Under the pieces are notes generated by a model. That model was not told the origin of the DNA and did not search any database. It was given only the letters and a program-made list of their open reading frames with translations. Shown piece by piece: positions 1 through 64,000 of a stretch of 64,000 bases of DNA (its first letter is position 1; each line of letters starts with the position of its first letter). This stretch comes from Octopus vulgaris (taxonomy: Eukaryota), in the NCBI GenBank assembly GCA_951406725.2, contig OX597829.1:20584001-20648000 (forward strand), read 5' to 3'. Position numbers and translations under genes: made by a program.

Positions 1-299
1 ATTCAAGAGAAATCTTCAGGAAGCTAGTTAACAAGAATTGTATTGGCATTTATACATTTAGGCAGGTTTAAAGGGGTGTTGGTGGGGGACTTTTTGGGGG
101 TAGGCATAGCGCAAAATATCATACTTGGGGGAGTGGTCAAGGAGTCAGTGTTAAATTAGATAGAAGAATAAATAAAAAAATAAAAAAATAAAAAAAATAT
201 AAAATAATAAAATTTAAAAAAAATAAATAAATAAATAAATAAAAAAATAAAAAAATCTATATATAAAAAAAGGGGAATAGAGTTTTAGGTAAATAAGGA

Positions 300-1130
300 G
301 ATTCTCACTTATACCTATGCACACATGTATACATACATACACACACATACAAACATATATACATATACATACACACATACATACACACACATATATATAC
401 ATATATATACACTTACACATACATATACATATCTACACATACACATATATGTGTGTATACATACACACACTCACATGCATACACGTATACACACATGTAT
501 ATATACACACACGACCACACATACATATACGCACAGAAAAATATATATACACATACACACACATACTCACATACACGCATACACACACATATCCACACAC
601 ACACATGCACACACAGCACACTAGTCCCTATATACACATATATACACATACACACACATATACACACACACATATACATATACATACATGTATATATATA
701 TATATATACATATATATACATATGTGTACCTATGCATACCTACACACACACACATATATATACACATACAAATACAGACCCATTCCCTAATTTTAATTTT
801 ATTATCTTCGTTTATTACTTTTGTTATCTTTGGCCGCTTGGTCACAAACATCTTGGCTATGACAGCCAGTCCATTTATCTGCCTACTGGAAAACAAGCAC
901 TCATTCACTCACGCACACTCTTTAGCACGTACACTCACTCATTCGTACACTCATACACATACACGCACGCACGCGTTATATTCATACATACATACATCTA
1001 CATACATTCACGTATATACACATACGTACGCGTACCTACAGATTCATGTCTACACTCTTAGAAGGCTAGTCTATATATATACACCAATAAATATAAATAC
1101 ACACACATACATATACACCTACATACAAAT

Positions 1131-1185
<55 letters not shown>

Positions 1186-1398
1186 CATATATATACGCAT
1201 ACATATACATACACACATACACACACATACGCATACACACACATATACATATATATACACACATACACATACATACATATACACACATACACATACATAC
1301 GTATACATACATACATACATCCATACATCCATACATACATACATTTATACACATACACACACCCACATACATACATATATATACGCGCATATATATAT

Positions 1399-1482
<84 letters not shown>

Positions 1483-1622
1483 AAAGGGCTTAGTAAAATA
1501 AATTACTTTGCCGCATACTTTTATATAATGTAATAATTTGAATTCGCCTTAAATGGTCCCTTTGCATACTGAACACTTGGTGAAATTGATTAATAATTAA
1601 TTAATTTTACCCTCAATTGTTG

Positions 1623-1681
<59 letters not shown>

Positions 1682-2073
1682 CATATATATTCATACACAC
1701 ACATACATATACATACATACATATACAAATATACGCACACACATACATACATACTCATATACTCATACACGCACATACACATGTACATGCGTACCCATAC
1801 ACACACACACACGCGCGCGCATCCATATATACACATAAGTACACCCATGCGTAAAAGTATACATATATCTATGCTTACACATACACACACACACACGCGC
1901 CTCCTTATATTCATACTTACATGCATACTCAAAAAATAAGTAAATAGTAAAATATATATACGCGCAGTTATTCATACATGCATACTCAAAAAATAAATAA
2001 TAAATATTAAGTATATGTACGTGCAGTTACCTATTATATAGACGGATACATACATATAAACTTACACACATAG

Positions 2074-2103
<30 letters not shown>
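300..2103. repeat. Compound (CA)n/(TA)n/(CATA)n microsatellite field with short unique islands
   Basis: Seen directly; the His/Thr/Tyr/Ile-rich ORFs here are translation artefacts. Confidence 0.95.
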
Positions 2104-2110
<7 letters not shown>

Positions 2111-4048
2111 GATACTTTGATACTTTGATAGGTTTCGGCCATTATTGGCCCAGGCCATGTCTAACTTAATAGCACCACCTGGTGAAGTCTTTCAAGTCAG
2201 AATTTGGGCACTATGGCCCACTCAAGTAGAGAGTTATTGTTTACAGAGACATATCCGGGTGTAGGGGGTTTATCCGGGATTTCTTGAAGGAATCTGTCCA
2301 AAGACTTCTTGAACCCTATAGGGTCAGTTTCTGTTTTAATGTGTTTTGGTGTAATGTTAAAGAGAGCGGGGCCAATTGAGGTGAAATAATTGTGCCGTAT
2401 TGTTGTTATGAGATGAGAGTGCGATTTTTGTTTTGGGCGGATGGCACGGGGCCCAAGCCTTGGATGTACCTTAAAGGTGATGCCAACATCATTTGGGCAA
2501 TGCTGATGGAATATTTTCCACATCATGCAGATGATGTAGCGCTCACGACGACGTTGGAGAGAATAGAGTTTTAGCTTTTCTAGTCGACCCCAATAGTCGA
2601 GGCCTGTCATGCCATCTATCTTTTTTGTGATTGCCCTTTGAGGTGCTTCGACTTTTATGATACCTTGTATTGTGTGGGGAGACCACAGTGGACAACAGTA
2701 TTCAAGGTGGGGTCGGGCAAAAGTGGAGAAGAGAAGGATAATGGTGTGGATATCTCTCGACTGGAAAGTTCTGAGAATCCAGGAACACATTCTGCGGGCC
2801 ATGTCAACTTTGGTGTTTATATGAGTGGCCCAGCTTACGTTGTTGTCCACAATTACTCCCAAGTCTCTGATGTTGTTGGACGCCGCGAGAGTTTCACCTG
2901 AAGGAAGGGAGTATGGGAGTTTCAGGGCATCCTCTTTTCCAAAGTGGATTAGCTCAAATTTATCCTCGTTCAGCAGCATATTGTTTTTTTCTGCCCATTG
3001 GATAACAGCCAGTAGATCTGACTGAAGGCATGTCCGGTCACTCGCCTCATTTATGACCTTCTGTAGCTTGGAGTCATCTGCAAAGATTTTTATGTTGCTG
3101 TGCTTGATGATGTCATTAATGTCATTAATGTAAATGATGAAAAGAAGTGGGCCCAGCACAGTGCCTTGCGGAACGCCACTACTGACTTTGGCTGGGCTTG
3201 ATTTTACCCCTTCAACTACAACATGTTGAGATCTGTCTGTCAGGAAACACTTAATCCATTTCAGTAACTTTCCAGAGACACCAATGTTGGATAGTTTTTT
3301 CAATAGGATCTTGTGATCGACCCTGTCGAAGGCCTTACTGAAATCAAGGTAGATGACATCGGTGTTGGAGCCCTCTCCCAAAGCTCTCAAAATGTCCTCA
3401 AAGTGATGCAGGAGCTGCGTTAGGCAGTCCCTTCCATTACGGAACCCATGTTGGTTGGAGATCAGCCGTCTGTTGCTTTCCAGAAATTGGGTTATTTGAG
3501 ATCTCACCACCCTCTCAAATACCTTGATGATATGAGAGGTGAGTGAGATCGGACGGTAATTCACTGCAAGGGACTTGTTTCCCTTTTTGAAAACTGGGAC
3601 AACAGACTGGGACAGAAGGTTTTTTGGAATATAGCCAGCATCCAGTGAGTTTCTCCACAGATTAGCAAGGGGAGATGCAAGTTGGTGTCGACACACCTTC
3701 AGGACACAAGCAGGGAACCTATCGGGGCCTACTGCTGAATTGTGTTTTATTTCGTTTATCGCCGCTAAGACATCAGGGGCACTAAACGTTATGTCCGATA
3801 TAGTGTGTTGGGGGTTGACATCACTGATACAGCCCAGATCGGCCATATCAGGATTGCTGAAAACAGAGCAGTATTGTTTCTGCAGTATCTCGGCCATGGA
3901 TTTGGCATTATCTTGGAGAGTGCCAGTTTCGTCAATTAGAGGGCCTACAGTGGAGACAGTGACCCTGCGTTTCCTCGCAAATGAAAAGAACACTTTGGGG
4001 TTGAGTTTGATTTTTTCAATGGCCCACTTCTCCTCAGCTGATCTTTGG
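2104..4048 (-). mobile_element. 5'-truncated CR1/L2-group LINE with an 8-bp tandem 3' tail (TCAAAGTA)3
   Basis: Contains the RT ORF; tactttga x3 at 2104-2130; the 5' end abuts (TA)n at 4049. Confidence 0.9.
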
Positions 4049-4049
4049 T

Positions 4050-4087
<38 letters not shown>

Positions 4088-4170
4088 TATATATATATAC
4101 ATATACATACATATATACACACACATATACACATACACATATACATACACATATATATATATACACACAC
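2197..4170 (-). CDS. LINE ORF2 reverse transcriptase, uninterrupted but 5'-truncated; the first ~40 codons are microsatellite and real homology starts near 4048
   Basis: Motifs [67 protein letters not shown]. Confidence 0.9.
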
Positions 4171-4412
4171 ACATACACATATATATATATATACATATAT
4201 ATATATACATACTTACACACATGTACATATAAATACACACATAGATAACTCTACGTACCTACATATACATAAACACACGAGCGTACGCGTATATGTACAC
4301 ATACACATACACATACACACGCATATATATACATACATACATACACATACACACATGTGTATACACACACACACATACACATATATATACATACACATAT
4401 ATATACATATAC

Positions 4413-4447
<35 letters not shown>

Positions 4448-4610
4448 CACATATATATATACATATACACATACACACACATATATATACATGTGTGCAA
4501 ACATACATACATTCTCATACAAGCACACACACTTACATTTACATATATACACACACTTACACACATATATACATACACATGTACATACATACATACATAC
4601 GTATATGCAT

Positions 4611-4643
<33 letters not shown>

Positions 4644-4718
4644 CATACATACATACACATACATATATATACACACATATATATACACATGCACATACTT
4701 ATATCTCTACATACTCGC

Positions 4719-4759
<41 letters not shown>

Positions 4760-4994
4760 TACATATACCTATATACATGTATATATACACATCTACAATT
4801 TGTATCTACACTCACATACCTGCACATACACATAACTCTACATACCTACATATACATCGACATACTCGTACACTCATATATATACACATATATACATATA
4901 CACACACACATACATATACATATACATATACATATATATAAACATATACACATATAATACACATATACACACACATACATATATGTATATATAC

Positions 4995-5041
<47 letters not shown>

Positions 5042-5062
5042 TACATATACATATATATATAC

Positions 5063-5094
<32 letters not shown>

Positions 5095-5307
5095 ATATGT
5101 ATGTGTATATATGCATGTATATGGGTGTATGTATGTGTGTGTGTATATGTATGTATATATATATGTATATATATATATATATATATATGTATATGTATAT
5201 ATGTGTGTATATATATGTATATGCGAGTATGTAGAGATATAAGTATGTGCATGTGTATATATATATGTGTGTATATATATGTATGGGTATGTGTTTGTGT
5301 ATGTATG

Positions 5308-5356
<49 letters not shown>

Positions 5357-5480
5357 ATGTATGCATATACGTATGTATGTATGTACATGTGTATGTATAT
5401 ATGTGTGTAAGTGTGTGTATATATGTAAATGTAAGTGTGTGTGCTTGTATGAGAATGTATGTATGTTTGCACACATGTAT
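4049..5480. repeat. CA/TA microsatellite block containing a local inverted copy (~4490-4760 vs ~5200-5480)
   Basis: catgtgtgcaaacatacatacattctcatacaagcac at ~4490 is the reverse complement of ~5440-5478. Confidence 0.85.
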
Positions 5481-5580
5481 NNNNNNNNNNNNNNNNNNNN
5501 NNNNNNNNNNNNNNNNNNNNNNNNNNNNNNNNNNNNNNNNNNNNNNNNNNNNNNNNNNNNNNNNNNNNNNNNNNNNNNNN
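5481..5580. other. Assembly gap (100 N)
   Basis: Run of n. Confidence 1.
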
Positions 5581-6233
5581 AAAGAAAAAATTAAAAGTGT
5601 GTGTGTAGAATGAGTTTGTGGGGAAGATATTATGTGCTGGTGGTGGAGAGGAATCAAGAGGGTGGATACATATAAAGATATGAGTAAGAAAAGGAATGGA
5701 AGAAGGTGAAAGAGAAGTAGAAGGAGGGGAAGAATCCAAAGGCAAGGAAGAAGAAAAAGAACAGAAAAGAAGAAGGAGAAGTAGTACAGTGGGCAGTGCT
5801 GCATATAGCAAAATGGTTTATCCATCATATGCTGCCAGTGTGTCAGCCAGTACAGGCAGAACCATTGTTACCAAAATTTGTCCAATGGAAGATGATGCAT
5901 TTGATCACACAGCTGCATTAGTCTGTGACAACATGAAGTGAAAAGATCTATTAAATAGATAACTAAACAATTGTATGGCATCGAAGGAAGAGGATGTTAA
6001 TGATGTATGTTGTGGGCTGACCTAATTTATGATCCTAGTGTGTTTCGACACTGGGAAAGGGATACAAGTAGGAAAAGACGAATATACATACAGAAGAATA
6101 TGTACACATAGATACGTACATACGTATATATACTCATGCAGAGGTAGATACTCATACGCACACAAACACACTCAGGTTGAGTAACTGTGTATTTCCTTTG
6201 CAGTAGCTTACCTGTTTCTGTCTTCATTCCTGA

Positions 6234-6284
<51 letters not shown>

Positions 6285-7143
6285 CTCTTTCTCTGGATGG
6301 GTAACCTTGTATTCCTCTGCAGCAAGACACTACTATCTGTCCTCCTCCTCCAATGACTCCTCTCTTGAAATTTTTTTTTGTCTAGCAAGTACTTGGCGAC
6401 CCTGTCAGTGCAGGTGCCATTTAAAAGTACCCCAGTCCACACTGTAAAGTGGTTAGTGTTTGGTAGGGCGTCCAACTGTAAAAGCCTTGCCAAAACTGAC
6501 CTCACCTGTGCTTGTGCCATGTAAAAAGCTCTGCCACATATAAGAGTCCACTCTGCTTAGTGGTTGGTGTTATGAAAGGTATCCATCTGTAAAAATCCTG
6601 CCAAAACAGTCACAGAAGTCTGGTGCAGGCTTCTGCCTGGCTGGCTCTTGTCAAACCGTCCCACCCATGCCAGCATGGAAGGTAGACGTTAAATGATGAT
6701 ATATATATATATAAATAATTTGACCAACCAGATCATTGGATATTGTTATATATCACTTGTTACAATGTGCTTTGCATCATTTTAGCTTTTGAATGATGCT
6801 ATATATGGGATGTATGTGTGTGTATGATTCCTCTGCACATTGCTCTGTTTTTATGCTCAGTCCAATTGCATAGCACACACACACAACAATAATAACAGGG
6901 GATGGTAATTAATAGGTTTTATTAAACTTTATTAATCAAGCTTAATTAACAAAGCCTTTGAATTTCAATCTGCATGTTATTATTGTAGTATTTATCCTAA
7001 GCAGAAAGGAGTTCTAAATGTATGCCCATACTATTAGATTACCCTGGGAGATGGAATTAACATGTGGCAGCTGACATTAAGAAGCACAGGAGCTTTTAAG
7101 AAGGCATAATGAGGCTTTTGCCCAAACTAAACTAAACAGATAA

Positions 7144-7458
7144 GGTGTAATGTTCAGTGGTTAGAGTGTCAGGCTCACAATCATGAGGTAATGAGTTTGA
7201 TTCCCGGACCGGGCTGCGTGTTGTGTTCTTGAGCAAGACACTTTATTTCATGTTGCTCCAGTTCACTCAGCTGTAGAAATGAGTTGCGATGTCACTGGTA
7301 CCAAGCTGTTGGCCTTTGCCTTGGATAACATTGGTGGCATGAAGAGGGGAGGCTGGTATGCATGGCTGGTCTTTCATAAACAACCTTGCCTGGACTTGTG
7401 CCTCAGAGGGGAACTTCTAGGTGTAATCCCATGGTCACTCATGACTGAAGGGTGTCAT
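7144..7458 (+). mobile_element. tRNA-derived SINE (mirror copy ~31398-31711, minus)
   Basis: A-box-like tcagtggttagag, B-box-like gagtttgattccc, CORE-like gtgttcttgagcaagacacttta. Confidence 0.75.
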
Positions 7459-8119
7459 TACCTATACATACATACATCACACATATGCACACACACACAC
7501 ACACCTGTGAAATTATAGTCATTACTGGTGCCATGTAAATGGTACTCATGCTGGTGGCACATAAAAGCACCCATTGCCCTCTTGGGGTGGTTGGCATTAG
7601 GAAGGGCATCCAGCTCTTCTTAAATTAGACTGGAATCTGATGCAGCTCTCCAGCTTACCAGTTTCAGTCAAACCATGTAACCCATCAATATGTGTGTGTA
7701 CCACAAAGGAATAGGGATTTTAAATCCAGGTAGATACTTTACTAACACTGTTAAAAATCTAGACTTGGCTAGCCACATCAAATATTAGGAAACATTTGGA
7801 ATCGTTTAGAATAAACAATTGTTTTTGGGCTTCTTTGAATTGGTAAATCCTGAATTTGCTTCAAAAGATTCTTATAAAATTCAGGGTGTATAAGAAATAC
7901 AGAATAAAGAATGGAGAATGATACATCTTTTATTAAAATCTTTTTTTTAGCATATAAAATTCTGCTACATAACTGTCTTAGGGCCCTTAGATGTGATAGT
8001 AATCCAAAGATTGACTTTCTTATATAACTTTTTTTAACCTGGATGAAGTGAACTGAAATGCTACAGTATCAAAGGTAAATGCCTAAAAAATCATAAGTGA
8101 TAAGTGAATATAAAAGAAA

Positions 8120-8434
8120 GGGACTGTGTGGTAAGAAGCTTGCTCCTCAACTACATGGTTCCAGGTTGTCCCACTACATGGTACCTTGGGCAAGCATTTT
8201 CTACTATAACCTCAGACCAACCAAAGCCTTGTCAGTGGATGCATGTGTGTGTGTGTGTATCTTTCTGTCTGTCTTTCCCCTCTCCCACCCCTCACTACTT
8301 GACAACAGCTTAGCAGTTCGGCAAAAGAGTCTAATATAATAACCACCAGGCTTAAAAAGAAGTACTGGGGTTGATTCATTCAACAAAAAAATTCAAAGTG
8401 GTGTTCCAACATGGCTAAAGTCTAATGACTGAAG
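8120..8434 (+). mobile_element. Degenerate tRNA/CORE-type SINE with a LINE-like 3' tail (mirror ~30420-30740)
   Basis: gtgtggtaagaagcttgct...accttgggcaagc...ggtgttccaacatggc; same family as 36933-37306. Confidence 0.7.
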
Positions 8435-8451
8435 CTATTTTTTATATTAAC

Positions 8452-8652
8452 TGATGTTATCCAAGGGAAAGGCAAAGGCTGATACAGCTTGGTACCAGTG
8501 ATATTGCAACTCATTTCCGCAGTTGAGTGAACTGGAGCAACATGAAATAAAGTGTCTTGCTTAAGAATACAACACACGGCCCAGTCCAGGAATCGAACTC
8601 ACTACCTCATGATTGCGAGCCTGATGCCCTAACTACTGAGCCATGCACCTTC
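8452..8652 (-). mobile_element. tRNA-derived SINE, inverted relative of the 7144 copy (mirror ~30205-30405)
   Basis: Minus strand reads gcatggctcagtagttaggg...gagttcgattcctgg...ttcttaagcaagacacttta. Confidence 0.75.
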
Positions 8653-8887
8653 TTCATGTAATAGGGATATATAAATCTAGGTAGATGTCTTGTAAGCACT
8701 CAGGTGCTATCTGAACTTGGCTAACTATGTTGAACAACTGGAGACATGTTAAATCCAAATAGAATTCCTATCCATGATGATATTCCCGGTGATAAGTAAA
8801 TCCCAAAGACTACATGTTATCCTGAATTAAGATATATTATTCTTTTTTCTTGTTATTGTCTTTATATACATATGTATTATATATTAT

Positions 8888-8912
8888 CTTTTCTTTTCTT
8901 TTTTTTTTGCAG
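8888..8912 (+). promoter_or_regulatory. Strong splice acceptor for the glycosyltransferase coding exon (mirror at ~30132-30156)
   Basis: cttttcttttcttttttttttgcag 52 nt upstream of ATG 8965. Confidence 0.6.
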
Positions 8913-8964
8913 TGTGATATAACATCAAAGTTTTCTGGACATATCACTGTCAAGTTACACAGGA

Positions 8965-9993
8965 ATGCCAATATCTGTGAAAATGCTTCGTCTAAAACGT
9001 TATTTATATTTATTATTTTACTTTTCTATATTTGCTTACACACTTGTGTTCATTGGGACGAAAATGCTCCAGAAAAATGAATTGAAATCTGAAATTTTAA
9101 AAAGTGAACAAAAGAGCTATTCTCAAAATCTTCAAGGTGTAATCAGCCAGTCAGTTGAAATTGCTAAAGATATTATGAAAAAACATAATTTAGTTTTATT
9201 TACTCTTATTAACAATGCTTATTTACCTTTTGTCTATAGTTGGTTGTGTAACACTATTAATATGGGTATCCATGAGCAAATTCTCTTTATTACTACAGAT
9301 GCTATATCAAAACAACAATTTGAGAAGGATTGGCCTAATGTCAAAGTTGTTGTGTTGCCCGAGACTTCACTAAATGGTAATCAAACTTATAGTAAAGTTG
9401 GTTATGTAAAACTAATGGTGAAACGTACAGAAATTTTAAATTCTTTATTGCAGAATGATATTGAAATTCTTTTATTTGAAGTTGACTGTCTTTGGGTTTC
9501 TAATCCTATTGATGAATGCAAAAAAATAGCATTGGAAAATGATGTGATAGTTACATGTATTGCTGGCAGAAAAAGATCTATTGCTGGAGGTTTCATATAT
9601 ATGAAGCCTACAAACGCTGTGAAAACTCTCTGGCAAGAACTGAATTCAAAGATGAGACGTCTTGGCAAAGAAATTGATGGAAAAGATGATAATAAACTTA
9701 TATCTAAAAGTAAAAATGACCAGGTATTCTTTACGGGACTTATTCAGAAAAGATTTGGTGGAATAAAATATGAAGTTCTTCCATGGGACAGATATATTGA
9801 TGGAAAATGGTATGAAATGAAATTAGAAGATCGTCAGAAGAAACATGTTGTTATTATTAACAATAACTGGGTAGCTGGAAATGCAAAAAAGTTAAAACGA
9901 GCCAAAAAATTTGGACATTGGTTTATAGATGACTCAATGAAATGTAAAATGGATCAAGTTGACAGAATAGTTTACCGTGGGTTGTATGTGTAA
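8965..9993 (+). CDS. Nucleotide-diphospho-sugar transferase (GT-A fold, GT77/Nucleotid_trans-like), type II membrane protein, copy A
   Basis: 342 aa intronless ORF; basic N-terminus plus hydrophobic anchor (KRYLYLLFYFSIFAYTLVFIG); N-AYLPFVYSWLCN, LLFEVD (DxD-like), AGGFIYMKPT, NDQ, xNNWV-G-KK-R-K-G-W motifs typical of the family. Confidence 0.88.
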   Translation: MPISVKMLRLKRYLYLLFYFSIFAYTLVFIGTKMLQKNELKSEILKSEQKSYSQNLQGVISQSVEIAKDIMKKHNLVLFTLINNAYLPFVYSWLCNTINMGIHEQILFITTDAISKQQFEKDWPNVKVVVLPETSLNGNQTYSKVGYVKLMVKRTEILNSLLQNDIEILLFEVDCLWVSNPIDECKKIALENDVIVTCIAGRKRSIAGGFIYMKPTNAVKTLWQELNSKMRRLGKEIDGKDDNKLISKSKNDQVFFTGLIQKRFGGIKYEVLPWDRYIDGKWYEMKLEDRQKKHVVIINNNWVAGNAKKLKRAKKFGHWFIDDSMKCKMDQVDRIVYRGLYV

Positions 9994-11004
9994 TTTAAAT
10001 CAGGGTTAAATATATTCTTTGGTTTCAACATCACATTTGTATTCATTTTTGGTTTCCTTCTAACATTTTTGGTTCTCATCAGCTGAACATTAGTACACCG
10101 GCATACCTGTACTCTCTTTTACTCTCTTTTAGAGAGTATATTTATATTTATGTAGTATATTTATATTTGAGATTTATTTAATCAGTAATTAAAAATACAT
10201 CAATATATACTCAAAACATATACAATAGGAATTTTGTTCAGAATATTAAGCAGGCATTCAGTTTCTGAAGCCATTGAAGAAGCTTCTCTGTAGTCACTCA
10301 GTAGGTACCTAATATTCTTCAAATTTAACTTAGCGTCCTAAAAGTAATGGATAAATTGATCTGAGCATCTCTACATAGTAAGTAAAGAAAGCAAACAACT
10401 AAAATACCACAGAAACAAAAGAACAAATGAGTTGCATAAACAATACATTCTTGTTTAGGCCTACAATCTTTTCAGCAGCTCTCAATAAATTACAAAAAAA
10501 AAAAAAATACAAATCACTGCATATTTCTAGCATTTCATCAATAAACCAAATTCTTAATTACACGAAAACACTAAAAATAAAATACTATATAAACAGGAAT
10601 GAGACACAGTTGCTGTGGTAAACACCAACCTTCACAATCCCTACCATTTCATGTACAACTATCTCAAGTATATATGTATATATGCACAAATGCGAAAACT
10701 CATTGACTTGCATATATATACATATGTGTGTGTTTGTGTGTGTGTGTCTCTGTGTATATGTTTGCATCAGTTTGTCGTGCTAGTCTATTTGAAACACATG
10801 TAGCTAATTAAATTGTTTACAATGCCTCATTATTCTCTGTATTTTCTCTCACTCTCACTCCCTGTATACATCTGTGTGTATACATGTGTGTGTATATGTG
10901 TGTGCATATATGTGTGTATATATATATATATACTTATCTGTATGTATGTATATGTTTATATGTATGTATGTGTATATATGTATATATGTATGTGTGTGTG
11001 TATG

Positions 11005-11037
<33 letters not shown>

Positions 11038-11104
11038 GTGTGTGTCTGTGTATGTATGTATATACATATATTTATATATATATGTGTATATATATGTATG
11101 TATA

Positions 11105-11760
11105 TAATGTCGGCGTCACTTTCTCATCATGAATGATGTCCATATTGTTCATGAAGCAGAGATCCAGAATGTTATTTACCCTAATTGGTCTGAGTACTGC
11201 TTGCTCCATGAATAAGGCATTGGTGAGGTTGAGCATGGACTCCACCTGTGCTTGCTTGCAATGAGTCAATCCTTAGAGTATGTGACATTTGGGCCATTTG
11301 ATGTTGTGTAAGTTGAAATCACCCATAAGAAATATGGTCATGTGGTGATCCAGATTCATGAGGATTTCTTTAATTCTTGTGAAGCAATCTTCAAACTTGG
11401 TTTGGAGCATCTGGTGGGCAATATGTATTGCATATGACTATATTATGTTGTCTTATGTATACAATTAGAGTGTCACATACTGAATTTGAGTATGACAGTA
11501 AGACCTGCGGTGTGAGGTCGACATGGAGGTATACAGCAACTCCACTATGACTCCTTTCCCTTCTGTCTGTTCATAGTCTGGCATATTTTGGTATGTGTAC
11601 TTCTGCATCCTCTATATCAAGGCTGAGGTGAGTTTCCATGAGTGCTATGCATAGGGCTTGATTGCATGCAGTAAGATCTCTCAGGAAAGAAATTTTGCTT
11701 TTATTGTGATGCAAAAGGCCCCAATATATAGTAAAAGTATTTGTGTGATGACTGTACAGG
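11105..11760 (-). mobile_element. Decayed LINE (CR1/L2-type) AP-endonuclease fragment; mirror ~27290-27960 (+)
   Basis: IALMETHL, R..RKG..SGVAVY, MGDFN, PIRVNNILDLCF motifs. Confidence 0.75.
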
Positions 11761-11879
11761 CGTTAGGGGAGGCCATCCCGTGTCTGTTGACTGTGGTGGA
11801 CAAGGTTCCTTGTTTGTGCTTGAAGTTGCCAGGTCAGCTGCTGCACAATCTTTTGTGCCATGTACAAAAAAGACTCTTG

Positions 11880-14295
11880 CTCAGTTGCTGGCTAGGAAAT
11901 CTTTAATTAGATATAATAATAAATTATGGGCTAGGAAGGATACTAGAGACTATTTTGATATACCTATGGGGGCACCAGATTCTGCACAGGCTACTGATTT
12001 AGTAGGTATTTTTTTTATCAGAACTTCAATTAGAAAAATTTAAGTAGGAGGGTGGTCTATATAGGGATGACCTTTTATTACTTACTAGGGATTGTACAAA
12101 TAGAAAATTAGAATTATATAAAAAGAAACTTTATAATTTCTTTAAAAGATATGGTTTAAGTATTACTATTTATAATGAGAACTATAATGTTAATTATTTA
12201 GATGTTAATTTTATTTAATAATGGGTGAAACCCAACCATTCCATAAAATTAACGAAAATCTGAAATATATTCATTCTTATAGTAATCATCCACCTTCTGT
12301 TAAAGAATCGTTGATAAATAATGTAGGTAAAAGAATATCATTACTTGCTTATGATTTAGAGATTTTTAATAAACATGCACCTTGTTATAATAAAGCCCTG
12401 CATGATGCAGGATATAATAATAATATTAAATTTTTTAATACTTGTAAACATAATTATAATTTGAAGGAGTATAATATAAATGATTTTTATAATGATAAAC
12501 CTAATTATCTGAATTATGATAAATTTTATTTAGGTATCTATCATCCTAATAATAATAGGTATTTTGATGATGTAAATAATACATTTAATATTGGAATGAA
12601 AACTAAAAATAAGATAAAATTTAATTCAATTAACGAAGATAATAAATTTAATATTACAAAAAATATAATAATAATAATATAAAAATAAAATATGGTTAAT
12701 CGTTCCGTTTGGGGTTCAGTTTAAAGTAAATCTTATTAAAAGGATTTTAAATATAATTGAAATATTCATTATGGATAATAAAAAATATAACATTTTTTCT
12801 ACTAATAATTTTGGAGTTGGGTATTCAACTACTACTAATGTTGGTAATATTTCTTCATTAAATACATTTAAATTAAATAAATTCTACAAAGATATATTAA
12901 ACATTGATTCCAATAATAATAATAAAGACCAAGATATAATTTATTGTACATGTAGGGATAAAACTACATGTAAATTTAATAATTGTAATTTAGATAATGT
13001 AGTCTATAAGTGTATGGTAACTTTAATAGATGATAAGAATTTGAATTATCATAATTTAAACATATTTATATAGGGTCCACTTTGAATAAAATTAAATCTA
13101 GAGTAGCACAACATATGTATTCTTTTAGGAATAAAAATCTAATAAATTCAACAGGTCTCAGTAAATATATTTGAGACCTTAGATCTAGATCTATTAAATA
13201 TGAATTAACTTGGGAGATTATTTGTAGGGCTAAATCATATTCTATATGGAGTAATTATTGTTCATTGTGTAATAATGAATTAAAAGAAATATTATTTAAT
13301 AACAACTATGTGTTAGTAAACTCATTAGAGGAACGTAAAATTAAATGTAAACATGAATCAAATTACCTATATAATGGGTTTAGCTAATAAATGATTATAT
13401 AAATTGATTAAGATATATTAATTATAGTAATATATATTAATTTAAATATGATATATATTTTACTTATTTATTATTTGAACTTTAAATTTATAGTAAAAAG
13501 TCATTTAAAATTAAATGCTAACATAAATTTATTTATCTATATGATACGTTTAGCTTATTTTTCCGTATGTATAAAACCTTATCTCTTTTTATGTTATTTA
13601 TTGTAGATATAATTTAGTAGTATTAGTGTATAATTTACTATATTATTATGTGTTATATTAATATATTTGAATAATTTTAAACTTAGATATTTCCTAATAC
13701 ATAAATGATTATTTATAATTTTATTAAGACCTATTAATTATAGTAATATAAATTAATTTAATATTATATGTATATTTTATGTAATAATTATTTAGTAATT
13801 AATTTATAGTAAATAGTCATTTATAGTTCTTTTGTTATTCTATTTTTCTTTCATTCATGAAGCTTAAATTAATTTTTCATTAATAAATATTTTTCATCAT
13901 TTTCATTGATAATATTATTATATTTTTTACACGTCTTCACGAGTTTAATTTCTTATAAACGCTAAGTAATGTTTTTTACGTAACAATATTATTTAACTTT
14001 TGAATTGTATTAAGTTTGATTATTATTATGATTATTATTGTAGCTAAAATATTAATTTATATATAGTTACGATATGTATATCTATTTATTTATTATGTTT
14101 TATGATTATTATTAATTTTATAATGTGATTTAACGAATTATATAATTTAATTCGAGAATTAGTTTTGTAAGACAATATATTATTTAAAAGTTAGGTGGTC
14201 TATTTATTACATAATATTACATTTAAGTAAATTAGTTTAATATTAATTGATATTTTGATCAACTGTATAATTGAATAAAATAATAAATCTATATA
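11880..14295 (+). mobile_element. Decayed AT-rich Penelope-like element (Naiad-type RT + GIY-YIG)
   Basis: ARKSLIRYNNKLW, FDIPMGAPDSAQ, GGLYRDD, YSNHPP, CTCR-C-C..VVYKC, TGLSKYI, CSLCNNE; frameshifted. Confidence 0.85.
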
Positions 14296-14299
14296 TACT

Positions 14300-14313
14300 A
14301 CATCATCATCATT

Positions 14314-14349
<36 letters not shown>

Positions 14350-17300
14350 GTTTAGGTCCGCTTTCCATGCTAGCATAGGTTGGACGGTTCAACTGGGGTC
14401 TGGGAAGCCCGAAGGCTGCACCAGGCCAGTCAAATCTGGCAGTGTTTCTACAGCTAGATGCCCTTCCTAATACCAACCACTCCGTGAGTGTAGTGGGCGC
14501 TTTTTACGTGCCACCGACACATGTGCCAGACAAGGCTGGCGAACGGCCACGCTCGGATGGTGCTTTTTATGTGCCACCGGCACGGAGGTCAGGTGAGGCT
14601 GGCAATGGCCACGATTGGATCGTGTTTGTTACATGCCACGGGCACAGAGGCCAGTCGATACGGCGTTGGCTACGGCCACGTTCGGATGGTTCTCTTACAT
14701 GCCACCGGCACTGGTATCACAACTACAAATTCCATTGATGTTGATCGATTTCGATTTTCACTTGCCTCAACAGGTCTTCACAAGTAGAGTTTTGTGTCCC
14801 AAGAAGGAAGGTATGCACAGGTGGACTGACTACGTCCTAGGTAGAGGCCACGGGTTATGGTCTCACTTGTCCTGCCCGGTCTTCTCACGCACAGCCTACT
14901 TCCAAAGGTCGGTCTCTGGTCATTTCCTCGGTGAGACTTAAAGTTCGAAGGTCGTGCTTCACCACCTTGTCCCAGGTTTTCCTGGGTCTACCACTTCCAC
15001 AGGTTCCCTCAACCGCTAGGGTGTGGCACTTTTTCACACAACTATCTTCATCCAATTTTACCACGTGTCCATACCAGCGTAGAGGTCTCTCTTGCACACC
15101 ATGTCTGATGCTTCTTCGGTCCAACTTTTCTCTCAAGGCACTTACACTGTGTCGGCTATGAACACTGACATTACACATCCATTGGAACATACTGGCTTCA
15201 TTTCTTGCAAGCTTATGCATATCCTCAGCAGTCACAGCCCATGTTTCACTGCCATGTAGCATGGCTGTTCGTACACATGCGTCATACAGTCTGCCTTTTA
15301 CTCTGAGAGAGAGGCCTTTTGTTACCAGCAGAGGTAAGAGCTCTCTGAACTTTGCCCAGGCTATTCTTACTCTAGCAATTACACTTTCAGCACAGCCACC
15401 CCTGCTACTGACTTGATCACCTAGGTAATGGAAACTATCAACTATTTCTAGTTTTTCTCCCTGGAATGTGGCGGAGGATGATCTCTGCGCATTTTCAGTG
15501 TTTATTGCACCAGAGCATCTGCCATATACAAAACGTATCTTCCCAGTTAGCCTTCCTTTGACATTGCTGCACCTCTTATGTGTCCATAGCTTACACTTGG
15601 TGCATCTTATAGAGTTCCTACCTACGCCTTTTCTACAGATCGAGCAGGGCCATCTACCTGAAGGCGTTTGTGATTTGTCTACCTTCCTATTTATTAGGAC
15701 TTTGGTTTTAGCTAGGTTGACTCTAAGGCATGTAGTGACGTCATTTTCCAGTGTGCGCACACGAAACGTCATTCTTGAGTGTGCGTGTGCGGGGCTGGAA
15801 CCTTCTGGAAAGGCCTGAGGAAGTTCCCTCATGCACATGCGCTAGAGACTGGGGAAGAAAATTCCTTCGCGTTCCTTGTTAGCGTCGTTGACTTGAGAAA
15901 CGGCTATTGAAGAGAAAGGACGTGTGAAACGTGTGATCAGCTATTCTCCTGTACTAGACGCTTGGGATTTGACCTGGTCTGTTGCTGCTGAATTTGTTGT
16001 AAGAATCTTACAAATGTTAAAATTCAGCCTTGTTTCCAGAACCTACCAGTCAGGAACAAAACGCAACTTTAAAAATATATATGATTCTTTATTCTCTTAT
16101 TTACAAATGAAGCACGTTGGTATATTGGTATCCACTTGGTTAAATATAGCAAGGCTGAATTTTAACATTTGTAAGATTCTTACAACAAATTCAGCAGCAA
16201 CAGAGCAGGTCAAATCCCAAGCGTCAGGAACAGGAGAATGGCTGATCACACGTTTCACACGTCCTTTCTCTTCAATAGCCGTTTCTCAAGTCAACGACGC
16301 TAACAAGGAACGCGAAAGAATTTTCTTCCCCAGTCTCTAGCGCATGTGCATGAGGGAACTTCCTCAGGCCTTTCCAGAAGGTTCCAGCTCCGCACACGCA
16401 CACTGAAGGATTACGTTCTGCACACGCACACTGAGGAATTACGTACCGCACACGCACACTGAAGAATGACGTTGCCTGTGCGCACACTGGAAAATAACGT
16501 CACTACAGGCCCTTCGATTCTAATCCTTACTTCCACTCCTGAAACTTCTCCTCCAGTTCTGATAGTGACTCAGTAATTAGAGCAAGGTCATCAGCATAGA
16601 GGAGCTCCCAGGCGCATTCTGTCTTGAATTCCTCTGTTATTGCCTGGAGGACTATGATAAATAGGAGGTGGCTGAGGACTGAGCCTTGGTGAACCCCTAC
16701 CTCTACCCGGAATTCTTCACTGTACTTGTTGCCAACCCTCACCTTATTAACAGCGTCCCTGTACATGGCTCGCACAGCTCTCACTAACCATTCATCTATC
16801 CCTAGTTTCCTCATTGACCACCAGATAAGGGATCGGGGCACCCTGTCAAAGGCTTTCTCCAAGTCAACGAAAGCCAGGTACAGAGTTTTATCTTTGGCTA
16901 GGTATTTCTCCTACAGCTGTCTCACCAGAAATATGGCATTGGTAGTGCTTTTCCTTGGCATGAAACCGAACTGCATCTCGTCCAGGTTGACTCTCTCCCT
17001 AATCAGTTGGGCTATGACCCTTTCCGTAACCTTCGTTACCTGATCTAACAGCTTGATACCTCTAATTACTTGTATGTAGGGCGTCACCTTTACCTTTGTA
17101 GCAGTTGACTATTATGCTACTACACCAGTCACTGGGTATGACTCCTTCGTGTATCACCTGGTTAACTATACGGGTGACTAGGCTATAGCCGACACTGCCA
17201 GATATTTTGAGCATCTCTGCAGTAATTCCTGATGGGCCTGGGGTTTTCCCTGTCTTCATGCTTCTAATTGCCTTAACTACCAAGGAACTGTCAACTTGGA

Positions 17301-18249
17301 TAGCTGGTCCCTCTGTTGGGTCGACATTCGGCAGACTCTCTTTATCCCATTCATTTTCTTTATTCAGCAACCTTTCATAGTGGCATCTCCAAACCTCTCT
17401 CTTTGCATCCTCATTTAGTGCAAGTGAACCATCATCCATGCGAACACATTTCTCTCCTACCACATCACGATTCTCTCTTACACACTGTCTTGCAGCACGA
17501 AATACTTCAAATCTTTGGTCCTCACGACGCAGAACATTGGCAAATTTTTTCTTATCTGCTTCCCCTCTGGCTAAATAACCCTGTCTCCTAGCTTCTCTTT
17601 TCGCAGTCTGATATAAAACCCTGCTACCGCCATTCTTCCAGTCCTTCCAAGCCTGTCTTTTGTCTCTAATCTACGACATTGCTCCACCACCACGTTACCC
17701 TGGGACTTTGCTCCATCCACAGATCTGGTCAGTGGCTCTCAGCAGATTGTCCCGTAGAAACCTCCAGTTGTCTTCCACATTATGTGAAGCTATATCCCCT
17801 TCTATTTCGTCGAATGCTTCGAGTAGGACGTCTCTAAATCTCCGTCCATTTGCAAGATCTTTAAGTTTCTAGACCCTTCTCCTCCGAGCTGGTCTTCTTC
17901 TGGGCAGCCATTTGGCCCTGATCCTGAAATCGCTAACTACTAATCTATATTGAAGAGTACATTCTTCGCCTGGGAAGGTTTTGGCATTTATAAGCAGCCC
18001 TCTTTCCCTCTTTCTGGCGAGGATGTAGTCGATCTGGCTAGAGTGTCTGCCAGAACGGTAGGTGACTAGGTGAGAGGTGGGTTTCCTGAAGTTGGTATTG
18101 CAAATCATAAGGTCATTTGCATCGCAGAACTCCAGCAGCCTGGTTCCCTCCTCATTGCGAGAACCAAAACCGTAGTCTCCATGTATGCCGTGGAAGCCCC
18201 CGACATGCCGTCCAACATGTCCACTGAAGTCACCTGCCACAAAGAGAAG
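14300..18249 (-). mobile_element. RTE-clade LINE (EN-RT-C-terminus, 3' UTR, (GAT)n tail), broken, interrupted at 15731-16507
   Basis: GDFSGHVG, QIDYIL, EKAFDRVPR, GVHQGSVLS, LLYADDL, WPCSIC..CTKC..H..C, LHGSETW, RGRPRKTW-like motifs; (cat)n at ~14300-14348. Confidence 0.9.
15731..16507. mobile_element. Foldback insertion made of two inverted LTR outer ends (TGTAG...CTACA) with a 4-bp TSD GGC(C/A)
   Basis: 15731-16032 is the reverse complement of ~16150-16507; the empty site gaagggccttagag is seen at ~22296-22309. Confidence 0.8.
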
Positions 18250-18250
18250 A

Positions 18251-20210
18251 TAACCTTCACCTTCTACGCTACACCTTAGACAGGGTTGGGAAATTAGCCG
18301 GCAAGGGAGGGGCATTGGTCCATTTAGACAAAAGTAAAGCGTTCGATAGGGTAGACCATCAGTACCTGGGGGCGGTCCTCGAAGCGGCTGGGCTGGGCCC
18401 TGGCTTTTGCGGGTGGATCTCCGCTATGTACAGCGGCATAAAATCCACAGTCCAGATAAACGGCTACCTAACGGAGCCGTTTTCGATCACGCGTTCTGTT
18501 CGTCAAGGTTGTCCTTTGTCTCCACTTCTGTTCGTTTTGGCTATTGAGCCATTACTGCGGAGGTTGGAGAAGTTAGGAGGCAACCCAAATGAAATCGCAT
18601 GCGGTAGGTCTGTTTCCGCCTATGCAGATGACGTCACCCTCATCGTGTCCGACGAAGCACAACTACCTCGTATAGAAGGTACTCTCCGAAGATACGAAGC
18701 GGTGGCAGGTGCAAAAGTTAACAAGGACAAGTCCATCGGTTTGCGTTTCGGCACCTGGAGGAACAAGCCGATATCGTCCAGTGTCGTCGGACATTGGACA
18801 GATGATCCTGTTAAGTTGCTCGGAGTTTGTTTGCTCCGGACTCACAGGCGGAGAAGAATTGGAGCGAGGCAGTGAACAAGGTGGAGGCTATAGTACAGAA
18901 GTGGTCCGGAAGGCCTCTGTCCTTGAAGGGCAGGGCGGAGGTAGTGCAGGTGTTTGTAGCATCTGTAATCACCTACCGCCTGTCCGTGGTGCCTTGCCCC
19001 GATTCGTGGATGAACAAGTTGGAGCGAATCATCTTCCGCTTTTTGTGGAAGGGAGGAAATCCACTTGTGAAGAGCTCCGTTTGCTGCCAGGAACCGTTAA
19101 AAGGTGGACTGGGGATGCCCTGGCTGATGATGCGCAGACATGCGTTGAGGCTGAGACATCTCTGGTGCCACTTGAAGAGTGATAGGGTGTGAAGTCCGCT
19201 GGCGGAGGAGCTCTTGCCGCGACCGGCCTCCTTGGAGGGATTTAAACCCGGTCTCATTAAAAGACGAAACCTGACTTTATGGCAGAAGGAGTGCCATCAG
19301 GCACTCTGGCTGATCCACAAGGCGGGCAAGGCCAGCAGTGGGAATACCACCTCGGTGTTCTATAGAGGGCTGGTAGAGGAAAAGAACGATGACGTCCTAG
19401 GAAGGGCTCTGGGGCTCGATGAGAACCAACTCGCCAACCTGTTTAAAAAAACTTTCAGGTCGGGGTATTTGGATAACTTCCCTGACCTGGCAGTGTTATA
19501 GGAACGCTTTACCTGTTCGAGATAAGTTATCCAGACACGGAGTACCAGTGTCACCGACGTGTCCAAGATGCGGGGTAGACAAGGAAACTGTCCAGCACGC
19601 TATTGTGCAATGTCGGGAGCTATCTAGCTTGATGAGTTACGTCAAACACGTGCTGTCGCATTTGGGGCGAGTACAGCTGTCAGCTGAATCTATGATAAAG
19701 ATGATTCCGCCAGCTGGACTCACAGAGGAAGGTAAAGCATGTTTTTACTGTACGGTTGCAATATTGAAAGAGTGCGTCTGGAGAACGAGGATGGAAGGTG
19801 CGGTGAAAGGGTCTTTCATCTCAGGCCCCGGTTTGCTGACCTACTTCAGATACCATCTGAAGAGCAAGATGGGGCTGGAGAGGAGGACCCTGCCACCGAG
19901 AGTATTCGAGAAACAACGGAAGGATGTGATGAGAAAGGTGGGTGTTAGTAACCCAGCTTAATCATTGAGGAAAGGAAAAGTTCGTTGCAGGACCTTACAG
20001 GTGCGACCTATAACGTTTTGTTCGTGTGTTTCTATGACTTAGTTTCAGTTTACATCAAAGTTCTAATTTTTTTCAAACGATATATAAAATACATATTATG
20101 TAAGTTAATTTTTAATATTTATACAATGCGAACTCATGTAACATCTTTGTCTTTTGTTTGTCCTGTATTGTCTCATTTTATGTAAGATCACCATGATCAT
20201 AATAAAGATA
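18251..20210 (+). mobile_element. 5'-truncated Tx1/L1-clade LINE (RT, C-terminal Zn finger, 3' UTR), frameshifted
   Basis: [38 protein letters not shown]...ETVQHAIVQC; aataaa at ~20201. Confidence 0.88.
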
Positions 20211-20759
20211 TTCTACTGATTCTCATTGCTTCGGATGATAAAACTCGGGTTTCAGAAATGAGCAGCTAACCTATTTTGACTTTAACCTCATCCATTACTG
20301 TTTATGCGTAGATCTGTAACACTAACGCCTTCCGCTCTCTATTATTTATCTCTCTATCTTGTCCCTCTCTATTATTTATCTCTCTGTCTTGTAAACAGGA
20401 TGCCGCTAGCTTTCTATTTGTCTTAGACGATGCATTTTCTATATTCCTCCTTTATTTCAGGGTTGTCCTTTTCTCCCAAATTCCCTTAAAAATTTCGCCT
20501 TTCAGCTCTTGGCACACGCTTTTCGACATTTGCTGTTTCGCGGTAGTCCCGCCCCTCCACCAAAACTGGAAGTCAGTACCTCTCTACAAAAACCGGTCAT
20601 ACCTCCCTCCACCAAAACCGGAAGTTAGTACCTCAGTCTTACTTGTGCATCCCCTCCCGCGGACACTCACCCACAACCCTATTGTAGGACTTATTCGGTC
20701 ATATAGCGCAAAAAAACTGTGTAGTGTATGCAGGTTAGTCTGGTGTTTCTAGTGTTTCT

Positions 20760-22697
20760 TTATGAAATCTGCCAATTGCTGTCCCTCATCCCAGGGTCTC
20801 GCAGGCCCACACCTCCCACACCCTCAGAGTTTGCACATTGAAAGGTAGGTCTGGTGAGATTATCGAGCTGCTTGAACGGAGACGTTTGGATTTGTGCTGC
20901 ATCCAAGAAGTAAGGTGGAGAGGAGGTTCCGCTAGGTTCCTCACCGGCAAAGAACACAGGTACAAGATTTTCTGGGCAGGGAACACTGACGGGGTCGGGG
21001 GCATGGGTATACTTCTTGCAGAGAAATGGGTTGATAAGGTAAACGAGGTAGTCAGAGTATGTGACAGAATACTTAAGATTAGATTAGTGCTTCATCATAG
21101 GTCAGCTACCATCAACTTGGCATCTGCCCCTCAACCGGGGCTACCTGAAGGACAGAAAGACCGATTCTATGACACCCTATTACAGACTACCTCGTTGACA
21201 AATGACAGAGACCTTCTCTTTGTGGCAGGGGACTTCAATGGACATGTTGGACGGCATGTCGGGGGCTTCCACGGCATACATGGAGACTACGGTTTTGGTT
21301 CTCGCAATGAGGAGGGAAGACAGTATGTGAGAGAGAACCGTGATGTGGTAAGAGAGAAATGTGTTCACATAGATGATGGTTCACTTGCACTAAATGAGGA
21401 TGCAAAGAGAGAGGTTTGGAGATGCCACTATGAAAGGTTGCTGAATAAAGAAAATAAATGGGATAAAGAGAGTCTGCCGAATGTCGACCCAACAGAGGGA
21501 CCAGCTATCCAAGTTGACAGTTCCTTGGTAGTTAAGGCAATTAGAAGCATGAAGACAGGGAAAACCCCAGGCCCATCAGGAATTACTGCAGAGATGCTCA
21601 AAATATCTGGCAGTGTCGGCTATAGCCTAGTCACTCGTATAGTTAACCAGGTGATACACGAAGGAGTCATACCCAATGACTGGTGTAGTAGCATAATAGT
21701 CAACTGCTACAAAGGTAAAGGTGACGCCCTACATACAAGTAATTACAGAGGTATCAAGCTGTTAGATCAGGTAACGAAAGTTACGGAAAGGGTCATAGCC
21801 CAACTGATTAGGGAGAGAGTCAACCTGGACGAGATGCAGTTCGTTTTCATGCCAGGGAAAAGCACCACCAATGTCATATTTCTGGTGAGACAGCTGCAGG
21901 AGAAATACCTAGCCAAAGATAAAACTCTGTACCTGGCTTTCGTTGACTTGGAGAAAGCCTTTGACAGGGTGCCCCGATCCCTTATCTGGTGGTCAATGAG
22001 GAAACTAGGGATAGATGAATGGTTAGTGAGAGCTGTGCGAGCCATGTACAGGGACGCTGTTAATAAGGTGAGGGTTGGCAACAAGTACAGTGAAGAATTC
22101 CGGGTAGGGGTAGGGGTTCACCAAGGCTCAGTCCTCAGCCTCCTCCTATTTATCATAGTCCTCCAGGCAATAACGGAGGAATTCAAGACAGAATGCCCCT
22201 GGGAGCTCCTCTATGCTGATGACCTTGGTCTAATTGCTCAGTCACTATCAGAACTGGAGGAGAAGTTTCAGGTGTGGAAGTAAGGATTAGAATCGAAGGG
22301 CCTTAGAGTCAACCTTGGTAAAACTGAAGTCCTAATAAGTAGGAAGGTAGACAAATCACAAACGCCTTCAGGAAGATGGCCCTGCTCGATCTGTAGAAAA
22401 GGCGTAGTAGGAACTCTAGAAGATGCACCAAATGTAAGCTATGGACACATAAGAGGTGCAGCAATGTCAAGGAAGGCTAACTGGGAAGATACCTTTTGTA
22501 TGTGGCAGATGCTCTGGTGCAATAAACACTGAAAATGCGCAGAGACCATCTTCCGCAACATTCCAGGGAGAAAAACTAGAAATAGTTGATAGTTTCCGTT
22601 ACCTAGGTGATCAAGTCAGTAGCAGGGGTGGGTGTGCTGAAAGTGTAACTGCTAGAGTAAGAATAGCCTGGGCAAAGTTCAGAGATCTCTTACCCCT
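20760..22697 (+). mobile_element. RTE LINE 5' part: EN fused in frame to RT by an internal deletion at ~21318; premature stop at 22281
   Basis: ORF 20838-22283 has CIQEVRW, GDFNGHVG, DLEKAFDRV, YADD; the deleted block is present in the left arm (~17490-18150). Confidence 0.88.
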
Positions 22698-23529
22698 GCG
22701 ACGGCAGAGAAAGGCGTCGTTGAGATGAAGGCGTCGATGGTGGAAACGTCCTGCGTTGCTGGTGTATGTTAGCGTCGTCATTATTGCGGAAGATAAGAGA
22801 GGTTCCATTTATGCCAATTGGAATTGCTGGTTGTATAGAATTTATAATTTCAAAAACCGTGGGAAAATGTCTACGTTAGTATACCTAATGCACTTGAGAG
22901 TGAAAGCTCAGGGAATGGTAGTTGGTGCTCTACCAATTGGTTCAGACTCGGTAGAAACTAGATTTTAATTAAGTGTTCTATGGTCTATGACCAGAACTCG
23001 GGGTCACCACTGTAAAGGGAACTGGTTGATTCTTTACACTTTTTGGGTGCAACTTGGGTGCAACACAATTTCCTCTCTTTTTGTTTCCAGAAACTACCAG
23101 TCAGGAACAAAACGCAACTTTAAAAATATATATGATTCTTTATTCTCTTATTTACAAATGAAGCACGTTGGTATATTGGTATCCACTTGGTTAAATATAG
23201 CAAGGCTGAATTTTAACATTTGTAAGATTCTTACAACAAATTCAGCAGCAACAGAGCAGGTCAAATCCCAAGCGTCAGGAACAGGAGAATGGCTGATCAC
23301 ACGTTTCACACGTCCTTTCTCTTCAATAGCCGTTTCTCAAGTCAACGACGCTAACAAGGAACGCGAAGGAATTTTCTTCCCCAGTCTCTAGCGCATGTGC
23401 ATGAGGGAACTTCCTCAGGCCTTTCCAGAAGGTTCCAGCCCGCACACGCACACTGAAGAATTACGTTCCGCACACGCACACTCAAGAATGACGTTGCGTG
23501 TGCGCACACTGGAAAATGACGTCACTACA
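22698..23529 (-). mobile_element. Gypsy-type LTR retrotransposon 5' end: ~519-bp LTR (23529-23011), PBS, leader, truncated near the gag start
   Basis: Minus strand TGTAGTG...CCCTTTACA then G-TGGTGACCCCGAG (PBS, ~23009-22997); ends in ...PFSAVA, like a Gypsy gag N-terminus. Confidence 0.75.
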
Positions 23530-24915
23530 GGCCTTAGAGTCAACCTAGCTAAAACCAAAGTCCTAATAAGTAGGAAGGTAGACAAATCACAAACGCCTTC
23601 AGGTAGATGGCCCTGCTCGATCTGTAGAAAAGGCGTAGGTAGGAACTCTATAAGATGCACCAAGTGTAAGCTATGGACACATAAGAGGTGCAGCAATGTC
23701 AAAGGAAGGCTAACTGGGAAGATACGTTTTGTATATGGCAGATGCTCTGGTGCAATAAACACTGAAAATGCGCGGAGACCATCCTCCGCCACATTCCAGG
23801 GAGAAAAACTAGAAATAGTTGATAGTTTCCGTTACCTAGGTGATCAAGTCAGTAGCAGGGGTGGGTGTGCTGAAAGTGTAATTGCTAGAGTAAGAATAGC
23901 CTGGGCAAAGTTCAGAGATCTCTTACCTCTGCTGATAACAAAAGGCATCTCGCTCAGAGTAAAAGGCAGACTGTATGACGCATGTGTACGAACAGCAATG
24001 CTACATGGCAGTGAAACATGGGCCGTGACTGCTGAGGATATGCATAAGCTTGCAAGAAATGAAGCCAGTATGTTCCAATGGATGTGGAATGTCTTTGTTC
24101 ATAGCCGACAGAGTGTAAGTGCCTTGAGAGAAAAGTTGGACCTAAGAAGCTACAGACATGGTGTGCAAGAGAGACCTCTACGCTGGTATGGACACATGGT
24201 AAAATTGGATGAAGATAGTTGTGTGAAAAAGTGCCACACCCTAGCGGTTGAGGGAACCTGTGGAAGTGGTAGACCCAGGAAAACCTGGGACGAGGTGGTG
24301 AAGCACGACCTTCGAACTTTAAGTCTCACCGAGGTAATGACCGGAGACCGACCTTTGGAAGTAGGCTGTGCGTGAGAAGACCCGGCAGGACAAGTGAGGC
24401 CATAACCCGTGGCCTCTATCTAGGACATAGTCAGTCCACCTATACATACCTTCCTTCTTGGGACACAAAACTCTACTTGTGAAGACCTGTTGGGGCAAGT
24501 GAAAATCGAAATCGATCAACATCAATGGAATTTGTAGTTGTGATACCAGTGCCGGTGGCATGTAAGAGAACCATCCGAACGTGGCCGTAGCCAGCGCCGT
24601 ATCGACTGGCCTCTGTGCCCGTGCCATGTAACAAACACGATCCAATCGTGGCCATTGCCAGCCTCACCTGACCTCTGTGCCAGTGGCACATAAAAAGCAC
24701 CATCCGAGCGTGGCCGTTCGCCATCCTCGTCTGGCACATGTGTCGGTGGCACGTAAAAAGCGCCCACTACACTCACGGAGTGGTTGGTATTAGGAAGGGC
24801 ATCCAGCTGTAGAAACACTGCCAGATTTTACTGGCCTGGTGCAGCCTTCGGGCTTCCCAGACCCCAGTTGAACCGTCCAACCTATGCTAGCATGGAAAGC
24901 GGACCTAAACGATGG

Positions 24916-24953
<38 letters not shown>
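23530..24953 (+). mobile_element. RTE LINE 3' part with 3' UTR and (GAT)n tail
   Basis: Mirror of 14300-15730; ORF 23395-24375 homology begins at LRVNLAKTK. Confidence 0.9.
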
Positions 24954-24954
24954 T

Positions 24955-27180
24955 AGTATATATAGATTTATTATTTTATTCAATTATATAGTTGACCAAA
25001 ATATCAATTAATATTAAACTAATTTACTTAAATGTAATATTATGTAATAAATAGACCACCTAACTTTTAAATAATATATTGTCTTACAAAACTAATTCTC
25101 GAATTAAATTATATAATTCGTTAAATCACATTATAAAATTAATAATAATCATAAAACATAATAAATAAATAGATATACATATCGTAACTAATAATTATCA
25201 ATAAATTATATATAAATTAATATTTTAGCTACAATAATAATCATAATAATAATCAAACTTAATACAATTTAAAAGTTAAATAATATTGTTAAATAAAAAA
25301 CATTACTTAGCGTTTATAAGAAATTAAACTCGTGAAGACGTGTAAAAAATATAATAATATTATCAATGAAAATGATGAAAAATATTTATTAATGAAAAAG
25401 ACGAAAAATATTTAAGCTTCATGAATGAAAGAAAAATAGAATAACAAAAGTAGTATAAATGACTATTTACTATAAATTAATTACCAAATAATTATTACAT
25501 AAAATATACATATAATATTAAATTAATTTATATTACTATAATTAATAGGTCTTAATAAAATTATATATAATCATTTATGTATTAGGAAATATCTAAGTTT
25601 AAAATTATTCAAATATATTAATATAATACATAATAATATAGTAAATTATACACTAATACTACTAAATTATATCTACAATAAATAACATAAAAAGAAATAA
25701 GGTTTTATACATACGGAAAAATAAGCTAAACGTATCATATAGATAAATAAATTTATGTTAGCATTTAATTTTAAATGACTTTTTACTATAAATTTAAAGT
25801 TCAAATAATAAATAAGTAAAATATATATATCATATTTAAATTAATATATATTACTATAATTAATATATCTTAATCAATTTATATAATCATTTATTAGCTA
25901 AACCTATTATATAGGTAATTTAATTGATGTTTACATTTAATTTTACGTTCCTCTAATGAGTTTACTAACACATAGTTGTTATTAAATAATATTTCTTTTA
26001 ATTCATTATTACACAATGAACAATAATTACTCCATATAGAATATGATTTAGCCCTACAAATAATCTCCCAAGTTAATTCATATTTAATAGATCTAGATCT
26101 AAGGTCCCAAATATATTTACTGAGACCTGTTGAATTTATTAGCTTTTTATTCCTAAAAGAATACATTTGTAGAATTTATTTAATTTAAATGTATTAAATG
26201 AAGAAATATTACCAACATTAGTAGTAGTTGAATACCCAACTCCAAAATTATTAGTAGAAAAAATGTTATATTTTTTATTATCCCTAATGAATATTTCAAT
26301 TATATTTAAAATCCCTTTAATAAGATTTACTTTAAACTGAACCCCAAAAGGAACGATTAACCATATTTTATTTTTATATTATTATTATTATATTTTTTGT
26401 AATATTAAATTTATTATCTTCATTAATTGAATTAAATTTTATCTTATTTTTATTTTTCATTCCAATATTAAATGTATTATTTACATCATCAAAATACCTA
26501 TTATTATTAGGATGATAGATACCTAAATAAAATTTATCATAATTCAGATAATTAGGTTTATCATTATAAAAATCATTTATATTATACTCCTTCAAATTAT
26601 AATTATGTTTACAAGTATTAAAGAATTTAATATTATTATTATATCCTGCATCATGCAGGGCTTTATTATAACAAGGTGCATGTTTATTAAAAATCTCTAA
26701 ATCATAAGCAAGTAATGATATTCTTTTACCTACATTATTTATCAACGATTCTTTAACAGAAGGTGGATGATTACTATAAGAATGAATATATTTCAGATTT
26801 TCGTTAATTTTATGGAATGGTTGGGTTTCACAACATTATTAAATAAAATTAACATCTAAATAATTAACATTATAGTTCTCATTATAAATAGTAATACTTA
26901 AACCATATCTTTTAAAGAAATTATAAAGTTTCTTTTTATATAATTCTAATTTTCTATTTGTACAATCCCTAGTAAGTAATAAAAGGTCATCTCTATATAG
27001 ACCACCCTCCTACTTAAATTTTTCTAATTGAAGTTCTGATAAAAAAAATACCTACTAAATCAGTAGCCTGTGCAGAATCTGGTGCCCCCATAGGTATATC
27101 AAAATAGTCTCTAGTATCCTTCCTAGCCCATAATTTATTATTATATCTAATTAACGATTTCCTAGCCAGCAACTGAGCAA
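24955..27180 (-). mobile_element. Mirror copy of the decayed Naiad-type Penelope-like element, with a ~230-bp internal deletion
   Basis: ORFs 27014-27277, 26374-26745 and 25894-26166 match the left-arm pieces. Confidence 0.85.
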
Positions 27181-28054
27181 GAGTCTTTTTTGTACATGGC
27201 ACAAAAGATTGTGCAGCAGCTGACCTGGCAACTTCAAGCACAAACAAGGAACCTTGTCCACCACAGTCAACAGACACGGGATGGCCTCCCCTAACGCCTG
27301 TACAGTCATCACACGAATACTTTTACTATATATTGGGGGCCTTTTGCATCACAATAAAAGCAAAATTTCTTTCCTGAGAGATCTTACTGCATGCAATCAA
27401 GCCCTATGCATAGCACTCATGGAAACTCACCTCAGCCTTGATATAGAGGATGCAGAAGTACACATACCAAAATATGCCAGACTATGAACAGACAGAAGGG
27501 AAAGGAGTCATAGTGGAGTTGCTGTATACCTCCATGTCGACCTCACACCACAGGTCTTACTGTCATACTCAAATTCAGTATGTGACACTCTAATTGTATA
27601 CATAAGACAACATAATATAGTCATATGCAATACATATTGCCCACCAGATGCTCCAAACCACATAGTCAAGTTTGAAGATTGCTTCACAAGAATTAAAGAA
27701 ATCCTCATGAATCTGGATCACCACATGACCATATTTCTTATGGGTGATTTCAACTTACACAACGTCAAATGGCCCAAAGGTCACATACTCTAAGGATTGA
27801 CTCATTGCAAGCAAGCACAGGTGGAGTCCATGCTCAACCTCACCAATGCCCTATTCATGGAGCAAGCAGTACTCAGACCAATTAGGGTAAATAACATTCT
27901 GGATCTCTGCTTCATGAACAATATGGACATCATTCATGATGAGAAAGTGACGCCGACATTATATACATATATACATATATATACACACATATACATATAT
28001 ATATACACACATATACATATATATATAAATATATGTATATACATACATACACAA

Positions 28055-28089
<35 letters not shown>

Positions 28090-29049
28090 CATACACACAG
28101 ACACACACAAACAAATATATGCACATACATATACACACACACGTATACACACAGATGTATACAGGGAGTGAGAGTGAGAGAAAATACAGAGAATAATGAG
28201 GCATTGTAAACAATTTAATTAGCTACATGTGTTTCAAATAGACTAGCACGACAAACTGATGCAAACATATACACAGAGACACACACACACAAACACACAC
28301 ATATGTATATATATGCAAGTCAATGAGTTTTCGCATTTGTGCATATATACATATATACTTGAGATAGTTGTACATGAAATGGTAGGGATTGTGAAGGTTG
28401 GTGTTTACCACAGCAACTGTGTCTCATTCCTGTTTTTATAGTCTTTTATTTTTAGTGTTTTCGTGTAATTAAGAATTTGGTTTATTGATGAAATGCTAGA
28501 AATATGCAGTGATTTGTATTTTTTTTTTTTTGTAATTTATTGAGAGCTGCTGAAAAGATTGTAGGCCTAAACAAGAATGTATTGTTTATGCAACTCATTT
28601 GTTCTTTTGTTTCTGTAGTAATGCAATATCCATGAGTATTTTAGTTGTTTGCTTTCTTTACTTACTATGTAGAGATGCTCAGATCAATTTATCCATTACT
28701 TTTAGGACGCTAAGTTAAATTTGAAGAATATTAGGTACCTACTGAGTGACTACAGAGAAGCTTCTTCAATGGCTTCAGAAACTGAATGCCTGCTTAATAT
28801 TCTGAACAAAATTCCTATTGTATATGTTTTGAGTATATATTGATGTATTTTTAATTACTGATTAAATAAATCTCAAATATAAATATACTACATAAATATA
28901 AATATACTCTCTAAAAGAGAGTAAAAGAGAGTACAGGTATGCCGGTGTACTAATGTTCAGCTGATGAGAACCAAAAATGTTAGAAGGAAACCAAAAATGA
29001 ATACAAATGTGATGTTGAAACCAAAGAATATATTTAACCCTGATTTAAA

Positions 29050-30079
29050 TTACACATACAACCCACGGTTAACTACTCTGTCAACTTGATCCATTTTACA
29101 TTTCATTGAGTCATCTATAAACCAATGTCCAAATTTTTTGGCTCGTTTTAACTTTTTTGCATTTCCAACTACCCAGTTATTGTGAATAATAACAACATGT
29201 TTCTTCTGACGATTTTCTAATTTCATTTCATACCATTTTCCATCAATATATCTGTCAAATGGAAGAACTTCATATTTTATTCCACCAAATCGTTTATTAA
29301 TAAGTTCCATCAAGTATACCTGGTCATTTTCACTTTCAGATACAAGTTTATTATCATCTTTTCCTTCAATTTCTTTGCCAAGACGTCTCATCTTTGAATT
29401 CAGTTCTTGCAAGAGAGTTTTCACAGCTTTTGTAGGCTTCATATATATGAAATTTCCAGCAGCAGTATTTTTTCTGCCAGCAATACTTGTAACTATCATA
29501 TCATTTTTCAATGCTATTTTTTTGCATTCATCAAGAGGATTAGAAACCCAAAGACAGTCAACTTCAAATAAGAGCAATTCAACATCATTCTGCAATAAAG
29601 AATTTAAAATTTCCTCACGTTGCACCATTATTTTTACATAACCAACTGTACTATAAATTTGATCACCATTTAGTGAAGTAATGGGCAACACAACAACTTT
29701 GACATTAGGCCAATCCTTCTCAAATTGTTGTTTTGATATAGCATCTGTAGTAATAAAGAGAATTTGCTCATGGATACCCATATTAACAGTGTTACACAAC
29801 CAACTATAGACAAAAGGTAAATAAGCATTGTTAATAAAAGTAAATAAAACTAAATCATGTTTTTTCATGATATCTTTAGCAATTCCAACTGACTGGCTGA
29901 TTACACCTTGAAGATTTTGAGAATAGTTCTTTTGTTCACTTTTTAAAATTTGTGATTTCAATTCATTTTTCTGGAGCATTTTCATCCCAATGAACACAAG
30001 TGTGCAAGCAAATATAGAAAAGAAAAATAATAAACCATAAATAACGTTTTAGACGAAGCATTTTCACAGATATTGGTAT
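29050..30079 (-). CDS. GT77/Nucleotid_trans-like glycosyltransferase copy B: catalytic domain open (ATG 29985/29979 to 29050), anchor region disrupted (possible pseudogene or soluble form)
   Basis: About 87% aa identity to copy A by hand; first ATG reads ATA (30079-30077); +1 frameshift (A to GG) at 30035-30036; ACG to ATG creates a new start. Confidence 0.8.
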
Positions 30080-32390
30080 TCCTGTGTAACTTGACAGTGA
30101 TATGTCCAGAAAACTTTGATGTTATATCACACTGCAAAAAAAAAAAGAAAAGAAAAGATAATATATAATATATATGTATATAAAGACAATAACAATAAAA
30201 TGAAGAAGGTGCATGGCTCAGTAGTTAGGGCATCAGGTTCGCAATTATGAGGTAGTGAGTTCGATTCCTGGACTGGGTCGTGTGTTGTACTCTTAAGCAA
30301 GACACTTTATTTCATGTTGCTCCAGTTCACTCAACTGCGGAAATGAGTTGCAATATCACTGGTACCAAGCTGTATCAGCCTTTGCCTTTCCCTTGGATAA
30401 CATCAGTTAATATAAAAAATAGTTTCAGTCATTAGACTTTAGCCATGTTGGAACACCACTTTGAATTTTTTTGTTGAATGAATCAACCCCAGTACTTCTT
30501 TTTAAGCCTGGTGGTTATTTTATTAGACTCTTTTGCCGAACTGCTAAGCTGTTGTCAAGTAGTGAGGGGTGGGAGAGGGAAAAGACAGACAGAAAGATAC
30601 ACACACACACACATGCATCCACTGACAAGGCTTTGGTTGGTCTGAGGTTATAGTAGAAAATGCTTGCCCAAGGTACCATGTAGTGGGACAACCTGGAACC
30701 ATGTGGTTGAGGAGCAAGCTTCTTACCACACAGTCCCTTTCTTTTATATTCACTTATCACTTATGATTTTTTAGGCATTTACCTTTGATACTGCTGCATT
30801 TCAGTTCACTTCATCCAGGTTAAAAAAAGTTATATAAGAAAGTCAATCTTTGGATTACTATCACATCTAAGGGCCCTAAGACAGTTATGTAGCAGAATTT
30901 TATATGCTAAAAAAAAGATTTTAATAAAAGATGTATCATTCTCCATTCTTTATTCTGTATTTCTTATACACCCTGAATTTTATAAGAATCTTTTGAAGCA
31001 AATTCAGGATTTACCAATTCAAAGAAGCCCAAAAACAATTGTTTATTCTAAACGATTCCAAATGTTTCCTAATATTTGATGTGGCTAGCCAAGTCTAGAT
31101 TTTTAACAGTGTTAGTAAAGTATCTACCTGGATTTAAAATCCTTATTCCTTTGTGGTACACACACATATTGATGGGTTACATGGTTTGACTGAAACTGGT
31201 AAGCTGGAGAGCTGCATCAGATTCCAGTCTAATTTAAGAAGAGCTGGATGCCCTTCCTAATGCCAACCACCCCAAGAGGGCAATGGGTGCTTTTATGTGC
31301 CACCAGCATGAGTACCATTTACATGGCACCAGTAATGACTATAATTTCACAGGTGTGTGTGTGCGTGCATATGTGTGATGTATGTATGTATAGGTAATGA
31401 CACCCTTCAGTCATGAGTGACCATGGGATTACACCTAGAAGTTCCCCTCTGAGGCACAAGTCCAGGCAAGGTTGTTTATGAAAGACCAGCCATGCATACC
31501 AGCCTCCCCTCTTCATGCCACCAATGTTATCCAAGGCAAAGGCCAACAGCTTGGTACCAGTGACATCGCAACTCATTTCTACAGCTGAGTGAACTGGAGC
31601 AACATGAAATAAAGTGTCTTGCTCAAGAACACAACACGCAGCCCAGTCCAGGAATCAAACTCATTACCTCATGATTGTGAGCCTGACACTCTAACCACTG
31701 AGCATTACACCTTATCTGTTTAGTTTAGTTTGGGCAAAAGCCTCATTATGCCTTCTTAAAAGCTCCTGTGCTTCTTAATGTCAGCTGCCACATGTTAATT
31801 CCATCTCCCAGGGTAATCTAATAGTATGGGCATACATTTGGAACTCCTTTCTGCTTAGGATAAATACTACAATAATAACATGCAGATTGAAATTCAAAGG
31901 CTTTGTTAATTAAGCTTGATTAATAAAGTTTAATAAAACCTATTAATTACCATCCCCTGTTATTATTGTTGTGTGTGTGTGTGTGTGTGTGCTATGCAAT
32001 TGGACTGAGCATAAAAACAGAGCAATGTGCAGAGGAATCATACACACACATACATCCCATATATAGCATCATTCAAAAGCTAAAATGATGCAAAGCACAT
32101 TGTAACCAGTGATATATAACAATATCCAATGATCTGGTTGGTCAAATTATTTATATATATATATATCATCATTTAACGTCTACCTTCCATGCTGGCATGG
32201 GTGGGACGGTTTGACAAGAGCCAGCCAGGCAGAAGCCTGCACCAGACTTCTGTGACTGTTTTGGCAGGATTTTTACAGATGGATACCTTTCATAACACCA
32301 ACCACTAAGAGAGGAGTCATTGGAGGAGGAGGACAGATAGAAGTGTCTTGCTGCAGAGGAATACAAGGTTACCCATCCAGAGAAAGAGAA

Positions 32391-32429
<39 letters not shown>

Positions 32430-33337
32430 TCAGGAATGAAGACAGAAACAGGTGAGCTACTGCAAAGGAAATACACAGTTACCCAACCTGAGTGTGTTTG
32501 TGTGCATATGAGTATCTACCTCTGCATGAGTATATATACGTATGTACGTATCTATGTGTACATATTCTTCTGTATGTATATTCATCTTTTCCTACTTGTA
32601 TCCCTTTCCCAGTGTCGAAACACACTAGGATCATAAATTAGGTCAGCCCACAACATACATCATTAACATCCTCATCCTTCGATGCCATACAATTGTTTAG
32701 TTATCTATTTAATAGATCTTTTCACTTCAAGTTGTCACAGACTAATGCAGCTGTGTGATCAAATGCATCATCTTCCATTGGACAAATTTTGGTAACAATG
32801 GTTCTGCCTGTACTGGCTGACACACTGGCAGCATATGATGGATAAACCATTTTGCTATATGCAGCACTGCCCACTGTACTACTCCTCCTTCTTCTTTTCT
32901 GTTCTTTTTCTTCTTCCTTGCCTTTGGATTCTTCCCCTCCTTCTACTTCTCTTTCACCTTCTTCCATTCCTTTTCTTACTCATATCTTTATATGTATCCA
33001 CCCTCTTGATTCCTCTCCACCACCAGCACATAATATCTTCCCCACAAACTCATTCTACACACACACTTTTAATTTTTTCTTTTTTATTTTCTCTCGGTAC
33101 TTTCCTAACAAGCTCTGATAGATGCACAATGTAATAGCACACCTTTGATGCAAGTCTGAGGAAGTGCCTCTCCAATGCCTAAAACTGCAAATACTATGCA
33201 ATTTTTATTTTAAATTTTTTATACAAACTGGTGTTGCAAATGGAGATAGTAGGGAAACATTTGTAACTTATAATTAAAGATGTGTTAAGAATTTTCTTTG
33301 TCTTCTTTTCATTGGTGTATATGTATATATATATACA

Positions 33338-33718
33338 CTTTACTCTCTCTTTTACTTGTTTCAGTCATTTGACTGTGGCCATGCTGGAGCATGCCTTTAG
33401 TCAAGCATATCAGCCCCAGGACTTATTCTTTGTAAGCCTAGTACTTATTCTATTGTTATCTTTTGCCGAACAACTAAGCTACGGGGATGTAAACACACCA
33501 GCATCGGTTGTCAAGTGATGTTGGGGGCAAAAACACAGACACACATACATATATATATATATATATACGATGGGCTTCTTTCAGTTTCCGTTTACCAAAT
33601 TCACTCACAAGGCTTTGGTAGAAGACAATTGCCTAAGGTGCCACGCAGTGGGGCTGAACCCAGAACCATGTGGTTAGTAAGCAAGCTACTTATCACATAG
33701 CCATTCCTATGCCTGCTT
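33338..33718 (-). mobile_element. tRNA/CORE-type SINE
   Basis: Reverse complement of the 36933 family, including tail gctccagcatggccacagtcaaatgactgaaacaagtaaaagag. Confidence 0.8.
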
Positions 33719-33738
33719 ACCACACAGCCACTCCTATG

Positions 33739-33769
<31 letters not shown>

Positions 33770-33773
<4 letters not shown>

Positions 33774-34085
33774 AAAGAACAGTAGCAGACACAAAGGATG
33801 ACCAAAGCTGAGATTCAAGGACATATATAAGAGCAGTCTGACCAAGTGCTACATCAATACAAAAACTTGGGGAAAAGTTAGCTGCCTCAGTGAACGAAGG
33901 AGTCAAACAGCTTGAGGAAGACAAAATGCTGGCCCTAGAAGCAAAATGCCAAAGAAAGAAAGACAATACACCACAGTCCTGCAGCACCTTCCTTGCTGGC
34001 AGATTTTGCAACAGAACTTGCTCATCACACATAGGAAGGATTAGCTATGAGAGAAGCTGCAGGAAGAAGACTACAAGTACTTAAG
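33770..34085 (+). mobile_element. Decayed 3' end of another RTE-type LINE ORF
   Basis: VNEGVKQLEE...FCNRTCSSHIGRISYERSC, a C2H2-like C-terminus. Confidence 0.55.
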
Positions 34086-34705
34086 ACATTCTCCGCTGCT
34101 TAGACTGTCTGTCAAGAGGTAAAGAGCTGAATAGTAAAAGGCCATGGCTTGAACTTTGTATTCCATTATTACATCTGTTAGGTATGTTTCAGTATTCAGT
34201 AATTAAATGATGTCACTCTATAAATATAACCCATACAGGGTCACAAACGTGCAGGTAAAGGCCAGTGGGAACAGAGTTGCAGGGGAAACAAGGAGAGATA
34301 GGGGTTGGACACAGACACTTCCTCAGAAATGTAAGCCAGTGTAGATAAAAAATAGGGGTCGGTCTCTGATTGGAAATGTGGGATCTAAGTCAAATTATAT
34401 GACCTTAGTAGAAGAAAGATAGCCAAGTGACTAGATATTGCATCTAAATGGTAGGCAAAGAGGACAAGGTTTTTAAATAACCACACCACTACATTCTGAT
34501 AGATGCACATAGCTATACACCAATGTACATGCATACAAATGCACAGATACACGCAAGAAGACACACACACAGGTACATGTACACACATACTTGTATGCAT
34601 ATTTATATATATATAGTTAATCCAAAATGGAAAACACAACAACGCGAGGACGTGGAACAAGTATAGTGTTATTGGACGCTCAGGAAAGGAAAGAAAGAAG
34701 GAGGA

Positions 34706-34738
34706 TTTAACGTTTCAAGTGGAGCTCTTCATCAGAAA
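34706..34738 (-). ncRNA. Minimal hammerhead-like motif (variant core CUGAUGAA), degenerate
   Basis: ttt CTGATGA agagctccactt GAAAC GTT aaa; shares downstream ttcctgagcg with the 49913 copy. Confidence 0.45.
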
Positions 34739-35199
34739 CATAGGAAAAGGAAAGATCCAAGGAAGGGATGACAGAGGAAAAAGATCGCCAACAATACACA
34801 CGCGATCTGTACATATTATTATCATCATTTAGTATCTGTTTACCATGCTGGTATGGGTTAGATGGTTTCACTGGAATCAGTAAGCTGGAAAGCTGCACCA
34901 TATTCCAGTCTATTTTGCCTCGGTTTCTATGGCCTGATGCCCTTCCTAATGCCAACCACTTCATAGAGTGCACTCAGTGTCTTTTATGTGTCAGAAGCAC
35001 AGGCCACAACTGCATTAGGTTTGAATAAAAGATGAGATGGCCATGACTTCGAATGTCTTGAATACAAAATTATCTCAATCAAGAGTGACTGAGAGTGGGG
35101 GGGGGTGAAGGCATGCAGAAAGAATAACAAGAGAGGGAGGAAAGGTATTGGACAAGGTTAAAATTCTAGTAACAGAAGAAAGATGGAAGAAAAAGAGAG

Positions 35200-35850
35200 A
35201 AGAAAAAGAGGATGACAAAGAAAGAATCAGAATTTCACAACCTCAAAAGCTAAAGGACTGGCTGGCCAGAAATGCTCATGATATAAAGAAGAATGTAAAA
35301 AATTTTGAGCTGAAGTAGTTACTTTCTACAACAGATGTTCAGTGTATTCATTGGATAAGTGGGTGAAACCAACGCAAGTGTTTTCGGGATTCAAGTGGAT
35401 GACCTTGAGCAAGATACTTAATTGGAGTTTTGTGTCAAATATTTGGTAGATAAGCAGTAGAGGTTTAATGACATGAAGAGTTAGTAACTTGAAGTAGGTT
35501 TTACAAAATTACAAGAGTGATGAGAAATTCAGTAAATTGCTAGTACATAAAAAATGGACCAAATATTTTGAAAAATCAAATATTGAATGCTGCTCAGAGA
35601 TGTTCAGAATTGCACAACTTTTCCTTGCTGTAGCAACCCAAAATGCAAACACAAGTTGAGTTTTTCACTGATGTAAATTCAGTGGACAAAGGAAAGGAAC
35701 AATAGTATTGAAGGTTATTCTATGAGGTTAATCATATATAGTAAAAATTTCATGACACATCTTGCAGTGACTTCTTCACCTTTTAAAAATCCAAATTAGG
35801 CAATGCTGAAAACATCAGATCTACAGAAAAATATCTTTGAAAAAAAGATA
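35200..35850 (+). pseudogene. Decayed hAT transposase C-terminal dimerisation-domain fragment
   Basis: ~35590-35700 translates, with a frameshift, to SEMFRIAQLFLAVATQNAN..VFSLM*IQWTKERN; outer boundaries approximate. Confidence 0.55.
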
Positions 35851-36932
35851 TATACAAGTTATTAAAGCCAATGGAGGTTATATAAAGTATCAGATGGCAT
35901 TCAGTGGATTTTTTTTTCTTGTATTTTTTAAGGTTTTTATGAAAAAGTTCTTGACAGGAGACTACACCAAGCTCTAGTGTTTGCCTTGACATGATTTTTA
36001 TGGTTTGATGTCTTTTCTAACACCAACCACTTTATAAAGTGTACTGAGTGCTTTTTATGTGGCACCATCACCAGTGAGGTCACTAAGTAACTTGCAATAT
36101 TCCTCAGCTGAAGAGGAGTGAGTATTGAGGGACAGAAACAGGAGTCTTATAGTAGAAGAGAAACATGGCTGTTGAGTGAGAGAGGGGGCATTAGGAAGAT
36201 ACATTTTGGGTAATTATACTTACATTTATTTGTTGATATAATTCATTCTGAAAATTTGTTTTTTTTTTGTTTATTTTTTAGCTTCTACTGTATGTTGGCC
36301 ATGGAAGGCTGCAGTGATTGACAGTGGAAGTATACTGGGTTCTGCTTGTTCCGATATGACAACCCTAACCAGGAGCACAGCTAGGTTCTAAAATCAAGGT
36401 GAGCGAACACATAAAAAGAAAAGAAGGCACCATACACATACCAAACAATTTTTATCTCATTGATTAAGACATCTTATAAAAGGTGCCAATTTTGAAAAAT
36501 GTGCTTGGCAGGAATGGTCACTCTCCTTAGTTATGCCACTGATCCTAAAACACACATATGCACACACACACATGCACACACACATGCACACACAAACACA
36601 CAGGGGGTGGGACACAATGAGTTTTTACTGCACTTCTGAATTTTAGAAAAAATATATTTCACAAATGTTCACTACTTTACAAAAACTATATCAGCTAAGC
36701 AAATGATCTTCGCTAAATGCATTAAAAACAAATATAAGATAATCTGAACACTATTTCAGAAAATTATCACCATTCTCTTTGAGTAAATAAAAGAAAACTT
36801 TAGCTGGGGAAAAATTAGTAAGCCAAAATAAAGTAAATTTGCTGCTTCAATTCTTAGGAATTACATTTGAAAAAGACTCATCACATCAATATCCATCCTT
36901 AAAAGGATCAGAAATGTAACAGAAATTAAAAA

Positions 36933-37104
36933 TGGTGCAGGAGTGGCTGTGAGGTATGTAGCTTGCTAACCAACCACATAGTTCTGGGTTCAGTCCCACT
37001 GCGTGGCATCTTGGGCAAGTGTCTTCTGCTATAGCCCCGGGCCGACCAATGCCTTGTGAGTGGGTTTGGTAGACAGAAACTGAAAGAAGCCTGTTGTATA
37101 TATG

Positions 37105-37143
<39 letters not shown>

Positions 37144-37306
37144 TGTCTCCCTGGCATTGCTTGACAACCGATGCTGGTGTGTTTACGTCCCCGTCACTTA
37201 GCAGTTCGGCAAAAGAGACCGATAAAATCAGTACTGGGCTCGACTAAAAGCGGTGCTCCAGCATGGCTGCAGTCAAATGACTGAAACAAGTAAAAGAGTA
37301 AAAGAG
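36933..37306 (+). mobile_element. Near full-length tRNA/CORE-type SINE with internal (TG)n and a LINE-derived 3' tail
   Basis: gagtggctgtgaggta (A box), gggttcagtccc (B box), cttgggcaagtgtctt (CORE-like), tail (gtaaaaga)n. Confidence 0.85.
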
Positions 37307-37659
37307 AGAAAGGATCATGGAAAAATGGCACATGTTATGAAATTAATGAAACTTGAATAAAAAAACAATCTCAACATAAAATATTCTCTATAGCTTCTTC
37401 ATAATCTGCTGGAGTGGCTCTCTTAAGTTGAGGAAAAATTTCTTGACGAAAAGTACTTGTCACCTGACTATGTTTCAGACTCTCTCAACTTCAACAACTA
37501 TGCTAACAAATGTTTACTCCTAAACACGATGCAATAATTGCAATGTAGTGACTTTAAACAGGTAGGGAGAAAATAAGGAGAAATCAAAATTTACTCATTT
37601 TATCCCAGTTGCCATCTAATTTTGCACCCTGCCCTATATAAAAGAATATATATATATAT

Positions 37660-39000
37660 TAAAAACAGGCTTTGAACCCATAGTAACATTCACGACAACT
37701 TCGATGTTACAATGGTTTCTTCTGACTCTACCCAGATCATTGATATAGTGGGCCTATTTCTACTTTCGAAAATTAGGGATGAGTTCCCAAATATCGGTGG
37801 AGGTCTATACAGGGATGATGCCTTACTTGCTATATCTGGCTCTTCACTAGAAACAATAGATAGAATTAAGAAAAAAATTAATCAAATTTTTTAAAGTAGA
37901 TAATTTAGAGATTATGTTTGAAAATACCACTAGAATTATTAACTTCTTAGATGTAATACTAAACTTAGATAATGGGCTATTTTATCCCTACAAGCCAAAT
38001 AAATTTAACCATGCATTGTCAAACCATCCCCAAAGTATTATTAATGGAGTTATCAAGGGAATGTCAATTAGAATTTCCAACCTATCATCAAACCAAGAGA
38101 TTTTCTATAATGCGACGCCTATTTATAACACAGCCTTAAAGAATAGTGAATTCATGTAAAATATATATTATATCAAGAATACACTATTCAAATACAAATC
38201 AGGTAAGCTCTTTCCATTGATACCCTGTCCATAAACAACCCTTCTGAACAACAGGATGCCTCTCACTTTAGAAGATATCCAATTTATTCTAACTGTTCTT
38301 GTTACAATAATAAGCATAGGCAAACTGGAAATAAAACAGCGAGAAAATGGGATGTTATCTGGTTTAACCCCCACCTTTCTCCCTCAGGCCAAAAACCTCC
38401 CTAAATTATTTGTTTGTGTTATTTACAAGAACTTTGCTGTGGACCATAAATACCACCCCATTTTTAATAGATCCTGTCTCAAACTATCATATTCATCTAC
38501 GCCAAATCTAGGATCGAAAATCACAAGGAATAATAAATTTAAGCTTAAGAATAATGGGAATACAGATAGTCTTAATGTAATAATAATAATAATAATAATA
38601 ATAATGATAATAATAATAATAATAATGAACACAGATAATAAACATATAAATGTAAGGGAGCAGAATAAAGCTTGTAATTTCTGGAACTATTAATGAACCA
38701 AACAAGGTATACATAAGGAGCACAACCGATTTTAAGACAAGATATAGGGGGCATATCAGCTCATTCTCAAATCCAGGAACAAAAAATTCAATGGCACTCG
38801 TTACATACATTAATGAACTAAAAACACGAAATAACAACTTAAACTGGTCTATTATAATGGAAACCACTCCATATAAGACGCATACCAGAAAGTGTAAGTT
38901 ACGTACTAAGGAAGAGTTACATACTAAGGAAGCAATGCATCTTTACCTTCTGACCGGCAGATTTAGAAAATATTTTTTTTGTAACTAAACACTTTCAAAC
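37660..39000 (+). mobile_element. Decayed Naiad-type Penelope-like element
   Basis: FDVTMVSSDSTQ, GGGLYRDD, INFLDVILNLD, SNHPQ, WFNP-like, IFNRSCLKLSYSSTPN, LNWSII..CKLR. Confidence 0.85.
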
Positions 39001-39216
39001 TTCGTATACTGGTAGAATGTGTCATATAAAATATCTTTTACTGTTAGCGTTTTTGAGAAAAATTTATATTTAAGAAGTTATTTCGTTTTAAAGTTGTTGT
39101 ATTTCGGTAATTTCAACCAATCAATGATGTGCATTCAGCTGAATAAAATTACTGCCATTGTTTGTCAGCAACAACTATTGGTGGTGTATTTTTCGTTTGT
39201 CACTGTTATTTTACTG

Positions 39217-39822
39217 ATGGGCTGAGGATAATAGTATGCAATTTAATGCTGAAATATTCCAAGCCCTGCGCTACCGGCATCCAAAACTCAATATGAAACT
39301 TACAGGGTTCACTGGCCCACAGGGAATTTCAATCCCAGGGCCTAAATCAGTGACGGACCTGGGTATCAACATGAGTGATGATACCTCTTTCCAAGTGCAC
39401 ATTACCAGGATGTCGACAAAGTGCAGGCGACTGGCTGCATGGATCCTGAGAACATTCAGAACCAGAGATAAGGAAACCATGATGGTCCTCTGGCGGACAT
39501 TCGTCCTCAGCCACCTGGATTACTGCTCATAGCTATGGTCACCCAACAGAGTGAAATTCACAGCGGACCTTGAAGCAATCCAACGAAGATTCACAAACAA
39601 GATCATCTCTTTGCAACTGCTAAGCTACTGGGAAAGGCTGAAACAGCTAAGACTCTACTCTCTGGAGTGAAGGTGGGAGAGGTATGCAGTAATATACATC
39701 TGGAAGATCCTGAAAGGAATTGTGCCAAATTTTGACATTGAAAGCTACAGTAATGCCAGAACAGGTCAACACTGCATAGTGCCAAAGATCCCAGCAATGC
39801 CATTGCGCTTCAGGACCAGTTA
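39217..39822 (+). mobile_element. CR1/L2 LINE RT C-terminal fragment, followed by a minus-strand SINE piece (~39823-39993)
   Basis: MQFNAEIF, WILRTFRTRD, SHLDYCS. Confidence 0.8.
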
Positions 39823-40112
39823 CCATCGGTTGTCAAGCAATGTTGGCAGGACAAACACAGACACACAAACATATACACACACATACATAAATATATACAT
39901 ATATACGACGGGGCTGTTTTAGTTTCTGTCTACCAAATCCACTCACAAGGCTATAGTTAGCCAGAGGCAATAGCAGACACTTGCCAAGGTGCCATATATA
40001 AATGTTTATATACATATATACGCATTATATATATATATTATATAAATATTTATATATATGTAAACATTTATATATATATATATATGTGAATATTTATATA
40101 TATAGATATATA

Positions 40113-40187
<75 letters not shown>

Positions 40188-40396
40188 AAATAGAAAGATG
40201 AATAATCTTGTAGTAGATTAATCAAAAGTTTAACTGATACCTTGGTAGCAAAAATCACAGCAAAAAACAGCACGGTTGGAGGTACAACCATATGGTGTTG
40301 CAACCGTGCGTTGGTGCGGATAATTGAAATTAAAATATTATTGGTGAATTGAAGAAATGGAGCTGAACGAAGATTGAACAGAAATCGTTTTATTTC

Positions 40397-40477
40397 ATTC
40401 TACACGTGTTTCGAAAGGCACAATTTACCAAAATCCGATTGAATAATGAGACCATATTGTGTCTTTCTCTTCAGGAA
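40397..40477 (-). ncRNA. Type I hammerhead ribozyme in the 3' repeat of the Naiad element
   Basis: ttc CTGAAGA [GAAAGACACAAT...ATTGTGCCTTTC] GAAAC ACGT GTA gaa: intact core, 12-bp stem II with one mismatch, palindromic stem III ACACGTGT. Confidence 0.8.
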
Positions 40478-40751
40478 GAAATAGGAAATCCGTTGGAAAA
40501 AACAAAAACAGAACAGAGGCGGAGCAAAACAAATCGAACTAGGCTCCTAAGAGCCCATGGCAAAACTGTTTATCAGTGTATGTTGAGAACCGGTGGCTGA
40601 AGATTTTAACGGGTCAGGCAGCGGTCAATCATGTGGGTGAGGGTGTGTAGATGTTCTTTGTGACCGAGAATAAAGTTCTGACTATTTAAGGAATATTGGA
40701 TGTTTTATAAGGGGCGAGAAAAAATCTACTTAGAGACATGTGTGTGTATAC

Positions 40752-41333
40752 TGTTCTATATATGTGTGTGCTGGCGTAGGGGTAGAAAACATTTTTTGTG
40801 TACGTGTGTGCGTTTGATCGTTCGGCTGTCAGTGGCTAAGCCGCTCTCCACAATGGCTACTGTAGTAAGAACCGTTGGGTGGCAGAAAAAAATATATATT
40901 ATGTTTTATGTGTGTGTGTGTTCGTCTGAGCCTGCCTTGTCAAGGTAACCCCCCGTTGTCAAAAAACCAAGCCCCGTTTATCTTACAGGAGTAATTCCCC
41001 TTGCAGTGGTTAATCGTAAATATCTTAAAGGCTATTTCAGAATTGTTCTATATATGTGTGTGCTGGCGTAGAGGTAGAAAACATTTTTTGTGTACGTGTG
41101 TGCGTTTGATCGCTCGGCTGTCAGTGGCTAAGCCGCTCTCCACAATGGCTACTGCAGTAAGAACCGTTGGGTGGCAGAAAAAAATATATTATGTTTTATG
41201 TGTGTGTGTGTTCGTCTGAGCCTGCCTTGTCAAGGTAACCCCCCGTTGTCAAAAAACCAAGCCCCGTTTATCTTACAGGAGTAATTCCCCTTGCAGTGGT
41301 TAATCGTAAATATCTTAAATGCTATTTCAGAAT
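40752..41333. repeat. Two tandem ~292-bp direct repeats immediately 3' of the Naiad ORF
   Basis: tgttctatatatgtgtgtgctggcgtag at 40752 and 41044. Confidence 0.9.
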
Positions 41334-41374
41334 TTGTTACCAAGGGCTATGGGTGCCGGTATTATTTATAAACG

Positions 41375-43211
41375 CTATTTAAAAGCCAGATAAGTGTAAC
41401 GCCACCAATGGGGGCATCGAAAAGCCGACTGTAAAAGTCCGTTTACCATCCGGCCTCTGGCAAACAAAATATGGAAGAGTTCGGAGACACAAAGGTTGCA
41501 CTGCCTTCTGCCCCTATCAAATGGGAGGGCCACCGACAAAATTGACCATTCCAGCCTGTAGCTTGAGTTCGTATCCTTCAGTCGCCATATTAGCTTGCTG
41601 AGTCCCGTGGTCTGGCGCTTGTTCATGTCCCGAAAAGTTGCGTAATGGTTGGAGACTCGCAAAGCCAATCTTGACGATGAGGCCCCTACATAAGTGAAGA
41701 CATCTGAGTCCGTGTAAACCTTGCATTGGTAGACGGCGTTTTTGATCTTGGAGTTCGCCGACGTGAATCTTATTCTGCTAGGATTAGTTTCTGAAATTAG
41801 AACTGCGTTCCTGTCACTATATTCGTTCCGAGAACTGCAGCCGCTTACTACTCTATTTTCCACTACGTCACTATTAACTATAGGAATAACCCCTGATTCT
41901 CCACTATCTATCAGAGTGCTGTCATTGCTAGTGCCCGTGGTGCTGCTATTGCGGGAAATGATGCTGGGGATGCTATTGGGGCTCTCTACCCTACTCCCAT
42001 TGTTACCGTCAACCACAACACCCCTATTTATAACTATACCCCTAGTGGGTACTCCCTGGCTGGAGCTGAGATTATGTGTCACTGTACTGGCTCTCATATC
42101 ATTATTACTACTATAATTATTCCTACTGAGCATTAAACCGGGAGCGGAAGAGGCTGAGCCTCCGGAAAAAGGTGATAGGGTCTTAGTAAGTAGCCTATTA
42201 TTATGGGAGGCGATTATCTGGGCGAGGTTTTTAGTGTTGGAGAAAGCTATCCTAACTTTATGCGAGTTAACCGTGGAGTAATATTTGGAATTTCTGGGGA
42301 AGTTATTGGCGATGGCTTGTCTAAACATGAGAGGGAGGTTAGTTCTAATCTGCTTATCAAAGGGAATTACAAACCATATATGCTTATTCCTATCTGTGTG
42401 ATGGGTCGGGACGCCAGCTCTCGCATTCGGGTGGGTGATTCTCGGATGAATAACGGGTCTTGGGTTAGTGTAAGATCTCCCGGACTGATAATTATCCTTG
42501 TTCACTAAATTAAATGCGGGAGCGACTGCCCCGGCATCCGCCGCGCTCCCGTCCTTACTTAAATTGATTATGTTATTATAGACGGCCCTATCCTGATGAC
42601 CGAATGATGGCATCGGAAGGGCCGGATCAATATAAATTACCTTCTGCCTATAACCGGCCTTGGATAGTGCGGCGTTATAAAATTCCGCTTTCTGCATAAA
42701 AATATCGGCACTGGCGGACAAGCCAGACAATCTTAGAGAGATGTTTTTAACCAAATTGTCTGTTACGGTTTTGGCATGATTTGAGAAGACACTGACATAC
42801 TTCAAATTAGTGGAAGGCTTATGGTAAGGGCAGTATGAGTCGCTATTAAGGTTAAGCGTAACGTCTAGGAAATTAGCCTTGGTGAGTTCATTATCAAAAA
42901 CTATACTCATGCCCATTCTATTAAAAAACCTAGCTAACCTGCTCTTAGTTTTCTGCACTATTCTGTTCGTGGTGTTTTGCAGGTAAAACAGACAATCGTC
43001 ACGATACAGGCCACCCGCGATCTCCGGGAATTGGTCGGACAATTCGTAGAGAATATATATTCCGACCAAATCGGCTATCTGCGCACTATCCGAACTACCC
43101 ATAGGCACATCAAATTCATTGGGAGTATCTTTACGGATCCACAACTTATTATCAAACTTAATAAACGATTTCCTGGCAACTAAAATGATATATATATATA
43201 TATACACACAC

Positions 43212-43213
<2 letters not shown>
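41375..43213 (-). CDS. Penelope-like (Naiad-type) RT C-terminal half + linker + GIY-YIG endonuclease; uninterrupted, 5'-truncated at (TA)n near 43190
   Basis: [63 protein letters not shown]. Confidence 0.88.
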
Positions 43214-43274
<61 letters not shown>

Positions 43275-43390
43275 TTTATATTTATATATATACATAAATA
43301 TTTATATTTATATATATATAAATATTTATATTTTTATATATATATAAATATTTATATTTATATATATGAATATTTATAGTTATATCTCTC

Positions 43391-43620
43391 TCTATATAAA
43401 ACTGAGAATGTGTGTCTATCTGTCTGTCTGTGTGTTTGCCTAAAACTTGAGAACTACACAACCAATTTCATTCAAATTTTACACATGCCTTACTTAGGAT
43501 CCATGTAGTTTCATGAGCAAAAAAATGTTCAACTTGCCTAGGGCGAGCCCAGAGCAATATCATATCTTCTCCACTGTTTCAGTATTACATGTTAAAAGTG
43601 AAACAAAAACATTTCTCTAT
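43391..43620 (+). mobile_element. Non-autonomous Helitron-like 5' end
   Basis: TCTATATAAA start, (CTGT)n, ccaatttcattcaaatttt; 3' boundary uncertain. Confidence 0.5.
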
Positions 43621-44408
43621 TTTATGTCTGATACTTTCACTTTAACAATAAAAATTAGAGATTATAGTAACAATTGAGTTATATGTAGTAAGTAATAATT
43701 AAAATCAAACGAAAGTATAATATAACCGTAACATAACAAAAGTAAAAATAGCAATTCGTATAAAATTGCATCAATGACTTGAACTTGAATAAGTGGTTTG
43801 ACATGAATGGGAATAAATTAAAAATATAATTAGTGCGCAGAAATGGAGTAGTCCATTAAATTAAAGAAAAGACTATTGTCTATAAAGTACACAATGTAGA
43901 GAAAAAAAAAGATTTGAACACCTGAAGGAAAGCACCATCGAAAAGTGTCTTGGTGCGAGTATGAAAGATATCAAGTATCTAACCAGAGGCAGTAAATTTG
44001 CCACAATAGAAGCAAGGTTCAAGTCAACAGAGCGTGCAAGGGAGTACTCGAGTCGAACCTTGGAAAGTGGAAATATTTTATTTTTACCTTTATATATGTA
44101 GGACGTCCCGGATAAAAATTTAAAATGCCACCCCAGAAGTAGAGGTAGGCTGGATTGTAACCACACTTCTATACAAGAGGGAGGACAAGATACAATTCAT
44201 CAAATTACAAGAGGCAGGATTACAATTCCAGTCTGTTATACATTTTGAGTATTGTTATCACTAGCGATATCAAGATATAACTTTGTATTTTATATTTTAT
44301 GTGTAGATGTATATATATATAGATGTACACATATATATACACATATATAATGCTAGTATATATATAAATATTTATATATATATAAATAAATATATAAATA
44401 TATGTATA

Positions 44409-44479
<71 letters not shown>

Positions 44480-44541
44480 TGTAAAAAATGAAGTTCGAAA
44501 ATGCTGCTGTATTATACAATTTTTAATTTTTATATATACAT

Positions 44542-44580
44542 TATAACATGTTTCAGTTCCTGAAATGAACCTTATCAAAA
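44542..44580 (-). ncRNA. Possible minimal hammerhead with a U3-A8 core
   Basis: TTGATAA ggttc atttcag gaact GAAAC AT GTT; stem I is weak. Confidence 0.35.
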
Positions 44581-45192
44581 AAAGTTATATATAAAAAGAG
44601 ACAGCTCATGCCGTCAAACACAAGAAATTCATTTATAATACACAACGGAGTCAGACATCTTAGAGTTCATGTATAGTTGATATATAGTTTGAAGTATATT
44701 TTCAAAGTGTTCGATGTAGTGGCCCACGGTGGCGATACGTATTCAATACAAAAAACAGATCAAAGTGGTGGAAAGCGGTCAATACAGAAGATTGATGTTT
44801 CCGAAAGAGCGAGGAATTCATTTTTACCTTAAGCAATTGTGATGACCCATGGTGGAAGTTCGCTGGGTGGTTCTAGTGATTTTTTGTGAAATGCTCGGTT
44901 TTATAATGCCTGTTAGGTGGTCAATCTAGCGTAGCGTGACTTCATCAATGTTTTGACCAATCGTTTCGTTAGGTGGCTTTAATCAAGTGGAACGGGACGT
45001 CATCATTATTTTGACCAATCGCTGCATTATAACTCCCTCTTGTTTGTTTCCTGTCTTGACCAGTCGCTTTGTTGTCTGTACTTGTTAGGTGACTATTCAA
45101 GCAGAAAAGGACGTCATAAATACAACAATATCTGTTTCAACGCACGACTTCACATAAAAAATCTTGCACAACAAATATTTAAACGTATATAT

Positions 45193-45332
<140 letters not shown>

Positions 45333-46049
45333 GAAAGAAGGTTTGGAAATGCAATTTTAAAAGATGTTTATTTACTTTACCGGTTTCACTCTTTGGAAAA
45401 AGATTGTCAAAAGTAACATGTAGAAGTTTGGTTGCGTTAATTATTGGTTGTTACAAAATGCTACATTACATATATACAGTCTTTGGTAACAAGGACATGT
45501 TAAGGACATAAAAATTTGAACAAGTTCCCAAAAATATTGGGCACAAAAGATTACAACATAAATAATCATTCTCAGGAACATGTTAAGGATAGTTTCGGAA
45601 GGAATTATTAAAAAGTTCAGTAGGATATTGGTATTGTATTTGTATATTCAAACACGCACAGAATATTGGTTGACACAGAGTACTACAATACATATATATA
45701 CATTCTTTGGTGACAAGAGCTTGTTAAGAACATAAAAATGTTTAACAAGTTCATTGAAATATTAGGCACAAAAGATTACAACAAATATATTATACATTTT
45801 CAAGATAATTTCCAGAAGGAATTATTAAAAAGTTCAGTGGAATATTGGTATACAAGCACAGAATATTATGAGTTCGAAAAAGTTTACATTATAATAGTAT
45901 GGAAGCTAAAACTGACCTGTCCACCATGTTAACTTAAAAGAATATTATCTATTTCAGGGGACACTGTAGGTGTGTTTGGGTGGGGGGAAGGAGGAGTAAT
46001 GTGGAACCTTCAAGCATCAATGATTTGGGGGATTGGCTTTAGAGGTCAG

Positions 46050-46444
46050 GATGGTTTGAGTATGTGTGTCTTTGTGTGTGTGTATATACATATGTGGATA
46101 GATGTGTCTGTGTGTTTATAAAATCTGGTAGGATGGTGTGTGTATATGTGTGCCCATTTGTCAATCGTGTGTGTGATTGTCTTGGTGTTGTGTGTGTGTG
46201 TGTATATGTATGTATGTGTGTGATTGGCATTTGGCATGGTGCTGCCTGTGTATATGTGTGTCTGTATGGAGGTCAGAATGGTGTGAGTGTGTGTGTGCCT
46301 TTGTGTGTGTGTATATATATGTATACATGTGTTTGTGTGTGTGTGTATGGGGGGGCTGTTTTTGATTGGTCCCAGGGTCCACTGTGGTGTAAATAGATGT
46401 GTTTTTAAAAATTTGGTACGATGGTGTGTGTATATGTGTGCCCG

Positions 46445-46484
<40 letters not shown>

Positions 46485-47115
46485 GTTAATGTTTGCTAGT
46501 GTGTTGTGTGCATTAGTGTGTATGTGTTTGTTCGTATGTGTGTCCATGTCAGTTGGGTGTATCTGTGGTGTGTGTGTATATACGTTTTGTATTTGTTGGT
46601 ATTGCGTATGTGTTTGTGTGTGTGCGTATATATGGTGTGAGTGTGTGTGTATATATGTGTATACATGTGTTTGTGTGTGTGAGGGGGGAGGCTGTTTTTG
46701 ATTGGTCCCAGGGTCCATTGTGGTGTAAAGAGATGTGTGTTTTTTAAAATTTGGTGGGATGGTGTGTGTATATCTGTGCTCGTTTGTGTGTGTATGTGTG
46801 TGGTTAATGTTTGTTAGTGTGTTGCGTGTGCATTAGTGTGTATATGTGTCCATGTCTGTTGGGTGTATCTGTGTGGCGTGTGTGTGTGTATACGTTTTGT
46901 GTGTGTTGGTATTGAGTATGTGTTTGTGTGTGTGCGTATATATGGTGTGAGTGTATGTGTCTTTGTGTGTGTATATGTATACATGTGTTTGTGTGTGGGC
47001 TGCTTTTGAATGGTCCCAGGGTCCATTGTGGTATAAATATATGTGTGTGTTTTTTTAGAAATTTGGTAGGATGGTGTGTGTATATGTGTGCCCGTTTGTC
47101 AATCATGTGTTTGAT
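46050..47115. repeat. Degenerate TG-rich tandem repeat, ~310-340-bp unit, about 3 copies
   Basis: tggtcccagggtcca(c/t)tgtggt at ~46367, ~46703 and ~47011. Confidence 0.85.
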
Positions 47116-47682
47116 AGACAATGTAGACCCCAACCCACACAAGAACCGTTCCAGAATCGGAGATCCTACCCATCACTTAGAAACCTACCTCTGAACTATG
47201 ATTGTAGATCCCAACCCAAACCGTTCAAAACTCAGAGTTCCCTCCCAACATATAAGTATTTAACTCTAAACCATGCAAAACGACACTGGTCAAAGATGGC
47301 GTCCGGAACAGGGAAGATGATGTGGTCGGCAACAATTTGGTTAAAATCTTCGGCCGACTGCTATCAAATACGGACAGAGAGAATATACGTGTTGTACCTT
47401 CGATAGCCATGTCTCAAGTCGCTGCTGACTGCTGCTAGTGGTCAAACGTTCTACGATCCCCTTGCCTCGGCTAACTGCTACGTAGGCAAAAGGGTTCTTC
47501 TTCCGGGGCTTCGCGCATGTGCCGCTGTATAGCGTCACTACAGAACCAACATTGCACCCAGTACGAACAACCCAGACCCTGGAATAACCAAAACTCTTCC
47601 AGTAGGACACACCAACAACTCAGAATCTGGAACAACCAAAAACCCTTTAGCAGACAACAAATCAACGGTGGAAAGAACCACA

Positions 47683-48114
47683 CTCTCTTGAGTCATTCCC
47701 AGTAGCTTATATGCTGCACAGAGGCTATTTTCTTCGGGTAGCTTCGTTGGATCGCCTCAAGTTCTGTGATTAACTTGACACTGGATGGTGACCATAGCTG
47801 AGAGCAATAGTCAAAGTGGCTTAGAACAAGTGTCCTCCAGATGACCATCATGGTTTCCTGGTCTCTTGTTCTAAAGGTTCTAAGAATCCATCCGGTCAGT
47901 CGCCTAGATTTCATTGCCGATTTAGCAACATGCACATGAAAGGTTGCATCATCACTCATGTAAATACCCAGGTCTCGGACTGATTGTGCCACTGGGATTG
48001 CAATCCCTCCAGGTCCAGTGTATTTATTGGGTATTGCATATAGTTTTGCATGCTGATAGCATATAGCTTGAAACTTTTCAGCATTGAACTGAACTGCATG
48101 CTATTCTTTTCAGC

Positions 48115-48118
<4 letters not shown>
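47683..48118 (-). mobile_element. CR1/L2 LINE fragment closely related to 52650-53075
   Basis: ORF 47693-47992 nearly matches the corresponding part of ORF 52463-53311. Confidence 0.85.
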
Positions 48119-48150
<32 letters not shown>

Positions 48151-48274
48151 ACAATAAAGGAACGGCCATAATAGGCCATTCACCCACTAGAAATAACAGC
48201 CAAAGCTTCAACCGCAAATAAAAGTTAATTCAGTAAACCAGGAGAAAATTTAAAAAACATTTACCCTGTAATTT

Positions 48275-48373
48275 CTTATACGATATACCGTTTCATCTGC
48301 TGATTAATGGTAAACTAACCTGATTAAATTAAATCAAGCCAATCTTCCACAGGCCCTCAGATTCTTCAGTAAG
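48275..48373 (-). ncRNA. Type I hammerhead ribozyme
   Basis: Reverse complement of 48892-48990. Confidence 0.8.
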
Positions 48374-48891
48374 AAATAGCCCAAGACGGAACAGATATTT
48401 TCACGAGGCATTTCCGACGTTGCCAAGTTAATATCTGACCTAAAATTTTCAAATCGTCGCACTCGCGCCAAATTTATCGGCAGCAAATAAATATAAGCCG
48501 TCGATTCCATTACGGAATTAACCAGAAAATTCATAATTAATCAATATAGGGTGGCAAAAAAAATTTTGTAGAATTCTTTTACCACCAGCGGCCTAGTAGG
48601 AAAAAATTAAAATAGTCAAAGACCATTTTTAAGTTCAACATCAACAATAAAGGAACGGCCATAATAGGCCATTCACCCACTAGAAATAACAGCCAAAGCT
48701 TCAACCGCAAATAAAAGTTAATTCAGTAAACCAGGAGAAAATATAAAAAACATTTACCCTGTAATTTCTTATATTTATTTGCTGCCGATAAATTTGGCGC
48801 GAGTGCGACGATTTGAAAATTTTAGGTCAGATATTAACTTGGCAACGTCGGAAATGCCTCGTGAAAATATCTGTTCCGTCTTGGGCTATTT

Positions 48892-48990
48892 CTTACTGAA
48901 GAATCTGAGGGCCTGTGGAAGATTGGCTTGATTTAATTTAATCAGGTTAGTTTACCATTAATCAGCAGATGAAACGGTATATCGTATAAG
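48892..48990 (+). ncRNA. Type I hammerhead ribozyme
   Basis: ctta CTGAAGA atctg...cagat GAAAC ggtatatc GTA taag: stems I, II and III all pair; GUA cleavage site. Confidence 0.82.
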
Positions 48991-49221
48991 AAATTACAGG
49001 GTAAATGTTTTTTAAATTTTCTCCTGGTTTACTGAATTAACTTTTATTTGCGGTTGAAGCTTTGGCTGTTATTTCTAGTGGGTGAATGGCCTATTATGGC
49101 CGTTCCTTTATTGTTGATGTTGAACTTAAAAATGGTCTTTGACTATTTTAATTTTTTCCTACTAGGCCGCTGGTGGTAAAAGAATTCTACAAAATTTTTT
49201 TTGCCACCCTATATTGATTAA

Positions 49222-49625
<404 letters not shown>

Positions 49626-49912
49626 CCACACTACACCATACAACATTACACATCACATCATACATACATACACACGTCCAGACCACCAGCCCTCTTTCAC
49701 ATGCACATACATACTCTCTTATGCACACACGTACCTTCATGTTGGGGCGAGGTCACTTGACCCTGTTATCTCCCTTACTATCCCTCTAGCGTCTAACGTC
49801 TGACCTCTAACGTTTGAACCCCGATCTCTGACTTCTCCTGAAATCAGAACGCCATGTTGGATTGTTAGCCCTTACACGCAATTTTTTTCACTCCTTGTTT
49901 CTTTTCCTTGTA

Positions 49913-49950
49913 TCTTTCTGTCGAAGAGCGTAGGTTCGAAACGTAAAAGA
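49913..49950 (+). ncRNA. Minimal hammerhead variant (8-nt core CUGUCGAA)
   Basis: tcttt CTGTCGAA gagc gtag gttc GAAAC GTA aaaga; 5-bp stem I, 4-bp stem II. Confidence 0.55.
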
Positions 49951-50473
49951 CTTGTTTTATTTCTATTCCTGAGCGCCATACTAATACATTGTTTGCTTAT
50001 ACTCCACCTGCCTTCGTCTTTTGTTTATTTTCGTAAACCTTCCCGTTATATATATATATATATATATATATACAAATTGAGATAGGGGTTGTAAATGCAA
50101 CCCACCATGGGATAACATATATCCAATATACTGCTAGTGAGGTACCCAACAAAGTTAATACATAAATGTTAAGAATTGCGATACAATAAATTCATTTATT
50201 GTATTATATGGGCAAAGGTAAAATGTTTTACCACAAATTCATAATACAAAATAAGAAAATGGAGAAATACATCGAAATCATATATCAATTACCAGATAAT
50301 ACTCAATCACATACTTTATTAAACCACAACATAAGAAACTATAAGGTTAAACATAATAATGCAGGTTAAAGCAGTGTACATGGAGTGTACATAAAATAGT
50401 AATGTTATACAATAAGTAGAATACGTATAATAGAACATAAATGTAAGTACACATAAATATAAATATAGATTAT

Positions 50474-50600
50474 ATCTTACAGCTGTTTCGGCCATGTAGA
50501 TAAGTATGTCTCATTCAACTCATATTAGCCATTTGTGGTAGGTCAATATGTAGTTATAAATGAGACATTTACAAAAACATCCTCAGACCTCTTCGGAGAT
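50474..50600 (-). ncRNA. Type I hammerhead with C at position 4 and an extended stem II, within a PLE-type terminal repeat (~50070-51300)
   Basis: atct CCGAAGA ggtc...atgtctcatt...aatgagacat...ggcc GAAAC agct GTA agat. Confidence 0.65.
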
Positions 50601-51229
50601 TACAAATTAGATTACATATATACTTATAAAGGTGTGGGTATATACCCATAATAAAACATATACATATACATATGAGTGCATATACTCATACTCATATACA
50701 TATAAATATAAATATACATAATGATATAAATAATAAAAATTAATAAACATACATTTGCTCCACATTCAACGTTACAGTTTTCCAACTTAATGTTGTGATA
50801 ATTACAATGTAGAAGAAACAACATACACATATTAATATCTAAATGCAGATATAGAGAGTCAGGGTTACTTTCTATTAGTTCTTATTAATTTACAAAATGT
50901 CATTAATGCTAGCATCATTATCATTATCGTTACTACTAATGCTAGCAATATCATCGTTCATATTATTATCAATAACGCTAATACTAGAGAAACAATACAT
51001 AAATTCATTATTAACAATATAGTCACAATATTATTACAAAACCGTGCAAAGTGTTATATATCCGCATATACATACGAAATAAGAGGTACCAGCATTCTGT
51101 TAATACTACATTAAATCCAAAGATGTACATTTGTAAGTCAAACCCACAGACCAATCATAATTTAGCGCTAGATCCGTAATTATTTCTGAAATAATGGTGT
51201 ATTTATGTCACAAAGAAAATTATAAACTA

Positions 51230-53554
51230 TGGCAGACGAACATGAAATATGTATCCTCCGACCAAGTGGCAAACCAAAAAGGTAACTCTTTTTTACTGAC
51301 TTACCTAGAAAATATGAAGGCCGACCTAAGCCAGGAGATCCAACAAGCTATCAGCAACCACCTATGCAAATCACAAGGACCACACACCCACTACCAACAA
51401 GAAAAGTGTCCCAGAGAGAAAGGCCACTGTACACAAGAACAAAATCCCCAGAGAGAGGAAAATTCTAATGAGACGGCGCACAAAAATCTCAAATCGCCTA
51501 AACAAACAAATTGAAAGCAATGACAAGTCCCGTCTGAAAATAAAACTGTTGGAAACTGAACACTGTCTGCAACTCTCCCATGAAAAGGAAAGAGCAGACA
51601 AAGAAGCCTGGGCTATAGACAACATAAAATCTAACCCCAGAGCTTTCTACAGGTATGCCAAAGAAACATCTACGGTGCACTGTAGGAAAGGGCCACTCCT
51701 CTAAAAGGGTGGCACACTCACAGGAAATCCAATGAGGATAAGTGAAATACTAAATGAACAATTCAAGAGTATTTTCACTCCACCCCAAGGGCATTTTCAA
51801 GTCAGCAATCCAACTAACGTCTTTACCACTGCAGTTATAAAATCAGAGGCAGCGATGATTGATTACATCAATATAAAGGAAGACGATGTAATAAATGCTA
51901 TAGATGAAATGAAAACAAACTCAGCTACTGACCCCGATGGATTCCCGGCAATCCTTCTAAAAGTATGTAAGAGAGTCCTAGCAAGACCACTGCAGTTCCT
52001 CTTTCAGAGCTTCCTTACAACTGGCAAACTTCCAAGAAAACTGAAGGAAAGTAAAATATGCCCTATTCATAAAGGAGGTAGCAGAGCGGAGGCCAAGAAC
52101 TACAGACCTATCTCTATGACCTCACACATCAGCAAGGTCATGGAACGAATAGTCAGAAGGAAACTAATCACCTTCCTTGAAGAAAATGACTTGCTGCCTG
52201 ACACCCAACATGGTTTCCGACCAGGAAGAAGCTGCTTAACTCAGCTCCTACAACACTATGACTGGGTGCTGAAACGACTGCTCAACCACTCAAATGTGGA
52301 AGTCATATATCTCGACCTTGCAAAGGCCTTTGATAAAGTCGATCATAGAATGATATGTCACAAACTGCGAGATCTTGGCATAGTTGGAAAATTGGGAGAA
52401 TGGCTTCATGACTTTCTGAAGGATAGAAGTCAGGTGGGGCTACTTCCATTAACACGCAAATAGTGAGCGGTGTTCCGCAAGGTACTGTTTTGGGACCACT
52501 ACTGTTCATAATGGCCCTCTCAGACATGCCCTCAGCCACGCAGAGAGTCACGATCACAAGTTATGCAGATGATACAAAAGTTTCACAGGCAATACAGAAC
52601 CCTGAAGACACTAAGCACCTGCAATATGAGCTGGACAAAATATACAAGTGGGCTGAAAAGAATAGCATGCAGTTCAATGCTGAAAAGTTTCAAGCTTTAT
52701 GCTATCAGCATGCAAAACTAAATGCAATACCCAATAAATACACAGGACCTGGAGGGATTGCAATCCCAGAGGCACAATCAGTGCGAGACCTAGTTATTTA
52801 CATGAGTGATGATGCAACCTTCCATGTGCATGTTGCTAAATTGGCAATGAAATGTAGGCGGCTGATCGGATGGATTCTTAGAACCTTTAGAACAAGAGAC
52901 CAGGAAACCATGATGGTCCTCTGGAGGATACTTGTCCTAAGTCACTTTGACTATTGCTCTCAGCTATGGTCACCATCCAGTGTCAAGTTAATCACAGAAC
53001 TTGAGGCGATTCAACGAAGCTACACGAAGAAGATAGCCTCTGAGCAGCATATAAACTACTGGGAAAGACTCAAGAGATTAAGACTCTATTCCATAGAGCG
53101 TAGGCGAGAAAGATATGCCATAATATACATCTGGAAGATCATAGAAGGACTTGTCCCAAACTTTGGCATCGAGAGTTACACAAATGCAAGAACTGTGCGC
53201 CACTGCATGGTGCCAAGGACACCAAATTTGCCATCAAGATGTAGGACAAGATACTGTGATAGCCTGGGCTTCAGAGGCACACAGCTCTTCAATATCCTCC
53301 GAAGAACCTGAGGGACCAGCATGCAGATGTCTTTAAAACATAACTGGATCTCTTCCTGTCAGGTGTCCCAGATGAACCAACTTCACGGCAGGAGGTGCAG
53401 ATGAGGGCAGCTGCATTGAACTCTCTCATGCACTAAATGGCAATTTCTAAAAAGCATTCGTGAAGTAAAATCATGTAGCAACACCAAATGGCGGTGCCCC
53501 AGCATGGCCACAGGTAGTGAGCCGAAACTGGATAAAATAAAATGAAATAAAATA

Positions 53555-53556
<2 letters not shown>
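51230..53556 (+). mobile_element. CR1/L2 LINE ORF2 (RT), broken, with 3' stem-loop tail and (AAAAT)n
   Basis: ORFs 51468-51704, 51732-52463, 52463-53311: [35 protein letters not shown]. Confidence 0.9.
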
Positions 53557-53585
<29 letters not shown>

Positions 53586-53673
53586 TAAGGGTGAAAAGGA
53601 ACACACGAGTTGATATATATGAAAAAACAAGTAAAAAATAGAAAATGCTAAAATAATTTTATAGTGAACATTT

Positions 53674-53711
53674 CAGTACCGGTTTCGGTCATTTTGAGAC
53701 CTTTTCAACTG
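53674..53711 (-). ncRNA. Minimal hammerhead, U3-A8 core variant
   Basis: Reverse complement of 55699-55736. Confidence 0.72.
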
Positions 53712-54630
53712 TAACGATTAAATAATTAAATTTAGAAAAATTAGAAGAAAAGTTTTTTTAAAAGAATATTTCTATAGTAGTGTTCAGATTTAAGTGGCAT
53801 TCTGCCTTTCTCTGACTCCCTTGTTTGCACTTGTGTGTTCGAGTTAGTTGTGAGTTCTTGGTAGGGTAGTAGAGGGAAGGCTGGTGAGGAAAGGGGGTGG
53901 GAGAATCTGGGAGTGCCCTGATGGTCGTATTTTGAATGGTCAGTGGCGGCTGGCAGTCTCAGTTCAATTCAGGATTGTTTATAGAATTAGCGTAAGTGTT
54001 ATACTAAAAAACATTAGTGACAAACTTAAGGGGTAGGGGGTGGAGAAGAAGAAGAAGAAGAAGAAGAAGAAGAAGAAGAAGAAGAAGGAGAAGGAGAAGA
54101 TGATGGTGATGGTGGTGATGATTATGACGACGATGATGATGATAACGATGATGATGAAGAAGAAGAAGAAGAAGAAGAAGAAGAAGAAGAAGAAGAAGAA
54201 GAAGAAGAAGAAGAAGAAGAAGAAGAAGAAGAAGAAGAAGAAGAAGAAGAAGGAGAAGGAGAAGATGGTGGTGATGATGGTGGTGATGATGATGACGCCG
54301 ATGATGATGATAACGATGATGATGAAGAAGAAGAAGAAAAAAACAGAGAAGGGAGAATATGAATGGGTGTAAATATAGCTATGAAGGGGCTGATTAGTAA
54401 TGGATTCTATGGAGTGTAGTATTTGTGTGTGTATATATATTTTTTCTTTTATTCTAAAGTTGAGGTATATTAATTGTTTGTCGTAGACCCGTTAAGAAGT
54501 GGCTTGTATTTTGTAATAAAGAGATTTTCTTTACTTATTCTTTGTCTCGAGGTTGTATCGTCCCTAAATTGGTAGAGGGGGAAAATTCTGAAGTTCGGAG
54601 TTCTCCTTCAAACAGGGACAACGGTTTACA

Positions 54631-54957
54631 GTGAAAAGCAACTTCACATGTGCTTCGGAGAACCTAATATACTCACTAACCTGCTCCGGGTGTCAAGAGC
54701 AGTACATAGGCCAAACAAAAAATGGTTTGCGTAAACGAATGGCCCTGCACAGATCCCAGATAAAAATTCCCCAAAACAGAAAAATAGCTTTTAGCCAACA
54801 CATAGATACTTGCGCCAACAAAAAAACACCAAACTTCAGAATTTTCCCCCTCTACCAATTTAGGGACGATACAACCTCGAGACAAAGAATAAGTAAAGAA
54901 AATCTCTTTATTACAAAATACAAGCCACTTCTTAACGGGTCTACGACAAACAATTAA
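54631..54957 (+). CDS. PLE GIY-YIG endonuclease C-terminal fragment
   Basis: FTCASENLIYSLTCSGCQEQYIGQT..LRKRMALH..FSQH..ENLFI..KPLLN. Confidence 0.85.
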   Translation: MKSNFTCASENLIYSLTCSGCQEQYIGQTKNGLRKRMALHRSQIKIPQNRKIAFSQHIDTCANKKTPNFRIFPLYQFRDDTTSRQRISKENLFITKYKPLLNGSTTNN

Positions 54958-55698
54958 TATACCTCAACTTTAGAATAAAAGAAAAAAATATATATACACA
55001 CACAAATACTACACTCCATAGAATCCATTACTAATCAGCCCCTTCATAGCTATATTTACACCCATTCATATTCTCCCTTCTCTGTTTTTTTCTTCTTCTT
55101 CTTCTTCATCATCATCGTTATCATCATCATCACCACCATCATCACCACCATCTTCTCCTTCTCCTTCTTCTTCTTCTTCTTCTTCTTCTTCTTCTTCTTC
55201 TTCTTCTTCTTCTTCTTCTTCTTCTTCTTCTTCTTCTTCTTCATCATCATCGTTATCATCATCATCGTCGTCATAATCATCACCACCATCACCATCATCT
55301 TCTCCTTCTTCTTCTTCTTCTTCTTCTTCTTCTTCTTCTTCTTCTTCTTCTTCTTCTTCTTCTTCTCCACCCCTACCCCTTAAGTTTGTCACTAATGTTT
55401 TTTAGTATAACACCTACGCTAATTCTATAAACAATCCTGAATTGAACTGAGACTGCCAGCCGCCACTGACCATTCAAAATACGACCATCAGGGCACTCCC
55501 AGATTCTCCCACCCCCCTTTCCTCACCAGCCTTCCCTCTACTACCCTACCAAGAACTCACAACTACCTCGAACACACAAGTGCAAACAAGGGAGTCAGAG
55601 AAAGGCAGAATGCCACTTAAATCTGAACACTACTATAGAAATATTCTTTTAAAAAAACTTTTCTTCTAATTTTTCTAAATTTAATTATTTAATCGTTA

Positions 55699-55736
55699 CA
55701 GTTGAAAAGGTCTCAAAATGACCGAAACCGGTACTG
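55699..55736 (+). ncRNA. Minimal hammerhead, U3-A8 core variant
   Basis: cag TTGAAAA ggtc tcaaaat gacc GAAAC CG GTA ctg. Confidence 0.72.
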
Positions 55737-55785
55737 AAATGTTCACTATAAAATTATTTTAGCATTTTCTATTTTTTACTTGTTT

Positions 55786-55826
<41 letters not shown>

Positions 55827-55869
55827 TACAAGATAAGAAAATGGAGAAATACATCTAAATCAAATATCA

Positions 55870-56780
55870 GGCATAGTTTCGGTTGTAGTAGCACAGATTT
55901 CCGTCGATTTCCGTAAAAAACTTTTATTTTTTTACATAAGTAATGAGAGCGAAAGAGACTAAGAGGAAGCGATTTTACGACGAGAAGGTTTCACTTTGAA
56001 GTCGGCCTGTGTGTGTTTGATGGGGTGTGGGAGACAGACAGTATGTTGTGTAAGTGAAGTGCTTCTGTTAGTGTGTGCGAAGAGACAGACATACATATAC
56101 ACATACACCGAGTACATACATACATACATATACACACACACATACATAGATACATACACACACACACATACATACATACATACACACACATACTTACACA
56201 CACACACACACACATAGATACATACACACACACACATACATGCAGACATACATATACACATTCACCGAGTAAAAAATTACACTGAATCGACCATACATAC
56301 ATACACACATACATACATACACATACACACATACATAGATACATACACACACACACATACATGCAGACATACATATACACATACACCGAGTAAAAAATTA
56401 CGATGAATCGGCCATACATACATACATACACACACACATACTTACACACACACACATACATAGATACATGCATACATACATATACACATACATGCATACA
56501 TACATATACACATACACCGAGTAAAAAATCAGTTATCTCTCTCTTTCACACATTACTCTCTCTGTCTCTTCGCACACACTAACAGAAGCACTTCACTTAC
56601 ACAACATACTGTCTGTCTCCCACACCCCATCAAACACACACAGGCCGATTTCAAAGTGAAACCTTCTCGTCATAAAATCGCTTCCTCTTAGTCTCTTTCG
56701 CTCTCATTACTTATGTAAAAAAATAAAAGTTTTTTACGGAAATCGACGGAAATCTGCGCTACGACATGCGAAACTTCGCC
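55870..56780. mobile_element. MITE with ~200-bp inverted repeats, same family as 62734-63182
   Basis: agatttccgtcgatttccgtaaaaaac... mirrored by ...gttttttacggaaatcgacggaaatct; GG...CC termini. Confidence 0.8.
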
Positions 56781-56783
56781 ATA

Positions 56784-56834
<51 letters not shown>

Positions 56835-56837
<3 letters not shown>

Positions 56838-57892
56838 ATATATTTATATATATTTATATATATATATTAATATATGTGACTGTGTGTAGGTGTTGCACAT
56901 ATAAATGCGTGCATAAGCGTGTGTGTGTGTAGGGAGGTATATGTAGGTGTGAGCGCGTGTATGTATATGTATATCTGTATCTGTAAATATATATATATAT
57001 AGAAAGAGAGAGAGAGAGAGCGCAATAAGAAAATGGAGGGGATCAATAGGTGGTTCATCAACTTTTAGACATTATATTATGTCAACTTATTTATTTATTT
57101 ACCAAAATGACAATTACAAGAATATACATACATGTATAACACATTATGCTTTACATATATAATATATAAAGATACCAGTAATTATTAAAATATAACATAC
57201 AGGAATATAAATATATATATATCAAAATACAGGACCAGATACTGCAACAGCTTGGGTTTCAGCGGACCACAGCTCTTTAACATCCTCCCTAAATGCCTGA
57301 GAGACTTGCATGGTGTGGATGTGGGTTTCTTTAAAACTAAACTGGATCTCTTCTTGTCGGGAGTCCCAGATGAACCTACCTCACGACAGGAGACGCAGAT
57401 GCAGGCAGCAGCATCGAACTCCCTTGTTGATCAAGTGCCCCGTATCAGAGGTGGATTCACATATTAGTGTAGCTCATTCAGCGGTGGAGCCCCAGCATAG
57501 CCGCGGCCTTCGGGCTTAACATTTTTAAGGATTTAAGGATTTATATAATAATAATATTAGGGAGTAAATCCAAACTTACAGGGAAAAATTAGATTTCGGA
57601 TTAAATCTAATTTTATAGTATAAATATATATATATTATATTAAATTAGAGATAAAACCACTATTAGGCAAATCAAACAGTGAAAATCATAAACCAATACA
57701 TAGAAATAAAATTAATTAATAAAAAATATATGAAATATAAAATTCAAAACATAAAATATTTAAATTAAAGTTAAAATTTTTAAAAATATTTAAATTAATA
57801 ATTTATACTTATAAATTTTTAAATATATATATATATATATATAATATTTGCCCTGTCCGTGTGAGCTAACAATCGTACTGACTTTCATGGGA

Positions 57893-57938
<46 letters not shown>

Positions 57939-57991
57939 TTTATATATATTTATATATATATATTAATATATGTGACTGTGTGTAGGTGTTG

Positions 57992-58047
<56 letters not shown>

Positions 58048-58964
58048 AAATGCGTGCATAAGCGTGTGTGTGTGTAGGGAGGTATATGTAGGTGTGAGCG
58101 CGTGTATGTATATGTATATCTGTATCTGTAAATATATATATATATAGAAAGAGAGAGAGAGAGAGCGCAATAAGAAAATGGAGGGGATCAATAGGTGGTT
58201 CATCAACTTTTAGACATTATATTATGTCAACTTATTTATTTATTTACCAAAATGACAATTACAAGAATATACATACATGTATAACACATTATGCTTTACA
58301 TATATAATATATAAAGATACCAGTAATTATTAAAATATAACATACAGGAATATAAATATATATATATCAAAATACAGGACCAGATACTGCAACAGCTTGG
58401 GTTTCAGCGGACCACAGCTCTTTAACATCCTCCCTAAATGCCTGAGAGACTTGCATGGTGTGGATGTGGGTTTCTTTAAAACTAAACTGGATCTCTTCTT
58501 GTCGGGAGTCCCAGATGAACCTACCTCACGACAGGAGACGCAGATGCAGGCAGCAGCATCGAACTCCCTTGTTGATCAAGTGCCCCGTATCAGAGGTGGA
58601 TTCACATATTAGTGTAGCTCATTCAGCGGTGGTGCCCCAGCATAGCCGCGGCCTTCGGGCTTAACATTTTTAAGGATTTAAGGATTTATATAATAATAAT
58701 ATTAGGGAGTAAATCCAAACTTACAGGGAAAAATTAGATTTCGGATTAAATCTAATTTTATAGTATAAATATATATATATTATATTAAATTAGAGATAAA
58801 ACCACTATTAGGCAAATCAAACAGTGAAAATCATAAACCAATACATAGAAATAAAATTAATTAATAAAAAATATATGAAATATAAAATTCAAAACATAAA
58901 ATATTTAAATTAAAGTTAAAATTTTTTAAAATATTTAAATTAATAATTTATACTTATAAATTTT

Positions 58965-58985
<21 letters not shown>
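56835..58985. repeat. Near-perfect tandem duplication (offset 1145 bp), each unit containing a CR1/L2 3' end
   Basis: ORFs 57252-57467 and 58397-58612 are identical; tails (ggatttaa)n. Confidence 0.92.
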
Positions 58986-58999
<14 letters not shown>

Positions 59000-59729
59000 T
59001 AAATGTAAATATATTCTTACCTTAGCGAGGTTTTGTGATTAACTAAAACATTAAATATATATATATATATATATACAAGCTTAAGGTGACCCGCTCTACA
59101 GGTTGCAAAGGGTGTAGTTGTTACTTCCTGTTGCTTCCTTTGTCCCTCTTTGTTTCTCTCTCCTTTCTCTCTCACTTTATACTTATAATTTTTTTTAAAT
59201 ATATATAACTATCAAAAAGTATTATGTATATTAAACTTTTTAATATTTTATACATATATAAAGGCGGTGCTCCAGCATGGCCGCAGTCAAATGACTGAAA
59301 CAAGTAAAAGAGTAAAAGAGTATATAAATATATACATATTTATAAATAGAACACACACACACACACATATATAAATTAACCCAATAAATATCTGATTCAT
59401 AATATTTGTTCTCATGATTGTGTGGTGGTGGTGGTGGCGATGATAATTCTGTCTATGAATGCAGAGAGAGAGAGAGAGAGAGTGTGAAAGCGCTGTCGAA
59501 GGCGGGGAGGGGGAAGATATAGAATGCTGTTTGACGACGTTATAAAGAGAATGTGAAGGGGAGTTAGACATTATACATGTCCCTCTAACCCGTTCTCAAT
59601 GCCAAAACCAGACAAACAAACAAACAAACTTTTCACATTTCAGAATTATAATATAGAGATACTAGCTTAAGGTGACCCGCTCTACGCGCAGGTAAGAGTG
59701 TGGTTGTTATTTTCCTGTGCATCCTTTCG

Positions 59730-60036
59730 GCGCGTAAAAAGTACCATCCGAACGTGGCCGATGCCAGTGCCGCCTTGATTGGCTTTCGTGCCGGTGGCAC
59801 GTAAAAAGCACCAACCGATCGTGGCCGCTGCAAGCGCCCCTCCCCCTGTGGCACCTGTGCCGGCAGCACGAAAAAAGCACCCACTACAATCATGAAGTGG
59901 TTGGCGTTAGGAAGGTCATCCACCTGTAGAAACACTGCCAGATCAGACTGGAGCCTGGTGCAGCCTCCTGGCTTCCCAGACCCCGGTCAAACCGTCCAAC
60001 CCGTGCAAGCACGGAAAATGGACATTAAACGATGAT
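59730..60036 (+). mobile_element. RTE 3'-UTR-derived short element; relatives at ~6390-6700, ~7525-7685, ~34820-34990 (minus)
   Basis: Matches the RTE 3' UTR at 24570-24915 (ggaagggcatccagctgtagaaacactgccagat...aaacgatgat). Confidence 0.75.
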
Positions 60037-60819
60037 AATTCTCCCTCTTTGTTTCTCTCTTCTTTCTCTCTCCCTTTCCCACTCTCTTACTCTTCCTTTC
60101 TCTTGGACTCTCCCTAGCTTTCTCTTACTCTCTATCTTTATCTATCTCTCTCCAATTTATAAACAACAAAAGATCTTGCGTAAGTTGAGAAAGAAAGTAG
60201 TTTGAAAGATCAAACATAAATATCAGGCAGTGACAACGGAAAGGTCTGCTTCAAGGCAGAAAACAAAACATTAACATTTAAAATGGACAGACGAACTTGC
60301 GAGATGAATAAAATTGAAAAAATATTGGAAACCAAAGTTTGAAAGGATAGAATCTGAGGATAGTAGAGTCACCATGGCTGGCATTTCTTAACGACGGACA
60401 AATTTTTTAGCTTCATGTAACAGAGAATTCCTAAAAATTATTAATTTATATTTATAATTTTTTAAAAATATATATAACTATCAAAAAGTATTAAAAAGTT
60501 TAATATACATAAATACAGATATATACACTTTGTATATATACATTATATATACATATTTATTAATAGAAGACACACACCCACATTCGATTTTATATTTGTA
60601 TTTTATTGAATTTTTAAACTCATCTTTGTGTAACCCCATTCGTATATCTGACCCCACATCAGATTGTATTGTCCCCTCTATGTTCGCCCCTTGTGGATAA
60701 TAATAAAACCATTCCAGTCTGTTATATATTTTGAGTATTGTTATCACTAGCGATATCAAGATATAACTTTGTATTTTGCATTTTATGTGTAGATGTATAT
60801 ATATAGATGTACATGAAAT

Positions 60820-61385
60820 TTCGACACTCTCTCCAGTTCACTTTTGCACCATAAATGCAGGAAGTAGAATCCATTCCATCAGTGAGGCCCTTCAAAAGTT
60901 TCTGTGAATTTTTTCCCGTCGTGTGCAGGGATTATCCCAAATTTAAGGTGTAATAGCGAACTGGAGAGAGTGTCAAAATTTCAAGGACAATTTGATGATG
61001 ATAAGCATCAAGAAGCTTACAGCACCAAACATATTCATACATCAGAGTTATCAGCATTGACTTCCGCAACGGTATATGTGCTATTGCCACTTCTGCTATC
61101 ATTCTCTTACTGACCATTGATATGACCGCGCTTCTCTCTGGATATTTACACTATGAGGACTCTAACCATACATGGATTTACATAGGATTGTACCTAAAGA
61201 CTTATGGACTAACATCTACACTATCGGAAAGTTGAACTGTGAACTTTTATGTTTCTTTTCTTCTTCATTTCTTTATTTCTCCAGTTCTTTATTTAATCTA
61301 TACCCTTCACATTTTCCCTGTTTATCTCCAATGACGGGATATCCCATATTTTGAGATAACCCTGAAACAGCTGCAAGGCCCTAAA
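60820..61385 (+). mobile_element. Highly decayed PLE 3' end with an eroded hammerhead (~61325-61378)
   Basis: WIFTL/RTLTIHGF-like C-terminus at ~61138-61182; ccaatga cggg...ccct GAAAC agct gca. Confidence 0.4.
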
Positions 61386-61399
61386 TTTTTTAATAATAA

Positions 61400-62244
61400 C
61401 TAGCAGAATTGCCCGGCATTGCTCGGGGCTGAATTGCTTGAAAGTACTGTTAATGATTGCACTGAATTATGATGATTATTCAGGCAAATATTGATATAAG
61501 CTTACGGTGGGAGATAAGGACTTAACGATCAAACGTGTGCCATGGCATTGTTTTGGGGGAACCAAATTTCTGATGAGCATTATAGGGGCACCAACTTTAA
61601 GTTTGAGAAAGTGTGGTGGTAGTCCGGGGTGCTCAAAGGAATTGAGTACCTCTATTGGATAGTTGATGACGTCCTCTGGGTCAGGAGTTGTATCGATAGA
61701 CTGATATACATAGACTTCCCCAGGAATGAGTTTTAGCATTTCATCATTAATATGGTGAACAGTTTTATTCCTCGGGGCCAGTATAGCCTTTTTGCCAATC
61801 CAATCCATATTCTGATAATTAGCTTGTAGATCTGGGAACACTGCATCTCTGAGATCAGAAGGCGTCTTAACAATGGTACAAATGGAATCGATGGCAATAT
61901 TACCATTTTCATCCCCTGGTATTTTACCTTCGCCAAGTGCAAGGAGGGTGTGAGGAAATGCTGCTGATGTGATATTACGTCGCATATGAGCACGCATATT
62001 GGTGTGAAGTTTGAGAGTTACTTCCGTTTATTTTTAAAAATATGCATTAAAATGGAAAAAAATGATGGTAAATTATTTGTAAAATCATAGACTCATCGTA
62101 GACGCGCGCTAATACCCAGAAGGGCTCGATATGAATGACGACTATAAGATACCCGGTTTTGGTTAAACTGCATCGCAAAATGTGGGAGTAGTTAGGAATC
62201 TAAATCGGAGTAGACAGACACACAACCTTTCTTTTATATATAAA
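61400..62244 (-). mobile_element. Short non-autonomous Helitron retaining a PIF1 helicase fragment
   Basis: Minus-strand 3' end cccgagcaatgccggg hairpin + CTAG|T; 5' T(T)TATATATAAAAG followed by tgtctgtc. Confidence 0.8.
61476..61997 (-). pseudogene. Helitron RepHel PIF1-family helicase fragment
   Basis: AILAPRN, YQSIDT, YPIEVLNS, GLPPHFLKLKVGAPIMLIRNL, GTRLIV. Confidence 0.88.
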
Positions 62245-62725
62245 TATTTTCGTCCTAAAAAACTTTGTATGGATTGAATGGTTACCTCTATGGAAATATA
62301 TACACGCACATTATACATACATGTGTGTATAGATGAATATATAAATACATTTAAATATCTATATACACTTTTGGGCGATCTTTCTGTTTCTTAGAGATAA
62401 CTTTAGATCTTATTTTCGTGCTAAAAAACTTTGTATGGAGTGAATGGTTACCTCTATGGAAATATATACACACACGTTATACATACATGTGTGCATAGAT
62501 GAATATATAAATACATTTATATATCTATATACACTTTTGGGCGATCTCTGTGCTACTTCGAGATAACTTTAGATCTTATTTTCGTCCTAAAAAACTTTGT
62601 GCGGAGTGAATGGTTACGTGTATGGAAATATATACACACACATTATACATACATCTGTGTATAGATGAATATATAAATACATTTAAATATCTATATACAC
62701 TTTTGGGCGATCTTTCTGCTACTTG
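62245..62725. repeat. About 3 tandem copies of a ~166-bp unit
   Basis: tattttcgt(c/g)ctaaaaaactttgt at ~62245, ~62411 and ~62577. Confidence 0.9.
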
Positions 62726-62733
62726 GATATAGG

Positions 62734-63182
62734 GGCGATGTTTCGCTTGTCGTAGCACACGTTTCCGTCGATTTCCGTAAAAAATGTAAACACTGAATCG
62801 GCCATACATACATACATACATACACACACACATACATACACACACACACACATACATGCATACATACATATACACATAAACCGAGTAAAAAATTTCAGTT
62901 ATCTCTCTCTTTCACACATTACTCTCTCTGTCTCTTCACACACACTAACAGAAGCACTTCACTTACACAACATACTGTCTGTCTCCCACACTCCATCAAA
63001 CACACACACACACACACACACATGTACATCAATGCGTCCCATGCACGGTAACTTCAAAAGAACTTCCCTCGTCATACAATCGCTTTCTCTTAGTCTCTTT
63101 CGCTCTCATTACTTATGTAAAAAAATAAAAGTTTTTTACGGAAATCGACGGAAACCTGTGCTACGACAAGCGAAACATCGCC
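62734..63182. mobile_element. Merlin-type MITE with ~50-bp TIRs and a perfect 8-bp TSD GATATAGG
   Basis: gatatagg|GGCGATGTTTCGCTTGTCGTAGCAC...GTGCTACGACAAGCGAAACATCGCC|gatatagg; GG termini and an 8-bp TSD fit Merlin. Confidence 0.8.
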
Positions 63183-63429
63183 GATATAGGTCTTATATTC
63201 GTCCTAAAAAACCTTCCTGTCACACACTCACGCACACGCACGCACACACACACACACACACACGCACCCTCACACACACACACACGAACACACACACTCA
63301 CGTTAGATTACAATTTTATTTATATATTTGCGTGTCTATGTGTGTAAAAGGAAGTGGCAGACTGAAAGAGTCACTCACTACAAAAGGTGAATTACTTTCA
63401 TTTTATTCGTTGCACACTGTGTGTGTGTG

Positions 63430-63662
63430 TGTGCGTGTGGTGTAAACCACATTAAGAAAAGCATTTGACATACACACCAGAATGTGAGTTTTCTGTAAAT
63501 TTTGCTTAATTGGAGTTTAAATTTTAAAAAGTGGACCTGGCAAAACCCGATGCATTCTACTCTTAAAAATGCTAAGTAAATTGTAATTGAAGAAATCCTA
63601 TATTGTAGATTTCTATAACTGACAAAGGGAGGCAGATAAAATCTGCCTTTTATAATAAGAGA
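63430..63662 (-). mobile_element. Possible Helitron-like 5' end
   Basis: Minus strand TCTCTTATTATAAAAGGCAGATTTTATCTGCC with a small hairpin. Confidence 0.35.
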
Positions 63663-64000
63663 TAATGTATATGACTTAAGATGTTAGTCTTGCCTTAGCG
63701 TTTGTTGTCCTCTAGAACAGTTTCGAGTGTAACCAACCGAAACTGCAACAACAATCTGGAACTCGATTGAGTATAGGAAGCTCCGAATGACCCGTCCTTG
63801 TTTTTTCCTGTCCTTTTTTGTATTGTCTAATTGTCTGGGTGTTTTGTTGTCACCTGTTACGTTCTTGTTCCATTTTTTGGTTTCATTATATATAATGTGT
63901 CAGTTATAATGTATATGTATTTTTATATCTTTTTATATTTATTTAGTTATATCTCATTATAATGATTGTAATTATTGTACTGTATTAATGTCTAATCTTA

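Follow-up and report, generated by a model that had tools for sequence, protein, structure and literature searches.

Two glycosyltransferase genes of Octopus vulgaris, copies A and B, which converge within an inverted repeat of about 12 kb in the window analyzed here (a stretch of 64,000 nucleotides), differ by a confirmed, real excess of amino acid replacements over silent changes. We regard as probable the explanation that they are an A-type and a B-type copy from a cluster of PF03407 (GT77-like) genes in Octopus, whose predicted substrate-facing residues would have been driven apart by positive selection for different donor or acceptor sugars, accompanied by birth-and-death duplication.

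Replacements exceed silent changes in a local divergence peak

The coding sequences (CDS) of both copies (Table 1) were aligned by codon over 311 shared in-frame codons. They differed at 55 nucleotides and 41 amino acids, with 8 codons carrying two or three changes and only 4 (S42, I70, L169 and R263) being changed silently. The preliminary description, made by eye, had proposed about 40 replacements against about 4 synonymous changes, together with several multiply changed codons; the codon alignment recovered this picture, including the same four silent changes. At the divergence of the flanks, approximately 6.6 replacement codons would be expected, compared to the 41 observed. Flank differences amounted to 28/2992 upstream, 3/866 in positions 9994–10860 and 26/2526 in positions 11110–13860, i.e., 57/6384 (0.89%) when pooled, compared to 59/1029 (5.7%) in the whole CDS, which thus forms a local peak between low-divergence flanks, as had been anticipated. 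The stretch of about 400 bp downstream of the stop codon, described earlier as free of substitutions, was indeed identical in both arms. Divergence was 2.3–2.4% in the inner portion of the arms, which derives from retrotransposons.

With GY94, omega for the whole CDS was 2.09–3.44, with likelihood ratio test p values of 0.003–0.10 over five codon-frequency models, three of which were below 0.05, and F3x4 and F61 being non-significant (p 0.07 and 0.10). For the catalytic domain (codons 76–342), omega was 3.1–5.3 and all five models were below 0.05 (p 0.0008–0.035). Just 4–6 silent changes underlie dS, and the pair had been chosen since it looked extreme. An event-level neutral simulation using the flank mutation spectrum predicted that, of 45 changed codons, about 10 would differ silently only (P(≤4) = 0.013–0.017), a result robust to dinucleotide mutations. 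The dN/dS above 1 that had been predicted from the hand alignment was therefore found.

An alternative, which we consider quite unlikely, holds that the B/C copies are relaxed or dead duplicates and that one arm received, by conversion, an older and neutrally diverged CDS tract, few silent changes having accumulated by chance. The two non-significant codon models would fit it, but the 4 silent-only codons observed fall short of the neutral expectation. Between the copies, dS was not significantly above the flanks (p 0.09–0.15), so conversion is not required for the CDS peak. GC-biased conversion was ruled out, as B-derived changes comprised 14 W>S and 14 S>W. Among 35 informative protein sites, 69/595 pairs were incompatible, but incompatibility did not vary with the distance between sites (p 0.47; PHI-like p 0.97), so this analysis gave no signal of conversion.

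Table 1. Features of the window and their coordinates
Feature	Position	Strand	Remarks
Scaffold gap	5481..5580		100 N; arm A begins exactly after it
Arm A of inverted duplication	5581..17491	+	about 11.9 kb; self-BLAST and global alignment
Possible upstream coding exon	5813..5929	+	putative; tblastn, exon in one O. sinensis model (P0064); mirror 32734-32850
Likely splice acceptor	8890..8912	+	polypyrimidine tract and CAG, predicted from sequence for an exon carrying the whole CDS; mirror ends 30132 on -
Copy A CDS	8965..9993	+	PF03407 glycosyltransferase of 342 aa with type II membrane topology
HV1 loop and alpha-C helix, codons 131-156	9355..9432	+	7 A/B replacements; mirror 29611-29688
ExD metal-binding motif, E172-V173-D174	9478..9486	+	same in both copies; mirror 29557-29565
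Beta5-beta6/G-loop, codons 196-210	9550..9594	+	C198S, R204N, S205T, I206A, G209N; G209 codon 9589-9591 (mirror 29452-29454)
HV2 loop and NDQ (xED-equivalent) helix, codons 237-261	9673..9747	+	9 A/B replacements; mirror 29296-29370
Codon 299, putative C-His position	9859..9861	+	Asn in A, His in B; placed by motif order; mirror 29182-29184
3' flank identical in both arms	9994..10400	+	0/407 differences
Spacer between arms	17492..21316		LINE reverse-transcriptase fragments (RVT_1, zf-RVT)
Arm B of inverted duplication	21317..33082	-	self-BLAST and global alignment
Copy B catalytic ORF	29050..29985	-	311 aa, PF03407; no in-frame anchor as assembled
Copy B anchor-coding segment	29986..30079	-	ATA at first start, ATG at 30061, +1 base near 30035

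The encoded proteins are predicted GT-A-fold members of PF03407

On the basis of profile matches and structure prediction, copies A and B are assigned to PF03407 (GT77-like) as predicted GT-A-fold glycosyltransferases of Octopus. Both exceeded the Nucleotid_trans cut-off of 22 bits by far (79.5 and 78.4 bits, profile 2–207 of 208), and the predicted model (pLDDT 91.6) had GT-A enzymes as its top matches (Z 14.7, rmsd 3.6, 211 aligned), the best ones being retaining GT8/GT24/GT6 enzymes (Z 12.5–14.7, rmsd 3.5–4.3). The DxD-type motif is present as an ExD variant after beta4, and homologues carry E in 193/201 and D in 199/202 rows at these positions. No GT6 hit was found in Pfam at E≤1, and no solved relative in the PDB at E≤10, either with the protein or with a 63-sequence profile. 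A metagenome scan yielded 115 pattern matches, of which 0 were confirmed, and the ESM Atlas returned PF03407 clusters only. NCBI calls the Octopus relatives RGXT-like, an automatic "-like" name only.

Replacements concentrate in predicted substrate-facing elements

The elements considered (among them HV1/alpha-C, G-loop, HV2/NDQ helix and C-His position; Table 1) were delimited post hoc, from secondary structure and motif order and not from ligand distances, and cover 91 of 267 catalytic-domain residues (34%). They harbored 24 of the 36 A/B differences in that domain (67%), compared to 24/72 between copy A and Argonauta (Fisher p 0.002). The concentration at the G-loop and the NDQ/xED helix noted in the preliminary description was thereby borne out and extends to further substrate-facing elements. 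Enrichment at p<0.01 was observed in 24/26 Octopus pairs, which are non-independent, versus 0/94 control pairs; parallel diversification was thus absent from the other close homologue pairs compared. Under relaxed duplicates, an even spread would place 34% of the differences in the elements, compared to the 67% observed. Region-free clustering was non-significant for the 36 A/B differences (p 0.10–0.11) and gave p 0.011 and 0.005 for all 57 variable sites.

Regarding individual positions, the near-invariant Y147 and R154 sit among the HV1/alpha-C replacements, and site 257 takes five states across Octopus paralogues. No A/B change affected the ExD motif, R154, NDQ or K309. Changes did hit the conserved sites G209 (invariant in the 58 nearest homologues), W223 and N299, a point in favor of relaxation; the radical residues of copy B recur in distant relatives, with N209 in 23/198 and H299 in 24/177 rows.

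Reading frames and membrane anchors

The conserved start of copy A is likely the second ATG, at 8983 (M7). A hydrophobic anchor lies at about residues 13–32 (mean hydropathy of the 19-residue window 14–32, 1.84), and the model has an N-terminal helix, consistent with a type II anchor. In copy B, as assembled, the +1 base near 30035 shifts the frame within the membrane-anchor segment and may disable the gene; this base had not been mentioned in the preliminary description. Loss of the first ATG was ruled out as a lesion of copy B, since Ile stands at this position in P0005 and M7 has a Met counterpart in P0003, P0005, P0006 and P0007; judging from the Ile of P0005, the ATA is likely the ancestral state.

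A canonical anchor and a full domain occurred together in just 3/9 vulgaris/sinensis models, with P0063, P0004, P0066, P0068 and P0064 being truncated or anchor-less. These models and the frameshift of copy B are what relaxed or dead B/C copies would predict. Against this, the catalytic motifs are intact in every full-domain copy, and O. sinensis has in P0067 a full-length B-type protein that includes an anchor. Of two runs presumed to be RNA, X13 gave 3 records, all outside the CDS, and X19 gave 0, which is uninformative on expression.

Arms, sequencing reads and assembly

Global alignment of the arms revealed three indels of 188–225 bp, i.e., segments of 192, 188 and 225 bp of arm A that are missing in arm B. 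Arm A starts directly at the gap, which the preliminary description had not noted and which leaves the inverted repeat without a defined outer boundary; arm B, unlike arm A, continues into other sequence. The arms could then be two misjoined alleles of one locus, with balancing selection maintaining A and B as trans-species alleles, as it does for ABO in primates. We judge this distinctly improbable, although the position of the gap is in its favor, as are the junction of the arms inside retrotransposon repeats and the proximity of the near-flank divergence to the 1.22% heterozygosity given for O. vulgaris in bioRxiv 10.1101/2023.05.16.540928. Conversely, each of the two DNA runs X1 and X2 contained three sequence types, a number that calls for two or more loci on the assumption that a run represents one animal; contig depths were left out as copy-number evidence. 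Moreover, misjoined alleles would only relabel the selection, and the replacement excess would stay.

The same runs bear on whether errors of base calling or polishing in near-identical copies produced the CDS differences, a possibility that we find scarcely credible. Among the 40 variants listed of 54, 36 fell within the CDS, 33 of them with the copy B letter, which indicates that the A/B differences are not assembly noise. Contigs carrying whole B blocks showed 15 differences and those carrying A segments 0, and the same residues appear in O. sinensis models. The T-rich anchor tract is where several gene models break, as errors would predict, and the copy B +1 base was unlisted in X1 and X2, whose contigs drop rare variants. 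Sequence error is thus largely refuted for the substitutions, and the +1 base alone remains a candidate error.

A and B/C types in two Octopus species

Five O. vulgaris models (three beyond copies A and B), four O. sinensis models and one Argonauta relative were found; a shorter-fragment search gave one match, P0211, and a search with P0068 no further Octopus clusters. In each of the two species, annotation places A and B/C types on a single contig, which speaks against alleles of one locus. The earlier notion of a twin pair that became distinct inside a single young palindrome is revised by these further models: as both types are present in both species, the A–B/C split likely predates their separation about 2.5 My ago. 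In the protein tree, the B/C clade (100/100, stem 0.082) contains both species, and vulgaris A groups with sinensis P0065 (91/87). In line with this, over residues 100–342, inside the CDS peak, vulgaris A differs from sinensis P0065 at 5/243 positions and vulgaris B from sinensis P0067 at 9/243, compared to 34/243 between the paralogues A and B, so that proteins of different species are closer here than paralogues.

At the protein level, the A type is nearer to the outgroups and most derived changes fall in the B/C clade, with 25 B-derived versus 11 A-derived changes and 4 unresolved (p 0.029); with the nearest outgroup alone, the asymmetry was borderline (22 versus 10, p 0.050). A third paralogue as donor of the CDS tract had been named as a finding that would overturn the interpretation. 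Donor paralogues do exist, to the benefit of the relaxed-duplicate explanation, but they do not remove the replacement excess.

Discussion

According to the explanation that we favor, the two copies that the window holds in inverted duplication are part of a wider Octopus cluster in which A is nearer to the ancestral state and B/C is a fast-evolving clade, probably split before speciation, with replacements outpacing silent changes mainly in HV1/alpha-C, the G-loop, the HV2/xED helix and the C-His position. The products likely reside in the Golgi as type II membrane proteins and act as metal-dependent transferases of the retaining kind. The flanks may be alike since the arms are approximately as old as dS suggests and/or since conversion homogenises them while being rejected by selection inside the CDS, and anchor-less or truncated copies would represent the losses in a birth-and-death process. 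As an evolutionary pattern, duplicates under selection that show a divergence peak in the CDS are already known. The human red/green opsins, Drosophila CG18281/CG17637 and the Teshima–Innan conversion peaks share high CDS and low flank divergence between paralogues (PMC2588116, PMC3924837), as well as paralogue types common to sister species; the octopus peak differs in being almost purely non-synonymous (omega >1). Gene conversion can yield false signals of positive selection, as described in PMC3924837.

Within GT77, whose transfer is described as retaining and Mn2+-dependent (PMC2793385), Arabidopsis RGXT1-3 are UDP-Xyl:L-Fuc alpha-1,3-xylosyltransferases and Dictyostelium AgtA is a UDP-Gal:fucoside alpha-1,3-galactosyltransferase (PMC2793385, PMC8724618). 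The octopus proteins resemble them in the PF03407 domain above cut-off, the predicted GT-A fold and the type II anchor of copy A. They differ in belonging to an animal (molluscan/annelid) clade, in having ExD for DxD and Asn at the putative C-His position, and in being multi-copy and fast-evolving. By analogy, alpha-1,3 capping of L-fucose is a tentative candidate activity, somewhat short of likely. Molluscan glycans bear branched fucoses, such as the GalNAc-alpha1,3-Fuc branch reported for squid ink (PMC5923393), and, again by analogy, the ancestral A type might be the GalNAc transferase for this branch, which we hold to be doubtful. In the literature searched, neither an activity for the molluscan/annelid PF03407 clade nor an enzyme for molluscan branched fucoses was found. 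The top-ranked literature matches included no paper on this Octopus cluster, which gene-family tables in supplements could mention.

The ABO-like logic of the preliminary description was upheld, with dN/dS above 1 and changes at the G-loop and substrate-facing elements. Overall, its interpretation was borne out in part; the roles that it suggested, in self/non-self recognition, gametes, mucus or relations with microbes, are conjectural. Octopus and ABO/GT6 enzymes share the match to a retaining-type GT-A fold (GTB, Z 12.5, rmsd 3.6, 191 aligned) and variation at the G-loop xGG motif, and A- and B-specific ABO genes are given as non-allelic copies in several vertebrates (PMC5377540). However, the likeness is one of fold between different families, as the Pfam and PDB searches indicate; the octopus pair differs by about 40 replacements versus 4 and is known from sequence alone. 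In ABO, G268A narrows the donor pocket, and G209N would have the same effect in the octopus enzyme, G209 and ABO 268 being equated by motif order and not by residue-level alignment. G209N could also inactivate the enzyme, given the invariance of G209 in its nearest homologues and the AAN motif listed as inactive in the ABO code table (PMC5377540). More speculative, and on balance unlikely, is an octopus blood-group-like system independent of ABO, in which a change in the G-loop, paralleling G268A, would let the A, B and C types of a fucose-capping cluster of the GT77 family use different donor sugars. The types would be common to O. vulgaris and O. sinensis, copy number or integrity would vary among individuals, and the polymorphic surface or secreted glycans would be under pathogen or gamete selection.

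Animal GT77-like proteins carry automatic names only, and the octopus cluster names candidate enzymes. Its copies constitute a natural mutagenesis series of near-identical proteins with defined active-site differences, which makes donor and acceptor determinants directly testable. If the types make different glycans, an ABO-like specificity switch would have arisen a second time, independently, and the cluster would open a route to studying how octopus tells self from non-self or how host and microbes recognize each other.

Replacement excess between the two copies

Over the 311 codons shared by copy A (P0001, 342 aa) and copy B (P0002, 311 aa), we counted 55 base and 41 amino-acid differences, with four codons differing only silently and eight carrying multiple hits, in line with the preliminary description, which had put forward about 40 replacements against some four synonymous changes and codons with two or three changes. 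The Nei-Gojobori method gave a dN of 0.070 and a dS of 0.028 (Fisher p 0.037). Maximum-likelihood values of omega under five codon-frequency models were 3.44 (p 0.003), 2.56 (0.032), 3.03 (0.009), 2.23 (0.070) and 2.09 (0.102), that is, above 1 as had been predicted and with p < 0.05 in three of the five models for the whole CDS; for codons 76-342, omega was 3.1-5.3 (p 0.0008-0.035) under the same models. As the pair was chosen for its extreme look, the A/B p values taken alone err on the optimistic side. Differences adjoining another one amounted to 17/59 in the CDS versus 2/57 in the near flanks, and codons were therefore additionally counted as single events. In neutral simulations with the flank mutation spectrum, 0-15% dinucleotide events and each codon as a single event, about 10 silent-only codons were expected among 45 changed, compared to the four observed (P(<=4) = 0.013-0.017).

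The near flanks diverged at 57/6384 positions (0.89%), far below the A/B dN, and no difference was present in the 407 bp directly after the stop, a stretch already reported as substitution-free; inner-arm divergence was 2.3-2.4%. Silent divergence between A and B was not in significant excess over the flanks (p 0.09-0.15), and B-derived changes showed no GC bias. The replacement pattern is real.

Reality of the differences and integrity of copy B

Contigs from two DNA runs of different studies (X1 and X2) were compared with positions 8670-10670. Each run contained the B-type block 9350-9500 as a single contig with 15 differences, alongside contigs identical to A and a third type that matches the O. 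vulgaris model P0068. Among the 40 variant rows listed, of 54 for both runs, 36 fell in the CDS, 33 of them with the letter of B. Sequence error, which is largely excluded for substitutions, is a highly improbable source of the A/B differences.

Where A has its first ATG, copy B as assembled reads ATA, and its anchor-coding segment contains one additional base. With Ile at the ATA position in the partial O. bimaculoides model P0005, and with M7 conserved, the ATA is likely the ancestral state. The extra base was absent from the X1 and X2 variant lists, and one X2 contig crossed its site with ATA and no gap, both observations coming from contigs that drop variants.

Placement on the predicted structure

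A model built from a 63-row alignment (pLDDT 91.6) predicted a GT-A fold, with 6mw8, a GT8-related alpha-galactosyltransferase, as best match (Z 14.7, rmsd 3.6, 211 aligned), and UGGT, glycogenin and GT6 enzymes also among the best. GT-A elements, as defined in PMC7185993, were placed by secondary structure and motif order, with boundaries set after the data were seen; so delimited, 91 of 267 residues hold 24 of 36 A/B differences, compared with 24/72 for A versus Argonauta (p 0.002). No control pair of other homologues (0/94) was enriched at p<0.01 (maximum 1.5-fold), while 24 of 26 non-independent Octopus pairs were, by 1.7-2.5-fold. The clustering proposed around the G-loop and NDQ/xED motifs thus holds for these elements but not in a region-free test of the A/B differences alone, which was not significant. 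Catalytic residues are identical in both copies. G209 is invariant across the 58 nearest homologues; in farther ones Asn is the commonest alternative (23/198 rows), and His occupies position 299 in 24/177 homologue rows.

The Octopus gene cluster

Both proteins belong to PF03407 (Pfam). Clustering at 90% added three O. vulgaris models (P0063, P0066, P0068) and four from O. sinensis (P0064, P0065, P0067, P0004), and the searches returned one Argonauta protein and P0005 plus the fragment P0211, which fits its missing middle. Over residues 100-342, A differed from O. sinensis P0065 at 5/243 positions, B from O. sinensis P0067 at 9/243, and A from B at 34/243; A showed 32 differences at the P0005/P0211 outgroup positions. 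In a protein tree of 11 rows, the partial P0063, P0005 and P0211 being left out, the B/C clade (support 100/100) contained both O. vulgaris and O. sinensis, so the separation of A from B/C types likely predates the species split of ~2.5 My (bioRxiv 10.1101/2023.05.16.540928). Polarisation yielded 25 B-derived, 11 A-derived and four unpolarised differences (p 0.029), or 22 versus 10 with the nearest outgroup only (p 0.050).

In the HV1/alpha-C block (9355-9465 / 29578-29688), N139D, T141I, K144T/R, L150I, K153Q, T155E and I166V are common to O. vulgaris B and P0066 and missing from 4/4 O. sinensis models, possibly a second, later burst of replacement.

A canonical anchor with a full domain was found only in P0001, P0065 and P0067 of the nine vulgaris/sinensis models: P0063 ends at residue 176, five models begin late or in a different frame, and the anchor is missing in P0002, P0066, P0068, P0064 and P0004 (5/9). 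Such a pattern is compatible with birth-and-death turnover, with indel errors in the T-rich tract, or with both. Incompatible protein-site pairs (69/595) exist without distance dependence, so gene conversion is plausible only. Relaxed or dead duplicates combined with conversion could account for the broken models, and conversion carries a known risk of false signals (PMC3924837), but the deficit of silent changes and the concentration of differences at the active site make this an unlikely explanation.

The inverted duplication and its surroundings

The two arms are separated by a 3.8-kb spacer, each with one gene with an uninterrupted CDS, likely preceded by a splice acceptor; genes A and B are convergent. 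Since arm A begins at an N gap whereas arm B runs on into other sequence, the outer edge is no biological boundary. That gap, and a flank divergence near the reported heterozygosity of 1.22% (bioRxiv 10.1101/2023.05.16.540928), would suit misjoined alleles, an improbable reading given several models per contig in each of two species and three sequence types per DNA run.

A ~480-bp segment (16030-16511 vs 23081-23533), direct rather than inverted between arms and adjoining a 133-bp inverted repeat, is a small inversion in one arm, later than the duplication. At ~4600-5480, opposite-strand ORF translations have one low-complexity stretch in common, which suggests a small inverted duplication that borders the N gap and may be an assembly foldback. 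The DNA is AT-rich, animal-type and full of microsatellites and retrotransposons. A 612-aa ORF (41375-43213, -) had no Pfam match at E<=0.001; it presumably carries reverse-transcriptase-like and GIY-YIG-like motifs, as in Penelope-like elements, and AT-rich fragments resembling it are found at 12221-13073 (within the arms) and 38256-38810.

Features of the window (nucleotide positions) and of the predicted proteins (residues of copy A)
Feature	Position	Strand	Detail or basis
Inverted-duplication arm A	5581-17491	+	window self-comparison
Inverted-duplication arm B	21317-33082	-	window self-comparison
N gap	5481-5580		100 N; arm A first base directly after
Near-identical local repeat	53613-55797		1-kb inverted pair, 94.6%; self-comparison
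Near-identical local repeat	48147-49225		foldback, perfect 351-bp arm; self-comparison
Near-identical local repeat	47684-48126/52640-53077		440-bp inverted pair around LINE fragment; self-comparison
Near-identical local repeat	56799-58993		1.1-kb direct pair; self-comparison
LINE reverse-transcriptase ORF (RVT_1)	2197-4152	-	651 aa, uninterrupted; 5' end runs into microsatellite
Pif1 helicase 2B-domain fragment	61476-61997	-	Pfam; probably Helitron remnant
HV1	residues 131-144		secondary structure, motif order
alpha-C			GT-A element; secondary structure, motif order
ExD	residues 172-174		secondary structure, motif order
G-loop AGGF	residues 207-210		secondary structure, motif order
HV2			GT-A element; secondary structure, motif order
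NDQ	residues 251-253		secondary structure, motif order
C-His position	residue 299		secondary structure, motif order

Proposed activity and significance

The enzymes would be metal-dependent retaining Golgi transferases. RGXT and Dictyostelium AgtA, both GT77, perform alpha-1,3 transfer to fucose (PMC2793385, PMC8724618); GalNAc-alpha1,3-Fuc is present in squid ink (PMC5923393), and in molluscs branched fucoses are a recurring feature (PMC8699351). Copy A may retain the ancestral activity, possibly GalNAc-to-fucose, and B/C would have moved to another donor and acceptor. In ABO, AGG or LGG at 266-268 directs GalNAc transfer, G268A favours Gal and AAN is inactive (PMC5377540); G209N, with 209 equated to ABO 268 by motif order only, could narrow the donor pocket. 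Should the anchor loss be real and not due to indel errors, there could be soluble forms of the enzyme; AgtA is a cytosolic GT77 (PMC2793385).

Among the top literature matches listed, no description of the Octopus cluster was found, and matching passages of a cuttlefish genome paper (PMC13218726) mention only a different glycosyltransferase family. The proteins are PF03407 members, not GT6; the cluster likely works in the manner of ABO-type specificity diversification, and it is similar to the divergence peaks described in PMC2588116. The ABO-like diversifying selection initially proposed retains the replacement excess and its concentration in the elements, but the types are likely older than one young pair and more paralogues exist. 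The evolutionary kind is already known, and on sequence grounds the cluster, from an animal glycosyltransferase family yet to be characterised, makes a well-supported candidate case of adaptive diversification.
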